A stretch of DNA of 64,000 nucleotides, taken from the NCBI GenBank assembly GCA_903889905.1, contig CAISZI010000042.1:6000-69999 (forward strand), read 5' to 3'. Shown piece by piece: positions 1-64,000 of this stretch; position 1 is the first letter of the stretch; the number at the start of each line of letters is the position of its first letter. This stretch comes from Candidatus Wirthbacteria bacterium. GTDB lineage: Bacteria > Patescibacteriota > CG2-30-54-11. The notes under the pieces were generated by a model that was not told the origin of the DNA, made no database searches, and was given only the letters and a program-made list of their open reading frames with translations. The position numbers were made by a program, and so were the translations under genes.

Positions 1-539
1 TTACGCGCTGTCGTTTTTGCTGTTGCTACTGTTCCATGAAGCTCGCCGACGCGTGCATCTTTAAAACCAACTACTCCATCACGGACATCACGAGCAACTG
101 TTTTGACTGTTTCCACATCACTATGAATTCCTTCCTTCGCACTAGAGACAAAACCATCTTTAAACTGATTTAATCCATCACCTGCAGCTGTTATCCCTTC
201 ATTCACTTTGCGTCCAGCAAACTGGCGCAAATCTGAGCCAAGCATTGCTGCTCCAACTTCTATTACTTTATCTGGTACTTTTCGAACAGTACCGCTAACT
301 TTCGCCCTAAATGCTTGAAAGCGGTTTTTCCACCCAGCAATACGCTGTCTGCCACTTTCGACGGAAGCCAAATATGCTTCCTTTGCTGTCTCAGGCTGTT
401 CAGACCGTTGTTCTACAGGGGTATCCGCCTGTTCTTGAACTTCCTGTCTAATCGCCGGTTGTCTTTCAACTGGCTGTACCTGCTCTGGGACATCAGCTCC
501 AAATAAACGTGGGTCCATCCCCAAATCACTCATTGCCAT
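1..539 (-). CDS. Hypothetical protein, 3'-truncated by the window edge. It starts MAMSDLGMDPRLFGADVPEQVQPVERQ. About 179 aa are visible, with no stop codon in frame before position 1.
   Basis: I translated the minus strand by hand from the ATG at 539..537. The frame stays open to the window start, and the TAA at 3..1 is out of frame. A GGAG Shine-Dalgarno sits about 9 nt upstream (aaaaggagaaaaaATGgcaATG). The ORF track omits it, presumably because there is no in-window stop. I recognise no domain. Confidence 0.45.
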   Translation of the reverse strand, partial: MAMSDLGMDPRLFGADVPEQVQPVERQPAIRQEVQEQADTPVEQRSEQPETAKEAYLASVESGRQRIAGWKNRFQAFRAKVSGTVRKVPDKVIEVGAAMLGSDLRQFAGRKVNEGITAAGDGLNQFKDGFVSSAKEGIHSDVETVKTVARDVRDGVVGFKDARVGELHGTVATAKTTAR

Positions 540-658
540 TTTTTCTCCTTTTTTGTTTTTATAACTTTTTAATTTTTATGTGAATTACTAAATCTATATA
601 TTGTATCAAATTTTATGAGTTTTGACTAGGGTCGGCATTACCCCAGCTTCAAATGTAT

Positions 659-692
659 AAAAAAGAGTCCCGGTCGTCAGACCAGGACTCTT
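659..692 (-). terminator. Rho-independent terminator downstream of uvrA, read on the minus strand.
   Basis: An 11-bp GC-containing stem (gagtcccggtc / gaccaggactc) has one mismatch and a 4-nt loop. On the minus strand it is followed immediately by a run of six T. It lies 27 nt past the uvrA stop. Confidence 0.5.
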
Positions 693-718
693 GCCCAATT
701 CACCCCAAAAAAGTCAAA

Positions 719-3625
719 TTATTTGCTCCGCAGCACCTTTTTCAGGTATTCCCCCGTATAAGATCCCTTAGTCTCGGCAATCTGTTCCGGCGTTCCCTGC
801 GCCACGATGCGCCCGCCGTCGGAGCCGCCATCCGGGCCCAGGTCAATGACGTAGTCGGCGTTTTTGATCACGTCGAGGTTGTGTTCGATCACGATGATCG
901 TGTTTTTCTTGTCCACCAGGCGCGACAGCACGCCAAGGAGTTTCTCGACGTCGGCAAAGTGTAATCCAGTCGTAGGTTCATCCAGCAAGTAAACGGTTTT
1001 GCCTGTAGAACGTTTGCTGAGCTCACGGGCGAGCTTGATACGCTGCGCTTCCCCACCTGAAAGAGTTGTGGCAGCCTGACCAAGGCGAACATAGCCCAGG
1101 CCAACGTCCTGCAAAGTCAGCAGCTTCTCACGAATGGCGGGGATGTTGGTGAAAAAGTCATAGGCTTGTTCGACGGTCATATCGAGGATTTCGGCAATGC
1201 TTTTGCCTTTGTAGAGGATTTCAAGCGTTTCACGGTTATAACGGTGACCGCCACAAACCTCACAGGTGATGTACACATCAGGCAGAAAATGCATTTCAAT
1301 CTTGATAATGCCATCGCCGCGGCAGGCTTCGCAGCGTCCGCCTTTGACGTTGAAGCTAAAGCGTCCCGCTTTGTAGCCACGGATGCGAGCTTCGGGAAGC
1401 TGGGTAAAAAGGTCGCGGATGTAGGTAAAGGCACCCGTATAAGTCGCCGGGTTGGAACGCGGCGTGCGGCCAATCGGTGACTGGTCAATATCGATGACTT
1501 TGTCGATCAGGTGAATGCCCTCAAGTGCGGTATGTTTGCCAGGTTTTTCCTTGGATCGATAAAGGACTTTGGCTAACGCTTTGTGCAAAATTTCCTGAAT
1601 CAACGTGCTTTTGCCCGAGCCGGAGACGCCGGTAATGGCAATAAAGTTGCCCAGTGGAAAACGGACGTCGATATTTTTTAGATTATTTTCGGTGGCGCCT
1701 TTGATTTCCAACACCCGACGCGGGTTGATGCTGTGCCGTTTGCTTGGGTACGGGACTTGTTTGCGTCCGGAAATGTACTGGCCGGTCAGCGATTTGTCAC
1801 TTTGGGCAATGTGGTCTGGCGTGCCTTCGTCCACCAGATTGCCACCGTTTTCGCCAGCACCCGGGCCAATATCAATCACCCAGTCGGCCGCACGGATCGT
1901 GTCTTCGTCATGCTCCACGACAAGCAGTGTATTGCCCAAATCGCGTAAATTGCGCATGGTGACCAGCAGCCGGTCGTTGTCCTTCTGATGCAAACCAATC
2001 GATGGTTCATCCAGTACGTACAAGACGCCGCTCAGGCCAGAACCAATCTGCGTCGCGAGCCGAATGCGCTGGGATTCCCCACCTGACAAGGTATTGGCAC
2101 TGCGGCTCAGGGTCAGGTAATTCAAGCCCACCGAACTTAGGAACTGAAGACGTGCGATCACTTCTTTGAGAATGGGCTCAGAAATTTCTTTTTCTTTGGA
2201 CGACAGCGGTTCCGAGCATAAGTTGCCTTTGCGGTCACGCAGACAGGTTACCCAGCTCAGTCCATTGACTACGGACTGGTCGGTCAGTTCTGAAATATTA
2301 TTGCCACCCACGGTGACGCCCAGGACTTCTTTTTTGAGGCGCTGCCCGTGGCACTCGGAACAGGGTAACATGGTCATGAACTTTTCAATTTCGCCGCGCA
2401 CGTATTCGGATGTCGTTTCCTTGAGCCGGCGGCCCAGATTGGAAATGACACCTTCGTAAACCACATCATAGCTGTATTCGCGGCCGTTGCGCGTCTTCAT
2501 GGTGACGGAATATTCCTGATGGTCGCCCTCGAGAATCACCTTGATGTGATCGGGTTTGAGTTTTTTGATCGGATCGTTGATCGAAAATTTGTGCCGCTTC
2601 CCCACTTCCTTGAGCAGTGCCGTGTACCACGAATACGATTTGTCGGTACGGCTCCAGGGTAAAATCGCACCTTCGGCCAAGGTTAATTCTTTGTTCGGAA
2701 TCACCAGTTCCGGGTCCACCACCATCTGGCTGCCAAGTCCAGTACAAATCGGGCAAGCCCCGTGCGGACTGTTGAACGAAAACATGCGCGGTGAAAGTTC
2801 GGGCAAGCTAACGCCGCAGTAGACGCAGGCAAAATGTTCGGAATACAGGACATCTTCAAAAACCGTCTTGCCCGCCTTGTCGTGCACCTTGGCGATCACA
2901 ATCACACCATCAGTCATTTTGAGCGAAGCTTCGATCGAATCCGCGAGCCGACGGCGATAGTCATCCAGAGCAACCGGATCCGCCGTTTTTTCGGGCGCGA
3001 CCAATCGATCCACGACGATTTCAATCGTGTGTTTGAGGTTCTTGTCCAGATTCAATTCTTCATCTAAATCCCGTACCGCACCATCAATGCGGGCACGGAC
3101 AAAGCCCTGTTGACGGGCTTTCTGGAATTCACCTTCGTGCGTCCCTTTGCGATCCATGACAATCGGAGCCATGACCATAAACTTGACGCCGACTGGCATG
3201 TCCATAATCTGATCCACAATCTGTTGCTGCGTTTGCTGGGTGATTTCACGACCGCAACTCGGGCAATGCGGGTGGCCAATGCGCGCGTACAGGAGCCGCA
3301 GATAATCATAAATTTCGGTAACTGTCCCCACTGTGGAACGCGGATTGTGCGAGGTGGATTTCTGGTCAATCGAAATCGCCGGGCTCAGTCCATCAATGCG
3401 GTCGACATCGGGTTTGTCCATCACGCCCAGGAATTGACGTGCATAGGACGAAAGCGATTCCACATACCGGCGCTGGCCTTCGGCATAGATGGTGTCAAAC
3501 GCGAGGCTAGATTTGCCGGAACCACTCAGGCCCGTGATGACCACTAATTTATCGCGGGGAATTTTGACATTGATATTCTTGAGGTTATGTTGCCGCGCCC
3601 CATGGACGTGGATGAATTCAGCCAT
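719..3625 (-). CDS. uvrA: Excinuclease ABC subunit A (UvrA).
   Basis: 968 aa. There are two ABC ATPase modules with Walker A motifs ([16 protein letters not shown] and [11 protein letters not shown]). Zinc-finger Cys clusters are present ([19 protein letters not shown]). The length and layout are canonical for UvrA. Confidence 0.97.
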
Positions 3626-3661
3626 TCCCAGTTACCCTATCTATGAGCTAAAGCTTCATAG

Positions 3662-3690
3662 ATTCTATCGCATAATAAGCGATGGAGCAA
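3662..3690 (-). promoter_or_regulatory. Candidate sigma70-type promoter for uvrA.
   Basis: On the minus strand, TTGCTC and TAGAAT are separated by 17 nt, about 35 nt upstream of the uvrA ATG. This is a sequence match only. Confidence 0.25.
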
Positions 3691-3721
3691 GCATAGGATA
3701 AGGGAAAGTTCTGTAACTTTT

Positions 3722-6700
3722 TTAGAATTTTTGTCCAGGGGTGCTTGTAGCTTGTGACCAACGACGCATCAAGGTCACAGCTTCTGCGAGTCGGACTTTT
3801 GGTTCCTGCAAAATAGTGACTGTTTGATTACCAGTTTGTTCAATTCTTAAGAAAACATCGAATTCCCTTTTTTCACTGTCATATTTGACTTCGGTTACAT
3901 GCGTCACATTCTCTGGATAGCGTGCCAAAGTAAGCGCAACTTTATCGCTGTAGCGCTCTTTAAACATTTCAAAAGCCATGGAAGGTTCTTTGTGTAATAA
4001 CTCCTGCTGAGCTGTAAAATCACCTGTATTTCTATCTGCCTGATCTTCGTGCGGTCGCCGAGGTCCTGTTCTATCTGCACTGTATTCATCGTCCTGATTG
4101 ATATAGGTCAATAACGTATCTTGGAAAGTCAGAATATGGCTTCGGAATTCAATGATATCGTTAAGGTCATGCAATCTTGTTGCCAAACTGAGACGCTTAT
4201 AATCTGCCTCAAATCGATCGATCTCTTCCCCATGTTCAGCCCTCAAATTAGCATGATTATCCAAGATTGTGTTAACACCTCTCATTGGTCCAGCAAGGCC
4301 GGCAATCGCACGGTCAACCGTTTCACTGTTATCCTTACTAAAATTCTCGATACGTCTCTGAGCTGTCCTGATCGTGCCTGGCATGAGTGCTTCTTTATCT
4401 CCGGCAACAAATGTGCGAATTTGATCAGCTTGTTCAACGGTTATATATTCGTTTACCAAAGAAGCGGCAAGAACATCCAATAGATCATTCTTCTGCTGTT
4501 CAAAGTATGTAGTTGCGGCGGTTTCGATACTGACAGCAAGCTCCTCACATTCGGCGTCAGTTGCCTCCTCTTTGTCGATCAGCTGATTGGCATCGGCTGT
4601 CAAAGATTCATCTGGGGTCGATATTAACCACTTAATGTTTCTCGCCATGGTCATACGCAAATTATCTTTGGCCGTGGGTTGGGTCCGTTCAACTTCGACT
4701 TTACCTGCTCTACCACTTTCATTGATAATTTTGAGAATCTTCTTTGTCGCTTCACGCTTTTGGATAATCTCATCGTCACTGAAACGCAAAAAAAGTGTTT
4801 TATCGTTATTTATATTCTCTAATAATGAATCAGATCGATCATCCCCAGTTGCTTTACGTCTCTCTTTTTCTTTTATGGCATCTTCTACTTTTTCAAGTTT
4901 TGATTGTTTAGCATTAGCAAGTGCAGCAGTTTCAATTATCCTGATCACTTTCAGCTGATTTTCAATTTCAGATTCTGCCTCCAACCCAGCTTCCTGGGCT
5001 GCTTGTCTCAAACTCTCACTTGACATTGAATCCAACGCTTTTTCCATGATATCCACAGGATCTTTCCTTACTTCTGCCGACACTCGAGCACCAGGTCGTG
5101 ACAAGTTATCAACTAACTGGCCAAGTTGATACAACGTCATGTCATCCAGATTATAGCTAGGTGCTATACCCAAACTTTGTTCAAATTCAATAATCTGTTG
5201 CAATTTGGGAGTCACTATTGCCACCAAGGACTCACGGTTTGCAGTCGCATTAACAATTTGCTCGTTCGTAATTCTCTCAACACTGGCCAGTGGCAAACGA
5301 CCGATTGTGTTGCCAGTAGGGGCAATGGCCAAACGGCGTACAATTTGATTGTCGGCATGACCCATAACTACAAAATAGGAATTCCCGCCCTCTGTAACCT
5401 TGCAAACCGACTCTACACTGCCTCCCAGCAATTGTCGCAGTGATTCTGCCATCGTTGCCTCTGGCAAGCCAAGTTCACCTGCTAATCCCTGGCTACCAAA
5501 CATCTCAAACCGAATGTTTACATCCTCTGTTTCGGGTCTGAAGCTATCGGCTCCGCTGATTTGCTCCAGATCATGCAACAGAATTTCAAGACGCCCGGTT
5601 TCCTTGATCAAATCCTCTTCCGTCGCCTGACTGAGATCCAAGGAACTAAGTTGTAGCATCGGGATCCGATAAATCCCCGACACTTTACGCTGCTGCAACT
5701 CAAGGGAAACTCGCGCTACATCGCGGGGATTATCGGCATCAAACTCATAATCAATTTGGGCAACGGGTTCTGCAGTGAAGCGAATGCGGTTTGCAGCGGC
5801 TTTAATTTCGTTTCGCAATTTATCGACTCTCGCATGTAAATCCTTATTAGCTTGGGCAATACGATCCTCTGAATCGTTCCAGCCTGGATTAACTTTTTTC
5901 CAGAGTTTGCGGAGACGACGTTTACGCTGCGAGGGATTATTTAAATGAACACTTAATTCAGCATTCACTGCCTCCAACAACGGCGTCCCAATGATGCGGG
6001 CACGCGCCAGGATTGTTCTTTCAAGCAATAAAAATTCCTGATCTGATGGATCTTCAGGTAAACGGAAATCGACAATTTCCGAACCACTTTCACCGCGAGC
6101 ACTGATTTGTTCATTTAATCCGTTGATCAAATTATCAATCTCCACAAGTGTTGTTGCCCGGTTAAACTCAGCACGGAAGTCAGTTGTGTCAATTGGTTCT
6201 GCCAAGCCCTCGGCAACCTGGACCAGTAATCTAAATCTATCTTGGGAGACTTCCTTCCGACGGGCTTTTTCTGCGGTAATCACGGCTTCAAACTGGGGAA
6301 CAGCCTGCCAAAGCTCAGTCACGGTTCCAGTACTGGCCAGAGAGTCGGCTTCTAAGCGAATTTCGGGAATACCGAGAACATTCGCTTCATTAACAAGTCG
6401 TTCAATTGCCTGTTTGGCATCTGCAACTTGCGCCGCATCTTCGGCGTCAATTTCTGTACGCATCTGACGGATAAACGTTCTCGTTGCAGCATGATCAGCA
6501 AGGGCAGCAGTATCGCCTAATCGAGCTGTCACCTTGGCATGAATGGAACCATAAGTGGGACGAAGCCGCTCTTTTTGCGTCACTTCGGCGTTCAAATCAT
6601 CCAAGTCTACACGAATTTTGAGTTCCGTTCTGAAATTCTCAATAGCCCCTTTGGTAGCGTCAATATCTGCCATCCTGACTGGATTAGTGCTTAACAACTC

Positions 6701-9700
6701 CAATTGTGCCGTAATGTCGACAAAGTTTCGCCCCCGAGCTTCTTGCTTGAGTGTTGCGAGCACGGCCATATTGCGCAGGTATTCCGGTAAATTCTCAAAG
6801 TATTTGATATCATGTGCACGTTTTTCGAGAAATACCTGTGTTGCCTTGTAATCTTCCATTTCAGCCGCATTACCGAGTCTAGCCTTAAGTTGATTGGCAA
6901 TCACCAGATATCCGTGGGCTTCGGCATCTCTGATTAGCTTGGCGATTTTGAGCGGATTTACAGCGCGGTCAATCACCTCAATTTCAGTTTCAATTTCCTT
7001 AAGTGTTGCAGAATCTTTTTTGGTGTCAACGAAGCCGATCGCTCGTATTAAATCGATCGATTGGTAATTCTTGGCTTCAATGATGTGATCCAATAAAACC
7101 TGCCTTCTTTGTGCTTTGACCGAGGTCATTTCGTTCTCGACTGTTTCATCCAGGTAAAATTTAATCGCATTTTCCAGCTTTATGCTTTCAATATCGGTAT
7201 GCTCAACATTCGCCCCATCTTTAGTTGTATTTGAGATTACTTTTACATCGTATTTTTGGCCAGCAGCATCCCACAGCACTTCGACTCGGACATCCTGTCG
7301 CTGTAAGGATAAAACATACAAGTTAAGTTCCCGCTCTATCGTTGGCTTGAGCAATTCAGGATCAGCATTAATTTCTTCAGCCGCATGGACAGCAAGCATC
7401 GTTCCTTGCTTGCGTTCGCCGGTGAACAACGCAATAGCGCCCCTGCGCTTTTCGGTTGCGATCATTCCTTCAAGCAAATTTACCACACGCCAGTTTTCGA
7501 CAACATCTGTTGACGCGGCAACGCTATCACGAACTCTGGTAACATCTGCTTCAATTTTGATACGAGTCCCTTCCGCGACCAAAGTGTCGATTGTTGCTTT
7601 GACATGTCTAACTTGCCTACTATCTTCAGTGACTACAGTTTCTCTGGCCCATTTAGCAAAGGCAACCATTCCATCATAATCCACAAGATTGTCTGGATCT
7701 TCGATATGTAATTGAATAGTATCGTTAATAATATCATAATCTGACTTCTCACTATCTGGGACTATCGTTAATTTCCTGAAGATATCCTTGCTGATTACTA
7801 AAATTTCAATGCGTACCTGCAAATTTTTCTTTACCTTTTCAATAGCTTCCTTGATAGGCTCAATTGGCTCTTCTTGAAATATATCTGATTTGAGTTTGAT
7901 TAACTGGTCTTCTAAATCCTTGTAATGAAGTTTGTGAGCAGAAACCAACAAAGGTTCTATTGTTTCGGTTTGCTTCTGTGCCTCGACACTGTAATCTGTC
8001 AACGACTTGGATAGTTCCGCGGAAATTTGCGTCAGGAATGCCCTGGCCTTGGTTAAATCTCCAGTATTGGCAGGATCAGCATTCCAAGTAGTAATCTTGT
8101 CGGCAATCTCCGTTTTGTGCTTTGTCCGAGCAAGCCCGAAAACGGCTTCCAATCGCTTCGGGATCCACCCCTTGTCCAATTTATCAAGTGCAGCCTGAAT
8201 TTCGGACAATTTGGCTGTTGCCATTTGCTCGTTAACAAATTTAGTAATATCGGCAATCAAAGCTGCATCCAAACCAAGCACATTGGCTTCAGCAAGTTTA
8301 CTCGCTATTTCTTGCTGAAGAGCAGCCTTTTTTTGAACAGCATTGACTTCGACATCTTCAAACCGATAGAGTTTAACCGCTTCCTCAAGCCCAATAGAGT
8401 CAACATCAATGTGAGCGTTGTCACGCAAATCTTTTGACTCAACACGGATGACATATTTTTGCTGAGCTTTGACCCAGGTTACCTTGACTTTAATATCATG
8501 ACGTTGCGATGATTCCACATAGTCAGTGACATCGGCCTGAATACCAGCTTCCAGTGATGCAGGTTCCTGCCGAATTTCTTCAACACTTTTAGTGGGAATA
8601 TTAGCGGGCCTGGAAGGTTGTCTGTCCTCAGCAAATAACTGCAAACCACTTCTGAGCCGATCCACTTCTGCTTCTGCCGCCATGCGAACATCTGCACCAA
8701 TACCAGTGGCTGCAGGCAATTTAAGCAGTGCTATTTCCTTGAAAGCCGCAAGTAAATCATTACCACTAATTGTAAGTTCTAGATTCGGCATTTTGACAGC
8801 TTGAAGTTCAAGTCGTAAGTCAAAATCAAACGTATCGGACTTATCATCGTACGTAATTGAATTAATTTCGAATTTGCACGTACTTAAATCAATTTTCTCT
8901 CTTCCCGATTCCTCATAAAACTTAATAATCACTTCTAAATGATCATTTGAGAGACGTATAACGTCCTGCAGAGTTAATTTCTTCAAATCTTTGGGTATTT
9001 CGCCAAAGGATCTGGGCTGAGTTGTTGCAAATTTTCTTCCGAATGCCAAATCACGGTCATTGGCAATGGTGACGACTTCATCCGTTACTCTGGCACCCCC
9101 TTTAGGAGATTCACTGGCATTGGTAGTATTCGGCTCTTTGTAGCTCACTTTGACAGTGAATTCTTTGTGTACACGGTCGTAAGTCACCTCGCCGATGCTA
9201 ATGTCCTCTTTGCCATTATCAGTATAACGGTCTTCGATCAAATCTTTGATCAGATCTTCTGCTAATTCTGGTCGGGCATCGATTAGTGCGATCTGGTCCA
9301 GATTAGTCAATTGCAGGCGGTCGCTTTTGAGTAAATTAAGGCTGGATTTGGCCTCGTCCAATATCTGAGTAACCAAATTAAAATCCTCACGCTGCACTTT
9401 TGGGTCATGGATAAGGCGATCGGCGTTGTCCAATCTCGCCTGATCCACACCCCACCATTTGGCACGGACAATTTCCTTGTCTGCCTGGGCAATGAGATTT
9501 TGTTTCTGAACCTCAATCATGCTCTCGATAGCATCGGCGACCTGCAAGAAGGCTTTTTCACTTTGACGGTTGATTTGATAAAAAGCACCCTGAACGCTAA
9601 CTGGGTCAACATCCCATTCTTCAAGGGCGCGTTTTTTGACTTCGTCTAAATGCTTCGCCGCCGCCATGCGTGCATTGATCTGTTCCTCTACAGCCCAAAA

Positions 9701-12700
9701 CTCTTCGTATTTGGTAAAAGTACCAGCCAAATCACGCAAATCAACACCAAGAGCTTGAGCCTTGGTGATATTGTCGCGGTAACGTTGGACTAATTTTTTG
9801 TCCACATCTTCCGCAAGTTTCCTTTCGGCGGCGTTAAATGCAGTAAAATTGAGAAAATCGTCCGATTGCTCTGGTAAAGCCTTAACATCAATGCTCAGAC
9901 CGCCAGCCATTTGACGATCTCTTGAATAGGATTGCTTCAAAATGGCTGACTGTAGAGCCTCGTGTTGCGTCTTCAGCACCCCAACATCAGTACTCGGAAC
10001 GAGTGGTAAATGCAGTGCATCGAGGCTAATGTTTAAACCCTGGGCGATTTTGACGCGCTCGATGTAAGCCGATGCGTCATCTGTCCCGGCAACTTCAAAA
10101 CCACGCCGGCCCAAAGAATGCGCCGACCCGGCCAAAACTGCTTCTACTTGAAAATTAACTGCGGCTTCCCTGGCAACGCCTTCTGTCCCAACCTTAAGAT
10201 AGCGGCCATAAATGTCCAAAGCTGATTCTAAATCGTAAACTCTTGGAGTGGAAATCACGTCTTTGACAATGGGCGCTTTGATTATTTCAGCTTTCAGCGG
10301 TACAGGAATCGTCAATTTGTAAGAAGATGTAACTTTGAAAAAATACTTTTTAACGATTGGAGCGGTACCAAACGTTTTGGTCTCAATCTGTACATCTACA
10401 TGGGGATCTGTCCCACCACGTGCTTGAATATCAACCATTTCTTTGTCTACAATCGCTTGTTTGAGATCGTTGAGTTGGTTGGGATCAGCTTCAATTGCCA
10501 ATTTCTTATCAGCTTTGAACTTATTGTAGGCAGCGCCTGACAGGCTGAGCGCACTTTCGCTAACGAGTGTTAGCGCGTCTGTCTTTGCCTTGTCGAGTTT
10601 GCGATAGGCCGTCAGCAAACTTTCCTTTGACGCCACTTCGTCAATGTCTGACATGTTGATGCCGGCGGCAAGGCGGATTTCTGGCGTGAAACGAGAATCT
10701 TCCAGCACCGCTTGCTTGAGGTCTTGCAATTTGCGGCGCCAAAGTCTGCCGTCGTAATAACTGAGACGCACTTTGGATAGTTCTGCTTGGAGCTCAGCCA
10801 CCGATAACTTTTTATTGGCCTTTATTCTTGCAACTTCCGCCTTGGCAGCGTCAAAATCATGATCACCGCCAAAAGTACTTACCAAGTAGTCCAATGAGGC
10901 GATAACTGGCGCTTTGGCCTCCGCATCAAGCCGCATCGCCTCGCGCACTGCTTCAATTGCATCCCGAACTTCGGGTACCGGGGTCTCGGTCATCGGATTT
11001 GCCAACAGCGTCAACGCGTCACGTGCGGCCGTCAATTTTTTTTTGCGATCGCTAAAGGCCTGTTTGGCCACTGCTTCGGTGGGAGCTTTGTCATCGGTCA
11101 TTTTGGCTAATTCAGCATTAATGCCTTCAACCGTCACGCCCATCCCCAGTGCTTCATGGCGGAGCTTTCGACCCAATCCCTGAACTGTGTTAACCTTTTT
11201 GCATTCAGAACGCAATACATCCAATTGCATTTGGAGTTGATACAAATTGACATTTTCAGTTTGGATGCCGGGCTCATGACGAATTTGGACACGCGTAAAG
11301 TATTCCGTATCCAGTTTTCGTAATTCAGCTATGGCGGCTGCTCGACTTGATTGATTATGTTTGAGTTCTTTTATGGTGCGAGCCTCAACAATGTGGAATC
11401 CAATCAATTCCGGCTTGGTCAAGTCTGGTGTTCCTTTGATGGCAATCACCCAGCGCTTATCCAAAGCGGCATTCGGTGGGGAGCCGGCATCTGGCTGGGA
11501 AAGAATGAAAAACTCAAAAGTAGGGCTTTGGACATGCTGGACAAAAGGCAACCGTTCCATTTTATTGGCTGGTAGTGAACCGGCGTCTGCCAAGACCTGG
11601 TTGATGTTTTCCAGTGAAAGCGGAAGACCCAGCCTTGCGGAAAGCGCAAAAAGAGTCGATGCTTTAGAAGTCGCTTTTTTCTTGTCATAGGTGACACCAC
11701 CAATATTCTCCATCAGCCCATTAGCAGCGTTTTCTTGCTCATTTTGATGGGCTGCAATACCAGCTTTAAATTTTTCGTATGCAGCCTTACCAGCATCAGC
11801 GGCAATCAGCATCGATAAATCTTGGTCTTGATGAAACTTCTGACGATTACTTTCGAGTGTGGACTTTAGCGCTTCCTCGACACATATTTCTATTCTTGCC
11901 TTGGACTTGTCAGTACTCAGGGATAATTGCCGGTCAAGTTCATTAACAAACTCAGAGTCATATAGGACAGTGCCAATCAATGGTCCCTCATTGAGATTAT
12001 TTTTTCTGGCAACCGTTAAAAAAGCCAACATTTCAGCTATGCCTTTGTTAGGAGATGCGTCCAATTTGTCAATCAACTCGGTCCGCACTTTTGGATGAAA
12101 AACGGCGTTGAGCTGGGATGCGACCTCCGATTCCATAGCATTATGGGCAACTTTACTCTGGGCATCGCGCATGGCTTCAACCATTCTACCTTCGGCTGCA
12201 ATTTTATTTCCACCTGCTGTGGTCACAATTTCCCTGTCAAAGCCCAAATTGACGTGATGTTCAGTCTTGATACGTAAATAGGATTTTGCACGACGGATGG
12301 CGTCACCAATGGCAGAGCTGCCATGGTGGTGAGTTCCTGGGCTCACAAGGGATTCAATTTTGCCCAGGTAAATGCCCAATTCCAGATATGTATGAATGCT
12401 GGTATTTTTGCTCTCGTCAACAGATTCAAAAAGCGCTTTGATGTTTTCTTCCGAAAGTACTGTATCGATGAACTGCTTGAAATGGGCATAAACAAGATTA
12501 TCCAGCTCGGGAATACCGGATTGTTTGTCTTTGATAATATCAACAGCATCCCGTAATTTATCAATGACATCAATCGTCTTGAGCGGGTCAACACTCGAAG
12601 CATCCAGTTTAGCGAAGGCATCATTAAACTTATTGAGTGGGTGTTTGTCCAGGAAACTTTTGATTTTGTCTCTCAGACCCTCTAATTTTGACTCATAAGT

Positions 12701-13540
12701 TGCGGCCTCATCAAAGGCAGCCAGAATGGACGCGGCACGGCTTTCAACTACTTCATCCTGTTTATCTTTCGAGGGTCTAGTTTCTTTTTTGCCAGAATCC
12801 AAAACCGATTTCAAATTGGCTTCGAGCTTTATCAGCTCACTTTCGAGATTTTTAATATTATGTGCAGCAGGATGGTTCGTTTTAAGGTCCTTGATTTCAG
12901 CCTTAACGCCGACAATATCCTTACGCAGTTGCGTCGTCGTCGCCACTAATGCGTCATAGGCATTCCCCGATTCCCACGCGGCTTCAGCCAGGATTCGGCT
13001 CAGAAGTGTTTGCACTGCTTCGGTTAAATCAGTCCCGGAGGCATTTTCTTCTTCCAAAGCCTCAATTACGTCCACATCGGACTTGTCATCCAAATTGGTC
13101 GGCAAATTGGCAGCAGTGCGTTCACTGGCGTTGCCGCGGGGCGGATTATGCAAAGATCGTTGTTCAATGGCAATGTTTTTAACAAGTTCATTGAACAACG
13201 GAGAATAACTATTAATCCGATCGATCTCATTGCTGAAGGCATTAACAGCCACCAAACGCTTCTCAATCTGTGCGGCATTGGCATGGGCGGCAAACTTATC
13301 AGTAGAAGCCTGACGGGTTGCCACGATTTTTTGGGCATCTTTAGGTTGAAGCCGTTTGGCGGGATTGGCTTTTTCGGCTTCCAGTTGAGCCAGTTGCGCG
13401 CTATCCAAATCAGCCAAATGGGTTAATTCTGCGTCGGCGATAGCGTCAAAGGCGTCTTCGATTGGATCCACTGGTTTGACGTTTGAGTCATCAGAATTGT
13501 GAAACGCATCTTCGCTTAAAGTCATGGGTTTCCCCACCAT
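3722..13540 (-). CDS. Giant protein of 3272 aa with unknown function. It is acidic, predicted alpha-helical and coiled-coil rich, and has interspersed ~45-aa beta-rich repeat modules. No TM segment or signal peptide is present.
   Basis: A single uninterrupted 9.8 kb ORF, with only short antisense ORFs opposite it. It contains repeated modules: VKVTWVKAQQKYVIRVESKD...SIGLEEAVKLY (about 8340-8530), VEVLWDAAGQKYDVKVISNT...SIKLENAIKFY (about 7130-7290), EVTYDRVHKEFTVKVSYKEP (about 9150-9215), KFEINSITYDDKSDTFDFDLRL (about 8800-8890) and a C-terminal VKYDSEKREFDVFLRIEQ (about 3760-3900). I see no recognisable enzymatic motif. An alternative start at Met6 (13525) is preceded by GGTGGGG. Confidence 0.85.
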   Translation of the reverse strand: MVGKPMTLSEDAFHNSDDSNVKPVDPIEDAFDAIADAELTHLADLDSAQLAQLEAEKANPAKRLQPKDAQKIVATRQASTDKFAAHANAAQIEKRLVAVNAFSNEIDRINSYSPLFNELVKNIAIEQRSLHNPPRGNASERTAANLPTNLDDKSDVDVIEALEEENASGTDLTEAVQTLLSRILAEAAWESGNAYDALVATTTQLRKDIVGVKAEIKDLKTNHPAAHNIKNLESELIKLEANLKSVLDSGKKETRPSKDKQDEVVESRAASILAAFDEAATYESKLEGLRDKIKSFLDKHPLNKFNDAFAKLDASSVDPLKTIDVIDKLRDAVDIIKDKQSGIPELDNLVYAHFKQFIDTVLSEENIKALFESVDESKNTSIHTYLELGIYLGKIESLVSPGTHHHGSSAIGDAIRRAKSYLRIKTEHHVNLGFDREIVTTAGGNKIAAEGRMVEAMRDAQSKVAHNAMESEVASQLNAVFHPKVRTELIDKLDASPNKGIAEMLAFLTVARKNNLNEGPLIGTVLYDSEFVNELDRQLSLSTDKSKARIEICVEEALKSTLESNRQKFHQDQDLSMLIAADAGKAAYEKFKAGIAAHQNEQENAANGLMENIGGVTYDKKKATSKASTLFALSARLGLPLSLENINQVLADAGSLPANKMERLPFVQHVQSPTFEFFILSQPDAGSPPNAALDKRWVIAIKGTPDLTKPELIGFHIVEARTIKELKHNQSSRAAAIAELRKLDTEYFTRVQIRHEPGIQTENVNLYQLQMQLDVLRSECKKVNTVQGLGRKLRHEALGMGVTVEGINAELAKMTDDKAPTEAVAKQAFSDRKKKLTAARDALTLLANPMTETPVPEVRDAIEAVREAMRLDAEAKAPVIASLDYLVSTFGGDHDFDAAKAEVARIKANKKLSVAELQAELSKVRLSYYDGRLWRRKLQDLKQAVLEDSRFTPEIRLAAGINMSDIDEVASKESLLTAYRKLDKAKTDALTLVSESALSLSGAAYNKFKADKKLAIEADPNQLNDLKQAIVDKEMVDIQARGGTDPHVDVQIETKTFGTAPIVKKYFFKVTSSYKLTIPVPLKAEIIKAPIVKDVISTPRVYDLESALDIYGRYLKVGTEGVAREAAVNFQVEAVLAGSAHSLGRRGFEVAGTDDASAYIERVKIAQGLNISLDALHLPLVPSTDVGVLKTQHEALQSAILKQSYSRDRQMAGGLSIDVKALPEQSDDFLNFTAFNAAERKLAEDVDKKLVQRYRDNITKAQALGVDLRDLAGTFTKYEEFWAVEEQINARMAAAKHLDEVKKRALEEWDVDPVSVQGAFYQINRQSEKAFLQVADAIESMIEVQKQNLIAQADKEIVRAKWWGVDQARLDNADRLIHDPKVQREDFNLVTQILDEAKSSLNLLKSDRLQLTNLDQIALIDARPELAEDLIKDLIEDRYTDNGKEDISIGEVTYDRVHKEFTVKVSYKEPNTTNASESPKGGARVTDEVVTIANDRDLAFGRKFATTQPRSFGEIPKDLKKLTLQDVIRLSNDHLEVIIKFYEESGREKIDLSTCKFEINSITYDDKSDTFDFDLRLELQAVKMPNLELTISGNDLLAAFKEIALLKLPAATGIGADVRMAAEAEVDRLRSGLQLFAEDRQPSRPANIPTKSVEEIRQEPASLEAGIQADVTDYVESSQRHDIKVKVTWVKAQQKYVIRVESKDLRDNAHIDVDSIGLEEAVKLYRFEDVEVNAVQKKAALQQEIASKLAEANVLGLDAALIADITKFVNEQMATAKLSEIQAALDKLDKGWIPKRLEAVFGLARTKHKTEIADKITTWNADPANTGDLTKARAFLTQISAELSKSLTDYSVEAQKQTETIEPLLVSAHKLHYKDLEDQLIKLKSDIFQEEPIEPIKEAIEKVKKNLQVRIEILVISKDIFRKLTIVPDSEKSDYDIINDTIQLHIEDPDNLVDYDGMVAFAKWARETVVTEDSRQVRHVKATIDTLVAEGTRIKIEADVTRVRDSVAASTDVVENWRVVNLLEGMIATEKRRGAIALFTGERKQGTMLAVHAAEEINADPELLKPTIERELNLYVLSLQRQDVRVEVLWDAAGQKYDVKVISNTTKDGANVEHTDIESIKLENAIKFYLDETVENEMTSVKAQRRQVLLDHIIEAKNYQSIDLIRAIGFVDTKKDSATLKEIETEIEVIDRAVNPLKIAKLIRDAEAHGYLVIANQLKARLGNAAEMEDYKATQVFLEKRAHDIKYFENLPEYLRNMAVLATLKQEARGRNFVDITAQLELLSTNPVRMADIDATKGAIENFRTELKIRVDLDDLNAEVTQKERLRPTYGSIHAKVTARLGDTAALADHAATRTFIRQMRTEIDAEDAAQVADAKQAIERLVNEANVLGIPEIRLEADSLASTGTVTELWQAVPQFEAVITAEKARRKEVSQDRFRLLVQVAEGLAEPIDTTDFRAEFNRATTLVEIDNLINGLNEQISARGESGSEIVDFRLPEDPSDQEFLLLERTILARARIIGTPLLEAVNAELSVHLNNPSQRKRRLRKLWKKVNPGWNDSEDRIAQANKDLHARVDKLRNEIKAAANRIRFTAEPVAQIDYEFDADNPRDVARVSLELQQRKVSGIYRIPMLQLSSLDLSQATEEDLIKETGRLEILLHDLEQISGADSFRPETEDVNIRFEMFGSQGLAGELGLPEATMAESLRQLLGGSVESVCKVTEGGNSYFVVMGHADNQIVRRLAIAPTGNTIGRLPLASVERITNEQIVNATANRESLVAIVTPKLQQIIEFEQSLGIAPSYNLDDMTLYQLGQLVDNLSRPGARVSAEVRKDPVDIMEKALDSMSSESLRQAAQEAGLEAESEIENQLKVIRIIETAALANAKQSKLEKVEDAIKEKERRKATGDDRSDSLLENINNDKTLFLRFSDDEIIQKREATKKILKIINESGRAGKVEVERTQPTAKDNLRMTMARNIKWLISTPDESLTADANQLIDKEEATDAECEELAVSIETAATTYFEQQKNDLLDVLAASLVNEYITVEQADQIRTFVAGDKEALMPGTIRTAQRRIENFSKDNSETVDRAIAGLAGPMRGVNTILDNHANLRAEHGEEIDRFEADYKRLSLATRLHDLNDIIEFRSHILTFQDTLLTYINQDDEYSADRTGPRRPHEDQADRNTGDFTAQQELLHKEPSMAFEMFKERYSDKVALTLARYPENVTHVTEVKYDSEKREFDVFLRIEQTGNQTVTILQEPKVRLAEAVTLMRRWSQATSTPGQKF

Positions 13541-13625
13541 ATAAGGAATTATTCAGATAATTATACCTTATGTAGCATGTTTTGGCGAGGCGGGACAAGG
13601 GTGAAGTAAGGAAGTGTCGGCTGCT

Positions 13626-13654
13626 TTGACCTAAGCGGTAATCCTTGTTATAAT
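13626..13654 (+). promoter_or_regulatory. Sigma70-like promoter (TTGACC-17 nt-TATAAT) for the small gene at 13691.
   Basis: TTGACC at 13626-13631 and TATAAT at 13649-13654 are separated by exactly 17 nt. The -10 lies about 36 nt upstream of the ATG. The same region is divergent to the giant-gene start. Confidence 0.4.
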
Positions 13655-13690
13655 TATTTACCAATAAACTTTTATAACTGCACAAATAGC

Positions 13691-13981
13691 ATGTCTGACA
13701 ACCAACAACCCGAAGAACACGTCCTGTTCTACCGCAGCGAAAAACTCGAACCGCGCGAGCTGGGTTATGAGCAGATTAAATTCGTGTTTATGAAACTGTC
13801 GGAATGGCTCCTTAGCCGCCGCCAGGAAACGCTGGAACAGCTGATGGAAATGCTCGAACGCCTGCAGCAGCTCTATCCACGTGCCTACGAATGGATGATG
13901 CAGATCATAGCCCAGCAGTTACCTCAGTTCCTGGGGACGCAACCGCCACCCATGGCGCAAACAGTACCGATTCCGACTTAA
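13691..13981 (+). CDS. Small hypothetical protein of 96 aa, predicted helical with a Gln/Pro-rich C-terminus.
   Basis: An ORF with a near-consensus promoter and a strong intrinsic terminator immediately downstream. It has no obvious Shine-Dalgarno and I recognise no domain. Confidence 0.5.
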   Translation: MSDNQQPEEHVLFYRSEKLEPRELGYEQIKFVFMKLSEWLLSRRQETLEQLMEMLERLQQLYPRAYEWMMQIIAQQLPQFLGTQPPPMAQTVPIPT

Positions 13982-13982
13982 C

Positions 13983-14011
13983 AAAATCCCGCCATAGTGG
14001 CGGGATTTTTT
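13983..14011 (+). terminator. Rho-independent terminator.
   Basis: aaaatcccgcc-atagt-ggcgggatttttt forms a perfect 8-bp GC-rich stem with a 5-nt loop and a T-run. It sits directly after the stop of the 96-aa ORF. Confidence 0.65.
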
Positions 14012-14038
14012 GTTGCTTGGCCTCTTTTCCTGCAGTTC

Positions 14039-14177
14039 GTCATTGCGAGGGAGTCAGCGACCGCGGTAAGTTCATGGCTTGCAATGAACTTATCCAGCAC
14101 AGCTGGGCAATCTAGTTTCCAATTCTTACGGAGAAATCCACTAGATTGCCGCGCCCCGCGACGAGGCTCGCAATGAC
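14039..14177. repeat. Structured ~140-nt repeat element, copy 1. It has outer, middle and inner inverted repeats and could be a MITE-, REP- or ncRNA-like element.
   Basis: An outer stem (gtcattgcgagg ... ctcgcaatgac) encloses hairpin 1 (aagttcat/atgaactt, 14068-14091), a conserved block ccagcaCagctgggcaatctagt, and an inner 11-bp stem (ggcaatctagt 14106-14116 / actagattgcc 14140-14150). It shares this architecture and its conserved blocks with copy 2 at 18300-18440. Confidence 0.6.
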
Positions 14178-14331
14178 GGATTAGCATCGTTTGAACTAAT
14201 AAGGCCTACTTTGTTTCTCTGTGCTTTGTCGTATAATGCACCCGTAACCTGATCATTGTTAATACCGCGCACTTCGGCTATAATTAAATGATGCCATTTC
14301 CATCTTTTGGAGCAACGAAACCAACTCCCCC

Positions 14332-15381
14332 ATGAACGATACCCCTACTAACCAAAACCCAAACCTAAATAACACGACTTTCAGCCTGCTGCTGAAGTCT
14401 TTTGGGTTTAATGCGACCCAGGTGCAGTCGTCGCTAAGGGATGTCAATGAAATTCTCGAAAAGGAAATCCTGGGTGAGATTGCCGGCAAACTGACTGAAA
14501 GGCAGTTACACATCCTCAATACACTCAAGACACAACAGTCGGTCAGCCAGTTCATGAAGGAACAACTGCCGGATTTTGATGCGTTGCTGCGTGGCAAAGT
14601 TGAAAACCTGCTCAAAGATACGAACGCACAGCTCGACTCACTCAAAAATGTTGCCACAGCGCCATCTGTAACCCAACCCTCGGCTCCCCCTCTACCCCAG
14701 CCAGTACCAGTGCAAACAGCACCTGCCGTTGTCATACCAGCCGTTCCTGCCCCAATACCACAGCCACTACAGAGCTTTGCTTTGCCACTACCGGCAGCGC
14801 CTGTATTTCCACAACCAGCGCAAGCGTTGGTGCCAGTTACCGACAAACCCAATGCCGCAATGGATGATTTCAAAAAGAAAATGGAAGAGCTGCTCAAACC
14901 GCCCACAGGGCCCAAGGAAGTTGCCAAACCCCCAAGCACTGGCAAAGCGGGTGCTGATGGCAAATCCAAACTGCCTCCCCTGCCGCCACTACCGCCGTTG
15001 CCACCACTTAAGGGCGGCAAACCCGGTGGTTTTCCGGGCATGCCGGGCGCTGGTGGCCCAGCCAAAAAAACACCCGAAGAACTCAAAGCCGAAGAAGAAA
15101 AACGCCAAAAAGAACGTGCCGAAGCGGAACAAAAGATTGCCGAACAGCACAAGCTGGACGAAGCGGAAGTTGCCAAACTGATCGCTGAAATTATGGCCAT
15201 TGACGAAAGTGCCGGTAAAGCTGCTGAGGACGGGCCCCATGAAAAGAATTTTCTCAATAAGAAATACGAAAACAAATTACTGCATCAGCTCGAGCGCGCC
15301 GCGGGTAAGTCACAATGGCAACAAGGCGCGGAAATTTTTCATTTGCTCAAAAATCTGCGTCGCAAAGCCAACCAGCCTTAA
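14332..15381 (+). CDS. Proline/Ala/Lys-rich low-complexity protein of 349 aa, hypothetical.
   Basis: An ORF with PLPPLPPLPPLK and PxP-repeat tracts, a charged helical C-terminus (EELKAEEEKRQKERAEAEQK) and no TM. The 338-aa minus-strand ORF opposite it is an antisense shadow. It is co-directional with, and overlaps the start of, the ATPase gene, which suggests an operon. Confidence 0.6.
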   Translation: MNDTPTNQNPNLNNTTFSLLLKSFGFNATQVQSSLRDVNEILEKEILGEIAGKLTERQLHILNTLKTQQSVSQFMKEQLPDFDALLRGKVENLLKDTNAQLDSLKNVATAPSVTQPSAPPLPQPVPVQTAPAVVIPAVPAPIPQPLQSFALPLPAAPVFPQPAQALVPVTDKPNAAMDDFKKKMEELLKPPTGPKEVAKPPSTGKAGADGKSKLPPLPPLPPLPPLKGGKPGGFPGMPGAGGPAKKTPEELKAEEEKRQKERAEAEQKIAEQHKLDEAEVAKLIAEIMAIDESAGKAAEDGPHEKNFLNKKYENKLLHQLERAAGKSQWQQGAEIFHLLKNLRRKANQP

Positions 15382-18056
15382 CTTTTAGTCCAAGCCAACC
15401 CATGCCCCCTTCTCCCCAGGATTCCGGCAACGAAGCCTATTTCGGATTCAAAAGCAGCACCGCTCTGGTCGTTGGCATACTGGTGATTGTGGGCGCGCTG
15501 ATCGTCTCTGTGGTGAGTACGGCGTCACTCCGGAATCAACTGGACGCGACGAGTTTTGACGTTGGTTCGCTCTCCCTCACGGTTGGGATTGGCGTCGGCA
15601 TCGCACTGGGAGCACTGCTGCTGCTTTATATCATCGCCATGCTGATGCTGACTCGTATCCGTCACCACTATCGCCGCGAGCGGTCCCTAAACAGTGTGCT
15701 GATCTCGGTCAAGGTGCCTAAATTCACCGAAATCCTGGCCGACGCCTCGGAAGCTATTTTTAATAGCCTTTATAGTGTTTACGAAGCTTCCACGCTCACC
15801 AAACGCATCAACAAATACTTTGCCGGACAGGAATCGTTTAGCTTTGAAATTGTCTCCCAGAAACAAAGCATCGACTTCTATATGTATGTGCACAAAGATT
15901 TGGCAGAATTGCTCTCGCGCCAGATTTACTCCCAATACCCGGACGCGGACGTGGCAATTGTCGAAGATTACAGCGTTTTTTTTCCGGACTGCCGCATCAA
16001 GTTCACCGAACTGCGCCAGACCGCTGAGCCTGCCCACCCGATCAAAAGTTACCGTGATTTGGCCAAGGAAGCCGGCACGCAGCAACTCAAGGACATTACC
16101 GTGGATTCGATGAGTGCGCTCACCAACGCCATTGGCAAACTCGAGGAAGACGAAGCCGCGGTGGTGCAGTTTGTCATCCGGCCCACCGGCAAACAGTGGC
16201 AACAGGAAGGCGAACAGCTGATCAAGAAAATTTACGACAAAACCAAAGGCAAAGATAACCAGCCAGGTGAACAGCTCACCAGTGGCGACCAGGAAAAAAT
16301 CCGTGCCCTCGAGAGCGCCATTTCCAAACCTGGCTTTGAAACAGTGCTGCGCATAGTCACGGTATCGGACACAGAAAACAAAGCCGACATGAATCTCAAA
16401 AATATCCTGGCTGCGTTTGAACACTTTGCCATCGTTGGCCACAACCGCCTGCATCGCAAAAAACGTATCAGCAAGACCTTTTTCTTCCGCAGTTTCCTCT
16501 TCCGTTACATGCCGCTGATCAACTACAAACCGGCCAAATGGCTGTTTGGGCTGAATCCCTTCATTGGCCGCGTCTTTGGGCAGACAATGACTTTTAATAC
16601 CGAAGAACTGGCCTCGCTCTACCACTTCCCCAATAAAAACATCAACACCCCGCAGATCAACTGGCTCAAAGCCAAACGCGCCCCGGCGCCGCAGGAAGTC
16701 CCGACCACGCTGATGAAAAAGGGCCAGGTGGCCGAGGCAAAAGGCGACGTGATCATGCAGGACCGCAATGTCATGGGTTTCAACATGTATCGCGGCGTGA
16801 AGAAAGATGTCTGCATCAAACGTGAAGACCGCCGCCGCCACGTCTACTCCATTGGCCGCACGGGTATGGGTAAATCCGTCTTTATGGAAAACCAGATTTA
16901 TCAGGACATCGTCAACGGCGAAGGCGTTTGCGTCATCGACCCGCACGGCGACCTGGCGCGCAAGTGTCTGGAATTTGTGCCCAAATCGCGCATCAACGAC
17001 GTCATTTACTTTGACCCGTCCGATGTGGAGCGGCCTATGGGTCTCAATATGCTGGAAGCCCACACGCCCGAGGAAAAAGACTTTGCCGTGGCCGAGATGG
17101 TCGCCATCCTGTACAAACTCTTTGCCGAATTTATTGGGCCGCGGTTTGAACACATTGTACGCAACTCGATGCTGGCGATCATGGAACATCCCGATGGTGG
17201 CACGCTGGTCGAAATGATGCGCATCCTCACCGACGACGCCTACAAGGACGAGTGTCTGAAATACGTCACCAATCCGCTGGTCAAGGCGTTCTGGCAAGAA
17301 GAAATGGCGCAACAAGTTCAGTTCCACAAATCCGAGATGCTGGGGCCAGTGCTGTCCAAATTTGGCCGTTTTGTTTCCAATGACATGATGCGCAACATTA
17401 TTGGCCAGACCAAAAGTGCATTCAACTTCCGTGAAATCATGGACAAACAAAAAATATTGCTGATCAACCTCGCCAAAGGTAAAGTCGGTGACATCAACTG
17501 CAACCTGCTGGGCATGATTGTGGTTTCCAAACTGCTGATCGCGAGCCTTAGCCGCACCGACATTGCCGAGGAAGACCGCAAGGATTTTTACCTCTACGTC
17601 GACGAATTCCAGAACTTTGCCACGGACAGCTTTGCCACGATCCTGTCGGAAGCCCGTAAATACCGCCTCAGTCTCAATGTTACCCACCAGTACGTGGGCC
17701 AGCTCAAGGAAGAAATCCAGAAAGCCGTATTTGGTAACGTCGGTACCTTCATCAGCTTCCGCATCGGTGCGCCGGACGCGGAACTCGTGGCCAAGGAATT
17801 CAAACCGATTTTTGATGAAACCGACATGGTCAATGTCGAGAAATATACCTGCTACATCAAACTGCTGGTGGACGGTGTTACGACCAAAGGTTTCAGCATG
17901 CACACTTTCCCGCCGGTCAAGATCAAGCACCAGAACTACGCCGACAAAATCCACGAAATCTGCCGCCTCAAATACGGCCTCCCGCGTTCACTGGTGGACA
18001 AAGAAATCCGCCGCCGTGGACAATTGGACAAGGTATTGCAAGCGGCGGGACAGTAG
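15315..18056 (+). CDS. Membrane-anchored P-loop ATPase of the FtsK/HerA/VirD4 (TraD/TraG type IV coupling protein-like) superfamily.
   Basis: 913 aa. Two N-terminal hydrophobic helices (ALVVGILVIVGALIVSVV and IGVGIALGALLLLYIIAMLML) precede a soluble middle domain. The C-terminal NTPase has Walker A GRTGMGKS, a VIDPHGD motif and a Walker B-like YLYVDEFQNF, and ends with SLNVTHQYVGQL. The true start may be the Met at 15402 (MPPSPQ), which would remove the 67-nt overlap with the upstream gene. The 755-aa ORF on the opposite strand is a shadow. Confidence 0.8.
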   Translation: MATRRGNFSFAQKSASQSQPALTFSPSQPMPPSPQDSGNEAYFGFKSSTALVVGILVIVGALIVSVVSTASLRNQLDATSFDVGSLSLTVGIGVGIALGALLLLYIIAMLMLTRIRHHYRRERSLNSVLISVKVPKFTEILADASEAIFNSLYSVYEASTLTKRINKYFAGQESFSFEIVSQKQSIDFYMYVHKDLAELLSRQIYSQYPDADVAIVEDYSVFFPDCRIKFTELRQTAEPAHPIKSYRDLAKEAGTQQLKDITVDSMSALTNAIGKLEEDEAAVVQFVIRPTGKQWQQEGEQLIKKIYDKTKGKDNQPGEQLTSGDQEKIRALESAISKPGFETVLRIVTVSDTENKADMNLKNILAAFEHFAIVGHNRLHRKKRISKTFFFRSFLFRYMPLINYKPAKWLFGLNPFIGRVFGQTMTFNTEELASLYHFPNKNINTPQINWLKAKRAPAPQEVPTTLMKKGQVAEAKGDVIMQDRNVMGFNMYRGVKKDVCIKREDRRRHVYSIGRTGMGKSVFMENQIYQDIVNGEGVCVIDPHGDLARKCLEFVPKSRINDVIYFDPSDVERPMGLNMLEAHTPEEKDFAVAEMVAILYKLFAEFIGPRFEHIVRNSMLAIMEHPDGGTLVEMMRILTDDAYKDECLKYVTNPLVKAFWQEEMAQQVQFHKSEMLGPVLSKFGRFVSNDMMRNIIGQTKSAFNFREIMDKQKILLINLAKGKVGDINCNLLGMIVVSKLLIASLSRTDIAEEDRKDFYLYVDEFQNFATDSFATILSEARKYRLSLNVTHQYVGQLKEEIQKAVFGNVGTFISFRIGAPDAELVAKEFKPIFDETDMVNVEKYTCYIKLLVDGVTTKGFSMHTFPPVKIKHQNYADKIHEICRLKYGLPRSLVDKEIRRRGQLDKVLQAAGQ

Positions 18057-18146
18057 ACGAAAAATAATAAGCACTAAATTCTAACATTCAAACGAAGACT
18101 TCATCTGTCATGCTGAACGGAGTGAAGCATCCTTACTGCAGGTGAG

Positions 18147-18265
18147 GTCATTGCGTGGCTCTCCACAACGGTCCGTTTCATAAGTAGCACGGATTCCTGC
18201 TTGCTAGCAGGCAAGCTTCCTCCTTTGCCTGGCTTCGGAGGACAAGTCGCTGCACGCAGAATGAC
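18147..18265. repeat. Degenerate third copy of the structured repeat, lying in tandem just upstream of copy 2.
   Basis: It starts gtcattgcgtgg and ends ggacaag...cgcagaatgac, so it keeps the conserved termini. It contains two internal hairpins (gcttgc-tagcag-gcaagc and tcctcc...ggagga) in place of the canonical ones. Confidence 0.35.
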
Positions 18266-18299
18266 TACATTTGCCCTTTGCAAGGGGATAGAAAGTGCT

Positions 18300-18440
18300 G
18301 TCATTGCGAGGAGCCTCGACGTGGTTAGTTAATAGCTTGATATAAACTAATCCAGCAAAGCTGGGCAATCAAGTTGCTTGAATGTCTGCGACAGCAAACG
18401 CCACTAGATTGCCATGCCTTGGGACAAGGCTCGCAATGAC
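18300..18440. repeat. Structured ~140-nt repeat element, copy 2, in direct orientation relative to copy 1.
   Basis: gtcattgcgagg ... ccagcaAagctgggcaatcAagt ... ccactagattgcc ... aaggctcgcaatgac. Hairpin 1 has a different sequence but still pairs (ttagtt/aactaa, 18325-18350), and the inner loop forms its own hairpin. These are compensatory changes relative to copy 1. Confidence 0.6.
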
Positions 18441-18485
18441 TTTATTCCTACTCCTTGTAAGGGGGCGCTGGGTGTTCTCTTCTCC

Positions 18486-19634
18486 CTACACCTTCTTCCT
18501 CAGCCCCACCGTATTAATCGTGGCCTGGACTTCACCGACTTTTTTATCCCGATGGAGATTGAGTCCCTGAACCAGACCAACCATGGCCATGGTCACCCAC
18601 AGTGAGCTGCCACCGGCACTAATGAATGGCAGTGGAATGCCTGTGACCGGCATAATGTTGAGATTCATGGCAATGTTGATAAAGGCCTGCGCAAAAATGA
18701 CGACAAACGCGCCGATTGCCAAAAATCGCGCAAAATTATCCGTGGCGCGGCTCGCAGTGTGCAAAATGCGCCACAACAAAACGACGTAAAGCGCAATCAG
18801 GATAACCGCTCCCACCATGCCCAGTTCCTCGGCAATGACGCTGAAGATAAAGTCGGTGTGCCGCACCGGCAAAAATTTGTATTGGCTTTGTGTGCCTTGC
18901 CCCAGGCCAACCCCAAAAACACCCCCCGCACCGATCGCCACCAGTGCCTGCAAGACGTTGTAGCCCGTGCCTTTGGCGTCACGTGAGGGATCGAGAAAAA
19001 TCAAGATGCGTTCCTGCTGGTACGGCTTGAGCCGCGGCCACATCAGCGGCCCGCCAGCGACGGACGTGACCGCGATCAAAAGCAGGTGTTTCCAGGGAAC
19101 TCCAATCCCGACCAGCATGCCAAACCACAATACCAGCAGTACAATCGCCGTCCCCAGATCCGGTTCGACAAGGATGAGCACCGCCGGCGGGATCAGGATC
19201 ACGCTCGCCAGGCCAATGAAGTGCCAGGCCGAGGCAAACCGGCTGCGGTTGGCCATGACCGCGCACAGGACGATAAGCAGGCTGAATTTGGCAAATTCCG
19301 ACGGCTGCAGCGAGGTAAACCCGAGGTTGATCCACCGCCTCGCGCCCAACCTGGCATCACCAATGACAAGCACAGCGAGCAGCGACAATATCGTCAGGAC
19401 GTAGAGAACGATCGAAAGTGGCTTGAGAATACGGTAATTGACGTAGGTAAAAACAACATACAGGAACAGCCCCAATACCGCATAAATCAGCTGCAGTTGA
19501 AAAGCGCCACGGCCCTCCAGTGCGGTGGTGGCGTTGATCGTGGTGCTGTAGATCATCACCAGGCCAAACACCAGCAGTAGCACCATACTGATGAACATGA
19601 CAAAATCAATTTCCCAAAACTTCTGTTTATTCAT
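18486..19634 (-). CDS. ftsW: SEDS-family peptidoglycan glycosyltransferase (FtsW/RodA/SpoVE).
   Basis: 382 aa, with about 10 TM segments. It has the conserved SEDS signature region around GDARLGARRWINLGFTSLQPSEFAKFSLLIVL. A GGATGA Shine-Dalgarno-like element is upstream. I cannot distinguish FtsW from RodA on sequence alone. Confidence 0.88.
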   Translation of the reverse strand: MNKQKFWEIDFVMFISMVLLLVFGLVMIYSTTINATTALEGRGAFQLQLIYAVLGLFLYVVFTYVNYRILKPLSIVLYVLTILSLLAVLVIGDARLGARRWINLGFTSLQPSEFAKFSLLIVLCAVMANRSRFASAWHFIGLASVILIPPAVLILVEPDLGTAIVLLVLWFGMLVGIGVPWKHLLLIAVTSVAGGPLMWPRLKPYQQERILIFLDPSRDAKGTGYNVLQALVAIGAGGVFGVGLGQGTQSQYKFLPVRHTDFIFSVIAEELGMVGAVILIALYVVLLWRILHTASRATDNFARFLAIGAFVVIFAQAFINIAMNLNIMPVTGIPLPFISAGGSSLWVTMAMVGLVQGLNLHRDKKVGEVQATINTVGLRKKV

Positions 19635-19646
19635 AAATCATCCGCG

Positions 19647-20414
19647 TTATTGCTGCCGGGTCAAAAACTCCTGCGCCAGCACCCGGTAGGCACGTGCCCC
19701 CAGACTGTAGGCATCGTATTCGATAATGGAACGGCCAAAACTCGGTGCCTCGGCCAGACGGACATTGCGCGGGATGACAGTATTGAAGAGCTTGTCGCCA
19801 AAAAATTTACGCACTTCATTGACCACTTCCTTGGCCAGATTGGTACGACCATCAAACATGGTCAGCACAGCGCCTTCGATGGCCAATTCGGGATTGAGGT
19901 TGGCGGCGATTTTCTCGGTCGTAGAAAGCAGTTGGCCCAAACCATCGAGGGCATAATATTCGCACTGCACCGGCACCAGCAGGCGCTGCGCCGCGACCAG
20001 GCCGCTGATCGTGAGCAAACCCAGCGAAGGCGGGCAATCAATGATGATGTAATCATAAAGTGGTTTGACTTTGTCCAATGCTTCCTTGAGTCTAAACTCA
20101 CGTCGTGCCATTGGGACAAGTTCGATTTCGGCAGCAGCCAGATCAAGGTTGGTTGCGGCAATGTCGACATTGGGACTCGACGATCTCAAAATGACATCGG
20201 TGATCGGGACGCTGTTTACCAGCACATCATAAATACTCAATTTGAGTTCGCGACGATCGAGGCCAATACCGGAACTGGAGTTGCCCTGCGGATCAATGTC
20301 CACAAGCAGAACCTTCTTGCCGAGTTCACCCAGGGCAAAGGTCAGATTGATGCTGGTGGTAGTTTTGCCAACTCCACCTTTTTGATTGGCAATGGCAAAA
20401 ATTTTGGCTGGCAT
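19647..20414 (-). CDS. parA: ParA/Soj-family chromosome-partitioning ATPase.
   Basis: 255 aa. It has the deviant Walker A KGGVGKTTTSINL and the motifs DIDPQGNSS and IIIDCPPSLG, giving Soj/ParA-type full-length similarity. No parB is adjacent. Confidence 0.92.
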   Translation of the reverse strand: MPAKIFAIANQKGGVGKTTTSINLTFALGELGKKVLLVDIDPQGNSSSGIGLDRRELKLSIYDVLVNSVPITDVILRSSSPNVDIAATNLDLAAAEIELVPMARREFRLKEALDKVKPLYDYIIIDCPPSLGLLTISGLVAAQRLLVPVQCEYYALDGLGQLLSTTEKIAANLNPELAIEGAVLTMFDGRTNLAKEVVNEVRKFFGDKLFNTVIPRNVRLAEAPSFGRSIIEYDAYSLGARAYRVLAQEFLTRQQ

Positions 20415-20417
20415 AAT

Positions 20418-21320
20418 TCAGATCCTTGTTTGGTTGGCATAATTTTCGCGCAGTTGCTGCAGCATCGAGGGTATAATCGCAAGCAAATCATCGCCCATCA
20501 TCCCACGTTTTTTGTCTTGCTTCTGCCAGCTTTGACCTGTCATGGCGTGGACAAAAACGCCCGCTTTGGAGGCATTAGCTGGACTTAGGCCCTGGGCAAG
20601 CAGCCCGCCAATCATCCCGGCCAGCACATCTCCCGTACCCGCCACAGACAGTGCCGGAATGTCGGCATCATTGACCCATGACTGCCCGTCTGGCAGCGCA
20701 ATCACGGTGTCGGCGCCCTTGAGCACCATCACAGCGCCATAAAGTTTAGCATATTTGAGCGCCAAATGCAGTCTGTTTTGCTGCAGCTCAGCCATCGTGA
20801 TTTTGGTCAAACGGCAAAACTCCTTGGGGTGGGGAGTGAGAACAGGCACGGATTTCCAAGCAGTCGCTAAGTTCTCGAGGATGTGCCCGTCCACAGCGTT
20901 AAGTCCGTCTGCATCCAGCACCACAGGAAGTGCCATGGATTGGGCTGATTTCAGGAGCAGTTGCACCAGGTCAGTGCGTTGTGTCGGATTTCCCCATCCC
21001 GGCCCAATTATCAAGGCTTGATATTTGTCGAGGCCAAGCGTCGCCATTGGATCTTGTTCACCGCTTAGCCAGTGATACGTAAAACCCAGCTGTCGCAGTG
21101 TGACAAAGGCTTTCAGTCTTTCATCCAACCCTAGCGACACCAAACCGGCTCCCACGCGATAAGCTGCCGTGGCGGCAAGCAGCGGCGCGCCAATAAATTG
21201 CTCCGATCCACCCACGACAAGCACACTACCATAACTACCTTTGTGGCCGTGTGCGGCAATACCAGGCAGAAGTGGAGCGACGATCGCAGTACTTAAAATT
21301 GAGGGCAAAGCAGTATTCAC
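20418..21320 (-). CDS. ADP-dependent (S)-NAD(P)H-hydrate dehydratase (YjeF C-terminal / carbohydrate-kinase-like domain).
   Basis: 300 aa. The HKGSYGSVLVVGGSEQFIGAPLLAATAAYRVGAGLV motif and a C-terminal GDVLAG are typical of Nnr2/YjeF-C. Confidence 0.8.
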   Translation of the reverse strand: MNTALPSILSTAIVAPLLPGIAAHGHKGSYGSVLVVGGSEQFIGAPLLAATAAYRVGAGLVSLGLDERLKAFVTLRQLGFTYHWLSGEQDPMATLGLDKYQALIIGPGWGNPTQRTDLVQLLLKSAQSMALPVVLDADGLNAVDGHILENLATAWKSVPVLTPHPKEFCRLTKITMAELQQNRLHLALKYAKLYGAVMVLKGADTVIALPDGQSWVNDADIPALSVAGTGDVLAGMIGGLLAQGLSPANASKAGVFVHAMTGQSWQKQDKKRGMMGDDLLAIIPSMLQQLRENYANQTRI

Positions 21321-21324
21321 GGGC

Positions 21325-22611
21325 TTATTTTAACTTGGGCAGGCTAAAACTAAAAGCACTGCCACGGCTGACTTCAGAATCCACCCAGATCTTGCCCCCA
21401 TGCGCTTCGACGATCAACCGCGCAATGTATAATCCCAAGCCGACACCTTCGGTATCAAAAGCGCCCAGTACTGATCCACTGCGTTTAAATTTCTGAAAAA
21501 GCATGGTTTTTTCTTTGGGCGTTATCCCCACACCGGTATCCATAATGGTGACCACGACGGCATCCGGAAGCAACGACAATTTGACTTTGATATAGCCATG
21601 TTCGGTAAATTTCAACGCATTACTAAGCAAATTGTTGACCACCTCCCGAATCCGATTTTCATCAAAGGAAAGCTCGATGCCCTGCAGATCCGGAATTTCG
21701 GCCAAAATCTTCAAGTTTTTGGTCTCAAAAGCTGCGGCGTATTGGGTCAATTCAGAGCGCAAAACGCGCGAGATATCCCCCAGTCGAGCATGGATCTTGA
21801 TGCGCCCTTTTTCCATGGATGACGCCATCAGCAGGTTTTCCATAACGGCTTCAAGCTTCTTGATCGAGGCCGAAAGGCGCAAGACAATGGCCCGCTGCTG
21901 GTCATTGAGACGTTTCTCCGGGTCACTGAGCAAAAAGTCGGTATAACCTTTGATCGACGATAGCGGTGTGCGCAAATGGTGTGAAGCCAGACCGATAAAT
22001 TCACTTTTTTCCTGATCCACCTGTTCAATCAATTCCCGTTCATTCAGCTGTTTGGCGTACTGCTCAAACAAATAACCAATCCAGAAAGCAATAAACAAAA
22101 GTAGCCCTGCCTGAGCCAGTACTGCTGTAAACCCACTGGCCAGATTTGCCTGACCATTCACACTCAGCAAAGATCCCGCGAGCATCATGCCATAACTGCC
22201 TCCGGCAATCATCAACCCTTCTTTCATCCCCATTTCCAGGCTGGCAAGCATGACCGGATAGATCAGGCAAACAAGCAGCGGTGAGCCAACCCCACCCGTC
22301 GCGGCCACGGCCACGGCACCAAAAAAAGCCAGCAACCAGTTACGAAATGGCCCAATAACTTTGGAATCATAAGGTGCATTGGTCATTAGTCGTCGATGCG
22401 ACGTATAAACCACCCCCATGGCCAGACTGCTGCCGATCACCAATAATTTGGTTAGAGGCGCTGGCGGCAGGAGAGCACCGCAGATCAGCAGCACGACAAA
22501 AAAGAACCAGCTGAACTGGTCGATAAAACGGTAAATCAGATTGGATTCATTTTTTTCTGGCATGGAGCGCGCTATCCCTTTAGTTTTATTGCGGTAATTT
22601 AATTTGGCCAT
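21325..22611 (-). CDS. Sensor histidine kinase, membrane-bound and orphan.
   Basis: 428 aa. It has N-terminal TM helices, an H-box (HHLRTPLSSIKGYTDFL) and an HATPase_c domain (NLLSNALKFT ... GVGLGLYIARLIVEAHGG). No response regulator is in the window. Confidence 0.85.
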   Translation of the reverse strand: MAKLNYRNKTKGIARSMPEKNESNLIYRFIDQFSWFFFVVLLICGALLPPAPLTKLLVIGSSLAMGVVYTSHRRLMTNAPYDSKVIGPFRNWLLAFFGAVAVAATGGVGSPLLVCLIYPVMLASLEMGMKEGLMIAGGSYGMMLAGSLLSVNGQANLASGFTAVLAQAGLLLFIAFWIGYLFEQYAKQLNERELIEQVDQEKSEFIGLASHHLRTPLSSIKGYTDFLLSDPEKRLNDQQRAIVLRLSASIKKLEAVMENLLMASSMEKGRIKIHARLGDISRVLRSELTQYAAAFETKNLKILAEIPDLQGIELSFDENRIREVVNNLLSNALKFTEHGYIKVKLSLLPDAVVVTIMDTGVGITPKEKTMLFQKFKRSGSVLGAFDTEGVGLGLYIARLIVEAHGGKIWVDSEVSRGSAFSFSLPKLK

Positions 22612-23668
22612 GATCGCCGAGGATCAGCTCCAGGCTGCCCTCATCCTGTGATCCCTCAATGACGATATCGCTGCCCAGAATGCTGTGGTTGATGGTTTGG
22701 GGTATTGCCATTATTTTGCCCCCGGGAAGAGCGATGCTGTCTGTAATGGCTGCATTTTCCACCTGGCAACGATCACCAATGGCCACATAAGGACCAATTC
22801 TGGCTTGCCTGAGAACAACGTTCTCACCAATCACCACGGGCCCGGTAATCTCACTGTTTTCAATCACACTGCCGCTGCCAATTTCAATGTTACCGTTCAG
22901 AATCGAGCCTTCACAGGACTTGGCATGATTAGAAGAAACCAGATGATCCAGCAGCAGCCGGTTAGCCGAGAGCAAATCACTCGGGCGACCAGTGTCTTTC
23001 CACCATTCCGTGATCACCGAATAAGTCACGGCATAGCCCTGGTCAATCAGCCATTGGTTAGCTGGTGGAATGTCCATCTCGGCAATGGTGCGCGGCGGTT
23101 TGGGCGGAGTAGGTTGAATGTGTTTGATAGCTTCAAAAATTGACGCGTCATAAAACTGGATACCGGTGATCGCGAGGTCACTGACAAAGTCAGCTGGTTT
23201 CTCCACAGTTTTGATGACTTTGTTCCCTTCCACCACCGCCACCCCAAACTGGGCTGGATTGTCGACTTTGACCAGACAGAGATGGCAGCTGGACTGGAGC
23301 TCGTTAAACTTCTGTAAATGGGGCGCCAGTCCACCTGCCAAAACATTGTCGCCATAGTAAAAAACAAACGGCGAACTCCCAATCAATGCTTCTGCCAGTT
23401 GCAGCACATTACCCAAACCCTTGGGTTCCTGCTGACGGATGTACGTGATATGAATCCCCCAGCTGCTGCCATCGCCGACAATCGTCGGCAATTCTGTGTC
23501 ATCCGCATTGATGTTGATGATCACGTCGGTAATGCCGATGTCACGGACATTTTCGATTGCCCGGAACAGCAAGGGTTTGTTGCCAATCGGCACCAGGTGC
23601 TTGTTGAGCGTGTTGGTAATAGGTCGCAATCGAGTCCCACGCCCGCCGGCAGTGATCAGCGCTTTCAT
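22586..23668 (-). CDS. Sugar-phosphate nucleotidyltransferase with a C-terminal left-handed beta-helix domain (glucose-1-phosphate thymidylyl/uridylyltransferase-like, long form).
   Basis: 360 aa. It has an N-terminal NTP_transferase motif (LITAGGRGTRLRPITNTLNKHLVPI) and C-terminal hexapeptide repeats (IGENVVLRQARIGPYVAIGDRCQV). Confidence 0.78.
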   Translation of the reverse strand: MKALITAGGRGTRLRPITNTLNKHLVPIGNKPLLFRAIENVRDIGITDVIININADDTELPTIVGDGSSWGIHITYIRQQEPKGLGNVLQLAEALIGSSPFVFYYGDNVLAGGLAPHLQKFNELQSSCHLCLVKVDNPAQFGVAVVEGNKVIKTVEKPADFVSDLAITGIQFYDASIFEAIKHIQPTPPKPPRTIAEMDIPPANQWLIDQGYAVTYSVITEWWKDTGRPSDLLSANRLLLDHLVSSNHAKSCEGSILNGNIEIGSGSVIENSEITGPVVIGENVVLRQARIGPYVAIGDRCQVENAAITDSIALPGGKIMAIPQTINHSILGSDIVIEGSQDEGSLELILGDHGQIKLPQ

Positions 23669-23670
23669 GC

Positions 23671-24204
23671 TTACTCCTGAGGTTCCAATAGACCATATTC
23701 ACCATCTTCACGGCGGTAAACCACGGCCACTTTGCTCGTGTCACGGTTGAGAAAAACAAAAAAGTCATGGTCCAGTTGTTCCATTTCCTCGATTGCATCC
23801 GAGGCAAACATGGGTTTGACTTTGAAGGACTTACGTCTGGCCAGCAAGGTCTCAAGGGCGACAGGAAGTTCAGCATCGCCGGCTTTGGGTGCGCCTTTGT
23901 GCTGCGTCGCCTTGTCTTTGAATTTGAGCACCTGGCGTTTGAGTTTGTCCAGCGCCAGATCGAATGTTTCCACCACTTGTGCGGCTTTTTCTTCGGCACG
24001 GATGTGGCTGTGGCCGATTTGAATGTCTAGGTTCACGGCAAAGGCTTTGTCCTTGTTGACCACGGTGGGTCGATGATCAATTGTAATGGTGCCATGCGTG
24101 ACGGATTCAGGAAGCAGTTTGGTGACTTTGTCGAGCTTTTCCTGCATTTTGGTCCGCGTGTCAGCGGGCAGGGTAAAATTCCGGGAATCTACAATCCATT
24201 GCAT
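23671..24204 (-). CDS. hpf: Ribosome hibernation promoting factor (long HPF / RaiA family).
   Basis: 177 aa. It has an S30AE N-domain plus the C-terminal dimerisation domain (FVFLNRDTSKVAVVYRREDGEYGLLEP). Confidence 0.85.
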   Translation of the reverse strand: MQWIVDSRNFTLPADTRTKMQEKLDKVTKLLPESVTHGTITIDHRPTVVNKDKAFAVNLDIQIGHSHIRAEEKAAQVVETFDLALDKLKRQVLKFKDKATQHKGAPKAGDAELPVALETLLARRKSFKVKPMFASDAIEEMEQLDHDFFVFLNRDTSKVAVVYRREDGEYGLLEPQE

Positions 24205-24214
24205 ATCGTCTCCT

Positions 24215-25492
24215 TTATTTTTGAATGAGCAATTCGCGACCGCCTAAATATTGACGGAGAGCCTGCGGGATACGGATGTTGCCGTCTTCGGTCTGGTGAT
24301 TTTCGAGCAATGCGATCAGGCCACGGCTGATGGCAATCGCGGTCCCATTTAAAGTGTGCACCAAGGCAGTTTTACCATCCGGCGTGCGGTATTTGACATT
24401 GAGCCGACGGGCCTGGTAGTCGGTACAATTGCTGCAGCTGGTCACTTCGCCAAAGTCGCCCTGCTCGCCGCGTCCTGGCATCCAGGCTTCTACGTCGTAT
24501 TTGCGGTAAGCCACGGCGCCCATATCACCATCACAAATTGCAACCACGCGATAAGGGATCTCAAGCCCCTGAAAAACCTTTTCCTCAATCGACAAAATAT
24601 ACTGGTGCATGGCTTCGGACTGTTCTGGGAGCGCATAGATGAACATCTCAACTTTGTCAAAATGGTGTACGCGGTATAAACCCTTGGAAAAACGGCCGTA
24701 ATTCCCGGCTTCGGTGCGGTAACATTCTGAAATCCCGGCGAATTTAGCAGGGAGTGAAGCCGCTGGCAAAACCTCACCCGAGAAATACCCGCCAATGGAT
24801 ATTTCAGAAGTGGCAATCATCGCGAGGTCAGAATTTTCGATCGAGTAAATCTGGGTTTCTGCGCCACGCGGGTTATAGCCCGTGCCATCCAGTACGGTTT
24901 TGGTCGCCAGCACTGGTGTTTTGATCGGTGAAAAACCTTCAGCCACCAACAGGTTAATCGCGTATTGCTTCAGAGCCAACTCCAACAACACGGCTTCATT
25001 TTTCAAAAAATAAAACTTCGAGCCTGCCACTTTGGCGGCCCGGTCAAAATCAATCAGCTCCAATGCTTCGCCCAGCGCCACATGGTCTTTGGGCGCAAAG
25101 GAAAACTTGGGAATCGTGCCCCAGCGGCGCACTTCCACGTTATCGGCGTCAGATTTGCCAGACGGGACTTCGGGCGAAAGCAGGTTTGGCACATCACGCA
25201 CCAAAGCCTGATAACTCGCCTCCAGCTCAGTCAAACCGGATTCAAGATTTTCGAGTTCAACCTTGATCGATTTTACCTGCGACACAGTTTCCTGCCTCTC
25301 GTCGGCGGACATTTTGGCAATTTGTTCGCTCAGCGAGTTGCGCTTGGCACGCAGCATGTCCACCTGCTGAATCGAGGAGCGCCGCTGCTCGTCAACCTGC
25401 AACAAACCGTCGAGGTCAACTTTCACATGGCGACGCTCAATGACGTTACGAATCTCATCCTGATGCTCACGAATGTAGGACATTTCCAGCAT
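24215..25492 (-). CDS. serS: Seryl-tRNA synthetase.
   Basis: 425 aa. It has an N-terminal coiled-coil arm and class II aaRS motifs, including GTAIAISRGLIALLENHQ. Confidence 0.95.
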   Translation of the reverse strand: MLEMSYIREHQDEIRNVIERRHVKVDLDGLLQVDEQRRSSIQQVDMLRAKRNSLSEQIAKMSADERQETVSQVKSIKVELENLESGLTELEASYQALVRDVPNLLSPEVPSGKSDADNVEVRRWGTIPKFSFAPKDHVALGEALELIDFDRAAKVAGSKFYFLKNEAVLLELALKQYAINLLVAEGFSPIKTPVLATKTVLDGTGYNPRGAETQIYSIENSDLAMIATSEISIGGYFSGEVLPAASLPAKFAGISECYRTEAGNYGRFSKGLYRVHHFDKVEMFIYALPEQSEAMHQYILSIEEKVFQGLEIPYRVVAICDGDMGAVAYRKYDVEAWMPGRGEQGDFGEVTSCSNCTDYQARRLNVKYRTPDGKTALVHTLNGTAIAISRGLIALLENHQTEDGNIRIPQALRQYLGGRELLIQK

Positions 25493-25611
25493 GTATTCTT
25501 ACTCCTTGATAACACAAGCGAGTGGTTACACCTCCGGCACACAACCATGCTTGGCCAGTTTCGCCTGCTAGATTGCAGAATTAATGAGCTGTTGATGCAA
25601 GTCCATGCAGC

Positions 25612-26745
25612 CTATTTATTGCCTCTTTTGTCGTCATGGGGAGCAATGGGTGTGGGGCTGATCGGACGATTTTTGCGCAGGAAAGCCGGGACTTCCAGTT
25701 CGTCTTCGTCCACGGCCTGGAGCGGCACATGATCGATACGTTGCACTGCCTGGACACGTTCTACCAGTTGCGGCGAATCAAGATTTTGGCTATTAAAACC
25801 AGCGGCAATAACCGTGACTTTGATCTTGCCTTTCATGTTTTCGTCAACCACCGCACCGAAGATGATATTGGCATCGGGATCGGCGGCATCGGCGATGATT
25901 TGCGCGGCGTTGTTGATTTCTTTCATGCCCATGTCCGGGCCACCGACGATATTGAACAGCACGCCTTTGGCGCCATGAATGCTGACTTCCAGCAGTGGGC
26001 TCGAGATGGCGGCTTTGGCAGCGTCCACGGCACGGTTTTCATCACTGCCGTAACCAATGCCCATAAGGGCAGAACCGGCATTTTCCATGATTGTGCGCAC
26101 GTCGGCGAAGTCGACATTGATCAAACCGGGCAAAACAATCAAATCCGAAATACCCTGCACACCCTGGCGCAACACATCGTCGACCAAACGGAAGGCATCC
26201 AGGAATGAGGTATTGTCATCGGCAATCTGCAAGACGCGGTCATTGGGAATCGTGATCAGGGTGTCGACATGCTGGCGCAAATCCTTAATCCCCTGTTCGG
26301 CAACCGTACGGCGGCGGGCGCCTTCAAATGAAAACGGCTTGGTGACCACGGCAACGGTCAAAACGCCCAACTGACGGGCAATTTCAGCCAAAACCGGCGC
26401 AGAACCCGTCCCGGTCCCACCACCCATGCCAGCGGTGATGAAAATCATGTCTGCACCTTTGATGATCTCGGTCAGGTCTTCGCGGCTTTCTTCGGCTGCC
26501 TTACGGCCCATTTCCGGATTTGCACCCGATCCCAACCCTTTGGTGACTTTGGCACCAATTTGCACTTTATGTTTGGCTTCGGCAATTTGCAGTGCCTGCA
26601 GGTCTGTATTAACGGCGATAAAATCAATGCCTTTCACCCCTAAACGCACCATCTGGTTAACGGCATTGGAGCCCCCACCACCCAGGCCAATTACTTTTAT
26701 TTTGGCGAAATTATTGACCAAAGATGTCGTCTCTGAGTCGCTCAC
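25612..26745 (-). CDS. ftsZ: Cell division GTPase FtsZ.
   Basis: It has the tubulin signature GGGTGTG ([17 protein letters not shown]) and a GGGGSNAV motif. I moved the start to the GTG at 26745 because AGGAGG sits 5 nt upstream (tttcAGGAGGttaacGTG). The 413-aa reading in the ORF track would run through the ftsA C-terminus. Confidence 0.93.
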
Positions 26746-26776
26746 GTTAACCTCCTGAAAGAAAGTAGGTGTTAGC

Positions 26777-28045
26777 TTAAGGAAAAAAGGACTTTTTGAC
26801 CCATTTGCGGATCTTGCCAAACCCGGTAAACCACATCTGCATGGGCGAAACACGGATCAATTCGCGCTGTTCACGGGCTTTGATCCCCCACAGTATTAAC
26901 CCAACCGGAGTAACAAATGCCGGCGATTCTATGCCATCCGTCAGGCCTAGGACATTGAGTGGCTTGCCAATTCGGGAAGGCAATCCCAAATTAACTTTGG
27001 CAACTTCGGAGATACCAGGCAGCAACGATCCCCCACCGGTGAGGACGACACCCCCTGCCAGTAATCCCTGTTGACCAGATTTTTTGATTTCCTTGGCTAC
27101 CATGTCAAAAATTTCATTTAAACGCGCTTCCACAATTTGATTGAGCGATTCGCGTGCCACGAGGCCACCTTTTTCGACACCGTAAGCGTCCAGATCGATC
27201 GAATCGCCATTTTTGCTGACGTCTTCAAACAAAGTGCCTTCTTCAAAAACTGTGATCGGCTGATAAGCTTCTTTCTTGATCTTCTCGGCCACGGCAAAAG
27301 GTACGCGGAGACCGATGGCGAGATCGTTCGTAATATGGCTGCTGCCAATCGGTAACACCGTACTATGCCAGATGCTGCCTTCGACAAAAATGGCAATATC
27401 GGTTGATCCGCCACCAATATCGAGCAGGCAAACACCCAATTCTTTATCATCTTGATTGAGTACCGCTTCGGCTGCAGCGAGTGGGCTCATGACGATTTCT
27501 TCAACTTCCACACCGGTCTGGGCCACACATTTGGCCAGATTGCGTACCGCTGAAGAAGCGGCATTGACCACGTGAGTTTCGACTTCCAGGCGTACGCCAG
27601 TCATACCAGCGGGATTCTGTACGCCTTCCTGGCCGTCGACAACAAAGTTGCGGGGCAAGACGTGTAATACCTCACGGTTCATCGGGAGTGATATGGCCTG
27701 GGCTGCCTCGATCACGCGCGCAACATCCTCATGGGTAATCTCGCCATCGGCACGCGAAACGGCAATCACGCCACGGCTGTTGAGGGACGAAATGTGTCCC
27801 CCGCCGATCGAAATAAACGCCGAATCGATCGGGTACCCGGCCATGCGTTCTGCTTCTTCCAGGGACGCCGAAATCGAGCTGATCGTCTCTTCGATGTTGA
27901 CGACCACCCCTTTACGTATACCTTGGGAGGGAACGTTCCCAATACCAATGATACTCATTTTCCCTGGCTGCCGGGCTTCGGCGACCAGAGTACAAACCTT
28001 TGTTGTACCAACGTCAATTGCCACAATGATGTCAGATTGGGCCAT
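26777..28045 (-). CDS. ftsA: Cell division protein FtsA (actin-like ATPase).
   Basis: 422 aa. It has an actin-fold phosphate-1 motif ([10 protein letters not shown]) and [10 protein letters not shown], and sits immediately upstream of ftsZ. Confidence 0.93.
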
Positions 28046-28080
28046 TGCCCCTCCTTATGAAGCGCAGACTTTTTAACTCG

Positions 28081-29031
28081 TCACTTACCATACACTTTTT
28101 CGAACCGCAAATCAACATATTGCGCAAGTGGATGACCTTGCCGCTGGCCTTCTTTGAGAATATCCGCCAGCCGTTTCAAATCCGAATCCAGCGTATGCGT
28201 ACTGCTGTCTGATTCCGGCATCCTGCCCGGGAAGCGAATCTGTAAATTGCTTTTCAACATCACGCTCAGATCGCCAAATTCACCCATGGCGACATACTGG
28301 ATCGGGTCATTGGGTAAAACATCAGGCAATCGTTCAAACATCGCCACAATCAGGTCAACCATTTCACTATCCGTAACATGCGCACCCGGTCTAAGGTTGA
28401 TCGGTGCCGGTACCGGTGCCGTCGGGGTTGCTGGCGCCGCTGCAGCATTGGTCGTGCCCAGTGCTGGCACTGCTAAAGCTGCCGGTACGGCTGGCACCGG
28501 GGCTGCGGCTGGAGCGGGTGGTGTGACTGGAGTAAGGTTGGGACTGGCGCCAAAGGCATAGACATGGCGTGTAATGGTCTCATCCAGCGGTCCGATCACC
28601 ACGCCATCACGGTCGATCGCATAAGTGGCATCCCCGGTATGCCAGGTTAAAACCGGTGCCTTTTCACTCACTTCAATGGTAATTTTATTGGGAAAAAACT
28701 GGCGTTTGACGGTCACGTTCTGGAGTTGGGGAAATTTGCGTTCGAGCTTGCTTTTGACGTTATACACCGACAGCAAAAAAATATTGCTGCCGGTGATGTT
28801 GCTAAGTTCCGCGGAAATCTGCTCAGACGTAATACGCACATTGCCCTGAATTTCAAAATAATTGACGCGCAGGATATTGGAAAACCACAAATATCCGGCA
28901 CCGATCATCAGTAAAATTACAACCAGTGGCATAAATACATGAAACCAGTTAACGCTGATGTGTGGCCGTTTGCGGCGCACAATGCTGCCACGGATCATGG
29001 GTTTGCGGGTAATCTTTTTTTTGTTGCGCAT
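28081..29031 (-). CDS. ftsQ: Cell division protein FtsQ/DivIB (POTRA domain) with an Ala/Pro-rich linker.
   Basis: 316 aa. A single N-terminal TM (WFHVFMPLVVILLMIGAGYLWF) is followed by a POTRA-like region (VNYFEIQGNVRITSEQI). It lies directly upstream of ftsA. Confidence 0.7.
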   Translation of the reverse strand: MRNKKKITRKPMIRGSIVRRKRPHISVNWFHVFMPLVVILLMIGAGYLWFSNILRVNYFEIQGNVRITSEQISAELSNITGSNIFLLSVYNVKSKLERKFPQLQNVTVKRQFFPNKITIEVSEKAPVLTWHTGDATYAIDRDGVVIGPLDETITRHVYAFGASPNLTPVTPPAPAAAPVPAVPAALAVPALGTTNAAAAPATPTAPVPAPINLRPGAHVTDSEMVDLIVAMFERLPDVLPNDPIQYVAMGEFGDLSVMLKSNLQIRFPGRMPESDSSTHTLDSDLKRLADILKEGQRQGHPLAQYVDLRFEKVYGK

Positions 29032-29049
29032 GGAAGGGTTGCAGGCTGT

Positions 29050-29706
29050 CTAAAAATGAATCGGTTTACGGCCGACACGGAGGCGCTCGGCTTCGATGAT
29101 ATAACGCAGTTTCTCCGCAGCCAGGAATGCTTCCTCGTTGCTGTTGAGGATGAGGTAATCATAATATGGCAATTTGGTCATTTCGGTCTGGGCGATGGCA
29201 ACGCGTTTGTGCTGGCGTTCGGGTGACAAATCACCCCGTTGTTTGAGTCTTTTCTCCAGTTCTGCCTGGGATTCGGTGGTCAAAAAAACGAAAACCGCCT
29301 GCGGCATCATTTCTTTGAGCTTGGCAGCGCCCTGGGTTTCAATTTTGAGCACCACGTCACGGCCCGAATTGAGCGCCTTTTCCACTTGTTTTTTGGGTGT
29401 ACCATAGCGGTAATCAAAAAACTGCACCCACTCCAGAAAATCGTCACTCGCAATCAACTGGTCGAATTCAGCATCGCTGACAAAATGGTAATGTTCCCAG
29501 TCTATTTCATCACTGCGCTTGGGACGAGTGGTCACGGTCACGACATAGTGGAGATTGGTATAGGTTTTTTTTAGAATTCGCACCATCGTATCCTTGCCGG
29601 CTCCGCCAGGACCGGAAAGCACCACCAGGGCGCCCTGGGGACATTGATACTGATCGATGATCTGCCAGGCTGGTTCACGCATAATAGACAATCTAACTCC
29701 TTGCAA
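29050..29706 (-). CDS. gmk: Guanylate kinase.
   Basis: 218 aa. It has the P-loop GPGGAGKDT, VTVTTRPKRSDE and the guanylate kinase signature. Confidence 0.9.
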   Translation of the reverse strand: MQGVRLSIMREPAWQIIDQYQCPQGALVVLSGPGGAGKDTMVRILKKTYTNLHYVVTVTTRPKRSDEIDWEHYHFVSDAEFDQLIASDDFLEWVQFFDYRYGTPKKQVEKALNSGRDVVLKIETQGAAKLKEMMPQAVFVFLTTESQAELEKRLKQRGDLSPERQHKRVAIAQTEMTKLPYYDYLILNSNEEAFLAAEKLRYIIEAERLRVGRKPIHF

Positions 29707-30192
29707 CTAAGGCTTGAGCAATGTTTTATGACTTTGAATAAAGTAATTATAGGCTAAAACCAGGATGCCGCCAACCAGGGCAGCGTCCGCTAAATTGAAC
29801 ACCGGCAACACACTGATGGCGATATAATCATAAACCGCATGATGCAGCAAACGGTCAATCAGATTACCGACAATTCCCCCCAGTACCAAGCCCAGCGCCA
29901 ACCGCATCACACGCTGCTCAAACACTTTCGGTTCGCGCCAAAACCATGCTCCCAGTAAAATCATCACGAACACGCCAAAAAATATATAGAAAGCATTACC
30001 ACCCAATTGCAATCCCAGCGCGGCGCCAGAATTAGTTGTAAAAGCGATTTTAATCCAGTTAATCGGCCCCAGCTCATGGTCGCCATTGCGCATATAAAAA
30101 AACACAGATTGTTTGGTAAACTGGTCTAAAAACAAAACCAGCAGGGCGACAATGCTGGTTTGCAAAAACTGCTCAACTTTGCTGACGTTCAA
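29707..30192 (-). CDS. lspA: Lipoprotein signal peptidase (signal peptidase II).
   Basis: 161 aa with 4 TM. It has the conserved NSGAALG and FNLADAAL motifs. Confidence 0.88.
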   Translation of the reverse strand: MNVSKVEQFLQTSIVALLVLFLDQFTKQSVFFYMRNGDHELGPINWIKIAFTTNSGAALGLQLGGNAFYIFFGVFVMILLGAWFWREPKVFEQRVMRLALGLVLGGIVGNLIDRLLHHAVYDYIAISVLPVFNLADAALVGGILVLAYNYFIQSHKTLLKP

Positions 30193-30554
30193 CCATTCTC
30201 CTCAAGTTTACGTTTACAATTGATACAAAAACGTGCTGTGGGATTGATGTCAAGCCGTGCCGGGCTGATGGCGGCCTGGCAGGAATCACAAATGCCATAA
30301 CTGCCGGCATCACACTTGGACAGGGCTAGATCAATTTCCTTGAGGTAGTCCTGCAAACTGCCCGTCTGGGCAAAATTGATCTCCAGGAATGCCACCCGCT
30401 CCGCTTCATCATCCTGACCATGTGTTGGTGGCGGCGAGAAGCCAAGATCACCATCGTCGGCAGGATGTAAATCCTGCTTTTGCAGGAGTTTCACTGTCGC
30501 GCTACGTTCAACCATAAGGCGCTGCCTGATGATGGAAAGCGGCTGATTTTCCAT
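30189..30554 (-). CDS. DksA/TraR-family C4 zinc-finger protein (general stress protein 16O-like).
   Basis: 121 aa. The C-terminal CDSC...x17...CINC four-Cys finger is typical of DksA/TraR/YteA. Confidence 0.7.
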   Translation of the reverse strand: MENQPLSIIRQRLMVERSATVKLLQKQDLHPADDGDLGFSPPPTHGQDDEAERVAFLEINFAQTGSLQDYLKEIDLALSKCDAGSYGICDSCQAAISPARLDINPTARFCINCKRKLEENG

Positions 30555-30597
30555 AGCGCACCTGGATCAATAAATATAGGCAGAATTTAACAGAAAA

Positions 30598-31329
30598 TCA
30601 CGCTGGACGCAAAGATTTATGGACGCGGCCGATGCGGAACAAATCCTTCCACACCAGGACAGCATTGGCCATGGACGGCACAATGCGCGAATCCAGAGAA
30701 TTTTCCCAGTGAATCGGAATTTCCACCAAACCCAGTCCGGCCTGGCGGGCAATATAGAGCAGCTCAACATCAAACACGATACTGTTAAGAACCTGCTGGT
30801 TAAAAATCGTCTCAGCTGCGTGTGCCGTAAACAGTTTAAAGCCACACTGGCTGTCATGTATCTGGGGCAGGTAAAGTCGTTTGACCATGAAATTGAACAA
30901 CTTGCCGGCGACTTCGCGATAAAACGGCTGGTGCACCGTGATTTCACTCATTTTGAGCGCTCGTGAGCCCACCGCGACTTGTTCACCCGACACCAGTCCG
31001 GCAAATAGTTTTTCCACTTCCGTAATTGGTGTGGAGAGATCCGCGTCGGTAAACAATCGGAATTCACCTGCCGCGCGCAACATACCCTGGCGCACAACCG
31101 CACCCTTGCCCTGGTTGATTTTATTTTCCAGCAAACGCAATTGCGGGAACTGGTCAAGCTTGGCTTTCACGATCGCGCAAGTAGTGTCACTGGAACCATC
31201 ATCGACCACAATCACTTCGGCACTGTATGTCTGCGACTGCAGATAAGTCTGAATTTGCTCCAGGGTTTTGGGCAGCCGTGTCGCTTCATTGAACGTTGGG
31301 ATAACGATGGAAAGGTAGGGTTTGGGCAT
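30598..31329 (-). CDS. GT2-family glycosyltransferase (dolichyl/polyprenyl-phosphate sugar synthase-like).
   Basis: The start is set at MPKPYLSIVIPTFNE (31329), which avoids an overlap with the upstream gene. It has the DDGSSD and FTDADLS (DXD) motifs. Confidence 0.8.
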   Translation of the reverse strand: MPKPYLSIVIPTFNEATRLPKTLEQIQTYLQSQTYSAEVIVVDDGSSDTTCAIVKAKLDQFPQLRLLENKINQGKGAVVRQGMLRAAGEFRLFTDADLSTPITEVEKLFAGLVSGEQVAVGSRALKMSEITVHQPFYREVAGKLFNFMVKRLYLPQIHDSQCGFKLFTAHAAETIFNQQVLNSIVFDVELLYIARQAGLGLVEIPIHWENSLDSRIVPSMANAVLVWKDLFRIGRVHKSLRPA

Positions 31330-31343
31330 GATTCGAGCTTTAA

Positions 31344-33347
31344 TTAGTTGGCCTGTAATATGATGAGCTGATCCTGGCTGAGCACGCCATCCATTGTCCA
31401 ACGACTCCCCTGCTTTTGCAAGGCCAAAAGACTTTGATTCGTCCAAACAGTGGCTTCCCCTGCTGTCAAATCAAAGTGAAAAGCATCACCCAGGATGGCT
31501 GGCTGATTGGGAATTGTTGGCGTACCCGCCTGTTTTTGAACCAGCAATTGATAGCCGCCAGTTGCGCTGACGGTAAAAGGCAGTTCATACTGCAGCGTGA
31601 CTTTCTGGGAGGACTTGACCGGGACTTTGACCACACCGCCGAACACGGTCTTTTCATTGGGCGTATCGGCAAGTTCGCTAAAAGTGGTCGGAGTGTCGCT
31701 ATAGCCGGTGGCTTTGACCAGTTGACTGCCTTTGGGCGTATAGACGCGCAGGTAAGTGGTGTAGGCACCACCGGGCCAGCCCCAGGTACTTTGATTATTG
31801 TAATTCAAAGTCAGCGTTGCCTGCAGTTTGGCATTCACTTCATTCACACTGTAACTGATAGTTTTGTCCACGAAAAAGTTGGCTTTATCAATGCCCAGAT
31901 TGGCATCCACGACCATCAGGTAGTCCTGCGGCGTAGGTTTGATGGCACCACACCAGTCGCGCGCACAATAATAAGCCTGCACGTCGGCGTTATTGGAAAA
32001 AAGTTGCAAATGCTTGGTATCGAGGTTGTCAAACACCAGCTTTACGACACTTTTGAGGCCATCGCCCTTGAGGGCATAAACACGATCCATGACGATTTTG
32101 CCCAAGACGCCGACAAAATCCTTGCGCGTCGACATGGTGGTGATGTTGTGCTCGACCTGGTACTGGATCTGGTAGACGACATTGGTGGAGTCAATCGTCA
32201 CATCATAGTCAGGTACTTTGATCGGCCCCACAAGCCGCACCAGATCTTCGATCACGCGTGGATCAACATAAATGATGCCATCCACTTTTTGTTTGGATTC
32301 AAACGTAAACATGTCGGAGATCAATTTGCTTGAAGTCGGAATATCCGGCCACCAGTTGGCGTCGCGCAAATGCAGATAAGGCGTGGACAGGAATTTAGCA
32401 ATGGGTTGAGGCGCGCGGTAACCGTATTTGTAGGCTTTGGGATCGTTGTCGATGGAATAGATGTCGTGGACAACCAGTGCACCAATTTTGCCATTTTCAA
32501 TCGTCAGCAGGCCATAATTCCCCCAAAACCCGCCCGCCGGGCGCAATTCGGTATTGTTTTGCACTACCAGCAGGTAAGTTTGCTGGGTATCTTTGGCAAA
32601 CAGGGTTGGGACAATTTTAAACAGGTCAGCTGCCTGCAGCAGATCGGCATTGATTTTCGTCAATTTTTCATCAAAGGTTACCAGCGCCGTGTGCAAAGAA
32701 CCCATCACTTTTTGGCTTTCCAGATCCTGAAGCTGCAGCTGTGCCGCTTTAAAACTGGTTTGCGTATCCGTTATGGCTGTCTGAACGCCGTCCAGTTGGG
32801 ACATCAAATGCTCACCAAAATTGCCGATACCAACCGAATCCGGACTGAGCTGCCCACTCTCGACGGTACCATTGGTGACGACACTAAGGTCACCAAATGC
32901 TGGTTCAATAGCGTCCAGTAAATGGTTTGTACTGATCAAGACAGACTGGGAAGTCGCAATCAGCTTGTCCGCCACGGCAAAATTTTCCTTCTCACCGGGA
33001 AAATCGCTCAACCAGCGCAACTGCTGCAAAGGCTGATTCACGCGCTGCAACTGCGACTGCAACCGTGTCACGAGCGAACGAATGCTGGCAAAATCCGCCG
33101 ACGACAGTGAAAAGGTCATGCCGCTCATATCAGCCTTGAGCGCATTGGCCTGTACCTGCAAATCGAGTGCCGGTGTAATTACCTGCAGCCAAAGGACAAT
33201 GCCGGACAAAGTCAGCAATAAAACGCCACCCAGCGCGGCAAGGCTGATTTTGGCCAGACGACGCCGTATCCGTTTCGCCGCGGGATTTTGCGGCCGGGTA
33301 AATTCAACTTCTCTAAAAACAATGGTGCGAGGGTTACGAATGGCCAT
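31344..33347 (-). CDS. Membrane-anchored extracytoplasmic protein, DUF4012-like.
   Basis: 667 aa. A single N-terminal TM is followed by a large exported domain containing a NNTELRPAGGFWGNYG motif. I recall this as characteristic of DUF4012 proteins found in cell-envelope glycan loci. This is a call from memory. Confidence 0.5.
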   Translation of the reverse strand: MAIRNPRTIVFREVEFTRPQNPAAKRIRRRLAKISLAALGGVLLLTLSGIVLWLQVITPALDLQVQANALKADMSGMTFSLSSADFASIRSLVTRLQSQLQRVNQPLQQLRWLSDFPGEKENFAVADKLIATSQSVLISTNHLLDAIEPAFGDLSVVTNGTVESGQLSPDSVGIGNFGEHLMSQLDGVQTAITDTQTSFKAAQLQLQDLESQKVMGSLHTALVTFDEKLTKINADLLQAADLFKIVPTLFAKDTQQTYLLVVQNNTELRPAGGFWGNYGLLTIENGKIGALVVHDIYSIDNDPKAYKYGYRAPQPIAKFLSTPYLHLRDANWWPDIPTSSKLISDMFTFESKQKVDGIIYVDPRVIEDLVRLVGPIKVPDYDVTIDSTNVVYQIQYQVEHNITTMSTRKDFVGVLGKIVMDRVYALKGDGLKSVVKLVFDNLDTKHLQLFSNNADVQAYYCARDWCGAIKPTPQDYLMVVDANLGIDKANFFVDKTISYSVNEVNAKLQATLTLNYNNQSTWGWPGGAYTTYLRVYTPKGSQLVKATGYSDTPTTFSELADTPNEKTVFGGVVKVPVKSSQKVTLQYELPFTVSATGGYQLLVQKQAGTPTIPNQPAILGDAFHFDLTAGEATVWTNQSLLALQKQGSRWTMDGVLSQDQLIILQAN

Positions 33348-33352
33348 AATAA

Positions 33353-34264
33353 TCAGTTTACCGTTGATTTAACAGACGATGGCTGCGCTTTAACAAAAGG
33401 CAAACGCCGGCGCAGCATTTCGCTCATGAAATGCAACCAGACACCAAAACGAATCAATAAATTGGCAATGGAATAATTGTGGCCGGCGAAATATTTGTCA
33501 TAAAAAAGCGTCATGGCGTGGTGGAATTCCTTGACCATGAGCGGCGGCTGGCGGCGATTGCTGCTGGCACCCTTGTAATGGATGATCGAAACATCCGGGT
33601 GATACACAATTTTGAAACCGGCCTGTCGAATACGATAACACCAGTCGAGGTCTTCGCCATACATAAAAAACTGCTCGTCCAGCATGCCAACCTCAAGCAA
33701 AACTTCGCGTGGTAAAAACATAAAGGCGCCAACAATCGCATCGACATCATACGTTTTATTCTCATCGAGGTAGGTCAAATTATACCGGGCAAAAAAACGG
33801 CTTTTGGGAAAAAGTCGTGAAAAACCCGTAATTTTCCAAAATGCCACCCAGGGAGTCGGAAAAGACCGGCGGCAAGCCAGGTCAAGGGTTCCGTCTTGGA
33901 GTAAAACTTTGCATGTAAGCGCACCAATTCCCGGATTGAGTCCCAGGTATCGGATACAGCTGCCAAAAACCCCTTGCTTCACCACCGTGTCAGAATTAAG
34001 CAGCAGGACAAAGTCGCCGCCAACCTGCCTGAGGGCCTGATTATTGGCCTTGGCAAAACCGACATTGACGCGATTGGCAATCAGTTTCACCTGGGGAAAA
34101 TCCCTCTGCACCATGGCCACACTCTCGTCCAGCGACGCATTGTCCACCACAAACACTTCCAGTTTGAGCGGTGAACCCTCGGCAAAGACGGAACGCAAAC
34201 AATCCTGCAGGATTTTACAGGTATTGTAGCTGACAATGACGATCGATAATTGGGTCTGGGGCAT
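33353..34264 (-). CDS. GT2-family glycosyltransferase (rhamnosyltransferase/WbbL-like).
   Basis: MPQTQLSIVIVSYNT at the start, with VDNASLDES and LLNSDTVV (DXD-type). An alternative upstream start lies at 34318. Confidence 0.8.
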   Translation of the reverse strand: MPQTQLSIVIVSYNTCKILQDCLRSVFAEGSPLKLEVFVVDNASLDESVAMVQRDFPQVKLIANRVNVGFAKANNQALRQVGGDFVLLLNSDTVVKQGVFGSCIRYLGLNPGIGALTCKVLLQDGTLDLACRRSFPTPWVAFWKITGFSRLFPKSRFFARYNLTYLDENKTYDVDAIVGAFMFLPREVLLEVGMLDEQFFMYGEDLDWCYRIRQAGFKIVYHPDVSIIHYKGASSNRRQPPLMVKEFHHAMTLFYDKYFAGHNYSIANLLIRFGVWLHFMSEMLRRRLPFVKAQPSSVKSTVN

Positions 34265-34298
34265 CTTTGTTTTTAAAATTTGTTTACGAATAAACCCG

Positions 34299-35657
34299 CT
34301 AAACCGAACAGCATTCATGGTAATAATTCAAAATCGCCTTGGCGATCTTTTTGGGATCGTGGTAAAGACTGCCACTTTTGCCTTCTTTGCCGCCCACGGT
34401 GGCTTCCAGGAATTCCCCTTCGACGATTTTATAACCCATTGCTTTGGCCATGGCGACATCATATTGGACGAAAGAATAGCCATCGTATTCGGGGGTGGCC
34501 GGGATCGGCAGGCTCTGATCTTTGTTGACAAAAATGTAGTCAAAACACTGCTCCGCGCCGTGACGTTTGAACGCTTCAATAAAATCGGCAAGTTCAAAAC
34601 CACGTGTTTCGTAGGGCTTGTTGGCAACGTTCAGCACATACGCCTTAAAGGCCTGACTGTGTTTGATTTCAGCCACCACTTCCGGAAAAATGAGTGACGC
34701 CAAAATCGTGGTATACAAATCACCCGGCCCCAGGATGATCACATCGGCCTTACGAATTGCTTCCAGGACGCGCGGATTGGCGGGGACGTCTTTGGGTTCG
34801 CACCAGATTTTTTCCAGCACTTTGCCACCTTCGTACTTGCCCAGGTCAATATTTTCCTCACCACTCACCTCAACCCCATCGCGTGTACTTGCATGCAAAA
34901 AAACATTTTCGAGTGTTACCGGTAAAACTTCACCACGCACCGCAAAAATCCGGCTTGCTGCAGCAATGGCCGTGTTCAAATCGCCCGTAATATCTGCCAG
35001 CGCGGCAAATAGCAGATTACCCACTTTATGCCCGCCCAGGTCATTATCAGAGCCGTAACGGTCACCTTTGAAACGGTACACGAGCAGTTCCTTCATCAGC
35101 TCTTCCATATCCGACAGAGCCACGATGTTGGAAACGATGTCACCCAGCGGCGGGATCCCCAGGCTGCGCCGGAGTCGACCGGCACTTCCGCCATCGTCTG
35201 TCATGTGCACCACAACAGAAATACGGCCAGCGTGTTCTTTGAGCCCACGCACCAACTGCGCCGTACCAATGCCGCCACCGATCACCACGATGCGCGGCCC
35301 CTGAACTCGTTTTTGGTAACTTTGCAATTGGTCGGCAAGATTGCCATCGGTTTGGCGAAACGGCGCCAGCACGTGCATCAGCACTTCCTGCAACGACCAC
35401 AGCACAATGCCCAAACCCACTGCTGTCAGGATGACAAAACGCCAGACATGCGGCACAAATTGCAGAGTAACAAAATAAATCAGATGCTGAAACTGGCCAT
35501 TGAAATAGACATGGCGATAGATCCAGACCAGGAGATAGGCAAAACCGATCGCCAGGATGGTCACGCCAAGCCCAACAACCAACAGCAGGTTTTTGAATTT
35601 CCAAACCAGACGCAGTGAATTTCTGATCCGTGCCGTCAAGTAATTATGCCCCGTCAA
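34299..35657 (-). CDS. YvcK/CofD-family (UPF0052, gluconeogenesis-factor-like) protein with an N-terminal membrane anchor.
   Basis: 452 aa. It has two N-terminal TM helices and then the IVVIGGGIGTAQLVRGL ... HMTDDGGSAGRLR ... GIPPLGDI motifs diagnostic of the YvcK/CofD fold. Confidence 0.75.
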   Translation of the reverse strand: MTGHNYLTARIRNSLRLVWKFKNLLLVVGLGVTILAIGFAYLLVWIYRHVYFNGQFQHLIYFVTLQFVPHVWRFVILTAVGLGIVLWSLQEVLMHVLAPFRQTDGNLADQLQSYQKRVQGPRIVVIGGGIGTAQLVRGLKEHAGRISVVVHMTDDGGSAGRLRRSLGIPPLGDIVSNIVALSDMEELMKELLVYRFKGDRYGSDNDLGGHKVGNLLFAALADITGDLNTAIAAASRIFAVRGEVLPVTLENVFLHASTRDGVEVSGEENIDLGKYEGGKVLEKIWCEPKDVPANPRVLEAIRKADVIILGPGDLYTTILASLIFPEVVAEIKHSQAFKAYVLNVANKPYETRGFELADFIEAFKRHGAEQCFDYIFVNKDQSLPIPATPEYDGYSFVQYDVAMAKAMGYKIVEGEFLEATVGGKEGKSGSLYHDPKKIAKAILNYYHECCSV

Positions 35658-35723
35658 AAACGAAGTTCAAAGTAGAGAGATTGTAACAAAGCTGGCAGCT
35701 AAACACAAAAAGACATCGATAGC

Positions 35724-35759
35724 AAAAAAGAATGCTTACCCGCGGCTAACATTCTTTTT
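35724..35759 (-). terminator. Weak AT-rich hairpin plus T-run after gtrA.
   Basis: aaaaaagaatg ... cattcttttt forms an 11-bp AT-rich stem with a 15-nt loop, flanked by an A-run and a T-run. It could terminate in either direction. Confidence 0.3.
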
Positions 35760-35780
35760 GGCTTAAGAAAAAGCAGCAAC

Positions 35781-36179
35781 TTAGGCTGACTTAACCCGGT
35801 CAAAGACAAAAATTCTCAGTAACGTATAGGAAACCAGCGCCAGTGGGAAAACGAGGATAAATTGCGAGAGATAGGCATTTGGAATCCAATGGTGTATGAG
35901 CCTGAGGCAAATAATGTCGATCACATAATAAACTGCATAAACGCCAAAAAAACGGAGGATCAGACGATTGCTTTGGTTTTTGAACACCAGGGCACCAGTT
36001 GTTTTGAAATTAAACATCACCCCAATGATGGTTGAGAACAACACAGCCAGGAAATCAGGCAAGCCCAAACGTGTAAATAACGCATACATGACATAGCCAA
36101 ATGCTGTGTTCAGGAGGCCCACGAACAAAAACTTCACAAAACGAAGACGAAAAAACCGCACAAGCTTGTCTCTAGTCAA
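35781..36179 (-). CDS. gtrA: GtrA-family membrane protein (polyprenyl-phosphate-sugar flippase accessory).
   Basis: 132 aa with 4 TM. It has a GtrA-like N-terminus (FVKFLFVGLLNTAFGYVMYALF) and overlaps the upstream GtrB-like GT2 by 8 nt. Confidence 0.75.
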   Translation of the reverse strand: MTRDKLVRFFRLRFVKFLFVGLLNTAFGYVMYALFTRLGLPDFLAVLFSTIIGVMFNFKTTGALVFKNQSNRLILRFFGVYAVYYVIDIICLRLIHHWIPNAYLSQFILVFPLALVSYTLLRIFVFDRVKSA

Positions 36180-37122
36180 AATTAATCCTTTCTTTTTCGA
36201 TTACCAGCGGACGCTTGCGCACCTGAAAGTGGATAGCACTGATATATTCGCCGATCAGACCCAGAAACAACAACTGCACGCCAGAAAAGAAAAACAAGGC
36301 GATCACGATCGTCGCAATCCCTGGAGAAGCAAATTTCTGGTAAAAAACCAGATTAAAGAAAAACTGGATTACCGCGTAGGAAAAGCTAAGAAAAGCAATA
36401 ATAACACCAAACAGCATACAAAGCCTCAGCGGTGCATTGGAAACTGAAACGAGACCATTAAGGCCCAAATCCATCATCACCAGCAGGTTGCCCTTGGCTT
36501 TGCCTTTGTCACGGCGCAGGTGGGAGTAATTCAACCCAATCGCATCAAAGCCGCATTGTGCAATCAACCCTCGGGTATAGGGGTAGTAATCGTCAAACTG
36601 GCGCAGGGAATTTAAGACGACCTTGTCCAGCAGCTGAAAATCGCCAACGTCTTTGGGGATTTCCACTTCCGATAGTTTTCCCAACACCCGGTAATAAATC
36701 TTGCGAAGATTCTTGATCAGGAACTTTTCGGCACGCTGCGCACGGATGCCGTAGACAACCTTGTATCCTTCTTCCCATTTCTTCACGAACTCCGGAATAA
36801 TGGCAGGCGGATCTTGCAAATCAGCCGCGATCGTGAAAACCACTGCATCGCCTTGCGCGCTCATGAGGCCATTAAAACCCGAACGGGATGCGCCAAAGTT
36901 ACGGGAATTCAGAATAACTTTGACATGTTTGTCTTTGGCCGCCAGGCCGCGTAATAGCGCGGCGGTATTATCCAGCGAAGCATTGTCACAAAAAATATGT
37001 TCATAGTCGTATTGCGGCAGTTGCTTGTCAAATACCTGTTTGACCGCCGCATAACAATCTGCCACGTTCTCCTGTTCATTGTAAACAGGAGTAATGATGC
37101 TGATCAATCGACGCTGTGCCAT
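36172..37122 (-). CDS. Polyprenyl-phosphate glycosyltransferase, GT2 (GtrB/ArnC-like).
   Basis: 316 aa. It has ISIITPVYNE, a DNASLD motif, DxD-region similarity, and two C-terminal TM helices typical of ArnC/GtrB. Confidence 0.85.
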   Translation of the reverse strand: MAQRRLISIITPVYNEQENVADCYAAVKQVFDKQLPQYDYEHIFCDNASLDNTAALLRGLAAKDKHVKVILNSRNFGASRSGFNGLMSAQGDAVVFTIAADLQDPPAIIPEFVKKWEEGYKVVYGIRAQRAEKFLIKNLRKIYYRVLGKLSEVEIPKDVGDFQLLDKVVLNSLRQFDDYYPYTRGLIAQCGFDAIGLNYSHLRRDKGKAKGNLLVMMDLGLNGLVSVSNAPLRLCMLFGVIIAFLSFSYAVIQFFFNLVFYQKFASPGIATIVIALFFFSGVQLLFLGLIGEYISAIHFQVRKRPLVIEKERINFD

Positions 37123-37131
37123 CCGGTTGCC

Positions 37132-38238
37132 TTAGTATTTAAGTTGAGCGAGCAGCAAATCACAAACAAAATCAATGTCAGCTTTGTCGAGATTCAATGC
37201 TGCTGGCAACGAAATGCCTCTCTTTTCGACACTCAAAGCCACGGGATTAGGGAAACGCTGTTCGTGCACTGGGAACCGGCTCATTTGGGGAAACCCTGGC
37301 CTGGCATGGATATTGTTAGCCTTAAAAGTCTTCAAGATTTCGTCACGATTGGTCGTGATCGAGTCTTCGAGCAGGATGGACGGATAGGTGTAGATACTGC
37401 GATTGCCAGCTTTTTCACGGATCATTTTGATCCCTCGGACATCACCCAGACGCGCTTCGTACCACTTAAAATAGTTACGTTTCATCTCGATCAATTCTTC
37501 AATGCGTTCCACCTGAGAAAGGGCCAGGGCCGCGGTCAGGTTGGCGATGGTGTACTGGTATCCCAAAGAATCAGACCAAAAAATAGCCTGAGAATCGGTG
37601 CGTCCCATGGATGAAAGCAGCTGGGCTTTTTTGAACAGTTCTTCATTGTTGGTCACCAATATACCACCTTCGCCGCTCGCGGCGATCTTGGCGCCCTGAA
37701 AGCTGAAGCAACCAATATCTCCAAACGTCCCGACTTTTTGGCCCTGAAATTCAGCACCCAGCGAAGGCGCAGCATCTTCAATTACTTTTAAATTATGTTC
37801 TCGGGCGATCGCCATAATCTCGTCCATCTGGGCGGGATTTCCAAAAGTGTGCACCAACATGATGGCTTTTGTTTTGGGGGTGATCGCTTTTTTGATGGCT
37901 GCGGGATCAATGCACCAGGAGTCGGGTTCAATGTCCACAAAAACTGGTGTCGCACCGGTATAATCAATCGCATACGACGTGGCTACCCAACTGAAATCGG
38001 TACAAATCACTTCATCCCCAGCCTTCAAGTCAAGCGTGGCGCAGGCTAAATGCAAAGCCAGCGTACAACAATGGGTTGCAATCGCGTATTTCGTGCCAAT
38101 GTAATCACACACGGCTTTTTCCAATTTTTTGGTATGCTGATCATAAGTTTCATAAAAACCATTGATAGTGCCATCAATCACATAATCAATTTCTTTTTGC
38201 GTGATGGAAGGACCGGCGAATGCAATCTTTTTAGCCAT
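37132..38238 (-). CDS. DegT/DnrJ/EryC1/StrS-family sugar aminotransferase (ArnB/PseC-like).
   Basis: 368 aa. The fold type-I PLP motif around FSFQGAKIAASGEGGILV, with the Lys in FSFQGAK, is typical of nucleotide-sugar aminotransferases. Confidence 0.9.
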   Translation of the reverse strand: MAKKIAFAGPSITQKEIDYVIDGTINGFYETYDQHTKKLEKAVCDYIGTKYAIATHCCTLALHLACATLDLKAGDEVICTDFSWVATSYAIDYTGATPVFVDIEPDSWCIDPAAIKKAITPKTKAIMLVHTFGNPAQMDEIMAIAREHNLKVIEDAAPSLGAEFQGQKVGTFGDIGCFSFQGAKIAASGEGGILVTNNEELFKKAQLLSSMGRTDSQAIFWSDSLGYQYTIANLTAALALSQVERIEELIEMKRNYFKWYEARLGDVRGIKMIREKAGNRSIYTYPSILLEDSITTNRDEILKTFKANNIHARPGFPQMSRFPVHEQRFPNPVALSVEKRGISLPAALNLDKADIDFVCDLLLAQLKY

Positions 38239-38247
38239 GATAACCTC

Positions 38248-39414
38248 TTATAATTTAATTTTGCTTAATTTGGCACAAGCCTGGTCAATGACTTTTTCGT
38301 CTTTACCAAAGCAGAATCGCACAAAGTTATCCCCCATGGCATCGTGATAAAAAGCGTTGCCAGGGACAGTCGCGACACCCGTTTGACGCAAGAGATTCAT
38401 GGCTCGGTCTTTCCCGTCTTTTCCCGCAATCTTGCTGACATCTGCCAGGATATAATAGGCGCCCTGCGGAACAAACGGGGTCAAACCAATATCAGTTAAA
38501 GTTGAACAGAGTTGGTCTCTGATCGCCCCAAAGCGGTGACTGATCTGCTGATAATACTCCTCGCTGAGGTGATTGATTCCACTGACGACGCCCATTTGCA
38601 GCGGTGACGGGGCACAGACATAGACCAGATCATTGATAAAACCAATTGTCTCTTTCCACTTTGCATCGCACAAACAATACCCAATGCGCCAGCCCGTGAT
38701 GCTGTAGGCCTTAGAATAGCCGGAAATGGTGATTGTCCTGTCCTGAATGCGAGGATCCGTTGCCGGGCTGATGTGCTTGTGTTTATCATAAACAAAATAC
38801 TCGTAGATTTCATCGGTGAAGATGAACAAATCATGCCGGATACAAAAATCCGCCAGCAAATCCAGTTCCGCCTGACTAAAAACTTTGCCACAGGGATTGG
38901 CAGGGGTGTTGATCATGATGGCTTTGGTATGTGGTGTGATGACTGCTTCCAAAGCTTGAAGGCTGAAAGTCCAGTCTGGCGGATGCATGCGCACGAAGAC
39001 AGGGACAGCCCCGGCCGCCGCAAGGGTATTGATGTGATAGCCATAGTAAGGCTCAAAGATAATAACCTCATCGCCGTCATTGAGGAGCGCCAGACAGGCA
39101 GAATAAAACGCCCCTGTCGCGCCACCCGAGACGATCACATTCTTCTCGGGATCGACTTTGAGGTGGTTAAAACTTTCGCATTTGCGCGCAATGGCTTCGC
39201 GAATTTCAGGCAGCCCATCGTACCGGGTATAAAAATTATACCCAGCTTCGATGGCGTCATGGGCGCCCTTTTTGACAATTTCCGGAACGTCCATGTCACA
39301 GACGCCCTGGGAAAGATTGATCCCTCCCATGGCATCACATTCGATCGACATGTTGCGGATTTCGGATTGCACCAGAAGTTCGGAACGCCTGCTGATCGTC
39401 AGTTTGGAATTAGT
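38248..39414 (-). CDS. Class I/II PLP-dependent aminotransferase (aspartate aminotransferase family).
   Basis: The start is set at MTNSKLTISRR (39414), giving a 4-nt ATGA overlap with the GNAT gene. The SGYSKAYSITGWRIGY PLP-lysine region is present. Confidence 0.8.
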   Translation of the reverse strand, partial: TNSKLTISRRSELLVQSEIRNMSIECDAMGGINLSQGVCDMDVPEIVKKGAHDAIEAGYNFYTRYDGLPEIREAIARKCESFNHLKVDPEKNVIVSGGATGAFYSACLALLNDGDEVIIFEPYYGYHINTLAAAGAVPVFVRMHPPDWTFSLQALEAVITPHTKAIMINTPANPCGKVFSQAELDLLADFCIRHDLFIFTDEIYEYFVYDKHKHISPATDPRIQDRTITISGYSKAYSITGWRIGYCLCDAKWKETIGFINDLVYVCAPSPLQMGVVSGINHLSEEYYQQISHRFGAIRDQLCSTLTDIGLTPFVPQGAYYILADVSKIAGKDGKDRAMNLLRQTGVATVPGNAFYHDAMGDNFVRFCFGKDEKVIDQACAKLSKIKL

Positions 39415-40048
39415 CATGAGAAAACTCCATGAAAACGTTATAACGCTTAATTTCACCCGTGTAACCTGCGGGCACTGGTATCCATTCGACATGGTCGGCA
39501 GAGGGATTGAGGAATAATGGTTCGCGTCTGACTTCAACAAAGTTCAGTTGAGCATAAAGTTTAAGCGCTCTTTCGTTGTCTGATGTCGTTTCCAGCGTAT
39601 AGGTTGAGAGACCCAGAGTTTCCTTGCCCCAGGCCATCATCTGTAAAATTGCGCTCCCCATGATCCCTGGAAAGCCCTTTTCACCACGCACGATATTGTC
39701 AATTTCGCAGCTATTGTTGGCAAAATTAAAACGAAACAAGCCTACGTGGCCAATGAAATTATCTCCAACTTTGATCATAAACAAGAGGCGATCTGGGGCA
39801 CCAATCACGCCACTTTGAAACCAGCGTGTCGTTCGTTCCAGAGAAACCGGGAAGATGGCCTGAAACCAGGACTCATTATCCTTGCGCCATTTACCCAGCA
39901 ATGTCATCATCCCCACATCCATCTCGCAATCCCGCGTCAACAAGACCAACTGGTAGGCGGTTGCATTCAGAGAACAAGGAATGACAACCTCACCAAACCG
40001 GGTGTCCTTGAGTTGCTTGATTTGGGCGAGAATTTGGTCTTGGTTCAT
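39410..40048 (-). CDS. GNAT-family N-acetyltransferase.
   Basis: 212 aa with GNAT motif A around GHVGLFRFNFANNSCEIDNIVRGEK. Confidence 0.75.
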   Translation of the reverse strand: MNQDQILAQIKQLKDTRFGEVVIPCSLNATAYQLVLLTRDCEMDVGMMTLLGKWRKDNESWFQAIFPVSLERTTRWFQSGVIGAPDRLLFMIKVGDNFIGHVGLFRFNFANNSCEIDNIVRGEKGFPGIMGSAILQMMAWGKETLGLSTYTLETTSDNERALKLYAQLNFVEVRREPLFLNPSADHVEWIPVPAGYTGEIKRYNVFMEFSHD

Positions 40049-40049
40049 T

Positions 40050-41858
40050 TTAGCCTTTCTGGCTGTTTAAATCTTTTTGGTTAACCATTTCCCTGGCAAT
40101 CTCATCACGGTCGAGAAAAGGAAACATGTCTTCGTATGGCCGCGAGACCAACGTTCCATCCGCTAACTTTTCGGACGACACGCGAGGAATCAGCAGTTGC
40201 CACTCGGGCGTCATGACATCGCAGATCACTGGCCCGTCATCGTCCATCACCTCTTTGAGTTTGGCATCAACCTCAGCTACCGACTCAATCCGGACAGCTT
40301 TGATGCCATACGCTGCGGCAATTTTCATTGAATCCGGGCACCAGACGCCTGAGGTCGGCCCTTCTCCAAACAATCGCCCTTCCATGAAATTTTTCTGGGT
40401 GTGGCGGATAAGCAAGTACCCGTTGTTATTAAAAATGATTACCTTGATGGGCAAATTGTTGTGCTTGATCGTTGCCAGTTCCTGCAAATTCATCTGCAGA
40501 CTCCCATCCCCGGTAATGACAATGGTGCGCCGGCGATCATTGGCCAGGCAGGCACCAATTGCGGCAACCCAATACCCCATGGAAGACAATCCTCCCGTGG
40601 TCAAAAACCGTTGATTCTGCTTTATTTTCCAGGTCTGACAAGCAACGTGGAAGCAAGAGCCCGTGTCGACCAGGATCATGTCGTCCTGCGTAGCGGCTTG
40701 TGAAAGCTTGTCGGTGAAGTAGTACGAATTGACCGGTTTTTCATCGACGTAAGCAGGCAAAACAACCGGATAGGTCGTTTTCCAGTGATTACATTTATCG
40801 ACCCACGCGTTGAAGTCGGGTTTGGTTGTCAGCTTGGCTGAAGCACGATTGAGATTTTGCAGAAACACCTTGGCGTCGCACTGGATCTTGAGTGCGTCGT
40901 CAAAACCAGGCTTGTATAATTCCTCGGTGTCGATATCAACAATCACCTTGCGTGCTGTTTTGGCAAAGTTCTTCAGATCATGCCCAACCAGCGCTGTGGC
41001 TAGACGACAGCCAACCGTAATCATGGCATCGGCATTCTGAATGGCAAAGTTGGCCGCTCGTTCACCATATGTTCCTGGCCTGCCAACATAAAGCCGGTTG
41101 TCGCTGGCGATAATATCGATCCCCAACCGTGAGGTCAATACCGGAATGTTGAGCTGTTTGAGGGTAACCATCAATTCTTCAATCGCGTTCGCTATGCGCA
41201 CCCCATGTCCGACCAGCAAAATCGGACGTTTGGAGGTGGTGATGATATCCAGAACTTTGACAATTTCTTCCTGCATCAACTCCATATTTGTCGTTTCCGG
41301 TGGCGGGATAAATTCCTCCAGCACTTTGTTAGGAACTTCCATGCGCTGCACATCCAACGGGACATCCACCCAGACTGGCCCGGGACGACCGGTAGTCGCC
41401 AGGTAATAGGCTTTTTGCATGTAATAAAGAATTTTGGCGGGGTCATCAACGGTGACAAAAAACTTGGTCGCGCGTTCGACAAACGGTTTGATTAAAATGC
41501 CCTGGATACCATACTGACGAATTTTGGTTTTTTCCTGGTATTGCACGAATGACAAAGGTGCCTGCCCAGAGACCACCATCATGGGTGATGAATCCGTCCA
41601 GCCACCTGCCAACCCGTTGATCACGTTCATGCTTCCTGGTCCGGCCGTGACCAGAGCCAATCCCAGTTTGCCGGTAAGGCGACCATAAGCATCCGCTGCC
41701 ATTCCGGCAGACTGTTCATGGTGCGTACAAATAGACTGGAAATTCTTGTTCTGGAATAAAGCATCGTTTAAAAACATAGCTTGGCCACCGGTCACCAAAA
41801 AGCAGGTATTTACTCCCTTTTTGGCCAGGAAATCAAAGATAAAATCGGCAACGCGCAT
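40050..41858 (-). CDS. Thiamine-pyrophosphate-dependent enzyme of the acetolactate-synthase large-subunit family (YerE-like carboligase candidate).
   Basis: 602 aa with all three TPP-enzyme domains. The TPP-binding motif is ITGDGSLQMNLQELATI...NN. Confidence 0.85.
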   Translation of the reverse strand: MRVADFIFDFLAKKGVNTCFLVTGGQAMFLNDALFQNKNFQSICTHHEQSAGMAADAYGRLTGKLGLALVTAGPGSMNVINGLAGGWTDSSPMMVVSGQAPLSFVQYQEKTKIRQYGIQGILIKPFVERATKFFVTVDDPAKILYYMQKAYYLATTGRPGPVWVDVPLDVQRMEVPNKVLEEFIPPPETTNMELMQEEIVKVLDIITTSKRPILLVGHGVRIANAIEELMVTLKQLNIPVLTSRLGIDIIASDNRLYVGRPGTYGERAANFAIQNADAMITVGCRLATALVGHDLKNFAKTARKVIVDIDTEELYKPGFDDALKIQCDAKVFLQNLNRASAKLTTKPDFNAWVDKCNHWKTTYPVVLPAYVDEKPVNSYYFTDKLSQAATQDDMILVDTGSCFHVACQTWKIKQNQRFLTTGGLSSMGYWVAAIGACLANDRRRTIVITGDGSLQMNLQELATIKHNNLPIKVIIFNNNGYLLIRHTQKNFMEGRLFGEGPTSGVWCPDSMKIAAAYGIKAVRIESVAEVDAKLKEVMDDDGPVICDVMTPEWQLLIPRVSSEKLADGTLVSRPYEDMFPFLDRDEIAREMVNQKDLNSQKG

Positions 41859-41878
41859 ACCATCCTCACAATTAAAAA

Positions 41879-42934
41879 TTACGACAAGGCTTCTAACTGA
41901 TAGCTGATATTATCGTCTTTTTTGCGTTCCGCCAACTCCATGGCGACTTCCACGATAAAATCTTCCTGCCCGCCAATGATTTTGCGACGTCCAAGTTCGA
42001 CAAAAATATCCCGGGCATCCACACCAAACCGTTCCGCCGCTTTTTTGACATGCGGAGCAAACGCCGAGAAAACGCCTGCCATGCCACTGATCAGGCTGAT
42101 CGTAGTAATTTCCTGCGGCTTCTGCATCAAAGCAGTCACCACTTGCTCACTGACATCCATAAGTTGATACAAATTCAGACCGGTTTCAATCTGTTCCTTG
42201 ACTAGCAGTCCAGCCAGAACCTCAAGCTGACAGTTGCCTGCGCCAGCACCCAGCCCGCGTAATGTACCGTCAATAATTGTCGCCCCAGCCTTAATCGCTG
42301 TATAAGAATTTGCCACGGCCAAACTTAGATTGTTGTGCGCGTGAAAACCAACCGGTATTTGCAGGCCAGCGACGAGCGTCTGCACCGTCGTGGTAACCAT
42401 TTCCGGCAATGATGCTCCAGCCGAATCCATCAAAATCACCCCGAGGGCGCCGTAACTTTGCATTTTGAGCGCTTCTTCCAAAAGCTTGGGTGGGGTTGCC
42501 ATGTGATACATCATCAGCACACCATAAGCCTCCTTACCCTGCTCGCGCACAAATTCAATGTGCTGGCGAGTGACATCGGCTTCGGTACAATGCGTACCGA
42601 TACAAACCAGATCAACGCCAGCAGCAAGCGCTGGAGCCAAATTTTCCTTGATCGTACCAAACCCGGGAATCATAAATGTCCCCAATCTGGTTTGCTGCAG
42701 TTGACGACGAGCGGCCGTAAGCATCTCCAAATCAGTGGTTTTGGACAATCCAACCTGTAGCGACGATGCACCAAGTCCATTGCCGTGGCCGACGATAATT
42801 GTATGCAAACCAGCACCTTCCGCCTGGCTGCAGTAGACCGTGATCTGGTCAGTCGTGAGCTGATGCCCGATCGCATGTGATCCGTCCCGTAACGTAGAAT
42901 CAAAAAAAAGCGTTTTACCCATACTCATTCCCAA
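41879..42934 (-). CDS. 4-Hydroxy-2-oxovalerate aldolase family (DmpG/BphI/MhpE-like).
   Basis: 351 aa. It has the HMGL-like/DRE-TIM N-terminus (FFDSTLRDGSHA) and the C-terminal DmpG communication domain. Confidence 0.85.
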   Translation of the reverse strand: MGMSMGKTLFFDSTLRDGSHAIGHQLTTDQITVYCSQAEGAGLHTIIVGHGNGLGASSLQVGLSKTTDLEMLTAARRQLQQTRLGTFMIPGFGTIKENLAPALAAGVDLVCIGTHCTEADVTRQHIEFVREQGKEAYGVLMMYHMATPPKLLEEALKMQSYGALGVILMDSAGASLPEMVTTTVQTLVAGLQIPVGFHAHNNLSLAVANSYTAIKAGATIIDGTLRGLGAGAGNCQLEVLAGLLVKEQIETGLNLYQLMDVSEQVVTALMQKPQEITTISLISGMAGVFSAFAPHVKKAAERFGVDARDIFVELGRRKIIGGQEDFIVEVAMELAERKKDDNISYQLEALS

Positions 42935-43807
42935 CTAAGCTAAAATTTTGTAACGGGCATATTTTTCGGCAATGCTCACGGCCCCGCAGGTAATAATATC
43001 CAGATTCCCTGAGTATTTGGGCAAAAAATCACCCAAGCCAACGACTTCCACCGTGGTTGTCACGCGACCATTTTCAAAAACAGGTTCTACTGTAACTTTG
43101 TAACCTGGCACGTATTGTTGCACGCTTTTGACAATAGCCGCAATTTCCACCTTCAGTAAATCGATTTTGGGTTGAGGGATCTGTGCGTAAACCGTATTGC
43201 GCATGATCACCGGCGGTTCTGCGGGATTGAGGATGATGATTGCTTTGGCTCTAGGTACGCCAGTAAACGCCACAATTGCGTCCCGGGTTGTCTGGGTGAA
43301 CTCGTCAATGTTGGCACGGGTGCCGGGCCCTGCGGATTTGGAGGCAATACTGGCAACAATTTCAATGTACTCAATTTCGGGGTGAACTTTCATGTAGGCA
43401 TAGGCAATCGGTATAGAACCCTGGCCACCGCAAGTAATCAGATTGATATTTTTTTCGCTCAGGCACTCGTCGCCGTTTAACACTGGTACGCACATTTTAC
43501 CGATCTGGGACGGTGTCAGGTCAATCGCAAATTTGTTCAGTTTGGCCAGGATCGGGGCATTCGTCTGATGGACTTTGGCGGAGGTTGCGTCAAAAACAAT
43601 CTCGCAACAATTGGGGTTGTCTTCAATGGCTTTAATCGACTCACACGAAGTGGGAACGCCCATGCTCTGAGCACGCTTAATTCCTTCGGAATCCGGATTC
43701 CGGCCAGCGAACATCCCACATTCCAGGATTTCCGATCGGAGCACTTTGAATAACAAATCCGTACCGATATTGCCTGTACCAATAATGCCAACCTTTACTT
43801 TGTCCAT
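42935..43807 (-). CDS. Acetaldehyde dehydrogenase, acetylating (DmpF/MhpF/BphJ-like).
   Basis: 290 aa. It has KVGIIGTGNIGTDL and the catalytic Cys in NLITCGGQ, and is adjacent to the aldolase as in dmpFG. Confidence 0.88.
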   Translation of the reverse strand: MDKVKVGIIGTGNIGTDLLFKVLRSEILECGMFAGRNPDSEGIKRAQSMGVPTSCESIKAIEDNPNCCEIVFDATSAKVHQTNAPILAKLNKFAIDLTPSQIGKMCVPVLNGDECLSEKNINLITCGGQGSIPIAYAYMKVHPEIEYIEIVASIASKSAGPGTRANIDEFTQTTRDAIVAFTGVPRAKAIIILNPAEPPVIMRNTVYAQIPQPKIDLLKVEIAAIVKSVQQYVPGYKVTVEPVFENGRVTTTVEVVGLGDFLPKYSGNLDIITCGAVSIAEKYARYKILA

Positions 43808-44898
43808 GTCACCAATCTAGCAGTCGCTAATTTAATATAATCTCGCAGCTGTTCAATACTACTTGTTCTTTTGTTCAGATAAAACGCTTTATACCACTCT
43901 GCTGTTTTTAGCATGGATTCATTCAAGGCCAGCACTGGATCCCATGACAGGTAGCGGTGAGCCTTGGAACAATCCAACTGCAGCAAATTTGCCTCATGCA
44001 GGCCCGAATAATTTTGAATATTATATTGAATAGCGTTCCATTCGTGTTGCATCGCTTTGACGATTACTTCCACCGACAGATTGTCACTCGCCTCTGGCCC
44101 AAAATTCCAAGCCTCTGCATATTCTTTCCTGCCCTCTAACAGCTTCTGTCCAAGTAACAAATAACCGGAAAGTGGCTCCAATACATGTTGCCACGGTCGT
44201 GTTGAAGCTGGATTGCGCAATGTCACAGGTTGCCCTTTACTTGCCGCCCTCATAATATCAGGAATTAGGCGGTCCTCAGCCCAATCTCCGCCACCAATCA
44301 CATTCCCAGCCCGTGCGCTGGCAATCAAGACATTGTGTTTGCGACCAAAGTCCTGCAAATTGAAGAAGGAATTTCGATACGCTTGTGTCACCAGTTCCGC
44401 ACAACCTTTGGAGGAACTATAAGGATCAAATCCACCCATGGAATCGGTTTCCCGATAGCCCCAGACCCATTCTTTATTGTCATAGCATTTATCGCTGGTC
44501 ACAATCACAACCGCTTTGACCGAATCAATCCGACGGCATGCTTCGAGGACATTAACGGTACCCATGATGTTGGTCGAATATGTCTCAACCGGCTGCTCGT
44601 AAGACTTTCGCACCAGTGGCTGGGCTGCCAGATGGAAAATTATCTCCGGTTTGAAATCACTCACTGCTGCCGTTAAACGCTCCAAATCCCGGATATCGGC
44701 GATCTCAGACTTCATCTCTAGGTCGAGCAGATTAAAATGATTGGGCTCAAAATTTGGGTCCAGAGCATAGCCCATCACCTCTACGCCCATTTCCCTGAGC
44801 CACAAACAAAGCCACGATCCTTTAAATCCGGTATGCCCGGTGACCAAGACTTTTTTCCCATCATATATTCCACCAAACAGGTCTACCAGTTTTTCCAT
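43795..44898 (-). CDS. ddhB: CDP-glucose 4,6-dehydratase.
   Basis: It has VLVTGHTGFKGSWLCLWL and an SDKCYDNKE (YxxxK) motif. The start is set at MEKLVDLFGG (44898). Confidence 0.88.
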   Translation of the reverse strand: MEKLVDLFGGIYDGKKVLVTGHTGFKGSWLCLWLREMGVEVMGYALDPNFEPNHFNLLDLEMKSEIADIRDLERLTAAVSDFKPEIIFHLAAQPLVRKSYEQPVETYSTNIMGTVNVLEACRRIDSVKAVVIVTSDKCYDNKEWVWGYRETDSMGGFDPYSSSKGCAELVTQAYRNSFFNLQDFGRKHNVLIASARAGNVIGGGDWAEDRLIPDIMRAASKGQPVTLRNPASTRPWQHVLEPLSGYLLLGQKLLEGRKEYAEAWNFGPEASDNLSVEVIVKAMQHEWNAIQYNIQNYSGLHEANLLQLDCSKAHRYLSWDPVLALNESMLKTAEWYKAFYLNKRTSSIEQLRDYIKLATARLVTWTK

Positions 44899-45653
44899 GG
44901 GGCCTTGCCTTCGTTCCAAATCTGATCCAACTTTTGTTTGTCGCGTAGCGTATCCATACATTGCCAAAAGCCATGATGTTTGAAGGTAAAGAGTTCACCT
45001 TGCGTCGCCATTTGTTCGAGTGGTTGCCGCTCCCAGATCATATCATCCCCAACGATAGAATCCAACGCGTCAGCTTCACAAACAAAAAACCCACCGTTTA
45101 TCCATGATGCATCCCCTTTGGGTTTTTCCAAGAAAGCCGAGACTCGTCCATTGTCCTCAATCTGCAATGATCCAAATCTTCCTTCGGGTTGCACGGCTGT
45201 CAGGGTAACTTTTTTGCCATGAGCACGGTGGAACTTGACCAAGTCAGGTATGTTCACATCAGCAACGCCATCGCCATAGGTGAGCAAAAAGCTTTCGTCA
45301 TTCAGATATTCTTTGGCCCGTTTGAGTCGTCCACCGGTCATCGTATTTAAGCCGGTATCCAACAGCGTTACTTTCCATGATTCGGAAAAGGAATGATGCG
45401 TTGTCATCTGGTCGGTTTTGAGATCAAACGTGACATCACTATTGTGCAAAAAATAATTGGCAAAATACTCCTTGATGACATATCCGCGGTAACCCAGGAG
45501 CACGACAAAATCATTATAACCATAGCTCGCATAATTCTTCATGATATGCCACAGAATCGGCTTTCCACCAATTTCCACCATGGGTTTGGGTTTCAGTTCG
45601 GTTTCTTCACTGATGCGTGTCCCCAGTCCACCTGCCAGGATAACCACTTTCAT
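44883..45653 (-). CDS. ddhA: Glucose-1-phosphate cytidylyltransferase.
   Basis: The start is set at MKVVILAGGLGTR (45653), with the GGLGTRISEETELKPKPMVEIGGKPILWHIM motif. Confidence 0.88.
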   Translation of the reverse strand: MKVVILAGGLGTRISEETELKPKPMVEIGGKPILWHIMKNYASYGYNDFVVLLGYRGYVIKEYFANYFLHNSDVTFDLKTDQMTTHHSFSESWKVTLLDTGLNTMTGGRLKRAKEYLNDESFLLTYGDGVADVNIPDLVKFHRAHGKKVTLTAVQPEGRFGSLQIEDNGRVSAFLEKPKGDASWINGGFFVCEADALDSIVGDDMIWERQPLEQMATQGELFTFKHHGFWQCMDTLRDKQKLDQIWNEGKAPWKNW

Positions 45654-45682
45654 CTTGGATTCCTCATGTAAATGGGTTGAAT

Positions 45683-46366
45683 CTATTGCCAATCATCGGT
45701 GATGACATGTTCTCCGCTCACCCCATGCCCTGTCAAAAACTGTTTGAAACTCCGGATCATCAGAGGCGGGCCAGAAACAAAATACGTGGTCCCGCTCCCG
45801 TGCTGCTCGAGGATTTTGGCGATATTAATCACGCCGCTTACGTCCTGTTGCGTCACATCAACGACAAAACCAGGATTAATAACTTTGGCGCGAGCGAAAT
45901 CATCCTGATACAAATGATAGGCAGCTGAGCGTACGCCCAGGTAAAGTTGTGGATTGATGTAGCTCGCAAATTCAGTACTGGTAAACAGTGACAAATAGGG
46001 TGTCACGCCTGTCCCACCTGCAATAAACACACAATTGCCCTGGTCATGCCCATGGTCAAACAACTCCCCAAATGGCAACTTGAGCCAAACCAGCACACCA
46101 GGACGCAGCTCGCTTGCCATCCGTTTTGTGAATTCCCCCTTGGCGGCAAACGTAATACGGATTAGTTCTTCATCAGGGTTAGATTGCATGGAAAAGCAGC
46201 GCGAATCCGGCCATGGCATGGTTGGATCATATTTTTCCAGCGCCAAATGCAGAAACTGGCCCGGCCGGTAGTCAAAGCGTCGCTCCGTGGACCGCAATTT
46301 GACCACATAGATATTGTCGATCACAATGTCGATGGCTTCGACCTGGCTTAAATATTTACGAATCAT
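45683..46366 (-). CDS. FNR-like FAD/NAD(P)-binding oxidoreductase. It is an E3-like CDP-6-deoxy-delta-3,4-glucoseen reductase module with no 2Fe-2S ferredoxin domain.
   Basis: 227 aa with RCFSMQS (RxYS-type FAD) and GGTGVTP (NAD) motifs. There is no N-terminal Cys cluster. Confidence 0.65.
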   Translation of the reverse strand: MIRKYLSQVEAIDIVIDNIYVVKLRSTERRFDYRPGQFLHLALEKYDPTMPWPDSRCFSMQSNPDEELIRITFAAKGEFTKRMASELRPGVLVWLKLPFGELFDHGHDQGNCVFIAGGTGVTPYLSLFTSTEFASYINPQLYLGVRSAAYHLYQDDFARAKVINPGFVVDVTQQDVSGVINIAKILEQHGSGTTYFVSGPPLMIRSFKQFLTGHGVSGEHVITDDWQ

Positions 46367-47664
46367 GCCCGATCCTTGATGAAATCTGCTACCATTTCCC
46401 CTACATAAGCTATCATCTCCGTCGTCAGACCAGGATAAACACCCAGGAAAAAGGACTGATTCATAACAAAATCGGTTTGTTCGAGGCTACCTGCAACACG
46501 AAAGTTACGGTCAATGAACGCCGGTTGCCGGATGATATTCCCGGCGAAGATATTGCGGGTTTCAATCCGTTTGCTGTTCAGGAATTTGACAAAATCTTCA
46601 CGGCTAAACGGCGCATCCGGGCACACAGACAGGATAAAGCTAAACCAGGCTGGATCACTGTTGGGTGTTGCCTGTGGTAGAACAAAGTACTTGGGATACT
46701 TGGCAAACAGTTCATAATATGCGGCAAAATTTTGTTTGCGTTTTTCACAAAAAGCCGGCAATTTGTCCATCTGGGCAGAACCGATCGCGGCTTGCATCTC
46801 AGTCATTTTGAGGTTATAGCCAATTTCAGAATAAACATACTTGTGGTCATACCCCAGCGGCAATGTGCCAAACTGCTGGCTAAACCGTTTGCCGCAGGTA
46901 TTGTTCTCGCCACCCGCGCAGTAGCAGTCACGGCCCCAGTCTCGGAACGAACGGACAATCCGCGCCAGCTGATCGTCGCTGGTAACAATGGCGCCGCCTT
47001 CACCAGTTGTGATGTGATGCGCAGGATAGAACGAAATCGTCGACAAATGACCAAAAGTCCCGGTCAGCTTACCATGATAACGGCTGCCAAAAGCGTCGCA
47101 ATTGTCTTCCACCAGCCACAGTTTCTTGTCCCGGACAATTTCCAGAATTGGCTCCAGATCATAGGGGTTACCAAGCGTATGCGCCAAAAAGATACATTTT
47201 GTTTTGTCAGTAAGGGCGGCCTTCAAAGCGTTGACATTAACATTGTATGTGGGCAACTCAACGTCGACAAAAACGGGAATCATCTGGTTCTGCAGGATTG
47301 GTGTGACGGTGGCCGGGAACCCTGCCGCGACAGTAATCACCTCATCACCAGGCTGCAAAGCTCTATCCCCAAGTTTCCGCGAAGTGAGAGCAGAAAAGGC
47401 CAACAAATTGGCTGAGGACCCCGAGTTGGTCAGAATAACGTTCGCAACTCCCAGAAAATCACTGATCTTCTGGGCAAATTCCTCGCTGAACCGACCTTCG
47501 GTTAACCAGAAGTCCAAACTGGCGTCAACGGCATTAATAATCTCTTTTTCGTCAAAAACACGACCCGCGTATTTGACACCATTTTTCATTGGATTATTGT
47601 CACCCAACCCAAAATTTTCATCATAATATTGTTTGACAAGCGCTCTAATCTGATCACGCAACAT
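46363..47664 (-). CDS. ddhC: CDP-6-deoxy-D-xylo-4-hexulose-3-dehydrase (E1, RfbH/DdhC), PMP-dependent.
   Basis: 433 aa of the DegT fold. The active site carries His in place of the PLP-Lys (YPAHHITTGEGG). It also has the E1-type Cys motif DCYCAGGENNTC (C-x-C-x7-C) for a 2Fe-2S cluster. Confidence 0.88.
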   Translation of the reverse strand: MLRDQIRALVKQYYDENFGLGDNNPMKNGVKYAGRVFDEKEIINAVDASLDFWLTEGRFSEEFAQKISDFLGVANVILTNSGSSANLLAFSALTSRKLGDRALQPGDEVITVAAGFPATVTPILQNQMIPVFVDVELPTYNVNVNALKAALTDKTKCIFLAHTLGNPYDLEPILEIVRDKKLWLVEDNCDAFGSRYHGKLTGTFGHLSTISFYPAHHITTGEGGAIVTSDDQLARIVRSFRDWGRDCYCAGGENNTCGKRFSQQFGTLPLGYDHKYVYSEIGYNLKMTEMQAAIGSAQMDKLPAFCEKRKQNFAAYYELFAKYPKYFVLPQATPNSDPAWFSFILSVCPDAPFSREDFVKFLNSKRIETRNIFAGNIIRQPAFIDRNFRVAGSLEQTDFVMNQSFFLGVYPGLTTEMIAYVGEMVADFIKDRA

Positions 47665-47934
47665 AATTTAACCCATTGATGGAAATTAACAAAAGGCAGT
47701 TTATAATATTTCCTCCCATAACGCCACAGTATTTATTCACTCAAGCTGAGTAAACATTGCCAACATTTTGTCTCCCCAATTCGAACAAACAAATGTAGCT
47801 ACCTCAATTTTTAAACCCTAGGATTTCACACTTTTTGCGGCTTCATCCAATGGAATGTATGTTAGAATTGAATGAAATAATAGATTTAAATTAAATTTTG
47901 TATTTGATACTTATGAACATTTAATCAATAAAAA
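47665..47934 (-). promoter_or_regulatory. AT-rich 270-bp non-coding gap inside the glycan locus. It probably holds the promoter for the ddh/TPP operon.
   Basis: There is no ORF on either strand, and -10-like TATTATAAA elements are present upstream of ddhC. This is the only sizeable intergenic gap in a 33 kb co-directional locus. Confidence 0.3.
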
Positions 47935-48876
47935 TCAATTTGACCGAAAATTAAGCAACCTCAGTTCATAGTTAAAATGGTGGATTTTGACACAAGTATC
48001 TAAGATTACACCAATATTAAGAGAAATAAACGATATCAACATAAATCCAGTTGCCAATATTGCCGAAGGAACTTTGTGGATATAATGGGTTTCAATAAAT
48101 TCAAGCATCACTGGGTAGCCAACAATCAAACCAAACAGCATAAAAATAGCTGCCGCAGAACAAAAAAATGAAAGGGGTCGATAATCTTTAAATATTGAAA
48201 AAATCATTTTCAAAACTCTCGCACCATCTTGAAAAGTATTAAGCTTCGAACTGCTCCCCTGCGGACGGTCTTTAAAATCGATTGGTATTTCAATAATCCG
48301 AAAACGTTTATCAAGCGCATGCAATGTCATTTCCGTTTCAAGTTCAAAACCGTTTGAGAGGATTGGATAATTTTTAACAAAACGCTTACTAAATACACGA
48401 TAGCCGCTCATAATGTCTTTGAGATTGGCTTTAAATAAAAAATTGATTAATGAATTTACCAGTTGATTACCAAATTGATGGAATTTACGTTTATTTTCAT
48501 TTTGATATAAACCATTACTTTGACGATCGCCAACCACCATATCACAGTTACCTTCAGTCACTGGCCGAATTAATGCACGCACTGAATGCATCGGATATGT
48601 CGAATCCGCATCGACCATCACATAGATATCCGCATTAATTTGGGTAAAAGCCCGCCTGACGGCAAAGGCCTTGCCCTGTTGCGCCTCAAACAAAACCTCG
48701 CCATTTGTTTCCGGATTTGCCTTAAAAAACTGCTTGGCAATCGCGTTTGTTTGATCGGTTGAGTTATTGTCGATTACATAAATCTCTGCCTCCGGCAAGT
48801 GCGACCTGATATCTTTCAAGGTTGAAAGCAATGTTAATTCTTCATTGTATGCGGGGACGATTATGGCTATTTTCAT
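47935..48876 (-). CDS. GT2 polyprenyl-phosphate glycosyltransferase (GtrB-like) with C-terminal TM helices.
   Basis: The start is set at MKIAIIVPAYNEE (48876), with IDNNSTD and VDADSTY (DXD) motifs and two C-terminal TM helices. Confidence 0.8.
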   Translation of the reverse strand: MKIAIIVPAYNEELTLLSTLKDIRSHLPEAEIYVIDNNSTDQTNAIAKQFFKANPETNGEVLFEAQQGKAFAVRRAFTQINADIYVMVDADSTYPMHSVRALIRPVTEGNCDMVVGDRQSNGLYQNENKRKFHQFGNQLVNSLINFLFKANLKDIMSGYRVFSKRFVKNYPILSNGFELETEMTLHALDKRFRIIEIPIDFKDRPQGSSSKLNTFQDGARVLKMIFSIFKDYRPLSFFCSAAAIFMLFGLIVGYPVMLEFIETHYIHKVPSAILATGFMLISFISLNIGVILDTCVKIHHFNYELRLLNFRSN

Positions 48877-48907
48877 ATAATCTAAGATTAATAATCGAAT
48901 ACAAACT

Positions 48908-51121
48908 TTAATTAACTTTGCTATAGCTAAACTTAATAACTCTAAAATATAACTCACGCGGATCCGATGGACTGGGAATCTTGGGTCCAGTGGTTGAGAA
49001 ATTGATAACCGTTCTACCGGGTGGGACGCTAATTATTTTTTCATAACCGATTTCTGCCTGCCCTACATTTAACACATCTTTGAAATGCCCATCGGTGATG
49101 ATAAAGCTGGTCGGAATGGTTGCACCAGTCGCAAAGGCCATGGATATTTTTAACTTAATTGCGGCATCCGCGAGATTATTGATTTGCAATTTTCCTGACT
49201 TCGCGCACCATCGCCAGTTAGAAACCTGATTACTCTCCAAAAACGGACAATTAGTATCCCAGTCCAGCAGCAACGGATGCAGGGAATTATCCACAATCGT
49301 CTGATATTCCTCAGCAGTTAAAGTTTGATGAAGGTGTTGAGCATAGGGTAGTAATGAATAATAGACCAATTCCTTGTTATCACTTACAAACGGCTGCACA
49401 TTTAGAACCGAACTGATCTGATCTTCAATGCTTTTTCCATTATCCTGATACCCGTGTCGGTTGATATAAATACCAGCAAACCCGACCGCTGTAACGTCCT
49501 GGATTAAATCCTGAACGGACTTCACGCTTTCGTTCTTTTGCCACAGGTCTCCAGTGCGCCCTCGCAAAGCTCCGTAACTCCAACGCAATGTTTGTGAATG
49601 CAGGTAGCCGCGAAACAATTCATAATCACCAAGAGTATTGACTGGCGGTGATTCAGGAAAAGGCATATATGGCAATTGAAAAATCATTGCCCCGGCGGGT
49701 ACGTTATTCTCAATCGCCTTGACAAAGGCTTCATCATTATTAAAAGTTGCCGCATTGGCTTCATAGGTAATGTTTTGCCAGGGAGGGATGATAATACCCG
49801 TTGTTTGATCTAGCAGGCCAACGCCCAAAACAATACCTGCCACAAGCCATTTCATAATCCTGCCCCGGCCTGAGAATATTTTTTGGGTGAAGATGAAATC
49901 CAGCAATAAGGCAATCCCTGCCAGGGCAATAAATGCAATAAAAATGCTTATCCGGTTATAAGCGCGGATCATGTCGGAAAAGTAGATCGCGAAAAGACTG
50001 CCAAATCCACCGATTGTTCCCAGCAGGACCGCAGCAACCATCAATACGGATAGCAGCTTCAGCAGCACCTGCCGATAGGATTGAGTATCCTGCCGATAAA
50101 ATGCATAAACAATCCAGCCAAGCAGAAAAAGAAATCCAATCGACCCAATAAGTCCAAGCGCGGCGTCATCGTTTTCGTTCACCAGTGGAAATTTTAGGTT
50201 GTAGTTACTCTTTAATTCCGCCAGCGCCGGGATCCGGTGGTTCGTAGTCGGGAGTAGCAGCTGAGCAATCTTCAGGCCAAATACTTCGGCATGTGCTGGC
50301 AATCTTTGGGCAATATCCAGGTTTTGACCATGTTGGTGCTGATAGATGATAGAAGGCAGCAAATTTAGACCTAAAACAAAACAAATAACCAGGATCATGC
50401 CGATTCCAGTTACAATTTGGCCAAGTCTATTCGTTCGTTTGCTTAATAATGTGATGCAACTGGCAATAGCCAGAAAAAAACAGCTAAAAAATGCATAATA
50501 AACCCCAGAACAGGCGGTCAGAAAACAAATCATGATGGCAAAAAGTGTCTTCATGGTCAAAGGCTGGATCAAGAATTTTTTGCCCGTGAATTTAAATGGG
50601 GTTAGTTCGCCCAGGCCAATCCAAAAGACCAAAAGCATGCTGAGCGGAATGATAAAATAGGACGCCAAAAAAAGATGTGCCTCGTTGCGCATGAAATGAT
50701 AGGGCAAGAAAGCAAAAAGCAACGCCACACATATTGATACCACAGTCGAAATTTTTAGCTGCCTGAACACACCAAAAGTAATGACAGCAGTCAATGGAAA
50801 AGTCAGCAAAAAATAGCCATTCTCGACAACGGCCCAGCTGTGACTGAAGAACGTCATCAATTTGATGATCAAATAAAACAGATTATCACTCGAAAGCCAA
50901 TCATATGTCTGCAACCCAAATGGCATCCCGACAAATCGGTTGTTAAAGATCCACGGGTTGTCCTTCAGGCCTTTGACCATCATACTTGTCCAGAGGGCAT
51001 CCCCTGAATTAACAAACGGGATCCCCAGGTTCACTTTCCACAAATGCATAATGACAGTAATCAAACATGACGCAGCGACAGTAACGACCACATACGGGGA
51101 AAACTTTTTGAGAAGTGCCAT
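48908..51121 (-). CDS. Large polytopic membrane protein, a probable GT-C-fold glycosyltransferase (ArnT/PMT/YfhO-like).
   Basis: 737 aa. It has more than 10 TM helices in the N-terminal two-thirds and a C-terminal soluble, presumably extracytoplasmic domain of about 230 aa. Confidence 0.5.
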   Translation of the reverse strand: MALLKKFSPYVVVTVAASCLITVIMHLWKVNLGIPFVNSGDALWTSMMVKGLKDNPWIFNNRFVGMPFGLQTYDWLSSDNLFYLIIKLMTFFSHSWAVVENGYFLLTFPLTAVITFGVFRQLKISTVVSICVALLFAFLPYHFMRNEAHLFLASYFIIPLSMLLVFWIGLGELTPFKFTGKKFLIQPLTMKTLFAIMICFLTACSGVYYAFFSCFFLAIASCITLLSKRTNRLGQIVTGIGMILVICFVLGLNLLPSIIYQHQHGQNLDIAQRLPAHAEVFGLKIAQLLLPTTNHRIPALAELKSNYNLKFPLVNENDDAALGLIGSIGFLFLLGWIVYAFYRQDTQSYRQVLLKLLSVLMVAAVLLGTIGGFGSLFAIYFSDMIRAYNRISIFIAFIALAGIALLLDFIFTQKIFSGRGRIMKWLVAGIVLGVGLLDQTTGIIIPPWQNITYEANAATFNNDEAFVKAIENNVPAGAMIFQLPYMPFPESPPVNTLGDYELFRGYLHSQTLRWSYGALRGRTGDLWQKNESVKSVQDLIQDVTAVGFAGIYINRHGYQDNGKSIEDQISSVLNVQPFVSDNKELVYYSLLPYAQHLHQTLTAEEYQTIVDNSLHPLLLDWDTNCPFLESNQVSNWRWCAKSGKLQINNLADAAIKLKISMAFATGATIPTSFIITDGHFKDVLNVGQAEIGYEKIISVPPGRTVINFSTTGPKIPSPSDPRELYFRVIKFSYSKVN

Positions 51122-51140
51122 TTATGACCTTTACAAAAGT

Positions 51141-53006
51141 TTAAAACTTCAATCCAGAAGCCGGACACGATACAGGCATAACTTGCAGTGAACCGAACTC
51201 AACCGCCTGATTGAATTCGATCTTAATTGTGTGATTCAACTGATTTAAATACTGCCCCAGATCGATGTCAATCCCAATGGATTTATTATCACTTTCGGCA
51301 TGCAGGCATTTTCCCAGAAGTCGCGTGCCTTCAGTGTATAAGTACACTTCTAAGACTTCAATTGTACGCGTCAAATCATTGGAAAACTTAACTGTAGAAG
51401 GAATGGGCTTACCCAGCCAGACAGATCCTGAATGCTGCCCGACATAATTATATTTGAATACATAACTATCATTCAGTGAAATTCCGGCCAGCAGACCATT
51501 CTTGTTTGTCAAATTTGCCTCAACAAGATTGAACTCATGTCCTGTTTCCTGATAGAAAAAATACTTGTTCGTCCATTTGTAAGTCATCATCCAGCTATAT
51601 GTGCTGTAATAAACATCAGGAATTTGTGTCAAAACCAAAATTTGATTTGAACTTAAATCATTTGGAATAAGATCGTGATGCAAGGCATCGCTCAAGAGCT
51701 GCTTGGGATATAAAAAATCCGAATTCAGTTTATCGACGACCATCCAATTGCTGAAAGTATTAACAAGCTGCACATACATAAGGATGACGGCAATACCCAC
51801 AACCAACCCGGTTCGAATGAATCGGGATTTGATCAAAACAAGGAAAACATTGATCAAGCAGGCTGAAAATAATAGCAGCCCAAAACTCTGAAAATAAACC
51901 GGGATATAACCATATCCCCAAAGAAGCTCGCTCTGGTATTTAACCGAGACAGACAAGATGGCAGCAGGCAGGATCCAAAACGATGCTCCGATTAGTAGCA
52001 GTAGTCGTTTGTTTTGCAACTTCCCCATTTTTAATGCAAAAAATATAAACGATAGTCCAGTTAGTACCGCTGCAAATTTTTCTCTGGCATTTACTGCCGA
52101 AACCGTCAGAATGGTTTTAATCAGGTTGGGATTGGTCGCCCATACATAACTCAATGGCAAGGTCGCACTAAGTTGTTTTAAAAAAGTAATCCAAACCTGA
52201 TCGTTCAAAACAAAACTTGTCCCGATATAGGAACTGGATTGACTTACATGCAAACGAAGTTGGTAATTAATCAATAAAACCACGCCGAAAGGGATCAAGT
52301 AACATAAAATCACAACCAATTTCCTTTTTTTATCCTTGATTAATCCCAAAATACAAAACACCACCAATAGAATAAATCCAAATGAAAGCTCATACATGAG
52401 CAAAGCACTAATATAAAAGAAGATACTCAGTAACAGGAAAAAAATACTTGTTTTTTTTACGTAAAAATATAAAAAAATCAGTGAGAGACAGATAAACAGA
52501 AATAGTACCTGCATCAAAGTGGCATATCCTAGAAGCGCATCGTGATAGATCCTAAATTGAAAAAAAATCGTGACCACCGCCATTAACAGAAAACTAAAAA
52601 ACTTATCGCGGCAAAGCTGGTAAACAAAATATCCAAACAAGGCAATATTCAAAAGTGTCAGCAACAGAATGACTGATTTATAGATAATAAAGTTTGATAA
52701 AAAATAGTAAACCGATTGCGTCAAGATAACAGTAATTGGGAAGAAGCGGCCACTCAACTGAATCCACATATCATTGTTTTGTTGAATTGATTGTCCCAGA
52801 TTAATGCCATTCAATTTAATTATCGTCCGCAACAATGAATTCGGAATGTCATCGGCATAGTAACCACTTTTTAACAGTGGGAAAATTGTCAGGACAACAA
52901 ATCCCATCAAAAAGAAAAAAATATAAAGATCTATTCGCTTCAACAAAATCTCTATTCTTTTCATTGTTGACAGCAATTTGCCTTCCTGTCGCGGAATCAA
53001 ATTCAC
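51141..53006 (-). CDS. Polytopic membrane protein, probable GT-C-fold glycosyltransferase.
   Basis: 621 aa with many TM helices. The first predicted loop carries SGYYADDIP, a DD motif as in ArnT/PMT-type GT-C enzymes. A C-terminal soluble domain follows. Confidence 0.55.
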   Translation of the reverse strand: MNLIPRQEGKLLSTMKRIEILLKRIDLYIFFFLMGFVVLTIFPLLKSGYYADDIPNSLLRTIIKLNGINLGQSIQQNNDMWIQLSGRFFPITVILTQSVYYFLSNFIIYKSVILLLTLLNIALFGYFVYQLCRDKFFSFLLMAVVTIFFQFRIYHDALLGYATLMQVLFLFICLSLIFLYFYVKKTSIFFLLLSIFFYISALLMYELSFGFILLVVFCILGLIKDKKRKLVVILCYLIPFGVVLLINYQLRLHVSQSSSYIGTSFVLNDQVWITFLKQLSATLPLSYVWATNPNLIKTILTVSAVNAREKFAAVLTGLSFIFFALKMGKLQNKRLLLLIGASFWILPAAILSVSVKYQSELLWGYGYIPVYFQSFGLLLFSACLINVFLVLIKSRFIRTGLVVGIAVILMYVQLVNTFSNWMVVDKLNSDFLYPKQLLSDALHHDLIPNDLSSNQILVLTQIPDVYYSTYSWMMTYKWTNKYFFYQETGHEFNLVEANLTNKNGLLAGISLNDSYVFKYNYVGQHSGSVWLGKPIPSTVKFSNDLTRTIEVLEVYLYTEGTRLLGKCLHAESDNKSIGIDIDLGQYLNQLNHTIKIEFNQAVEFGSLQVMPVSCPASGLKF

Positions 53007-53220
53007 GCTTCTCCTTAATTTTGGTATGACAAAATCGTTCGCTCTGCCTGATGACGTATAATTTCGAGCGTCAATGATTCTACATTAACGTAGCTTGAAT
53101 CACACAAAGGGATATAGTTGCCCGCTGGCTGATGCGACCAATTGGAATAACTGCAGATAGGACAAAAACAAATAGAACTGAAAAAAAATCAAGTGTCAGC
53201 AAATGATAGAACTTATTCAT

Positions 53221-55569
53221 TTATTTACACACTTTGGTGATATAATTCCCAAATTTATTACTCAAGGTGCTCCATCCATATTCTTTCAGCCACACAAACG
53301 AATTTCCCTCTGGACTTATTTTTGCGTTGATTAATGATTGCTCGATGCATTGCAAAAAGTTAGCCCGATCAGCCAGTTTCAGATTATCATTAAGCAGATT
53401 GTTGCCACGTGCCCCAAATTCAGTGCTAACCACCTGCATCCCGCGGGCAAGGTATTCAATCAGTTTAAGGTTTGTGCCAGCACCACTGAAAATCGGGTTT
53501 AGTCCAATATCACAACACCCCATCAGTTCATTTTTGACTTCTTCCGGTAGTGCCCCAAAACACTTCATGTTGGGCGGCAGGCAGCTAAAATCCTTGCATT
53601 CCTGTTTGTAAAAATCAGAGACAGAGCCAATAATAAAGTAAAGGTATTCCGGTGACTCTTTGGCCAGGTCCAAAATAAATTCAAAAGCTTCCAGATTGGG
53701 TTGATGCCAGCTACCTAAAAATACCAATACCGGTGTTTCCGCAGAAATGCCAATCTTGCGCTTGTTGAGTTTACGTTTTTCAGCATTAATCCAGGTAATT
53801 TTATCTGTATCCACACCATTGGGAATGATCTCGGTTTTGTGTTTGTCAATCCCATACAGCTCAATCATTTTCTGCTGTTCCTCATCAGAGCAGACGACAA
53901 CTCCGATACTCTGCTGCGCAACTTCAGATTCGACTTGCCTGAGTTCTTCCAAAAGTATTTTCCCCTTTTTGGAATTGGGAATAAAGCTCTGCTTTAGTTC
54001 GTATTCGATGTTGTGTGCTTCATAAATAAATGGCGTCTTTGCGTTATAAACCGGGTACAGATACGGATGCGAGAAAATGACAAGGTCACTTTGCTGCGCC
54101 AACGTATCCAAGGTTTCCACATAGCGGGTTGTCAGTTTGGCGTAACGAATCATGGCCACGTCATATAAATGGGCTTTAACATCTTTTTCCAGCATCCACT
54201 GCATTTCAGCATGTTCCTTCGATTGTGGGATGCTGATTTCCCTGAGGCCATTGTCGAGCAGGCGTTCCTCATAAACACAATCTACACCACTTAAAACCAG
54301 CAATGTCACATCAAAACTCTGCGCCAGACGTTTGTAAATGTTAAACAGCCTGACTTGCCCTCCACCCATGGGTGGGTAAGCTTTGTAAGTGGAGCAGACG
54401 AGAATTTTCTTTTTGAGCTGCAACTCGGGGAGAACCTGGCGGGAAAAATTTTCCCAATTAATATCTTTGACACTCTCCCTCCCCAATTGTCCCATTTTCA
54501 AAGCTTCTTCCAGATGTTGCGCCACATAACTGATCTTTTTGGCTAACCCATCGACGTCATTTTCCTTGACCACAAAACCTGTTTCCCCATTGCTGACAAA
54601 CTCAACCGGGCCACCGCTGTCGCGCATGGTCAGCACCGGTTTGCCGCTTTGCATGGCTTCAATTGTGACAAGACCGTAGTCTTCGTCCAACGGGTTAAAA
54701 ATGACCGCAATGGCATTGGCATATAAATCTTTGAGCTTGCTATCGTCAACAAAACCAATAAATTGGACGCGAGCATCTCCCTGGGCGAGTATTTTCAATT
54801 CCCGTTCCGCAGGTCCAGTGCCGGCAATCAGCAGTGGCAGCGTCGATGACGACTTCATGAAAGCCCGGATCGTGAGGTCGATGCGTTTGGCATAATCCAA
54901 CCGGCTAATGGCCAAAAAATAAGACTGCTGCCCGCAGAAATAACCTGATCCGGAAGTGGGTGGATAAGCCACTGCGACGTTGACTGCAGGCGGGAAATAG
55001 GCCGAACGCTGTCTCACCGTAGCGGACATGGTGGTAAACTTTTGGGCTGACTGCAGACCACAGCGATCCAGATAATGCACAATTTCACGGATAAAAGGCC
55101 CCGGGAAAATCGCCAGCCCGGCACCGTCAATAACAGCTTTGTGTTGATACAGCAATGTAAAAACTTGCTGACAAAGCTGTCGATTAAAATTTTCCGCACG
55201 CAAAATAGCCATCAACGGTTGTAGTTGCGGCGGGAAATGCGGCAATAAATCCGGCAAATGAAAACAATGATAGGTGTCATATAGTCCACGCAGCGTGTGG
55301 ATCATGTAATTGCGGTGGTTCGGGTGGTCGATCATCCAGGATGGATATTTGGTCGAAATGACAAGATCAAACCGCGACACATCCAAAGTAAAAAAACGCT
55401 GATAAGTTTCAATCAGATCCCAAAAACTAAGCTCCAGGCTATCGAGCCGCACCAATTCAGCCTTGTCCATGGACTTGGTATTGATGAACTGCGTCCAGCT
55501 CTCTAGCAGGTTTTCTGTACCTCCCTGGACATGGGGAACCGGTTTGGGGCCAATAATACCAATTTTCAT
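53221..55569 (-). CDS. Tandem double-GT4 (GT-B fold) glycosyltransferase.
   Basis: 782 aa containing two complete GT4-like modules. Each has an E-x7-E-like C-terminal motif region (FNPLDEDYGLVTIEAMQSGKPV and LNPIFSGAGTNLKLIEYLARGMQV). Confidence 0.8.
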   Translation of the reverse strand: MKIGIIGPKPVPHVQGGTENLLESWTQFINTKSMDKAELVRLDSLELSFWDLIETYQRFFTLDVSRFDLVISTKYPSWMIDHPNHRNYMIHTLRGLYDTYHCFHLPDLLPHFPPQLQPLMAILRAENFNRQLCQQVFTLLYQHKAVIDGAGLAIFPGPFIREIVHYLDRCGLQSAQKFTTMSATVRQRSAYFPPAVNVAVAYPPTSGSGYFCGQQSYFLAISRLDYAKRIDLTIRAFMKSSSTLPLLIAGTGPAERELKILAQGDARVQFIGFVDDSKLKDLYANAIAVIFNPLDEDYGLVTIEAMQSGKPVLTMRDSGGPVEFVSNGETGFVVKENDVDGLAKKISYVAQHLEEALKMGQLGRESVKDINWENFSRQVLPELQLKKKILVCSTYKAYPPMGGGQVRLFNIYKRLAQSFDVTLLVLSGVDCVYEERLLDNGLREISIPQSKEHAEMQWMLEKDVKAHLYDVAMIRYAKLTTRYVETLDTLAQQSDLVIFSHPYLYPVYNAKTPFIYEAHNIEYELKQSFIPNSKKGKILLEELRQVESEVAQQSIGVVVCSDEEQQKMIELYGIDKHKTEIIPNGVDTDKITWINAEKRKLNKRKIGISAETPVLVFLGSWHQPNLEAFEFILDLAKESPEYLYFIIGSVSDFYKQECKDFSCLPPNMKCFGALPEEVKNELMGCCDIGLNPIFSGAGTNLKLIEYLARGMQVVSTEFGARGNNLLNDNLKLADRANFLQCIEQSLINAKISPEGNSFVWLKEYGWSTLSNKFGNYITKVCK

Positions 55570-56622
55570 TTAACCTGCTTTGCCCGTTAATTGGTCAATG
55601 GCGTGATCCCAACTGATGGCTCCTACCTGACGGCTACCGTAAACACCCATTGATTTTAATTTGGCGACAGGCATTGACATAACTTGTGTCAGGATCTTGG
55701 CCAGAGCGCCTTCAGACGAGGCGATAAATCCATTTTCGCCATCTGTCACAAACTCCAGAACTCCACCCGCATCATGCATGGTGATCACAGGTTTGGATGA
55801 ATGCAAAGCTTCCAGTGTCACATACCCATAATCTTCATCATTGGGTGCAAAAATTACTGCCCGACAGGTTGCATAATAATTCACCAGCGCTTCATCCGTG
55901 ACAAAGCCAACAAAGGTAACTTTGTGGTTAATGCCAAGTTCGGCAGCCAGTCGCTGCAATGGTTCGGACTGCGGACCAGTTCCGGCGATCACCAGTGGCA
56001 AAGACTGCACCGAATGGGCGTACGCACGCAAAACCAAATCCAGTCTTTTGTTGACTTCAAGGCGGCTCACGGTAAACAGAAAATCGTCCATAGCCTTGAA
56101 ATGTAACTGTGGCCAGAGTCGGGAAGGCGTATAAATGGGTATACTGGGGATATGATTGTATTTCTGCAACCTGTCGCTGACCGTCTGCGAAATCGTGAAA
56201 ACAACACTGGATTCGGCGATAGCTTCATTGTCCAGAGCCATGATCTGGTCGCGAATTTCCCGATCCGCCTCGTTATTTTTATCCAACGAGCTCGTATCCT
56301 TGTCCCACAAATCATAAACATCGCGATGTTGATGAAAAAGCCAGGTGACTTTGTTGGGATGTTTGATGCAATAGGACGGGAACTTGGTGGCAATAACCAT
56401 GTCAATGGACTGATACTGATACCGGGTCATATCCAGCAGTCGCCAGATCAGGCTCGAGCGCAGTAATTCCGAAGGCGGGTCCCAGAGAAAAGGAATCGAC
56501 ACGCTCTCCACGTTGTAATTGCGAAGGCGCAGGTGCTTGATCGTTTCCTCGACCAGAATTTCAGCCCCGCCGCGCACAAACGGGTACTGTACATTACAAA
56601 CCAGAATATTGCGCATGCTCAA
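55570..56622 (-). CDS. GT4-family glycosyltransferase.
   Basis: 350 aa with RGGAEI at the N-terminus and FAPNDEDYGYVTLEALHSSKPV. Confidence 0.85.
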   Translation of the reverse strand: MSMRNILVCNVQYPFVRGGAEILVEETIKHLRLRNYNVESVSIPFLWDPPSELLRSSLIWRLLDMTRYQYQSIDMVIATKFPSYCIKHPNKVTWLFHQHRDVYDLWDKDTSSLDKNNEADREIRDQIMALDNEAIAESSVVFTISQTVSDRLQKYNHIPSIPIYTPSRLWPQLHFKAMDDFLFTVSRLEVNKRLDLVLRAYAHSVQSLPLVIAGTGPQSEPLQRLAAELGINHKVTFVGFVTDEALVNYYATCRAVIFAPNDEDYGYVTLEALHSSKPVITMHDAGGVLEFVTDGENGFIASSEGALAKILTQVMSMPVAKLKSMGVYGSRQVGAISWDHAIDQLTGKAG

Positions 56623-57774
56623 TTACTTTCTCGCAATGATAGCGTAATCCTGATAGCCAAAAATGATATTATTCATTTTATCGACATTCTGATTATAAAT
56701 TTGATTGTCTGGATTATCCCCTGGTATGTATTTGAGCATAAATTCAGTCGGGGTCAGCGATAGATATTTAATTTCAATATCCCGGAAACCAAATGTTTCT
56801 AAGATAAAACTGAGTGTTTTGGGATGAACAGGCTTTTGGTGAGAAAGGTCAAGATAAAACGAATTGACAAACACATTCAGGCTTTGGGGATTGGGTGTCT
56901 CAAAAATTAAATAGTGACCGGTTTTAAGTTTCTGGTAAGCGAGCTGGATCAGATCCAAGAGATATTTATTGTGTAAATGTTCAACCACCTGCAAGGCAAT
57001 GACTCCATCCAGTGAATTGTCTTCCTGAGCCATGAGATAAGTATTGGCATCAACCATTTCGACGTCAAGGTTTCCCTGTTTGCAGTATTGAAACATATCT
57101 GGATCAATTTCTATCCCTTTGGCGCCAATTTTACTGGCATAAAACAGTTTTAACAGCTCACCACGTCCACAACCAATATCGAGCACTTTTTTGCATTTTA
57201 GGAAATAGGGCAGATATCTTTTTTGTTCTTCGAAGAGCACCGACTCCGGGCCTCGGAATTTATCTTCGAATTGCAAATAATTGAATGAAACATTATCGCG
57301 CGCAATCATTTCTTCCACACGTGGACCAATCCGTTCGGAAAATTCCTTGGCCTGAGCAAAGATCGGGTCTTTTTCCTTAATCATGGTCTGAAGATTATCT
57401 ATTTTGGCATTCAGTCCAAAAAAAATCGATTGCGCTTTTTTGTCAAATATTTCCTGGGCAGAAACAATGCCGCCAAGGAAAATTTTCATGGCAAAAAAAA
57501 GCTTATTGAGGGCAGAATTCGCGATCTTTTTGCCAATTCCCTGACGATGTGATGGCGGTAAATTATATTTGGTACTAAGTTCAGCATAATGTTTGAGCGC
57601 GGCAATCTCAGTGATCATTTCACTGGCGTTTAAGATTGCGCCAGTATAGCCAGGTCCGGATTTTTTGGATTTTCTGACACTCTCTAATTTATTCAGGATC
57701 TCTTCAACCGTTATATCCACGATAGATTTCATGCCAAAAGCTCTGACGCTAATATTTAAAGCCAATTTTTGCAC
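56623..57774 (-). CDS. Class I SAM-dependent methyltransferase, a candidate glycan chain-terminating methyltransferase.
   Basis: 383 aa. The SAM motif I VLDIGCGRGELL is in the C-terminal half, and the N-terminal half is predicted helical. Confidence 0.8.
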   Translation of the reverse strand: MQKLALNISVRAFGMKSIVDITVEEILNKLESVRKSKKSGPGYTGAILNASEMITEIAALKHYAELSTKYNLPPSHRQGIGKKIANSALNKLFFAMKIFLGGIVSAQEIFDKKAQSIFFGLNAKIDNLQTMIKEKDPIFAQAKEFSERIGPRVEEMIARDNVSFNYLQFEDKFRGPESVLFEEQKRYLPYFLKCKKVLDIGCGRGELLKLFYASKIGAKGIEIDPDMFQYCKQGNLDVEMVDANTYLMAQEDNSLDGVIALQVVEHLHNKYLLDLIQLAYQKLKTGHYLIFETPNPQSLNVFVNSFYLDLSHQKPVHPKTLSFILETFGFRDIEIKYLSLTPTEFMLKYIPGDNPDNQIYNQNVDKMNNIIFGYQDYAIIARK

Positions 57775-57831
57775 TGGTTAACATTAACAAATCCAGGGTC
57801 TAAAGGAAAGTTTCAACGCTCGATACGAAAA

Positions 57832-59061
57832 TTATGATGGATTGATCTGCCAATGTGAAGGGAATCTAACCAGCCCGACATCACTGGTATTGTTCATGAC
57901 ACGAAAATGGTATTTTTTGTCATGCCAGTCATACGGCTCCCCAGTACGCGAATGAATAGCAACAGTAACCGCAATGTCGCCTTGTAAAATCATATTTGCT
58001 TCAATTTCAAAACGGACAACTTTATTGCCTTCGATGCAGCGAATTGTTTCATTTCGGAGTTCAGTGTTTGTGCCAAAACACTCAACATGATTGTTGTCAA
58101 AAAAAACAATGCCAATCACCGGGTCTGATATTTTTTTTCTGGTTTGAATTGATATTTCAACGGTCATCGCGTCACCACTTATGAACGTATCGTTTTCGGT
58201 GTCCGTTTTATCCAAAAATCTGACTTGTGTAATTTCGGCTTGTTTGGTAACTGATTGTATTTTAACGTTGTCAGTCTTGGTTGGGATTTCATTTTTGTTT
58301 TGATGTACCGGTGCTGATGCTTCGTTTAGACCCTGCCGATCCTCATACACATACTTGTCCAAAACCTCTTCTGTCTTGCCCAATGCCATTTCATGACCTT
58401 GCTTGAGATACAGGCAGCGATCACAGAAACGACGCACACTGGTAAGATCGTGACTAACAAAAATCAGGGTTTTTCCCTGTTTTTTGAATTCCCTAAAAAC
58501 TTCAAAGCATTTTTGCTGGAACGCCATGTCTCCCACTGCCAAAACTTCGTCCATTAAATAAATTTCTGCCTTGGCTTTGATGGCCACAGAAAATGCCAAA
58601 CGCACCTGCATACCAGACGAAAAATTTTTGAGCTTCTGGTCAACGAATTTTTCCAGCTCGGCAAAAGCGATGATATCGTCAAACTGTGCATCGATTTCCT
58701 TTTTGGAAAGTCCAAGCACAGTACCGTTCAGATAAATATTGTCGCGTGCGCTCAGTTCGGCATTAAAACCAACACCCAGTTCCAGAAACGGGGAAATTTT
58801 GCCATGGGTGACGACTTTGCCGCTGTCCACCGGATAAATACCAGCCAGGACCTTGAGCAACGTGGATTTACCACTGCCGTTGCGCCCAATGATGCCAAAA
58901 AACTCGCCTTTGTCGACGGTGAAACTGACATCATCCAGTGCCTTGAATACATCTTTTGGATGCGATTTGAAACCCGTGGCGATCCACTCTCGCAGTGTAT
59001 CCCGACGCTCGTGCGGGATGACAAACCCTTTGGTAATATTTTTAACGTCAATGGCTTTCAT
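57832..59061 (-). CDS. wzt: O-antigen/teichoic-acid-type ABC exporter ATP-binding protein Wzt, with a C-terminal glycan-binding domain.
   Basis: 409 aa. It has Walker A GRNGSGKST, the signature FSSGMQVRLAF, Walker B IYLMDEVLAVGD, and a ~150-aa C-terminal beta-rich extension. Confidence 0.9.
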   Translation of the reverse strand: MKAIDVKNITKGFVIPHERRDTLREWIATGFKSHPKDVFKALDDVSFTVDKGEFFGIIGRNGSGKSTLLKVLAGIYPVDSGKVVTHGKISPFLELGVGFNAELSARDNIYLNGTVLGLSKKEIDAQFDDIIAFAELEKFVDQKLKNFSSGMQVRLAFSVAIKAKAEIYLMDEVLAVGDMAFQQKCFEVFREFKKQGKTLIFVSHDLTSVRRFCDRCLYLKQGHEMALGKTEEVLDKYVYEDRQGLNEASAPVHQNKNEIPTKTDNVKIQSVTKQAEITQVRFLDKTDTENDTFISGDAMTVEISIQTRKKISDPVIGIVFFDNNHVECFGTNTELRNETIRCIEGNKVVRFEIEANMILQGDIAVTVAIHSRTGEPYDWHDKKYHFRVMNNTSDVGLVRFPSHWQINPS

Positions 59062-59064
59062 GGT

Positions 59065-59829
59065 TTAGAGTTCCTCTGCTGCTTTGTGAGAAAAACGGGT
59101 AAACAAAAATAAACCTAAGATCAAAATGACAATCGTACTGCCAACCACATAAATAACACCGGAAAAATTCGGGATTTTACCCTCCAGCACCGTCAGCCGA
59201 GCATACTGGATCAAACCGGTCATGGGATTCAGAAACAGGAAAAAACGGTATTTGGCGGGAATGAATTCCAAGGGGTAAATAATGGGCGACAGATAAAAAG
59301 CCGCGTTCAAAAATACTTCCCAGATCTGGTTGATGTCCCGAAATTTCAGAAAAATAACACTGAGACAAAGCGAAATTCCCAGCACCAGAAAATACAAAAC
59401 CGCCAGATCTACCAGCAGCAGCAACGCCGTCAAATGAATGGGTTTACCGGAGAGCAAAAAGAAAGCGAGAAAAATCAAAAGGTTCAGCGACAAAGTGATC
59501 AGGGTGTGCACGCTCGAGGCAAACACCACGACAATGCGTGGAAAATAAACTTTTTTGATAATATTCGATTTGTTGAGGAGCGCGTAAAGCCCGGAATTGG
59601 TACCCTCGGAAAAATAGTTCCAGATCATGATGCCCAGCAACAGATAAAGCTGGTAGTTGGGTACATTGAGACGGATAAAAACGGAAAACACCATATACAG
59701 CACCAAAAATTGCAGCAATGGCTTGAGCAGTGTCCAGACAAACCCCAGCACTGAGCCCTGGTAACGCATTTTAAAATCCGTGAGCGCGAGCCGCATGACG
59801 AGTTCAAAATAATTTTGGGAATTTTTCAA
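59065..59829 (-). CDS. wzm: ABC-2 type polysaccharide exporter permease Wzm.
   Basis: 254 aa with 6 TM helices. It sits immediately upstream of wzt with a 3-nt gap. Confidence 0.88.
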   Translation of the reverse strand: MKNSQNYFELVMRLALTDFKMRYQGSVLGFVWTLLKPLLQFLVLYMVFSVFIRLNVPNYQLYLLLGIMIWNYFSEGTNSGLYALLNKSNIIKKVYFPRIVVVFASSVHTLITLSLNLLIFLAFFLLSGKPIHLTALLLLVDLAVLYFLVLGISLCLSVIFLKFRDINQIWEVFLNAAFYLSPIIYPLEFIPAKYRFFLFLNPMTGLIQYARLTVLEGKIPNFSGVIYVVGSTIVILILGLFLFTRFSHKAAEEL

Positions 59830-59856
59830 TGGTTATTTCCAAATAATGCACAAAAA

Positions 59857-61020
59857 TCAAGCAATAAGCTGTTTCAAGAGTTTATTGACCGCCTTGTTTT
59901 TGGTCAATTTGCGTGGGACAAGAAAGTAATTGGGAGAACAAGAATCGGTTTGACCTAAACGGTTATCGGCGTAATGATAATAATAAAGACGGTAGTTAGG
60001 AAGTTTGTTGCTGACGGCAGTCATCCTCTGGCGATCACTGCTTTTTTCGATCATGATTACCGGCCGACAGCGCTCAATCAGAGACTGTAAACCGTCTAAG
60101 ACATCCAGTTCTTTGCCCTGGGTATCAATTTTGACAAAGTATGTGCAAAGCGTCTTGTCAGACAATTTTTTGATTTCAAAATTAAATTCTGCCAATTCCA
60201 CCGGACTCTCGGCATTTTTCAAATATGGCTGAATGCGCTTTCTCCAATTCGCGTTCGCAAATTCTTTCGGGTCAAAACTTCCTTCCTGAGTGAAATAACT
60301 TTCCTCTGCTTTGGGAACATAAAAAGTATGTTCCTGGTCGTTTTTGCCAATACCATAAAGGTAAAATTCCATTTGTCCACGCAGCAGCGCCCGGCAAAAG
60401 GTCAAATTGGGTGCCAGTGTCGCGTTGGGCTCAAAGGACAGGATTTTCATCCGGCCATTGGCATGGGCAAAAGAAACGGCACTTTGCCCAATATTGGCGC
60501 CAATATCAAGGAACACACCCGCGTCGATCTGGCTGAAATTTTCATAAAACTTAAAATCACTTTCGTGGTAAATCTGCTTGTCGTAATAAAAATTAAAGAG
60601 CATTTCACTCTGCGGTTTATCGAGTTGAATTTGCTGCAGCAACTTAGTGGTCTCGGTTGGCGACAAACTTACGTCGGCGACAGAAAAAGCCAGTTTGCGC
60701 ATGTCATTGGACGGGGAATTCTGGAACGCAGGGATGATAAAATCGTCTGCGACAATTTTACATAAAAAATCATTGGACGGGGCCAAAAAGGAAATATTCC
60801 CGTCGTTTTGCAGCGCAACCGACATTAATTCGGTTTCATGATTTACGTCGATGATTCTCAATCTCTGTGGTTGATCGCGTCTGGCCAGGGAAACATACAC
60901 ATTCACTTGTTGTCCCAGGGCGGATTGGATGTGGATAAAGCCAGTTTTGCTGCACCAGATATGCGTCCCTTCGCTGGCGTACCAGCCGGAGACAAAGGCA
61001 ATGGAATCAGAGAGATGCAT
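59857..61020 (-). CDS. FkbM-family methyltransferase.
   Basis: 387 aa, with the Methyltransf_21-type motif FLDIGANIGQSAVSFA in the middle of the protein. Confidence 0.8.
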   Translation of the reverse strand: MHLSDSIAFVSGWYASEGTHIWCSKTGFIHIQSALGQQVNVYVSLARRDQPQRLRIIDVNHETELMSVALQNDGNISFLAPSNDFLCKIVADDFIIPAFQNSPSNDMRKLAFSVADVSLSPTETTKLLQQIQLDKPQSEMLFNFYYDKQIYHESDFKFYENFSQIDAGVFLDIGANIGQSAVSFAHANGRMKILSFEPNATLAPNLTFCRALLRGQMEFYLYGIGKNDQEHTFYVPKAEESYFTQEGSFDPKEFANANWRKRIQPYLKNAESPVELAEFNFEIKKLSDKTLCTYFVKIDTQGKELDVLDGLQSLIERCRPVIMIEKSSDRQRMTAVSNKLPNYRLYYYHYADNRLGQTDSCSPNYFLVPRKLTKNKAVNKLLKQLIA

Positions 61021-61058
61021 ACGGCGACGGGCTCCTTGCTGATGCGTAAACCATGCTT

Positions 61059-62177
61059 CTACGAATTTTCATACCACTGCAGCACCTGACGGACATGCGA
61101 GTCCCAGTTAAATCTGGCCGCCTGCAATAGCCCGAACTGAGCCAGTTTAGCATGGAAGGCTTGGTCCTGCAAAACCTGTGCGGCAGCGGTGACCCAGGCG
61201 TTAACATCCGTTGTCGGTAAGAGCATGTCACTGTTTCCAACCACTTCCGGCAGCGAGGAATTATTCGCAACCAGTACCGGGCATCCGCAACGCATGGCTT
61301 CCAGTGGCGGCAGCCCGAAACCTTCGTAAAAAGATGGATAGACAAACAATGTGGCGGCTGAATAAAACACCGACAAATCAGCCTCAGGGACGTAACCAGT
61401 AAGCACTATATTGGCACGAACTTGAGCTGGCATGGCAGCAAGGCGTGACTCAAAATGCTGCAAAAACCAACCGCTTTTCCCTACCAGGACTAATTTTCCG
61501 TTGAATTTTCCCTGCGTTTGCAGCTGCTCAAACATGTCAACAATCAACCCCAGGTTTTTACGCGGTTCCAGCGTACCGACGTAGAGAATAAAATCTCCAC
61601 TAAGCTGATATTTGTCTTTAAGAATACTTAAAGCATGTTGTCTGAGCATGGGTTTCACAGAGGAACGAGCCGCAAGCAGAGCAGTTTCGATTTGGCCGCG
61701 AACCCTGTAGTGCGCCAGAATATCCTGTTGGGTGTGTTCAGAATCACACAGCACCAGGTCGGCGCGCCGGAAAATGAACGGGAAAATCAATTTGTGGACA
61801 ATGCGGCTGGCGCGGATGTGCCATTCGGGAAAAAGCACTGGCGTCAGGTCATGAATCGTGATGACTTTCTTATACGGGCCACCCCAGAACGTAAACGGCG
61901 CAATGTGGCTCAGGTCGTGTACCAGGTCAAAATGCTCATGGCGTAACAACCACGGTATCCAGAAAAACTTGCGCACTGTCGCCCAGAGTGGCAGTTTGCG
62001 ATGCAGCGGAATGATCTTCTCTCTCTTGCCGTCAAAAAAGGCATTGGGCTTGAGGTGGATATACACGATTTCATGCCCTGGATTATTGCGTTCCAGCGCT
62101 TCGATGAATTCTTTGGCATAAACGTAGATGCCGGCGTACTGTTCATCAATGGGGTCGGCGACGATGGCAATTTTCAT
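61059..62177 (-). CDS. GT4-family glycosyltransferase.
   Basis: The start is set at MKIAIVADPIDEQY (62177), giving an ATGA overlap with the upstream GT4. It has FVYPSFYEGFGLPPLEAMRCGCPV. Confidence 0.85.
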   Translation of the reverse strand: MKIAIVADPIDEQYAGIYVYAKEFIEALERNNPGHEIVYIHLKPNAFFDGKREKIIPLHRKLPLWATVRKFFWIPWLLRHEHFDLVHDLSHIAPFTFWGGPYKKVITIHDLTPVLFPEWHIRASRIVHKLIFPFIFRRADLVLCDSEHTQQDILAHYRVRGQIETALLAARSSVKPMLRQHALSILKDKYQLSGDFILYVGTLEPRKNLGLIVDMFEQLQTQGKFNGKLVLVGKSGWFLQHFESRLAAMPAQVRANIVLTGYVPEADLSVFYSAATLFVYPSFYEGFGLPPLEAMRCGCPVLVANNSSLPEVVGNSDMLLPTTDVNAWVTAAAQVLQDQAFHAKLAQFGLLQAARFNWDSHVRQVLQWYENS

Positions 62178-63277
62178 GACAGACTTTCGTATAATTGCCC
62201 ATACGCAGCAATCATCGTTTGCCATAATGGCAATGGTTTATCTGGTATGACATCAAAATCACCCAAAAGTGCACGCTCCATTGCCTTGACCAGTCCCATC
62301 GCGTCGCCACTGTGGAAATAATTCACTTTGCCCCACAAATTATCCCATAGCGCTCCCCCGTCACTCGCAATCAGCGGCGTACCCAATGCACAGGTTTCCA
62401 GTGCCGATAAGCCAAACCCTTCGCTGTACGATGGCACCACCACGCAACTTACGGACTGGTTGAGATGCAGGAGTTCGTCCCGTGGCAACGCACGCAAAAT
62501 GGTGATCCGTTGCGCATATTTTGTTTGTAAATCCGTAATTTGGCGCAGCAATACGCCATGTTCGGCGGCACCAATGATAAACAAAAAATTAAAATCAACC
62601 CGCTGCGGCAGCAACATCTCGAGTGCCCCAACCAGTACATCCACGCCTTTGGAAACACCCAGGCGACCGAAGTACAAAAAGGTAAACGGATTGGCTGGCC
62701 CCGCTGGACGCCCTGCAGCGCGCGGCTTCAAGACTGGCGGAGCAATGACATCCAAACCATTCCGAATGACCACAATTTTGGCAGCCGGGATCGAAACCTC
62801 CAGCAGCGTCTGTTTGGTGTATTCCGAAACTGCGACATAACGGGTATAAGGAAACAACAGGACTAATCGTTCCAGCAGCCAATGCATCGTCGCCGCTGCG
62901 CGATTAAATCCTTTGAACCAGATCTTGCCCAGCACCTCATGCACGATGATAAGCACGGGTTTACGCTTCAACCTGGCATAAAACCAGGCAGGTATCGCGG
63001 CGCTGTAGGTCGCGGTCTGCACCACGTCAAAATTGACCTTGAGTTTTAGCATGAAGAACAAGGCACTGACAGCAAATAAATAACGATTGGCGCCAAGCCG
63101 ATGGACTTCGACACCGTTTAGGCGCTCGCTTGCGGCGACGCCAGCACAACCGGTTGTAATCACGACAACCTGATGCCCACGCACGGCCAACCCTTCGGCC
63201 AGCCGCTGATACACCAGTTCGGCACCGCCAATTCTGGGCGCATAATTATCCACAACCAGCAACACATTTGCGGCCAA
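62174..63277 (-). CDS. GT4-family glycosyltransferase.
   Basis: 367 aa with NYAPRIGGAE and VVPSYSEGFGLSALETCALGTPLI. Confidence 0.85.
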   Translation of the reverse strand: MAANVLLVVDNYAPRIGGAELVYQRLAEGLAVRGHQVVVITTGCAGVAASERLNGVEVHRLGANRYLFAVSALFFMLKLKVNFDVVQTATYSAAIPAWFYARLKRKPVLIIVHEVLGKIWFKGFNRAAATMHWLLERLVLLFPYTRYVAVSEYTKQTLLEVSIPAAKIVVIRNGLDVIAPPVLKPRAAGRPAGPANPFTFLYFGRLGVSKGVDVLVGALEMLLPQRVDFNFLFIIGAAEHGVLLRQITDLQTKYAQRITILRALPRDELLHLNQSVSCVVVPSYSEGFGLSALETCALGTPLIASDGGALWDNLWGKVNYFHSGDAMGLVKAMERALLGDFDVIPDKPLPLWQTMIAAYGQLYESLS

Positions 63278-63279
63278 GC

Positions 63280-63612
63280 TTATCTCCCCATGCCGATTTG
63301 CCGAAGCGCGTCCTCGCGAACCATCTGGGTCAGTTTATTTTCCAGCTCGTCAACAATGATCGTGAGCCGGCCAAAGCCATACAACAAAACCAGAATGGAG
63401 AACAAAAAAAGTGCATTCGACCCGGTTCGGATACCAATCAAGTGGGAAAAATTCGACAAATAACTCGGTTCATAACCAAAAAAACCAACCACACCCCAGA
63501 AAACCAACCAAAACAGCAGTTCTTTCCAGGTACGTTCGTGGTGGCTGTAATAGGAAAACTGGCGCAAAATCATAAACAGCGCAAAAATCGGTACCAGCAA
63601 ATGTATAACCAT
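63280..63612 (-). CDS. Small membrane protein, DUF2304-like (the GT2-associated family).
   Basis: 110 aa with 3 TM helices. It lies directly downstream of a GT2 fragment, which is the arrangement typical of GT2-DUF2304 pairs. Confidence 0.55.
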   Translation of the reverse strand: MVIHLLVPIFALFMILRQFSYYSHHERTWKELLFWLVFWGVVGFFGYEPSYLSNFSHLIGIRTGSNALFLFSILVLLYGFGRLTIIVDELENKLTQMVREDALRQIGMGR

Positions 63613-63619
63613 AAAATTC

Positions 63620-64000
63620 CTAGCGCATCAAAGATTTAATAATCAGACGAAAAACAGTTTCCGCGCCCTGGACAAAATTCTGCCCTTTGCCACGACCATA
63701 GCTGTCATAGACCACACTGATCGGAACTTCGGCATGGCGTAGTTTCGTCACTTTCATTTTGGCAAACAATTCCGAAGCAAAATCATAACCGCTGCTTTCA
63801 AAATGGATCGCCTGCAAAGCTTTGGCATTAAAGGCCCGCATACCGCTCTGGCTGTCACTCACCCACATGCCGGCCAGCGCAAACGTGAGCCAGATGGCAA
63901 CACGGTTGTAAAAACGGTTCAGGGTTGGCACGGGATTGGGTGTCAAAAAGCGTGAACCAATGACGACATCCGCCGTATGCTCAAGCAGTGGCTTGATCAT
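63620..64000 (-). CDS. C-terminal part of a GT2 glycosyltransferase. The gene continues beyond the window end.
   Basis: 126 aa are visible (VVIGSRFL ... FASELFAK). The ATG at the window edge is probably internal. Confidence 0.55.
   Translation of the reverse strand: MIKPLLEHTADVVIGSRFLTPNPVPTLNRFYNRVAIWLTFALAGMWVSDSQSGMRAFNAKALQAIHFESSGYDFASELFAKMKVTKLRHAEVPISVVYDSYGRGKGQNFVQGAETVFRLIIKSLMR

Follow-up and report, generated by a model that had tools for sequence, protein, structure and literature searches.

A variant of known hairpin DNA repeats on either side of two genes in a Patescibacteria genome

What are the two nested hairpins of about 140 nt that stand on either side of two plus-strand genes in this Patescibacteria genome: a structured RNA, the ends of a mobile cassette, or a repeat of a known kind? 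The two elements, copy A and copy B, lie on the same strand of the window, which is the whole 64-kb stretch of DNA that was analysed, and their coordinates (Table 1) are exactly those proposed by an earlier sequence-only reading of this DNA. The two copies are a variant of known hairpin DNA repeats, the CGTC-tagged REPs and Ssn-related motifs, and are not a new RNA. The likely full explanation is that two REP-like DNA hairpin units of an Ssn-linked variant, placed in inverted orientation to each other, make up each 140-nt element.

Anatomy of the two elements

Copies A and B had a mean identity of 82% in alignment, and all four of the conserved blocks that the sequence-only reading had quoted were kept in it. 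The core pattern CCAGCAnAGCTGGGCAATC had two exact occurrences in the window, against a chance expectation of 0.04 counted at up to 3 mismatches. The ends of each copy formed a perfect 11-nt inverted repeat, GTCATTGCGAG/CTCGCAATGAC, and the four exact occurrences of GTCATTGCGAG in the window were the four ends of the two copies. Both copies are near-perfect palindromes, and both strands fold. The minimum free energy of copy A was -63.6 kcal/mol, and the folds compared with shuffled sequences gave z = -7.6 (copy A) and -4.3 (copy B) on the plus strand and z = -5.1 (copy A) and -5.6 (copy B) on the minus strand. The proposal of a nested-hairpin repeat family was borne out by these strong folds and by the same termini in at least 120 genomes, while two structural details held only in part. 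Pairing was said to be kept despite sequence change, and of the 43 predicted pairs four had indeed changed on both sides between the copies with pairing kept, one of them in hairpin 1 (A-U to U-A), but hairpin 1 of copy B contained an internal mismatch; the compensatory change is real but thin. Similarly, the inner 11-bp stem was perfect in copy A only, since copy B has an A/A mismatch (GGCAATCaAGT versus ACTAGATTGCC).

Each copy consists of two units with their tags outward. In the 5'-to-3' direction of its own strand, a unit opens with a (C/T)GTC tag, followed by a basal stem of 5 bp (ATTGC/GCAAT) that closes around a small internal loop rich in purines (GAG or CGAA type) and a hairpin of free sequence; an unpaired ATC-YNG tail completes the unit. 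The hairpin has 5-6 bp in the right arms, and there are two hairpins within the 57-nt insert of the left arms. The tags of the four arms were CGTCAT, CGTCAT, TGTCAT and AGTCAT, with a C preceding the tag of the copy A left unit (CGTC) and a T preceding that of the copy B left unit (TGTC). The tail was ATCTAG in three arms and ATCAAG in the left arm of copy B. Between the right units of copies B and A, one stem pair changed from C-G to U-A (compensatory) and one from U-G to U-A.

Further units or their remains were found near copy B (Table 1). A general scan of the window for GTCAT plus 3 nt followed by its reverse complement plus ATC gave ten matches against 2.3 expected, five of which fell in the two gaps that hold copies A and B.

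Table 1. Repeat units and neighbouring genes in the window
Feature	Position	Strand	Description
Conserved 96-aa gene	13691..13981	+	Opens the plus-strand block; lies upstream of copy A
Intrinsic terminator	13983..14009	+	Terminator of the 96-aa gene
Copy A	14039..14177	.	Composite palindrome, inverted unit pair, tags outward; perfect 11-nt termini, fold
Copy A left unit	14039..14115	+	Tag and basal stem GTCATTGCGAG at 14039-14049; 57-nt insert
Copy A left unit, hairpin 1	14067-14075 with 14084-14092	+
Copy A left unit, hairpin 2	14094-14106	+	CCAGCacaGCTGG
Copy A left unit, 3' part	14107-14112	+	GCAATC, then tail TAG
Copy A right unit	14141..14177	-	37 nt; GTCATTGCGAG-CCTCGtcgCGGGG-CGCG-GCAATC-TAG on the minus strand
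Pro-rich gene	14332..15381	+	Between the copies; no Pfam family; homologous to the neighbour in L122 (E 3e-28)
DUF8128 / T4SS coupling-protein-like ATPase gene	15402..18056	+	Between the copies; 884 aa; ATG at 15402
Third short unit	18107..18134	+	Different stem class, GTCATGCTGAACGGAGTGAAGCATCCTT; same intergenic gap as copy B
Degenerate tag	18147..18157	+	GTCATTGCGTG, 1 mismatch; 3' half not recognisable, hence a probable decayed unit
Tentative decayed unit (low confidence)	18191..18265	-	GTCATTCTGC ... GCAGGAATCC; long structured insert, imperfect stem, identified by eye
Copy B	18300..18440	.	Composite palindrome, architecture of copy A; 82% identity to copy A
Copy B left unit	18300..18373	+	Tag 18300-18310; hairpin 1 18325-18330 with 18345-18350
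Copy B left unit, hairpin 2 and 3' part	18352-18364; 18365-18370	+	Hairpin 2; GCAATC, then tail AAG (atypical)
Copy B right unit	18404..18440	-	37 nt; GTCATTGCGAG-CCTTGtccCAAGG-CATG-GCAATC-TAG
FtsW/RodA gene	18486..19634	-	Convergent with the ATPase gene

Distribution of the unit class and its nuclease partner

The family is pan-bacterial. The pattern GTCATTGCGAG-N100-130-CTCGCAATGAC was found at 120 or more genome loci from many phyla, and the matches listed included Patescibacteria such as Saccharibacteria, Peregrinibacteria and Shapirobacteria; Bradyrhizobium, Mucilaginibacter, Methylosinus OB3b and Helicobacter rodentium were among the cultured hosts. The unit was also present in at least 120 viral contigs (IMG/VR), and seven records of a plasmid collection carried the element, annotated in none of them. 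The window's own subfamily (CCAGCnnnGCTGGGCAATC...GATTGCC) had a single match in a metagenome scan, which was set aside as chance since it lay inside an ABC-permease gene, and in the same scan this subfamily, with its extra CCAGCnnnGCTGG hairpin, was not found outside the window. Searching the literature with sequence strings from the element returned unrelated primer matches only.

Both inner motifs, GCAAYC and GRTTGC, were present in 124 of 152 unique elements, and the insert enclosed by the basal stem ranged from 7 to about 68 nt across the family. Among 150 elements, the base before GTC was T in 73, C in 67 and another base in 10, and the flanking base was Y on the left in 140 and R on the right in 143. 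The commonest tails family-wide were CAG, TCC, TCA and TCG. Single units and tandem arrays in one orientation occurred as well (L053, L055 and L061), and at the viral loci 143 of 205 units had no strict partner. In strict inverted pairs stood 20% of units, a minimum estimate because the sample was ascertained on single units.

The variable hairpin covaries. The variable cores (n = 180) had a mean z of -2.2. In 31 units of the same length, among them both right arms of the window (that of copy A belongs to the aligned class with a 17-nt insert, whose inner helix covaries), five of the six pairs of the inner helix changed on both sides; doubly changed cells numbered 50, a count reached in 0 of 500 shuffles (18.9 +/- 3.1), and controls slid along the alignment were much lower. 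Covariation between the two arms of an element at the 4 nt beside GCAATC was weak (CGAA/TTCG in 56 cases, with many mixed combinations), so the arms look like independent units rather than one long co-evolving stem. The fixed parts of this unit class may be limited to the tag, the basal stem of 5 bp and the tail, with a middle hairpin that is free in sequence, covarying and of almost any size.

Clustering of the open reading frames within 400 nt of units showed that, among the matches listed, a small GIY-YIG protein of 95 aa was the only real gene family that recurred. Its gene was found at six of the 120 listed genome loci, in each case no more than 90 nt from a unit, and at one of the 120 listed viral loci; most copies are orphans. 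When homologues were chosen from the protein side, all six had GTCATTGCGAG-type units or close tag variants in their flanks, in a sample that came from a profile of proteins already beside the unit class and is therefore biased towards that subclade. The family matched a 94-aa gene of N. gonorrhoeae with 50-52% identity (tblastn, E 1e-21) and with an hhalign probability of 99.9 (E 8e-31). That gene is flanked by nine canonical NTS and is the published Ssn single-strand nuclease. Ssn genes are flanked by the unit class described here, for example in L128 and L131. Ssn is a single-domain GIY-YIG nuclease of 94-96 aa, the partner of the CGTC-tagged REP and NTS/SRM repeats. Bound to the hairpin of single-stranded DNA, it cleaves the tag strand alone, a few bases 5' of the tag; RNA and duplex DNA are neither bound nor cut (PMC11893778). 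Searches with the small GIY-YIG protein found only distant UPF0213 structures in PDB and no specific model in NCBIfam, and no GIY-YIG open reading frame was found in the 64-kb window.

Alternative readings and gene context

The sequence-only reading had placed the compensatory variation at the level of RNA structure. A structured non-coding or cis-acting RNA under RNA-level selection, be it a small RNA, a bidirectional terminator or an mRNA-stabilising hairpin, would be consistent with the strong folds, the covarying hairpins and the intergenic positions after gene ends, and REPs are reported to act as RNA elements (PMC3733652). Between the convergent genes that flank copy B a canonical terminator was not found, and the fold of the tag strand is better by 2.0 kcal/mol than that of its complement (247 units versus 35). 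This reading is nevertheless improbable. The element is a near-perfect palindrome, both of its strands fold, and G-U pairs showed no strand bias (167 versus 189 in 287 units). Purine-rich loops, for instance GCGAAGC (72 versus 2), account for the strand asymmetry, and as DNA too GCGAAGC forms a very stable mini-hairpin. Since a canonical terminator precedes copy A, the copy is not needed for termination, and no T-run was present after the elements. Rfam 15 gave no match on the window at the gathering threshold and nothing on the elements at E values up to 10, and at 17 related loci with dozens of copies it assigned no family to the repeats, the only matches being tRNAs and a c-di-GMP riboswitch; the statement that no ribozyme motif was visible in the sequence holds. 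A DNA-acting protein partner accounts for the conserved tag and tail. The published partner enzyme acts on single-stranded DNA only (PMC11893778), and with folding on both strands and unbiased G-U pairs, structure specifically at the RNA level is not supported.

Two transposon readings were less probable than this. A REPIN or BIME mobilised by a REP-associated tyrosine transposase (RAYT) would have the inverted doublet of short palindromes, the variable spacer and the clusters and mosaics that were observed, but is very unlikely given that the tag is YGTC rather than GTAG and that the open reading frames within 400 nt of units at the 120 listed loci included no recurrent transposase, only the GIY-YIG family; moreover, according to Di Nocera et al. 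CGTC units flank no RAYT or IS200 gene (PMC3733652). Slightly more remote is a classical MITE, which had been among the candidates proposed from the sequence, that is, a deletion derivative of an IS whose 11-bp terminal inverted repeats are recognised by a DDE transposase. The perfect terminal inverted repeats, the length of about 140 nt and the non-coding, multi-copy nature of the element would fit, but target-site duplications of 2-8 nt, sought at the boundaries of 150 elements, were at or below chance and in this sense none was found, the supposed terminal repeat also occurs as single units and in same-orientation tandem arrays, and a recurrent transposase family was absent near units at the 120 listed loci.

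The plus-strand block contains three genes. The copies do flank exactly the Pro-rich and ATPase genes, as had been noted, but they do not bracket the whole plus-strand cassette, since the 96-aa gene lies upstream of copy A, which is inside the block and not at its edge. The 96-aa gene was 55% identical (E 3e-29) to a 110-aa gene at the same place in L122, and copy A sits between the terminator of the 96-aa gene and a promoter-like site (14256-14284). Relatives with 65-67% protein identity have the small gene, the Pro-rich gene and the ATPase gene followed by FtsW and ParA on the opposite strand, without repeats. L122 carries the same three plus-strand genes between UvrA and FtsW-ParA, and the order ATPase-FtsW-ParA recurs in L124 and L125; repeats were absent from all three. 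In relatives, only a terminator and a promoter separate the small gene from the Pro-rich gene, and the ATPase-FtsW gap is -4 to +1 nt, so that the genes abut or overlap, versus 430 nt here, where the gap holds copy B and other units. In one relative the ATPase gene is closely followed, on its downstream side, by an ssn gene accompanied by hairpin inverted repeats.

Because the relatives keep the gene order without repeats, the repeats were taken to have inserted later, in two of the rare gaps that lack coding sequence, and a special meaning of the bracketing is not supported. Copies A and B are insertions relative to these relatives, and it is this comparison, at 65-67% protein identity, that points to mobility; no empty-site polymorphism was found at close range, where L131 and L132 were identical over the aligned region. 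The least probable reading of all, that copies A and B are the ends of a composite mobile cassette carrying the Pro-rich and ATPase genes, has in its favour that two direct copies enclose exactly two minority-strand genes, and it fails on the gene order kept without repeats in L122, L124 and L125, on the place of copy A within the block, and on a GC content that is the same as that of the downstream neighbours. The position on either side of two genes would instead mostly reflect where a compact genome has non-coding space, though an effect on recombination of the NTS-gene-NTS kind reported in Neisseria is possible.

Proposed mechanism and comparison with known systems

In the reading preferred here, an Ssn-linked variant of hairpin DNA repeats, an Ssn whose gene lies elsewhere in this Patescibacteria genome would use the copies in the window as substrates, or would have done so until recently. 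Recognition by Ssn would keep the tag, stem and tail, while the apical hairpins would drift with compensatory changes. Spread may have gone through a nuclease-dependent copy or repair route rather than DDE transposition, and any effects on transcripts, such as termination or stabilisation, would be a by-product. For this genome, neither a new RNA nor a mobile cassette is left as a candidate, and ordinary REP-like repeats in two non-coding gaps take their place.

A more speculative possibility, put forward tentatively, is that the GTCATTGCGAG...GCAATC units are a distinct pan-bacterial class of Ssn substrates which reaches Patescibacteria and viral contigs and was missed by the published pattern. 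If Ssn reads the minimal frame only, copying could act on the inverted doublet as a whole, which has a cut site just outside each end, one on either strand. The doublet would then be a mobile element of the REPIN kind that depends on a GIY-YIG nuclease instead of a transposase, and the modular hairpin would lend itself as a scaffold when cutters of single-stranded DNA are engineered. Ssn enzymes are under development as site-specific cutters of single-stranded DNA, and a small fixed frame with a variable hairpin is a testable substrate class for them.

REPINs and BIMEs (Bertels and Rainey 2011; Nunvar 2010) are likewise non-coding inverted doublets of palindromes that can fold into one long hairpin, with many orphan copies per protein gene and a protein that acts on single-stranded DNA hairpins. 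They differ in their GTAG tag and in their HUH tyrosine transposase, as opposed to a GIY-YIG nuclease, and REP sequences are lineage-specific, whereas the 11-nt terminus found here is identical across many phyla.

The resemblance to the CGTC-tagged REPs (Di Nocera et al., BMC Genomics 2013) is closer. According to that paper, this superfamily comprises CGTC-1 to CGTC-4, CGTC-1 being the Neisseria dRS3, and its members have stems that start with AT, of 8-9 bp with loops of 4-5 nt (Table 1 of that paper), a 3-nt tail, and a mostly dimeric arrangement (PMC3733652). With that superfamily the units share the terminal CGTC, often TGTC (three of the four arms in the window fit CGTC/TGTC/CCTC), stems that open with complementary A-T and T-A, a short unpaired tail (published consensus CCA, here C-YN), the lack of an associated transposase, and the predominance of inverted dimers, with spacers that contain small stem-loops or whose ends are complementary, both elements in the window being inverted dimers. 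The contiguous stem here is only 5 bp, and in the window the place of the loop is taken by a structured insert of 17-57 nt. The units were set apart from the CGTC families on these published dimensions, and a ATTGCGAG family among the published consensus sequences is possible.

Together with the CGTC-tagged REPs, the closest counterparts were the NTS (CGTCATTCCCGCGMAVGCGGGAATCYRG; PMC11893778) and the SRM of Chenal et al. (Nat Commun 2025). NTS have a continuous stem of 7-8 bp and a 4-nt loop, in contrast to the 5-bp basal stem, internal loop and hairpin seen here; the host here belongs to the Patescibacteria (CPR), a group absent from that paper (PMC11893778), and there is no ssn gene within 64 kb. 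The published SRM pattern, HGTCWYN(0-2)YYVSBRHN(0-5)WNVSBRGN(0-2)RNCYNB, matched nowhere in the window and at none of 422 GTCATTGCGAG sites, while as a control it recovered the canonical NTS and the nine NTS at the N. gonorrhoeae locus. Taken part by part, the SRM tag HGTCWY (H = A/C/T) fits all four arms of the window and the tail RNCYNB fits three, with ATCAAG of the copy B left arm failing at Y; the hairpin expected in a unit of 20-50 nt is present but its stem is interrupted, in right arms of 37 nt and left arms of 74-77 nt. The unit class is called a variant because it fails the published SRM pattern and the published stem and loop sizes. As it is invisible to that pattern, Ssn-related repeats have probably been counted too low, and "orphan" ssn genes likewise. 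In their (C/T)GTCAT tag at the 5' end, the hairpin, though interrupted, directly after it and the ATC-YNG tail at the 3' end, the units nonetheless resemble NTS and SRM, and they are likewise oriented, intergenic, clustered and often alternating in orientation, as at the N. gonorrhoeae ssnA locus, where plus and minus NTS alternate with gaps of about 50-130 nt; in both systems genes of the 94-96-aa GIY-YIG family are flanked by units. The suggestion of a REP-like element had named the correct kind, with an anatomy that follows the grammar of CGTC-tagged REPs and NTS.

Structure and gene context of the two copies

The two copies in the window (A and B, each ~140 nt) occupied the coordinates assigned to them by the sequence-only reading, lay on the same strand and were 82% identical, and every conserved block on which that reading relied was kept in both. 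A core 19-mer occurred exactly twice, against 0.04 chance matches expected (an expectation counted at ≤3 mismatches). Each element was made up of two units in inverted relative orientation with their tags pointing outward, GTCATTGCGAG was found at all four ends, and the units followed the formula (C/T)GTC-ATTGC-GAG-[variable hairpin]-CGAA/CGTG/CGCG-GCAAT-C-YNG. The inner 11-bp stem consisted of the tails and basal stems of the two facing units paired together. Both copies folded far better than shuffles and, the element being a near-palindrome, this held for either strand; in copy B, hairpin 1 and the inner stem each contained a mismatch. The proposed compensatory variation between the copies was real: in 4 of the 43 predicted pairs both partners differed between the copies and pairing was retained. 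Taken alone, however, a comparison of just two sequences is weak evidence. The gap downstream of the ATPase gene is a small mosaic of units, copy B among them.

Features of the window and of related loci (window positions unless a locus is named)
Feature	Coordinates	Strand	Description
Copy A	14039-14177		inverted pair of units
Copy B	18300-18440		inverted pair of units
Right arms			37-nt units; hairpin of 5-6 bp
Left arms			57-nt insert; two hairpins
Short unit	18107-18134		other stem class; in gap 18057-18485
Degenerate tag	18147		in gap 18057-18485
Decayed unit (probable)		-	in gap 18057-18485
96-aa gene	13691-13981	+	conserved; own promoter-like site and terminator
Pro-rich gene	14332-15381	+	second gene of plus-strand block
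ATPase gene	15402-18056	+	third gene of plus-strand block; 884 aa, DUF8128/coupling-protein-like
FtsW/RodA gene	18486-19634	-
Large ORF	3722-13540	-	single ORF of 3272 aa, with many coiled-coil-like repeats; divergent from plus-strand block
Low-GC segment	48000-54000		GC 0.38-0.42 versus ~0.50 elsewhere in window; may be foreign or specialised
ssn-like gene, L123 (CPR relative)	4110-4397 within 3861-4490		between ~35-nt long inverted repeats, CCTGAAACCCCAGTCATTCGACGGGGCGCAGCG and complement; inner hairpins of GTCATCCTGAAC type
Nested units, L084	1476-2016		canonical NTS-type TGTCATTCCCGCGTAGGCGGGAATC and GTCATCCCTGC-type units within GTCATTGCGAG dimers
Nested units, L089	4235-4372		as in L084
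Unit, L133 (Methylosinus trichosporium OB3b plasmid pOB3b1)	100184-100215		unannotated in RefSeq; in 120-nt gap with convergent methyltransferase and PfaD genes either side

The host is a member of the Patescibacteria (CPR), and homologues of the ATPase came from Woesebacteria, Levybacteria and similar groups. The minus strand carries nearly every gene of the window, and the supposed cassette of two plus-strand genes proved to be part of a block of three (96-aa, Pro-rich and ATPase). Gene order was kept in relatives at 65-67% ATPase identity, in which the ATPase gene either shares 4 nt with the FtsW gene or is separated from it by 1 nt. Between their small and Pro-rich genes there is a terminator and a promoter and nothing else. 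The window copies are therefore insertions into non-coding gaps. A mobile cassette with the repeats as its boundary was rejected, since the relatives keep the gene order without repeats in the gaps; the bracketing of two genes may be chance, given two copies and few available gaps. In a third relative (L123), a 95-aa GIY-YIG gene directly followed the ATPase gene and was surrounded by hairpin inverted repeats of related type. The layout of this ssn-like gene resembles an insertion sequence, at the same place after the ATPase as copy B.

A widespread family of covarying hairpins

That the copies belong to a repeat family was borne out when one genome per species was scanned for the two termini at a spacing of 100-130 nt: at least 120 loci across many phyla were found. 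Hosts among the loci listed included Alpha-, Beta-, Gamma- and Deltaproteobacteria, Campylobacterota, Bacteroidota, Chloroflexota, Cyanobacteria, Planctomycetota, Elusimicrobia, Firmicutes, Atribacterota, Omnitrophota, Armatimonadetes and several CPR lineages. Units also occurred singly and in tandem, and a scan for single units found them in at least 120 viral contigs. Some viral-classed contigs from IMG/VR (L208, at 2670-6932, L212 and L164) carried 6-15 units, tandem runs at ~40-nt spacing among them.

Inner GCAAYC...GRTTGC motifs were common to 124 of 152 unique elements, in which the basal stem usually continued 2-4 bp into variable sequence. The variable cores differed in sequence, yet formed hairpins (mean z -2.2). 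When 31 units with a 17-nt insert, both window right arms among them, were aligned without gaps, the inner helix covaried at five of six pairs; double-change cells numbered 50, shuffles gave 18.9 ± 3.1 and the values for slid controls were far lower. Target-site duplications of 2-8 nt, a sign of MITEs, were not found at the boundaries of 150 family elements.

A small GIY-YIG protein associated with the units

ORFs lying no more than 400 nt from a unit were clustered, and a small GIY-YIG protein was the only real recurrent family in the 120 loci listed. A profile of this family identified genes in 6 of 120 loci (among at least 120), every one within 90 nt of a unit; of 120 viral loci (among at least 120), 1 had an ssn-like gene. 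Six homologues were taken from the protein database with long contigs as the sole criterion, a sample biased to the subclade behind the profile. In all six, the nearby flanks contained units of GTCATTGCGAG type or close tag variants of it, in some on both sides. The association with Ssn holds for the unit class of the window. Contigs with small GIY-YIG genes were mostly 0.5-2 kb, as would be seen if these genes lie within repeats at which short-read assembly fails.

UPF0213 structures were only distant relatives of the family, which matched a 94-aa Neisseria gonorrhoeae ORF (tblastn identity 50-52%; hhalign probability 99.9, E 8e-31). This ORF, inspected in NZ_CP119140.1 and NZ_CP119142.1, was surrounded by nine canonical NTS of alternating orientation; the locus is the ssnA arrangement of Chenal et al. 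2025 (PMC11893778). Both 2.17-Mb records are listed as plasmids in PLSDB, though chromosome-sized.

Folding favoured the tag strand over its complement by 2 kcal/mol (247 units versus 35). This asymmetry came from purine-rich loops such as GCGAAGC (72 on the tag strand, 2 on the other); as a DNA mini-hairpin, d(GCGAAGC) is exceptionally stable, a property that would suit a role as ssDNA. G-U pairs were enriched on neither strand, and no Rfam family matched the window or the elements, those of 17 related loci included. Together with a partner that would act on ssDNA, these results argue against a new structured RNA, though the repeats may have side effects on transcripts.

Relation to known repeat-nuclease systems

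SsnA binds the hairpin of the NTS and, on a single strand only, cuts ssDNA upstream of this hairpin; it acts on neither RNA nor duplex DNA, and lowers transformation by NTS-flanked DNA. In Neisseria, an NTS-gene-NTS arrangement affects recombination of the enclosed gene (Chenal 2025, PMC11893778). By analogy, the window copies would be substrates, or relics of substrates, of an Ssn whose gene lies in another part of the genome. Recognition by Ssn may explain why every one of the four arms has kept its tag, basal stem and tail as the apical hairpins changed, and in the outward-tagged dimer the cuts are predicted immediately beyond either end, one on each strand. Such cutting may be how copies spread, and recombination of the two genes between the window copies may be affected as in Neisseria.

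The sequence-only reading was thus right that the feature is real, in its limits and in naming a REP-like element as one candidate; the feature does not represent a new RNA, nor does it mark the edge of a cassette. Di Nocera et al. 2013 (PMC3733652) defined a superfamily of CGTC-tagged REPs that includes the Neisseria repeats, and described dimers, tails, stems with an AT start and no transposase. The window elements belong to this NTS/CGTC-REP superfamily, sharing with NTS/SRM and CGTC-REPs the tag, the tail, the AT stem start, the dimer habit and, at the level of the unit class, the protein partner. Classic NTS-type units co-occurred with the window class at some loci, at times nested inside it, and the nesting in L084 and L089 indicates that unit classes insert into each other. 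The repeat-nuclease system is already known, and the new part is a variant hairpin class: a 5-bp basal stem closes an internal loop and a hairpin of free sequence, whereas the published families have an 8-9-bp stem and a loop of 4-5 nt. Of 422 units of the window class, 0 matched the SRM pattern as published, which did recover canonical NTS in the same data. Given this and the difference in hairpins, we treat the window class as a variant inside a known kind, and as a strict member of neither the SRM nor the CGTC-REP definition.

Follow-up and report, generated by a model that had tools for sequence, protein, structure and literature searches.

The DNA analyzed here is a 64,000-nt stretch (hereafter, the window) of Candidatus Wirthbacteria bacterium (GCA_903889905.1, contig CAISZI010000042.1, positions 6,000-69,999 of the forward strand). 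Its plus strand carries a gene for a disordered, proline-rich protein (hereafter, the partner) followed by a gene for a membrane-anchored ATPase. As proposed in an earlier note on this DNA, the two genes form one operon on the strand opposite to all else, and every other large ORF of the window is on the minus strand. The ORF list and translation of the window contain plus-strand ORFs of 349 aa (14332..15381) and 913 aa (15315..18056). The ATPase has a database twin of 884 aa, so that its start is probably at 15402; with this start, the two genes are separated by 20 nt and do not overlap. In the clade to which the window belongs (hereafter, the window clade), the plus-strand unit also includes a conserved 96-aa gene. 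The features of the locus are as follows:

13626..13654, plus strand: sigma-70-like promoter TTGACC-17-TATAAT with extended -10, upstream of the 96-aa gene (11/12 matches, consensus only)
13691..13981, plus strand: gene for a 96-aa helical protein, first gene of the unit in the window clade
13983..14009, plus strand: intrinsic-terminator-like hairpin (12-bp stem, 6 GC pairs) and T run after the 96-aa gene
14039..14177, plus strand: REP/MITE-like structured element, copy 1, with terminal inverted repeat GTCATTGCGAGG / GCTCGCAATGAC
14256..14284, plus strand: sigma-70-like promoter TTGTTA-17-TATAAT upstream of the partner gene (10/12 matches, consensus only)
14259..15275, minus strand: antisense "shadow" ORF of 338 aa opposite the conserved partner gene, not a gene
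14332..15381, plus strand: partner gene, 349 aa
14971-15009, plus strand: LPPLPPLPPLPPL tract, the (LPP)4 of the partner, by translation
15301-15378, plus strand: C-terminal basic helix of the partner, with Trp
15402..18056, plus strand: ATPase gene, 884 aa (913 aa from the alternative ATG at 15315)
15462-15530, plus strand: TM1, a hydrophobic helix, also a helix in the AlphaFold2 model
15576-15653, plus strand: TM2, a hydrophobic helix, also a helix in the AlphaFold2 model
15687..17954, minus strand: antisense "shadow" ORF of 755 aa, not a gene
15690-16721, plus strand: DUF8128/VirB4-NTD-like domain
16764-17921, plus strand: T4CP-type motor (Walker A at 16854-16877, Walker B at 17601-17618)
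17931-18053, plus strand: C-terminal three-helix tail of the ATPase
18147..18266, plus strand: putative degenerate third REP/MITE-like copy (weak evidence)
18300..18440, plus strand: REP/MITE-like element, copy 2, between the convergent ATPase and RodA genes

The 96-aa protein is 55% identical to the product of a 110-aa gene at the same position in the related locus L004 and 53% identical to that of a 98-aa gene in L090, and it has no match in Pfam or PADLOC; most family members lack such an extra conserved ~100-aa gene upstream. The two long antisense ORFs exist as described earlier, but they are not genes. Neither has a Pfam match, and the antisense stop-free stretch is 766 aa in the window versus 75-476 aa in relatives and is longer in genes with higher GC3. 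Because the stretch is not conserved and tracks GC3, we consider it a compositional by-product.

The GRTGMGKS (Walker A), VIDPHGD (16932-16952) and DEFQNF (Walker B) motifs previously read in the ATPase are all there, with key residues that do not vary among 41 homologues. Because Walker A, Walker B and several Arg, Gln and Asn residues are invariant, the enzyme is predicted to be active. Based on hydrophobicity and the AlphaFold2 model, the N-terminus is predicted to form a membrane anchor with two TM helices in the window clade, as also noted before, versus one in most family members; given the basic stretch behind the anchor, the remainder of the protein is predicted to be cytoplasmic. By sequence and fold, the motor is a RecA-like P-loop domain into which, as in TrwB, an all-alpha domain is inserted. 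It is followed by only ~40 helical residues, modeled as a short helical tail, and the FtsK gamma domain is absent, in agreement with the earlier note. The type IV coupling protein (T4CP) architecture suggested in that note holds for the anchor and the motor, but a ~340-residue domain between them was overlooked, which at the fold level matches the VirB4 N-terminal domain.

In the Pfam search that had been proposed, T4SS-DNA_transf scored 26.7 bits on the ATPase (cutoff 20.1). Among 41 family members, TraG-D_C matched all 41 and TrwB_AAD_bind 40, while AAA_10 matched only 3 of the 41 full-length proteins and FtsK_SpoIIIE gave weak matches in only 20. TrwB and DotL were the best matches in a PDB profile search. 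The NCBIfam models for TraD and VirD4 scored far under their cutoffs, which counts against a role in T4SS coupling. Scanned alone, the DUF8128 domain matched no Pfam family at E ≤ 0.01; in Foldseek, its top 13 matches were all TrwK/VirB4 (E 9e-7 to 2e-5). Thus, the ATPase is a VirB4/VirD4 hybrid, with DUF8128 folded like the VirB4 N-terminal domain and a motor that resembles VirD4/TrwB in both sequence and fold. Unlike VirD4, TrwB, TraD and DotL, it has the extra VirB4-NTD-like domain, is unlinked to relaxase or T4SS genes, and is chromosomal and near-universal in a phylum. In contrast to VirB4/TrwK with its VirB3 membrane anchor, the DUF8128 family has no sequence-level match to VirB4 families, and most of its members have one TM helix and not a hairpin; moreover, according to the accessible part of a 2025 survey by Quinonero-Coronel et al. 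(PMC12102498), Patescibacteria encode separate bona fide VirB4 and TrsD elsewhere.

We identified 165 homologues of the ATPase at E ≤ 0.001. Among the best 120 of these, all carry PF26449 (DUF8128), and every name stating an organism is a Patescibacteria lineage (Woesebacteria, Levybacteria, Amesbacteria) or plain "bacterium." NCBI names the family [quoted passage not shown] GTDB species representatives gave >600 matches, whose titles cover many candidate phyla, including Woese-, Levy-, Davies-, Magasanik-, Uhr-, Sacchari-, Dojka-, Berkel-, Doudna- and Peregrinibacteria and WWE3. The DUF8128 profile retrieved 4,880 cluster representatives, in which the domain always starts 40-100 residues from the N-terminus. 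A family member ~40% identical to the window ATPase (P0089, KKQ28445.1) is listed in Table S3 of the survey as "T4CP, t4cp1, 75.45% coverage, VirB4 proximity: No" (PMC12102498), which identifies the family with the Patescibacteria T4CP homologues not near virB4. In the portion of the survey available to us, T4CP homologues of any position, counted with the t4cp1 and t4cp2 profiles pooled and in draft genomes, are present in 2,918 of 3,035 genomes, with only 148 near virB4, and the family is assigned no function, partner or domain architecture (PMC12102498). A full-text literature search for "DUF8128" returned no paper.

The partner consists of an N-terminal helical region, a P/Q-rich disordered linker, the (LPP)4 tract, which corresponds to the proline tract reported earlier, a Gly-rich stretch, a charged helix and the C-terminal basic helix. 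It has no match in Pfam or NCBIfam. Over its full length, it is 31% identical to the partner in L004, which shares its (LPP)n tract and C-terminal W-helix. Window-clade partners (349-385 aa) differ from those of most members (median ~150 aa) in length and in their conserved (LPP)n tract. Of the 86 loci in which a full-length ATPase ORF is recognized, 80 have an upstream same-strand ORF at the partner position, and 54 distinct partner ORFs pass strict gap and length filters. In many loci, the partner gene lies ≤20 nt upstream of the ATPase gene or overlaps it, consistent with coupled translation. An HMM built from 13 Microgenomatia partner C-termini significantly (E < 0.01) matched only upstream ORFs and two fused ATPases (L040 and L061), both without a TM segment, with no false positives among ~1,500 ORFs. 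Partner C-termini are basic (net charge +2.2) versus an acidic body and amphipathic (hydrophobic moment 0.49 versus 0.40 in background ORFs, p = 4e-7). Only one neighbor of the ATPase is constant, namely this disordered upstream protein, which evolves fast and ends in a basic amphipathic helix; in two lineages, it forms one polypeptide with the ATPase and takes the place of the TM anchor. The window-clade partner aligned to the Microgenomatia motif with an hhalign E of 0.34, so that their homology is only positional, which counts against the T4SS-coupling reading.

The module is set among housekeeping genes and is not mobile. L004, in which the ATPase is 67% identical to that of the window, has the order UvrA, small gene, partner, ATPase, RodA and ParA, and the window synteny is common to L004-L007. 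The operon had been thought GC-richer, which is true relative to the giant gene (GC 0.451, GC3 0.421) but not relative to the RodA (0.546, 0.695), UvrA (0.529, 0.619) and ParA (0.521, 0.582) genes, which the ATPase gene (0.524, 0.678) matches. Thus, the module is very probably inherited vertically. In the window clade, RodA and ParA adjoin the module and ftsQAZ is 7.5 kb away; ScpA is close to it in L091 and DnaX in Paceibacteria-type loci. In 20 of the 86 loci, an Xer-type tyrosine recombinase is encoded among the three genes downstream of the ATPase, as is DivIC in 13; such loci come from Woese-, Levy-, Davies-, Shapiro-, Collier- and Dojkabacteria, while their upstream genes differ. In line with the earlier note, a Pfam scan of window ORFs, covering all minus-strand ORFs of ≥150 aa except the last (62174..63277), found no T4SS, pilus, relaxase or integrase genes.

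We tentatively favor the possibility that the module is a ring translocase that is tethered to the membrane, includes an adaptor subunit and serves a distant T4SS. By analogy with the hexamers of TrwB, VirB4, HerA and FtsK, the ATPase would form a ring on the inner membrane face and, judging from its family, would thread a polymer at the expense of ATP; the likeliest substrate is DNA or a DNA-protein adduct, and an unfolded protein is possible. The partner (acidic, disordered and proline-rich, with a basic amphipathic end helix) may be a subunit or adaptor at the membrane-proximal N-terminus of the ATPase. We infer this contact as well as the ring state and the substrate; binding of the two proteins is suggested by the conserved gene order and the two gene fusions only. 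The partner differs from the adaptors in CagZ-Cagbeta, TraM-TraD and DotM/N/IcmSW-DotL in being disordered and very fast-evolving, with no detectable homology to them. The module could then be the substrate-coupling ATPase for the VirB4/TrsD/VirB2-type T4SS encoded elsewhere in most Patescibacteria, and the VirB4-like domain would let the ATPase dock on this T4SS. To our knowledge, canonical T4CPs have no VirB4-like N-terminal domain, which we counted against this role. The absence of T4SS genes from the window and from the 88 neighborhoods analyzed also counts against it, as does a report, as far as it is accessible, that S. epibionticum has a non-essential t4cp homologue, in contrast to other T4SS genes, which are essential, although this homologue may not belong to the DUF8128 family.

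The main rival, which we regard as unlikely, is that the ATPase is a T4SS-independent, FtsK-like housekeeping pump acting on the cell's own chromosome at division (septum clearing, Xer dimer resolution, segregation), with the partner tethering it to the division machinery. The ATPase resembles FtsK/SpoIIIE in its superfamily and its membrane anchor, and the neighbors described above (Xer, DivIC, RodA, ParA, ftsQAZ, ScpA and DnaX) are chromosome- or division-related. The proline-rich disordered partner bears a loose resemblance to the P/Q-rich linker of FtsK. Many bacteria can dispense with the FtsK motor, which the non-essentiality reported for S. epibionticum would fit. In the accessible part of the survey, VirB4 is present in 2,417 of the 3,035 genomes and is thus less common than T4CP homologues, which supports this rival and counts against T4SS coupling; in part of Table S3, 17/17 Microgenomatia genomes carry one t4cp1-type match and 16/17 have no t4cp2 (TcpA/FtsK-like) match, although a few near-identical species make up most of this sample and the t4cp2 profile is not validated as an FtsK detector (PMC12102498). 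Against this rival, the ATPase has no gamma or winged-helix domain, and its FtsK_SpoIIIE matches are weak and confined to 20 of the 41 members noted above. Many Paceibacteria carry the DUF8128 family and t4cp2-type proteins together (t4cp2 matches in 9/12 genomes in part of Table S3; PMC12102498). TM7x has a gene annotated as ftsK (10.1101/2022.03.25.485537), so that the family does not replace FtsK in general. Also, Xer is on the opposite strand and, therefore, not in the ATPase operon, and chance neighbors are likely in small genomes rich in informational genes. A scan of 1.4 Mb of related loci for FtsK motifs found none, which says little with only ~1.5 copies expected.

It is less probable still that this stand-alone module is a motor for DNA uptake (e.g., via ComEC) or other T4SS-independent transport, including protein export. 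An orphan translocase that is anchored in the membrane and conserved throughout an auxotrophic phylum would fit this, as would the ComEC-dependent natural transformation of Saccharibacteria (review PMC12857230) and a weak match to NCBIfam CedD, an archaeal DNA-translocating ATPase (E 1e-4). However, CedD scored 20.9 bits, well short of its cutoff of 600, no channel partner was found, and the neighborhoods analyzed contain no com, pilus or transporter gene linked to the module. A HerA/DptH-like ATPase of an anti-phage defense system is very unlikely: the PADLOC matches to mad8 (E 1.5e-13) and HerA do not extend beyond the shared P-loop core, the vicinity lacks effector genes such as a nuclease, Sir2 or methylase, and the family, being near-universal, set in housekeeping contexts and apparently single-copy in Microgenomatia, is the reverse of defense islands, which are expected to be patchy.

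The idea of a mobile, repeat-bounded cassette exporting the adjacent giant protein is largely refuted. The repeats are real: a ~140-nt element with terminal inverted repeats GTCATTGCGAGG...CTCGCAATGAC occurs in direct orientation on either side of the operon (copies 1 and 2) and nowhere else in the 64 kb. The copies are 82-85% identical (direct repeat families D1 and D2) and have fold energies of -68 kcal/mol (copy 1, z = -6.9) and -53.6 kcal/mol (copy 2, z = -3.6). The terminal motif has five matches in the window (0.57 expected); the putative third copy has it with one mismatch (18147-18158) and a weak inverted match, CGCAGAATGAC, at the far end (ending at 18266). However, the element is a REP/MITE-like palindrome whose terminal motif also occurs in unrelated metagenome contigs; copy 1 has no Rfam match, and related loci do not have the element. 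It does not bound a foreign cassette: L004 keeps UvrA-...-RodA-ParA with neither repeats nor giant gene, the composition equals that of the neighbors, and there is no integrase or transposase. A 3,272-aa giant ORF adjoins the unit, and L090 has one of >2,400 aa 2.7 kb upstream of the module, but the two giant proteins have no detectable homology (best E 2.7) and no TM segment or signal peptide, the window giant has no homologue in 91 related loci, and large ORFs near the module are only sporadic.

Altogether, the window module very probably consists of a chromosomal member of the "orphan T4CP" family, which is near-universal in Patescibacteria and was here inherited vertically, and of the cognate partner encoded upstream. 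The earlier note had missed that the module is near-universal in these ultra-small "CPR" bacteria and that the family is already catalogued, in Pfam as DUF8128 and, in the part accessible to us, in the survey (PMC12102498). Beyond that survey, the analysis adds the lack of T4SS genes in 88 neighborhoods, the VirB4/VirD4 hybrid fold of the ATPase and its constant disordered partner, fused to it in two lineages.

The ATPase and its partner are encoded on the plus strand, and every other large ORF of the 64-kb window is on the minus strand, as the earlier note had stated. All motifs quoted there are present, i.e., GRTGMGKS, VIDPHGD, DEFQNF, two hydrophobic helices, and a proline tract.

Features of the plus-strand genes in the window
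13691..13981, plus strand: 96-aa gene, the third plus-strand gene, with its own promoter-like site and terminator hairpin
14256-14284, plus strand: second promoter-like site, ahead of the partner-ATPase pair
14332..15381, plus strand: partner ORF (ORF call), 349 aa
14971-15009, plus strand: LPPLPPLPPLPPL tract of the partner
15315..18056, plus strand: ATPase ORF (ORF call), 913 aa
15402, plus strand: likely ATPase start
15462-15530 and 15576-15653, plus strand: the two hydrophobic helices of the ATPase
16854-16877, plus strand: GRTGMGKS in the ATPase
16932-16952, plus strand: VIDPHGD in the ATPase
17601-17618, plus strand: DEFQNF in the ATPase

We place the likely ATPase start at 15402 because the twin of this protein in the database has 884 aa; this leaves a gap of 20 nt after the partner stop codon. 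The 96-aa gene is conserved at the equivalent position in relatives with 53-55% identity. The two antisense ORFs (338 and 755 aa) exist as previously described, but we do not regard them as genes: they match no family, they are not conserved among relatives, and they lengthen with higher GC3.

On one flank, UvrA is followed by the giant ORF and the three plus-strand genes. Beyond the ATPase, the order is RodA, ParA-like, NnrD, histidine kinase, sugar nucleotidyltransferase, HPF, and SerRS, then FtsZ, FtsA, FtsQ, Gmk, and LspA, and last a long glycan-synthesis cluster that ends in a Wzm/Wzt transporter. In agreement with the earlier note, no T4SS, pilus, relaxase, or integrase genes were found among the annotated window ORFs. 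Separately, the glycan cluster contains a low-GC stretch (47935-60000, minus strand; genes at 0.36-0.46) with glycosyltransferases, methyltransferases, the Wzm/Wzt ABC exporter, and two large ORFs lacking Pfam matches (48908-51121, 737 aa; 51141-53006, 621 aa); possibly, this stretch is a surface-glycan island subject to horizontal exchange. At 40050-43807 (minus strand), sugar aminotransferases and epimerases surround a TPP-dependent enzyme, a DmpG-like aldolase (HMGL-like and DmpG_comm), and an acetaldehyde-dehydrogenase-like gene. Such a combination is unusual for a Patescibacteria genome and suggests modified-sugar synthesis.

The two genes had been described as a repeat-flanked cassette, richer in GC by eye. 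The ATPase gene has a GC/GC3 of 0.524/0.678 and matches RodA (0.546/0.695), UvrA (0.529/0.619), and ParA (0.521/0.582); instead, the compositional outlier is the giant gene, which at 0.451/0.421 is clearly below its neighbors. In L004, a related locus with a 67%-identical ATPase, the order is UvrA (minus), a 110-aa gene (plus), a 385-aa partner (plus), ATPase (plus), RodA (minus), and ParA (minus), i.e., the window order without the giant gene, and the 3' ends of the ATPase and RodA genes overlap. The RodA-ParA-histidine kinase-NTP transferase-HPF side is common to the window and the related loci L005-L007. The repeats said to flank the cassette are real:

14039-14177: full copy of a strongly structured, multi-hairpin, REP/MITE-like element of ~140 nt
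18147-18266: degenerate copy
18300-18440: full copy of the same ~140-nt element, likewise strongly structured and multi-hairpin

The element is closed by GTCATTGCGAGG...CTCGCAATGAC, and one of its stems shows a compensatory change when the two full copies are compared. It matched neither Rfam nor tRNA, and we therefore rejected a known RNA. It was found in none of the related loci compared, including L004, and a metagenome scan recovered only its short terminal palindrome CCACTAGATTGCC...GGCTCGCAATGAC, which recurs in four unrelated metagenome contigs (L092-L095). We read the copies as lineage-specific REP/MITE-like insertions in two intergenic gaps and not as cassette borders. The plus-strand operon is bordered by no large intergenic gaps other than the two that hold the full copies, and the copies may therefore serve as terminators or insulators. 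Based on composition, the synteny with L004-L007, and the lack of the repeat in relatives, we rejected a mobile cassette; the locus is an ordinary, vertically inherited member of its family and not a mobile export module.

The proposal that the module exports the neighboring giant protein fared no better. The ORF in question is as follows:

3722-13540, minus strand: giant ORF, 3,272 aa, rich in Ala, Leu, Glu, Asp, and Lys

It has no Pfam match, TM segment, or signal peptide. The giant protein had no tblastn match in 91 related loci, and its gene is missing from the syntenic L004. Another related locus, L090, contains an extremely acidic giant ORF (38% Asp+Glu) 2.7 kb upstream of the module, with 2,415 aa inside the locus examined and 2,818 aa in the ORF call of the contig; it is unrelated to that of the window. 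We therefore rejected a link between module and giant protein, and consider a giant-protein exporter very improbable.

AlphaFold2 gave a confident model of the full-length ATPase (pLDDT 84.8, pTM 0.74). Two TM helices are followed by an alpha/beta domain (residues ~97-420), then by a RecA-like motor into which an all-alpha segment is inserted (~455-840), and finally by three short C-terminal helices. This P-loop motor, which is intact and conserved, belongs to the VirD4/VirB4/HerA clade. Among 41 family members, it matched the Pfam families TraG-D_C (41/41), TrwB_AAD_bind (40/41), and T4SS-DNA_transf (29/41), and the VirB4-type AAA_10 only weakly in three; the sole meaningful matches in a PDB sequence search were TrwB and DotL. 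By sequence, the motor thus appears to be of the T4CP type, and with no T4SS genes nearby, the ATPase is T4CP-like and stand-alone, as had been proposed. As in VirD4, TrwB, and TraD, it has an N-terminal TM anchor, which in the window consists of two helices; among 86 scored ATPase ORFs, 63 have one TM helix, 13 two (including the window clade), five three, and five none. Unlike canonical T4CPs, it carries an extra folded domain of ~340 residues (pLDDT 88) between anchor and nucleotide-binding domain, and no T4SS or relaxase gene was found in the 64-kb window or in 88 neighborhoods. This domain, DUF8128 (PF26449), has an alpha/beta fold that appears to resemble that of the VirB4 N-terminal domain; it is not a barrel like the N-terminal HAS-barrel of HerA. 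With an N-terminal half that appears VirB4-like and a VirD4-like motor, the ATPase is probably a hybrid of the two on a TM anchor. We rejected homology of DUF8128 to VirB4 N-terminal families at the sequence level, as a Pfam scan of the domain alone that reported matches up to E = 10 gave no family at E <= 0.01. In contrast to VirB4, the ATPase lacks a VirB4-type C-terminal ATPase sequence, and no T4SS locus was found near its gene in the window. It also differs from FtsK/SpoIIIE, whose alpha/beta motor is not its closest relative and whose gamma (winged-helix, KOPS-reading) domain it lacks, as noted earlier: only ~40 helical residues follow the motor, and Ftsk_gamma was not matched in Pfam.

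We identified 165 homologues of the ATPase at E <= 0.001. The best 120 of these 165 all contain PF26449 and are 37-67% identical to the window ATPase over 85-97% of the query; the organism names given by the source for the homologues listed are exclusively Patescibacteria lineages or plain "bacterium." A scan with one genome per GTDB species yielded at least 600 confirmed relatives. The titles of the 80 loci retained include Woese-, Levy-, Davies-, Curtiss-, Roizman-, Shapiro-, Collier-, Magasanik-, Uhr-, Falkow-, Moran-, Staskawicz-, Sacchari-, Dojka-, Berkel-, Doudna-, and Peregrinibacteria and WWE3. Searching with a profile of DUF8128 alone, built from the window ATPase and relatives, gave 4,880 matches among representatives of clusters at 50% identity, 3,042 of them with E <= 1e-10; the matches share one layout, in which DUF8128 always starts 40-100 residues from the N-terminus. 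The genes lie on chromosomes among housekeeping neighbors and are preceded by a small same-strand ORF. Together, these data show that the family is chromosomal and near-universally distributed in Patescibacteria. Several loci (L008-L010, L014, L022, L033, L036, and L085) carry non-Patescibacteria GTDB titles ("uncultured Gammaproteobacteria," "Bathyarchaeia," "Methylomirabilota," "Limisphaerales," and "Bdellovibrionales") despite a Patescibacteria-type gene. These titles appear to be placeholders or taxonomic mis-assignments because the gene and, where checked, its neighbors (the partner ORF; Xer and DivIC in L014) are Patescibacteria-like. Three contigs contain two DUF8128 paralogues: L032 has ORFs of 819 and 858 aa side by side, L064 has ORFs of 790 and 1073 aa with a few genes between them, and the two ORFs of L069 (855 and 975 aa) lie in one 22-kb locus. 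The 858-aa ORF of L032 and the 790-aa ORF of L064 lack the TM helix. Saccharibacteria-type members are longer (959-1027 aa).

A full-text literature search for "DUF8128" found no paper, and VirD4/T4CP terms were not found in Wang et al. 2023 (PMC10633639). The family is catalogued but uncharacterized, and it appears in the literature unnamed. Quinonero-Coronel et al. 2025 (PMC12102498) report T4CP homologues in 2,918 of 3,035 genomes, only 148 near virB4, and VirB4 in 2,417 genomes; they describe the S. epibionticum T4CP homologue as non-essential and comment that exaptation "cannot be ruled out." In their Table S3, our homologue KKQ28445.1 (P0089) is entered as "T4CP, t4cp1, 75.45% coverage, VirB4 proximity: No"; it is classed as T4CP and not VirB4, and its genome carries a separate VirB4 and TrsD. 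The portion of this table analyzed contains t4cp1 (VirD4-like) 349 times and t4cp2 (TcpA/FtsK-like) 166 times, and the 5,713 "T4CP homologues" counted in the paper appear to mix both classes.

When the ORFs of the 88 neighborhoods were clustered, the sole constant neighbor of the ATPase was the same-strand ORF immediately upstream, often within 20 nt of the ATPase gene or overlapping it. This partner, of 60-385 aa, has a high content of disorder-promoting residues and diverges too quickly to form one cluster; in 52 of 54 cases, it is free of TM segments. Its body is acidic, and its basic, amphipathic C-terminus has a net charge of +2.2 over the last 25 residues and a hydrophobic moment of 0.49 versus 0.40 for background ORFs (p = 4e-7), contrasts that are rough since the background set contains spurious ORFs. 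A homologue search with the partner gave only two matches because the sequence is fast-evolving and of low complexity. In Microgenomatia, the C-terminus follows the approximate motif (D/S)-x-x-(R/K)-W-L-x-x-(W/F)-x-x-(R/K)-x-x-K. We trained an HMM on 13 such C-termini; it significantly matched (E < 0.01) only upstream ORFs of other loci and two ATPase ORFs, with zero false positives among ~1,500 ORFs. In these two ORFs (L040:9521-12262 and L061:233-2773), the partner region with its motif runs straight into the start of DUF8128, with no TM helix. The fused region is disordered and proline-rich with the W-L amphipathic motif, and the L061 N-terminus is rich in LPPL/SLPP repeats, as is the window partner. 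The fusions argue for a partner that works as a subunit at the N-terminus of the ATPase, close to the membrane, and against a secreted substrate. They also suggest that the amphipathic helix of the partner can replace the TM anchor. The window-clade partner shares the position, the disorder, and a Trp-containing basic terminal helix (AGKSQWQQGAEIFHLLKNLRRK), and its (LPP)n tract is conserved within the clade; homology to the Microgenomatia motif lacks statistical support (no HMM match; hhalign E 0.34), leaving a positional likeness only. Separately, Paceibacteria-type loci encode a conserved ~210-aa protein lacking Pfam matches (cluster 2, 17 loci; e.g., L051:12553-13194), whose gene usually comes immediately after that of the ATPase and in many cases precedes DnaX; this protein may be a further, lineage-specific partner. 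A VirB4-like N-terminal domain, a VirD4-like motor, and an obligate disordered partner together make a variant of known T4SS ATPases of which we found no description.

We infer that the ATPase is a ring-shaped translocase that would thread DNA or another polymer. Our tentative reading is that it is the coupling ATPase of a patescibacterial T4SS encoded elsewhere: according to PMC12102498, T4CP genes are often unlinked from virB4, and the VirB4-like domain offers a possible docking mode. Non-essentiality is compatible with T4SS coupling if the essential T4SS function is pilus-related.

A rather doubtful alternative is that the ATPase and its partner are no secretion component at all but an FtsK-like chromosomal pump, a housekeeping DNA translocase derived from a T4CP/VirB4 motor and exapted for handling the chromosome at division. 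It would then cooperate with the divisome and a Xer recombinase, would replace an absent FtsK in Microgenomatia, and might be tethered to membrane and division machinery by the amphipathic helix and proline-rich arm of the partner. Consistent with such a pump, a Xer-type recombinase is encoded just downstream in 20 and DivIC in 13 of 86 loci, an adjacency that spans Microgenomatia and Dojkabacteria while upstream genes vary. In the window clade, the neighbors include RodA, ParA, and ftsQAZ; near the module, L091 has ScpA, and Paceibacteria-type loci have DnaX. In the portion of Table S3 analyzed, 16 of 17 Microgenomatia genomes have one t4cp1 match and zero t4cp2 matches, versus t4cp2 matches in 9 of 12 Paceibacteria genomes, a small, redundant, and indirect sample. 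Against an FtsK-like pump, the gamma domain is lacking, FtsK matches the structure less well, Paceibacteria have t4cp2 proteins alongside the family according to the same table portion, and one TM7x gene is annotated as ftsK. A scan of 1.4 Mb of related DNA for canonical FtsK motifs found none, although this result is statistically uninformative. The remaining candidates are less likely than T4SS coupling or a chromosomal pump. A DNA-uptake motor is improbable. A defense ATPase is hardly credible given that the PADLOC matches are confined to the P-loop core and the gene contexts speak against it, with no NurA, Sir2, or other nuclease gene near the module in the window or the neighborhoods analyzed.

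Thus, the observation in the earlier note was essentially correct, and its interpretation was right about a T4CP-like stand-alone ATPase; on mobility, composition, and the giant protein, it was mistaken. Much of bacterial diversity belongs to the Patescibacteria, whose genomes are tiny. Because these genomes keep this ~800-900-residue ATPase almost everywhere, it must do something important. In the literature, the family appears only as a T4CP homologue, possibly exapted. The question becomes testable through the combination of a VirB4-like N-terminal domain and a VirD4-like motor in one protein, an obligate, fast-evolving partner able to replace the membrane anchor, and stable neighbors that are division and chromosome genes and not T4SS genes. 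The ATPase may be the missing coupling protein of the patescibacterial T4SS, which is essential, or a motor of the conjugation type that was taken over for work on the chromosome; either answer would inform how the VirB4, VirD4, and FtsK families diverged. The module is ordinary for this genome; the DUF8128 family is a real puzzle for CPR biology.

Follow-up and report, generated by a model that had tools for sequence, protein, structure and literature searches.

Branched 3,6-dideoxyhexoses that carry a hydroxylated side chain have a described counterpart in the erwiniose pathway of Pectobacterium atrosepticum SCRI1043, which combines ErwE, ErwF, ErwI and ErwJ with the ddh genes (Steitz et al. 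2022, PMC9306805). ErwE is the ThDP enzyme, ErwI a BphI-like aldolase and ErwJ a BphJ-like acetaldehyde dehydrogenase; ErwE accepts 4-hydroxy-2-oxopentanoate, preferring the 4R acid, and rejects pyruvate (PMC9306805). In the known pathways the branch ketone is reduced by ErwF/YerF (PMC9306805). According to a 2025 review, the 2024 survey by Krug et al. lists more than 200 YerE-like clusters (PMC12247030). The core discussed below, an aldolase pair with a ThDP enzyme, has thus been known since 2022, and the initial annotation of this DNA was wrong in regarding the pair as foreign to sugar-nucleotide pathways and the arrangement as a new variant.

The locus found in the window (the whole stretch of 64,000 nucleotides analysed) is, by its sequence, a genuine operon of 12 genes, whose predicted product is a rare branched sugar of the cell surface. 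It spans 47664 to 35781 on the minus strand, and its 12 separate ORFs overlap or are spaced by no more than about 29 nt throughout. All seven genes previously claimed at 40050-47664 are present on that strand, as ORFs and profile matches attest, but none is fused to another. Transcription proceeds from E1/RfbH through the FNR-type reductase, ddhA, ddhB, the DmpF-like and DmpG-like genes and the ThDP gene to five more, so that the aldolase/dehydrogenase pair follows ddhB and precedes the ThDP gene, in the same packed operon, and is not downstream of the latter as had been stated. Nor does the operon end at 40050: the five further genes, co-directional and tightly packed, reach 35781. These overlooked aminotransferase, GNAT and Gtr genes are the part that differs from the known pathway. 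The features are:

47665..47934, minus strand: AT-rich intergenic region of 270 nt upstream of E1, a long non-coding gap
46363..47664, minus strand: E1/RfbH-type CDP-6-deoxy-L-threo-D-glycero-4-hexulose 3-dehydrase, 433 aa, first operon gene (NF011936)
45683..46366, minus strand: FNR-type flavin reductase, 227 aa (PF00175)
44883..45692, minus strand: ddhA, glucose-1-phosphate cytidylyltransferase, ORF of 269 aa (TIGR02623)
43795..44967, minus strand: ddhB, CDP-glucose 4,6-dehydratase, ORF of 390 aa (TIGR02622)
42935..43807, minus strand: acetylating acetaldehyde dehydrogenase, DmpF/BphJ/ErwJ-like, 290 aa (TIGR03215, PF09290)
41879..42934, minus strand: pyruvate aldolase, DmpG/BphI/ErwI-like, 351 aa (TIGR03217, PF00682, PF07836)
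40050..41858, minus strand: YerE/ErwE-like ThDP-dependent carboligase, 602 aa (three TPP_enzyme domains)
39410..40048, minus strand: GNAT N-acyltransferase, 212 aa (PF13302, PF00583)
38248..39417, minus strand: class I/II (YbdL/KAT-like) aminotransferase (PF00155, 220 bits)
37132..38238, minus strand: DegT-type sugar aminotransferase, 368 aa (PF01041, 343 bits)
36172..37122, minus strand: GtrB/ArnC-like family-2 glycosyltransferase, 316 aa (PF00535)
35781..36179, minus strand: GtrA-family small membrane protein, 132 aa, putative flippase, last operon gene (PF04138)

The packed genes are bordered by just one long non-coding gap, 47665..47934, which probably holds the operon promoter, a weak assignment because a consensus promoter scan did not rise above chance. 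Just upstream of the operon lie a second GtrB-like GT2 (47935-48957) and two large membrane proteins.

E1 matches NF011936 with 672 bits (cutoff 423), and its residues 215-224 read AHHITTGEGG, confirming the active-site His that the initial annotation had pointed out. It carries the pattern Cys189-x57-Cys247-x-Cys249-x7-Cys257, which we take to be the [2Fe-2S] motif of E1, and has homologues with 48-58% identity in most related loci. For ddhA (TIGR02623, 416 bits, cutoff 300) the alignment begins at residue 14 and the start is probably the ATG at 45653; for ddhB (TIGR02622, 508 bits, cutoff 278) it begins at residue 34, with a probable start near 44898. E1, ddhA, ddhB and the DmpF-like and DmpG-like proteins all match their families at equivalog level. 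The reductase, whose start overlaps the E1 stop by 4 nt, matches PF00175 (E=1e-7) and, weakly, FAD_binding_8 and FAD_binding_6. Its earlier designation as E3-like is correct for the FNR-type FAD/NAD domains, but the 227-aa protein has these domains only, with just two Cys, and therefore does not have the [2Fe-2S] ferredoxin domain found in true E3. Among the fetched loci its sole homologue is in L035 (35% identity), likewise adjoining E1. We consider this E3-like protein without the [2Fe-2S] domain the probable electron donor to E1.

The acetaldehyde dehydrogenase matches TIGR03215 with 390 bits (cutoff 282), its homologues (53-75% identity) immediately precede the aldolase in every related locus, and it would run towards acetaldehyde. 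The aldolase matches TIGR03217 (383 bits, cutoff 286), has the DmpG communication domain and finds its best solved relative in DmpG itself (1nvm, 265 bits); in DmpG numbering, it keeps the catalytic and metal residues R17, D18, H21, H200 and H202 while replacing Leu88 and Tyr291 of the catabolic enzyme by Phe. Of 17 aligned rows of linked aldolases, in which L002 and L004 duplicate L001 and L003, 16 share the Phe/Phe of the window aldolase; the remaining row, L043, has His/Phe. In BphI, Leu/Tyr at these positions enforce 4S specificity, and the variants L87W/Y290F and L87N/Y290F are 4R-specific (PMC3962088). The Phe/Phe of the linked aldolases resembles these engineered variants, and the 4-hydroxy-2-oxopentanoate made by the window aldolase is probably the 4R enantiomer.

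The ThDP enzyme, with its GDG motif at residue 450, scores 384 against TIGR00118 (IlvB; cutoff 538) and stays under the cutoff of every AHAS model. Among solved proteins the YerE-like JanthE (8rph) comes closest, with 432 bits versus 266 for AHAS; the solved YerE homologue 5ahk reaches only 239 bits. The cluster has no room for a gene the size of ilvN, and there is no ilvN in the whole window. By its sequence, then, the enzyme is not an AHAS, and the bona fide IlvB with a nearby ilvN that would have refuted the initial annotation is not what the locus shows. It appears to be orthologous to ErwE, on the basis of synteny and of its relative JanthE. ThDP homologues with 64-71% identity always follow DmpF-DmpG, and the three genes are adjacent and co-directional in all of the approximately 20 non-duplicate related loci with upstream sequence (MAGs of Elusimicrobiota, Omnitrophota, Patescibacteria, Phycisphaerae, Clostridia and Proteobacteria), all among glycan genes. 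The search for the same order elsewhere that had been proposed thus returned it in many phyla, no aromatic-catabolism genes were present in these loci, and the packing of the pair within the operon speaks against separate transcription.

The GNAT and the two aminotransferases follow the ThDP gene where an ErwF/YerF reductase usually sits, and tblastn gave no match to an ErwF/YerF-like (epimerase-fold) reductase in the window. Such a gene lies directly after, or within a few kb of, the ThDP gene in 18 of 20 ThDP-selected loci, the exceptions being L009 and L013; the window, L009, L013, L034, L035 and L050 lack it. The acyltransferase and both aminotransferases are common to L009, L013, L034 and the window; a minority of loci show this arrangement, and the distant L043 carries both the epimerase-fold gene and the aminotransferase set. 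GNAT orthologues (50-55% identity) occupy the equivalent position in L013, L019, L020, L033 and L034. The class-I aminotransferase, whose ORF extends to 39540 with a probable start at the ATG at 39417, has more than 577 metagenomic relatives; among solved proteins, YbdL and kynurenine aminotransferases match it best (about 200 bits). The DegT-type enzyme retains the catalytic Lys, is closest among solved proteins to perosamine synthetase (242 bits), and has orthologues (68-85% identity) directly after the class-I gene in L009, L013, L019, L020, L033, L034, L035, L037, L043 and L091. In L037 and L091 this pair neighbours acyl-activation genes, and no ThDP gene is visible; both contigs are short, and the ThDP gene may therefore sit just outside. 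The operon closes with one GtrB-like gene and one GtrA-like gene. The former shows hydrophobic C-terminal segments in its translation, has homologues (42-47% identity) in the canonical loci L006, L010, L017 and L018 and would load the sugar onto polyprenyl phosphate; the latter (PF04138, 58.7 bits, cutoff 26.1) has a start that shares 8 nt with the end of the GT2 gene.

We consider it likely that the operon makes an erwiniose-type C4-branched 3,6-dideoxyhexose, amino-tailored and handed to a lipid carrier. Glucose-1-phosphate would be converted by ddhA and ddhB into CDP-4-keto-6-deoxyglucose, from which E1 and the small FNR-type reductase would remove the 3-OH to give CDP-4-keto-3,6-dideoxy-D-glucose. 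In parallel, the DmpF-like enzyme would reduce acetyl-CoA to acetaldehyde and the DmpG-like aldolase would join this to pyruvate, giving 4-hydroxy-2-oxopentanoate, probably 4R. The ThDP enzyme would decarboxylate this acid and add a 3-hydroxybutanoyl unit to C4 of the keto-sugar; the supply of 4-hydroxy-2-oxovalerate by the pair, as initially proposed, matches the published ErwJ/ErwI/ErwE experiments (PMC9306805). These steps are predicted from gene families, conserved synteny and the biochemistry of the homologous Pectobacterium system. The later ones come from gene context only: the DegT-type enzyme would aminate the branch ketone, with the class-I aminotransferase in a supporting role, the GNAT would N-acetylate the amine, and the finished sugar would pass via the GtrB-like transferase to polyprenyl phosphate, to be flipped by the GtrA-like protein for attachment to a surface glycan. 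The most likely product is a 4-C-(3-hydroxybutanoyl)-3,6-dideoxyhexose with the branch ketone aminated and N-acetylated, these two modifications being conjectural. What may be new is the replacement of the usual final reductase by aminotransferases and an acetyltransferase. Overall, the initial functional reading stands, its novelty and gene order do not, and its E3 holds in part.

Some observations weigh against this pathway. The E1 partner is missing the [2Fe-2S] domain that an authentic E3 has, the scheme gives no reason for the second, amino-acid-type aminotransferase, and the genome could encode a reductase at another site. The epimerase-fold gene alongside the aminotransferase set in L043, and the aminotransferase pair of L037 and L091 with no visible ThDP gene, also count against it. 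The DegT-type enzyme might also aminate the ring C4 ketone instead of the branch ketone, because its closest characterised relatives, such as perosamine synthetase, are C4 aminotransferases of nucleotide 4-keto-6-deoxyhexoses. This leads to an unlikely alternative, that two sugars arise from one intermediate: DegT and GNAT would make a separate 4-acetamido deoxyhexose from CDP-4-keto-3,6-dideoxyglucose or CDP-4-keto-6-deoxyglucose, and the ThDP branch product would stay a ketone or be reduced by an unlinked reductase. Besides the perosamine synthetase match, the acyl-activation genes of L037 and L091 would fit a generic amino-sugar N-acylation module, and the GT2 and membrane proteins just upstream could serve a second sugar; but those two contigs are short enough for a ThDP gene to lie just beyond, and the packed operon closes with one GtrB/GtrA pair only. 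Moreover, a reductase would be expected to persist if the branch needed reduction, whereas it is missing from the window and the five loci listed above and present in the 18 of 20 without aminotransferases.

It is far less probable that the ThDP enzyme adds a two-carbon acetyl branch from pyruvate, the aldolase pair acting later or being unrelated. The founding member YerE does use pyruvate, and donor choice is promiscuous in the relatives JanthE and MyGE (PMC9306805, PMC12247030); however, aldolase action after branching was tested for ErwE and rejected, pyruvate not being accepted (PMC9306805), and the strict DmpF-DmpG adjacency to this ThDP clade in about 20 loci argues for a dedicated donor supply. 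The idea that a catabolic meta-cleavage module happens to neighbour a housekeeping acetolactate synthase draws on the good scores of the pair on catabolic DmpG/DmpF models and the partial AHAS match of the ThDP enzyme. There are no hydratase, hydrolase, dioxygenase or ilvN genes anywhere in the window, and the conservation of the trio within glycan loci across phyla, the sub-cutoff AHAS score and the Phe/Phe residues, at the positions that determine stereochemistry, effectively refute it, leaving it a negligible chance.

The preferred reading, an erwiniose-type branched sugar, can be set against the known systems. Like the erwiniose cluster, the window has ddh genes, a YerE-like ThDP carboligase, a BphI-like aldolase and a BphJ-like dehydrogenase, mutually adjacent; its predicted donor is also 4-hydroxy-2-oxopentanoate, and the Phe/Phe of the aldolase fits the 4R acid of ErwE. 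Unlike it, the window has no ErwF-like NAD(P)H reductase, with the GNAT and the class-I and DegT-type aminotransferases in that position, its E1 partner is a truncated FNR-type protein, its delivery appears to use a GtrB/GtrA pair, and its host is an uncultured Wirthbacteria-like bacterium, not an enterobacterium. Yersiniose A of Yersinia pseudotuberculosis (ddhA-D, YerE, YerF) shares the CDP-4-keto-3,6-dideoxyglucose acceptor and the ThDP enzyme class that attacks the C4 ketone, but YerE takes pyruvate to form a two-carbon branch, needing no aldolase/dehydrogenase pair, and YerF reduces the branch ketone. In the caryophyllose, gastriose and R. palustris CGA009 clusters (MMAR_2331/2332, MygI/MyGE) an aldolase-made hydroxylated 2-oxo acid likewise feeds a YerE-like ThDP enzyme, with no acetaldehyde dehydrogenase partner described; the caryophyllose aldolase, MMAR_2331, is of the aldolase/citrate-lyase family and not of the DmpG type, and the caryophyllose and gastriose donors are longer, giving C6 and C7 branches (PMC9306805). 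With the catabolic DmpG/DmpF and BphI/BphJ complexes the window pair shares the two-protein architecture, communication domain and catalytic residues, yet it stands in a glycan operon, has Phe/Phe in place of Leu88/Tyr291 and is predicted to work in the direction of synthesis.

The seven genes that the initial annotation had assigned to 40050-47664 are all present there, on the minus strand, as judged from family matches and from the motifs of E1, and belong to a larger set of twelve.

Genes of the operon in order of transcription, with family matches
47664-46363, minus: E1/RfbH (NF011936, 672 bits)
46366-45683, minus: FNR-type reductase, 227 aa (FAD/NAD-binding domain matches)
45692-44883, minus: ddhA (TIGR02623, 416 bits)
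44967-43795, minus: ddhB (TIGR02622, 508 bits)
43807-42935, minus: acetylating acetaldehyde dehydrogenase, DmpF-like (TIGR03215, 390 bits)
42934-41879, minus: 4-hydroxy-2-oxovalerate aldolase, DmpG-like, with DmpG communication domain (TIGR03217, 383 bits)
41858-40050, minus: ThDP enzyme, three domains (Pfam domains)
40048-39410, minus: GNAT
39417-38248, minus: class I/II aminotransferase
38238-37132, minus: DegT-type aminotransferase
37122-36172, minus: GtrB-like family-2 glycosyltransferase, 316 aa, with hydrophobic C-terminal segments (PF00535)
36179-35781, minus: GtrA-family protein, 132 aa, overlapping the stop of the GtrB-like gene (PF04138, 58.7 bits)

Transcription runs from E1 through the FNR-type reductase, ddhA and ddhB to the DmpF-like, DmpG-like and ThDP genes, which places the aldolase/dehydrogenase pair after ddhB and before the ThDP gene; it had been stated to lie downstream of the latter. 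The DmpF-like gene abuts the DmpG-like gene, which is separated from the ThDP gene by 20 nt, and no gene fusions were found in what had been described as a fused arrangement. Nor does the unit end at 40050: five further co-directional genes follow the ThDP gene, with overlaps or gaps of no more than about 10 nt, and the packing continues to 35781. An AT-rich gap of 270 nt lies upstream of E1. The operon call is based on this packing, because a scan for consensus promoters and terminators was uninformative, with counts near the shuffled expectation and not above chance. ddhA, ddhB and E1 all score above their equivalog cutoffs. In E1, the histidine cited as diagnostic falls within residues 215-224, and the protein also carries Cys189-x57-Cys247-x-Cys249-x7-Cys257, which we take to be the [2Fe-2S] pattern of E1.

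The reductase partner of E1 is less canonical. In the true E3 (AscD/DdhD), a plant-type [2Fe-2S] ferredoxin domain at the N terminus is joined to an FNR-like FAD/NAD domain. The 227-aa protein, which had been called an E3-like reductase, does have the FNR-type FAD/NAD domains, but Pfam detected no [2Fe-2S] ferredoxin domain in it and it has two cysteines in total, so it lacks the ferredoxin part of an authentic E3. In the canonical, reductase-containing loci of other genomes, a conserved 246-aa metallo-beta-lactamase-fold (MBL-fold) protein is encoded directly upstream of the DmpF-like gene.

Copies of the MBL-fold protein in canonical loci
L001: 7251-7991
L006: 3066-3803
L099: 5186-5929
L100: 5310-6050
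L101: 5304-6044
L102: 5286-6026

This protein, which might be a substitute for E3 in those loci, is absent from the window, where the FNR-type reductase is found instead.

The 602-aa ThDP enzyme is built of three ThDP domains and carries a GDG motif. Against the acetohydroxyacid synthase (AHAS) model TIGR00118 it scores 384 bits (cutoff 538), and all other AHAS models are likewise far below their cutoffs. Its best solved relative is JanthE (8rph, 432 bits), ahead of plant AHAS (266 bits) and PpYerE (239 bits), and the alignment to 8rph shows a CDG motif, the hallmark of JanthE (PMC12247030). No ilvN small subunit was found between 35781 and 48957, where the coding space is fully occupied by assigned genes and every other minus-strand ORF of 80 aa or more is nested inside them. 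Judged by its sequence, the ThDP enzyme is a YerE-like carboligase and not an AHAS. Its homologues number thousands (about 5,700), and the best 120, which are 66-71% identical, come from many phyla.

The initial annotation had suggested, as speculation, that the pair could make 4-hydroxy-2-oxovalerate as donor for the TPP enzyme, and the same route has been published for erwiniose, which is a 3,6-dideoxyhexose carrying a branch of four carbons. In Pectobacterium atrosepticum SCRI1043, the CDP-4-keto-3,6-dideoxyglucose genes have as neighbours those for a ThDP enzyme (ErwE, WP_011093010), a reductase (ErwF), a BphJ-like acetaldehyde dehydrogenase (ErwJ) and a BphI-like pyruvate aldolase (ErwI) (Steitz et al. 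2022, PMC9306805). In purified form, ErwE acted on the 4R enantiomer of 4-hydroxy-2-oxopentanoate, whereas pyruvate was not a substrate, and a route through ErwJ, ErwI and ErwE was proposed (PMC9306805), which a 2025 review repeats (PMC12247030). By analogy, 4-hydroxy-2-oxopentanoate is the predicted donor of the ThDP enzyme in the window. The feature is real and its core was correctly interpreted, but the novelty claimed for it fails, because the core represents one more case of a pathway published and biochemically supported in 2022 (PMC9306805). The 2025 review cites a 2024 in-silico survey (Krug et al.) that covers more than 200 YerE-like clusters (PMC12247030). While the core adds no new principle, the erwiniose-type route is shown here to be widespread in uncultured phyla, among them Patescibacteria and the related Wirthbacteria, the surface glycans of which are essentially unknown.

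In all fetched loci with upstream sequence, counted over about 20 related loci, the ThDP gene comes immediately after a DmpF-like and a DmpG-like gene (51-75% identity); a genome scan gave 14 loci from metagenome-assembled genomes (MAGs), Pectobacterium and the window's own genome not being among them. E1, ddhA and a 4,6-dehydratase are usually close by, within surroundings of glycan genes, and in the window ORFs that the Pfam scans covered, no hydratase, hydrolase or dioxygenase neighbours were detected. Since the ThDP enzyme is no AHAS and the closely packed trio is conserved in glycan loci, neither of the alternatives raised by the initial annotation, a genuine IlvB with its ilvN or a pair transcribed separately or belonging to aromatic catabolism, applies here. 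The ThDP enzyme and the aldolase/dehydrogenase pair are about 65-75% identical between the window and L001-L018 and L099-L102, loci from Elusimicrobiota, Omnitrophota, Patescibacteria, Phycisphaerae, Clostridia and Proteobacteria MAGs. The UvrA of the window is about 60-64% identical to those outside the Wirthbacteria-like group, and 74% to its best named match, from Candidatus Wirthbacteria. The higher identity of the trio than of UvrA across phyla thus points to horizontal spread of the module. One Patescibacteria contig (L003/L004, 7097-21779) carries three YerE-like ThDP paralogues in a single locus, one 67% identical and following DmpF-DmpG, the other two about 39% identical, together with a DHDPS-family aldolase and a NeuB-type synthase, which suggests that several different branched sugars come from this locus.

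Aligned to DmpG (1nvm), the aldolase of the window keeps Arg17, Asp18, His21, His200 and His202, and has Phe at both Leu88 and Tyr291 (DmpG numbering). Among 17 aldolase rows aligned from ThDP-linked loci, 16 share this Phe/Phe pair, a count in which L002 and L004 duplicate L001 and L003; L043 has His/Phe. In BphI, 4S specificity is imposed by Leu87 and Tyr290, and replacing both residues (L87W/Y290F or L87N/Y290F) gave engineered variants that use the 4R acid only (PMC3962088). By analogy with these variants, we infer that the ThDP-linked biosynthetic aldolases would make the 4R acid, the enantiomer that ErwE prefers. No mention of this Phe/Phe pair was found in the literature examined, and these aldolases represent an existing natural supply of biocatalysts with predicted 4R selectivity.

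The element that may be new is the tailoring, in which a reductase is missing, two aminotransferases and a GNAT are present and Gtr-type delivery follows, in the genome of a Wirthbacteria-like bacterium. Among 20 non-duplicate loci chosen through the ThDP enzyme, 18 have an epimerase-fold reductase gene, either directly after the ThDP gene (13 loci), which is the ErwF/YerF position, or a few kb away (5 loci). Besides ddhB, the window ORFs scanned with Pfam include no epimerase- or SDR-fold gene, and eight reductases from related loci gave no tblastn match to the window. The two exceptions, L009 and L013, encode an acyltransferase (hexapeptide in L009, GNAT in L013) and orthologues of both aminotransferases of the window, the DegT-type ones being up to 84% identical. 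Searching metagenomes with the class-I aminotransferase as seed, and hence with a bias towards it, added one locus with the full window gene set (L034) and three (L035, L043 and L050) in which other YerE-like enzymes and ddh genes accompany the aminotransferase pair.

We tentatively propose that in the window and a minority of loci the branch ketone would be aminated and then N-acetylated in place of being reduced, with the class-I enzyme as obligatory partner, to give a 4-C-(1-acetamido-3-hydroxybutyl)-3,6-dideoxyhexose. This proposal, which we consider quite possible but somewhat doubtful, is favoured by the complementary distribution of reductase and aminotransferases and by the single GtrB/GtrA pair at the end of the operon. 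The step is made less secure by L019, where the aminotransferase pair lies beside a NeuB-cupin gene, and by L043, where an epimerase-fold gene occurs together with the aminotransferase set. The DegT-type enzyme is most like C4 aminotransferases such as perosamine synthetase, and in two short contigs (L037 and L091) the pair sits beside acyl-activation genes with no ThDP gene visible, both of which would fit a second sugar, with a 4-acetamido group, that derives from the 4-keto intermediate common to both; set against the distribution and the lone GtrB/GtrA pair, we find this alternative unlikely. If amination and acetylation do take place at the branch ketone, they predict a new family of C-branched amino sugars, a cell-surface sugar class without prior description, and would provide a source of enzymes that aminate a hindered alpha-hydroxy ketone beside a tertiary alcohol. 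A literature search, with the 2024 survey of YerE-like clusters outside its reach, returned nothing relevant on described amino-branched sugars.

The class-I enzyme resembles an ordinary amino-acid aminotransferase (YbdL/KAT-like), with the PLP lysine and the C-terminal Arg visible. A specific tie to 4-hydroxy-2-oxopentanoate was considered and rejected, because loci that lack the aldolase pair also encode this enzyme (57-66% identity). Most of its metagenomic relatives (57-62% identity) sit in another conserved block (L053:6394-13638, L059:5504-13002; also L026, L074, L075, L084 and L088) consisting, in this order, of a PglC-like sugar transferase, a split transketolase/E1-dehydrogenase alpha/beta pair (ThDP), a DegT-type and a class-I aminotransferase and a PglF-like 4,6-dehydratase, for which no match to a described pathway was found. 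This hints at a wider, unrecognised theme of ThDP branching plus double aminotransferase in bacterial glycan synthesis.

Taken as a whole, the window represents a Wzm/Wzt-type glycan locus adjoining ftsQ/A/Z. Two large proteins of 737 and 621 aa (48908-51121 and 51141-53006, minus strand), hydrophobic by inspection of their translations and lacking any Pfam match, are encoded between another GtrB-like GT2 (47935-48957) and a double GT4 protein, in a stretch with a G+C of 0.38-0.42 (surroundings 0.47-0.53). Both are candidates for the GT-C-type transferase required by a Gtr-type system. At 56623-61020 (minus strand), a Wzm/Wzt ABC transporter pair, Wzt having a C-terminal carbohydrate-binding domain, is flanked by two methyltransferases, one of the FkbM type, a pattern consistent with a glycan that depends on an ABC transporter and carries a methylated chain terminator. 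The interval that separates the sugar operon from ftsQ/A/Z (31344-35657, minus strand) has genes for a DUF4012 protein, for a GT2 and for a CofD-family protein whose N terminus includes a membrane segment, and a single ORF of 3272 aa (3722-13540, minus strand) adjoins uvrA.

Compared with known systems, the window shares with the erwiniose pathway ddhA, ddhB, E1 and an E3-like reductase for CDP-4-keto-3,6-dideoxy-D-glucose, and a YerE-like ThDP carboligase directly adjoining a BphI-like aldolase and a BphJ-like dehydrogenase, but it has no ErwF/YerF-like NAD(P)H-dependent reductase for the branch ketone. Relative to AscD/DdhD, its reductase has the FNR domain but lacks the Fe-S domain, and is E3-like only. 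The aldolase has the catalytic and metal-binding residues of the catabolic DmpFG/BphIJ systems, from which it differs in having Phe/Phe for Leu88/Tyr291 and in the lack of hydratase, hydrolase and dioxygenase neighbours. As in Gtr-type delivery, a GtrB-like family-2 transferase is followed by a GtrA-family membrane protein.
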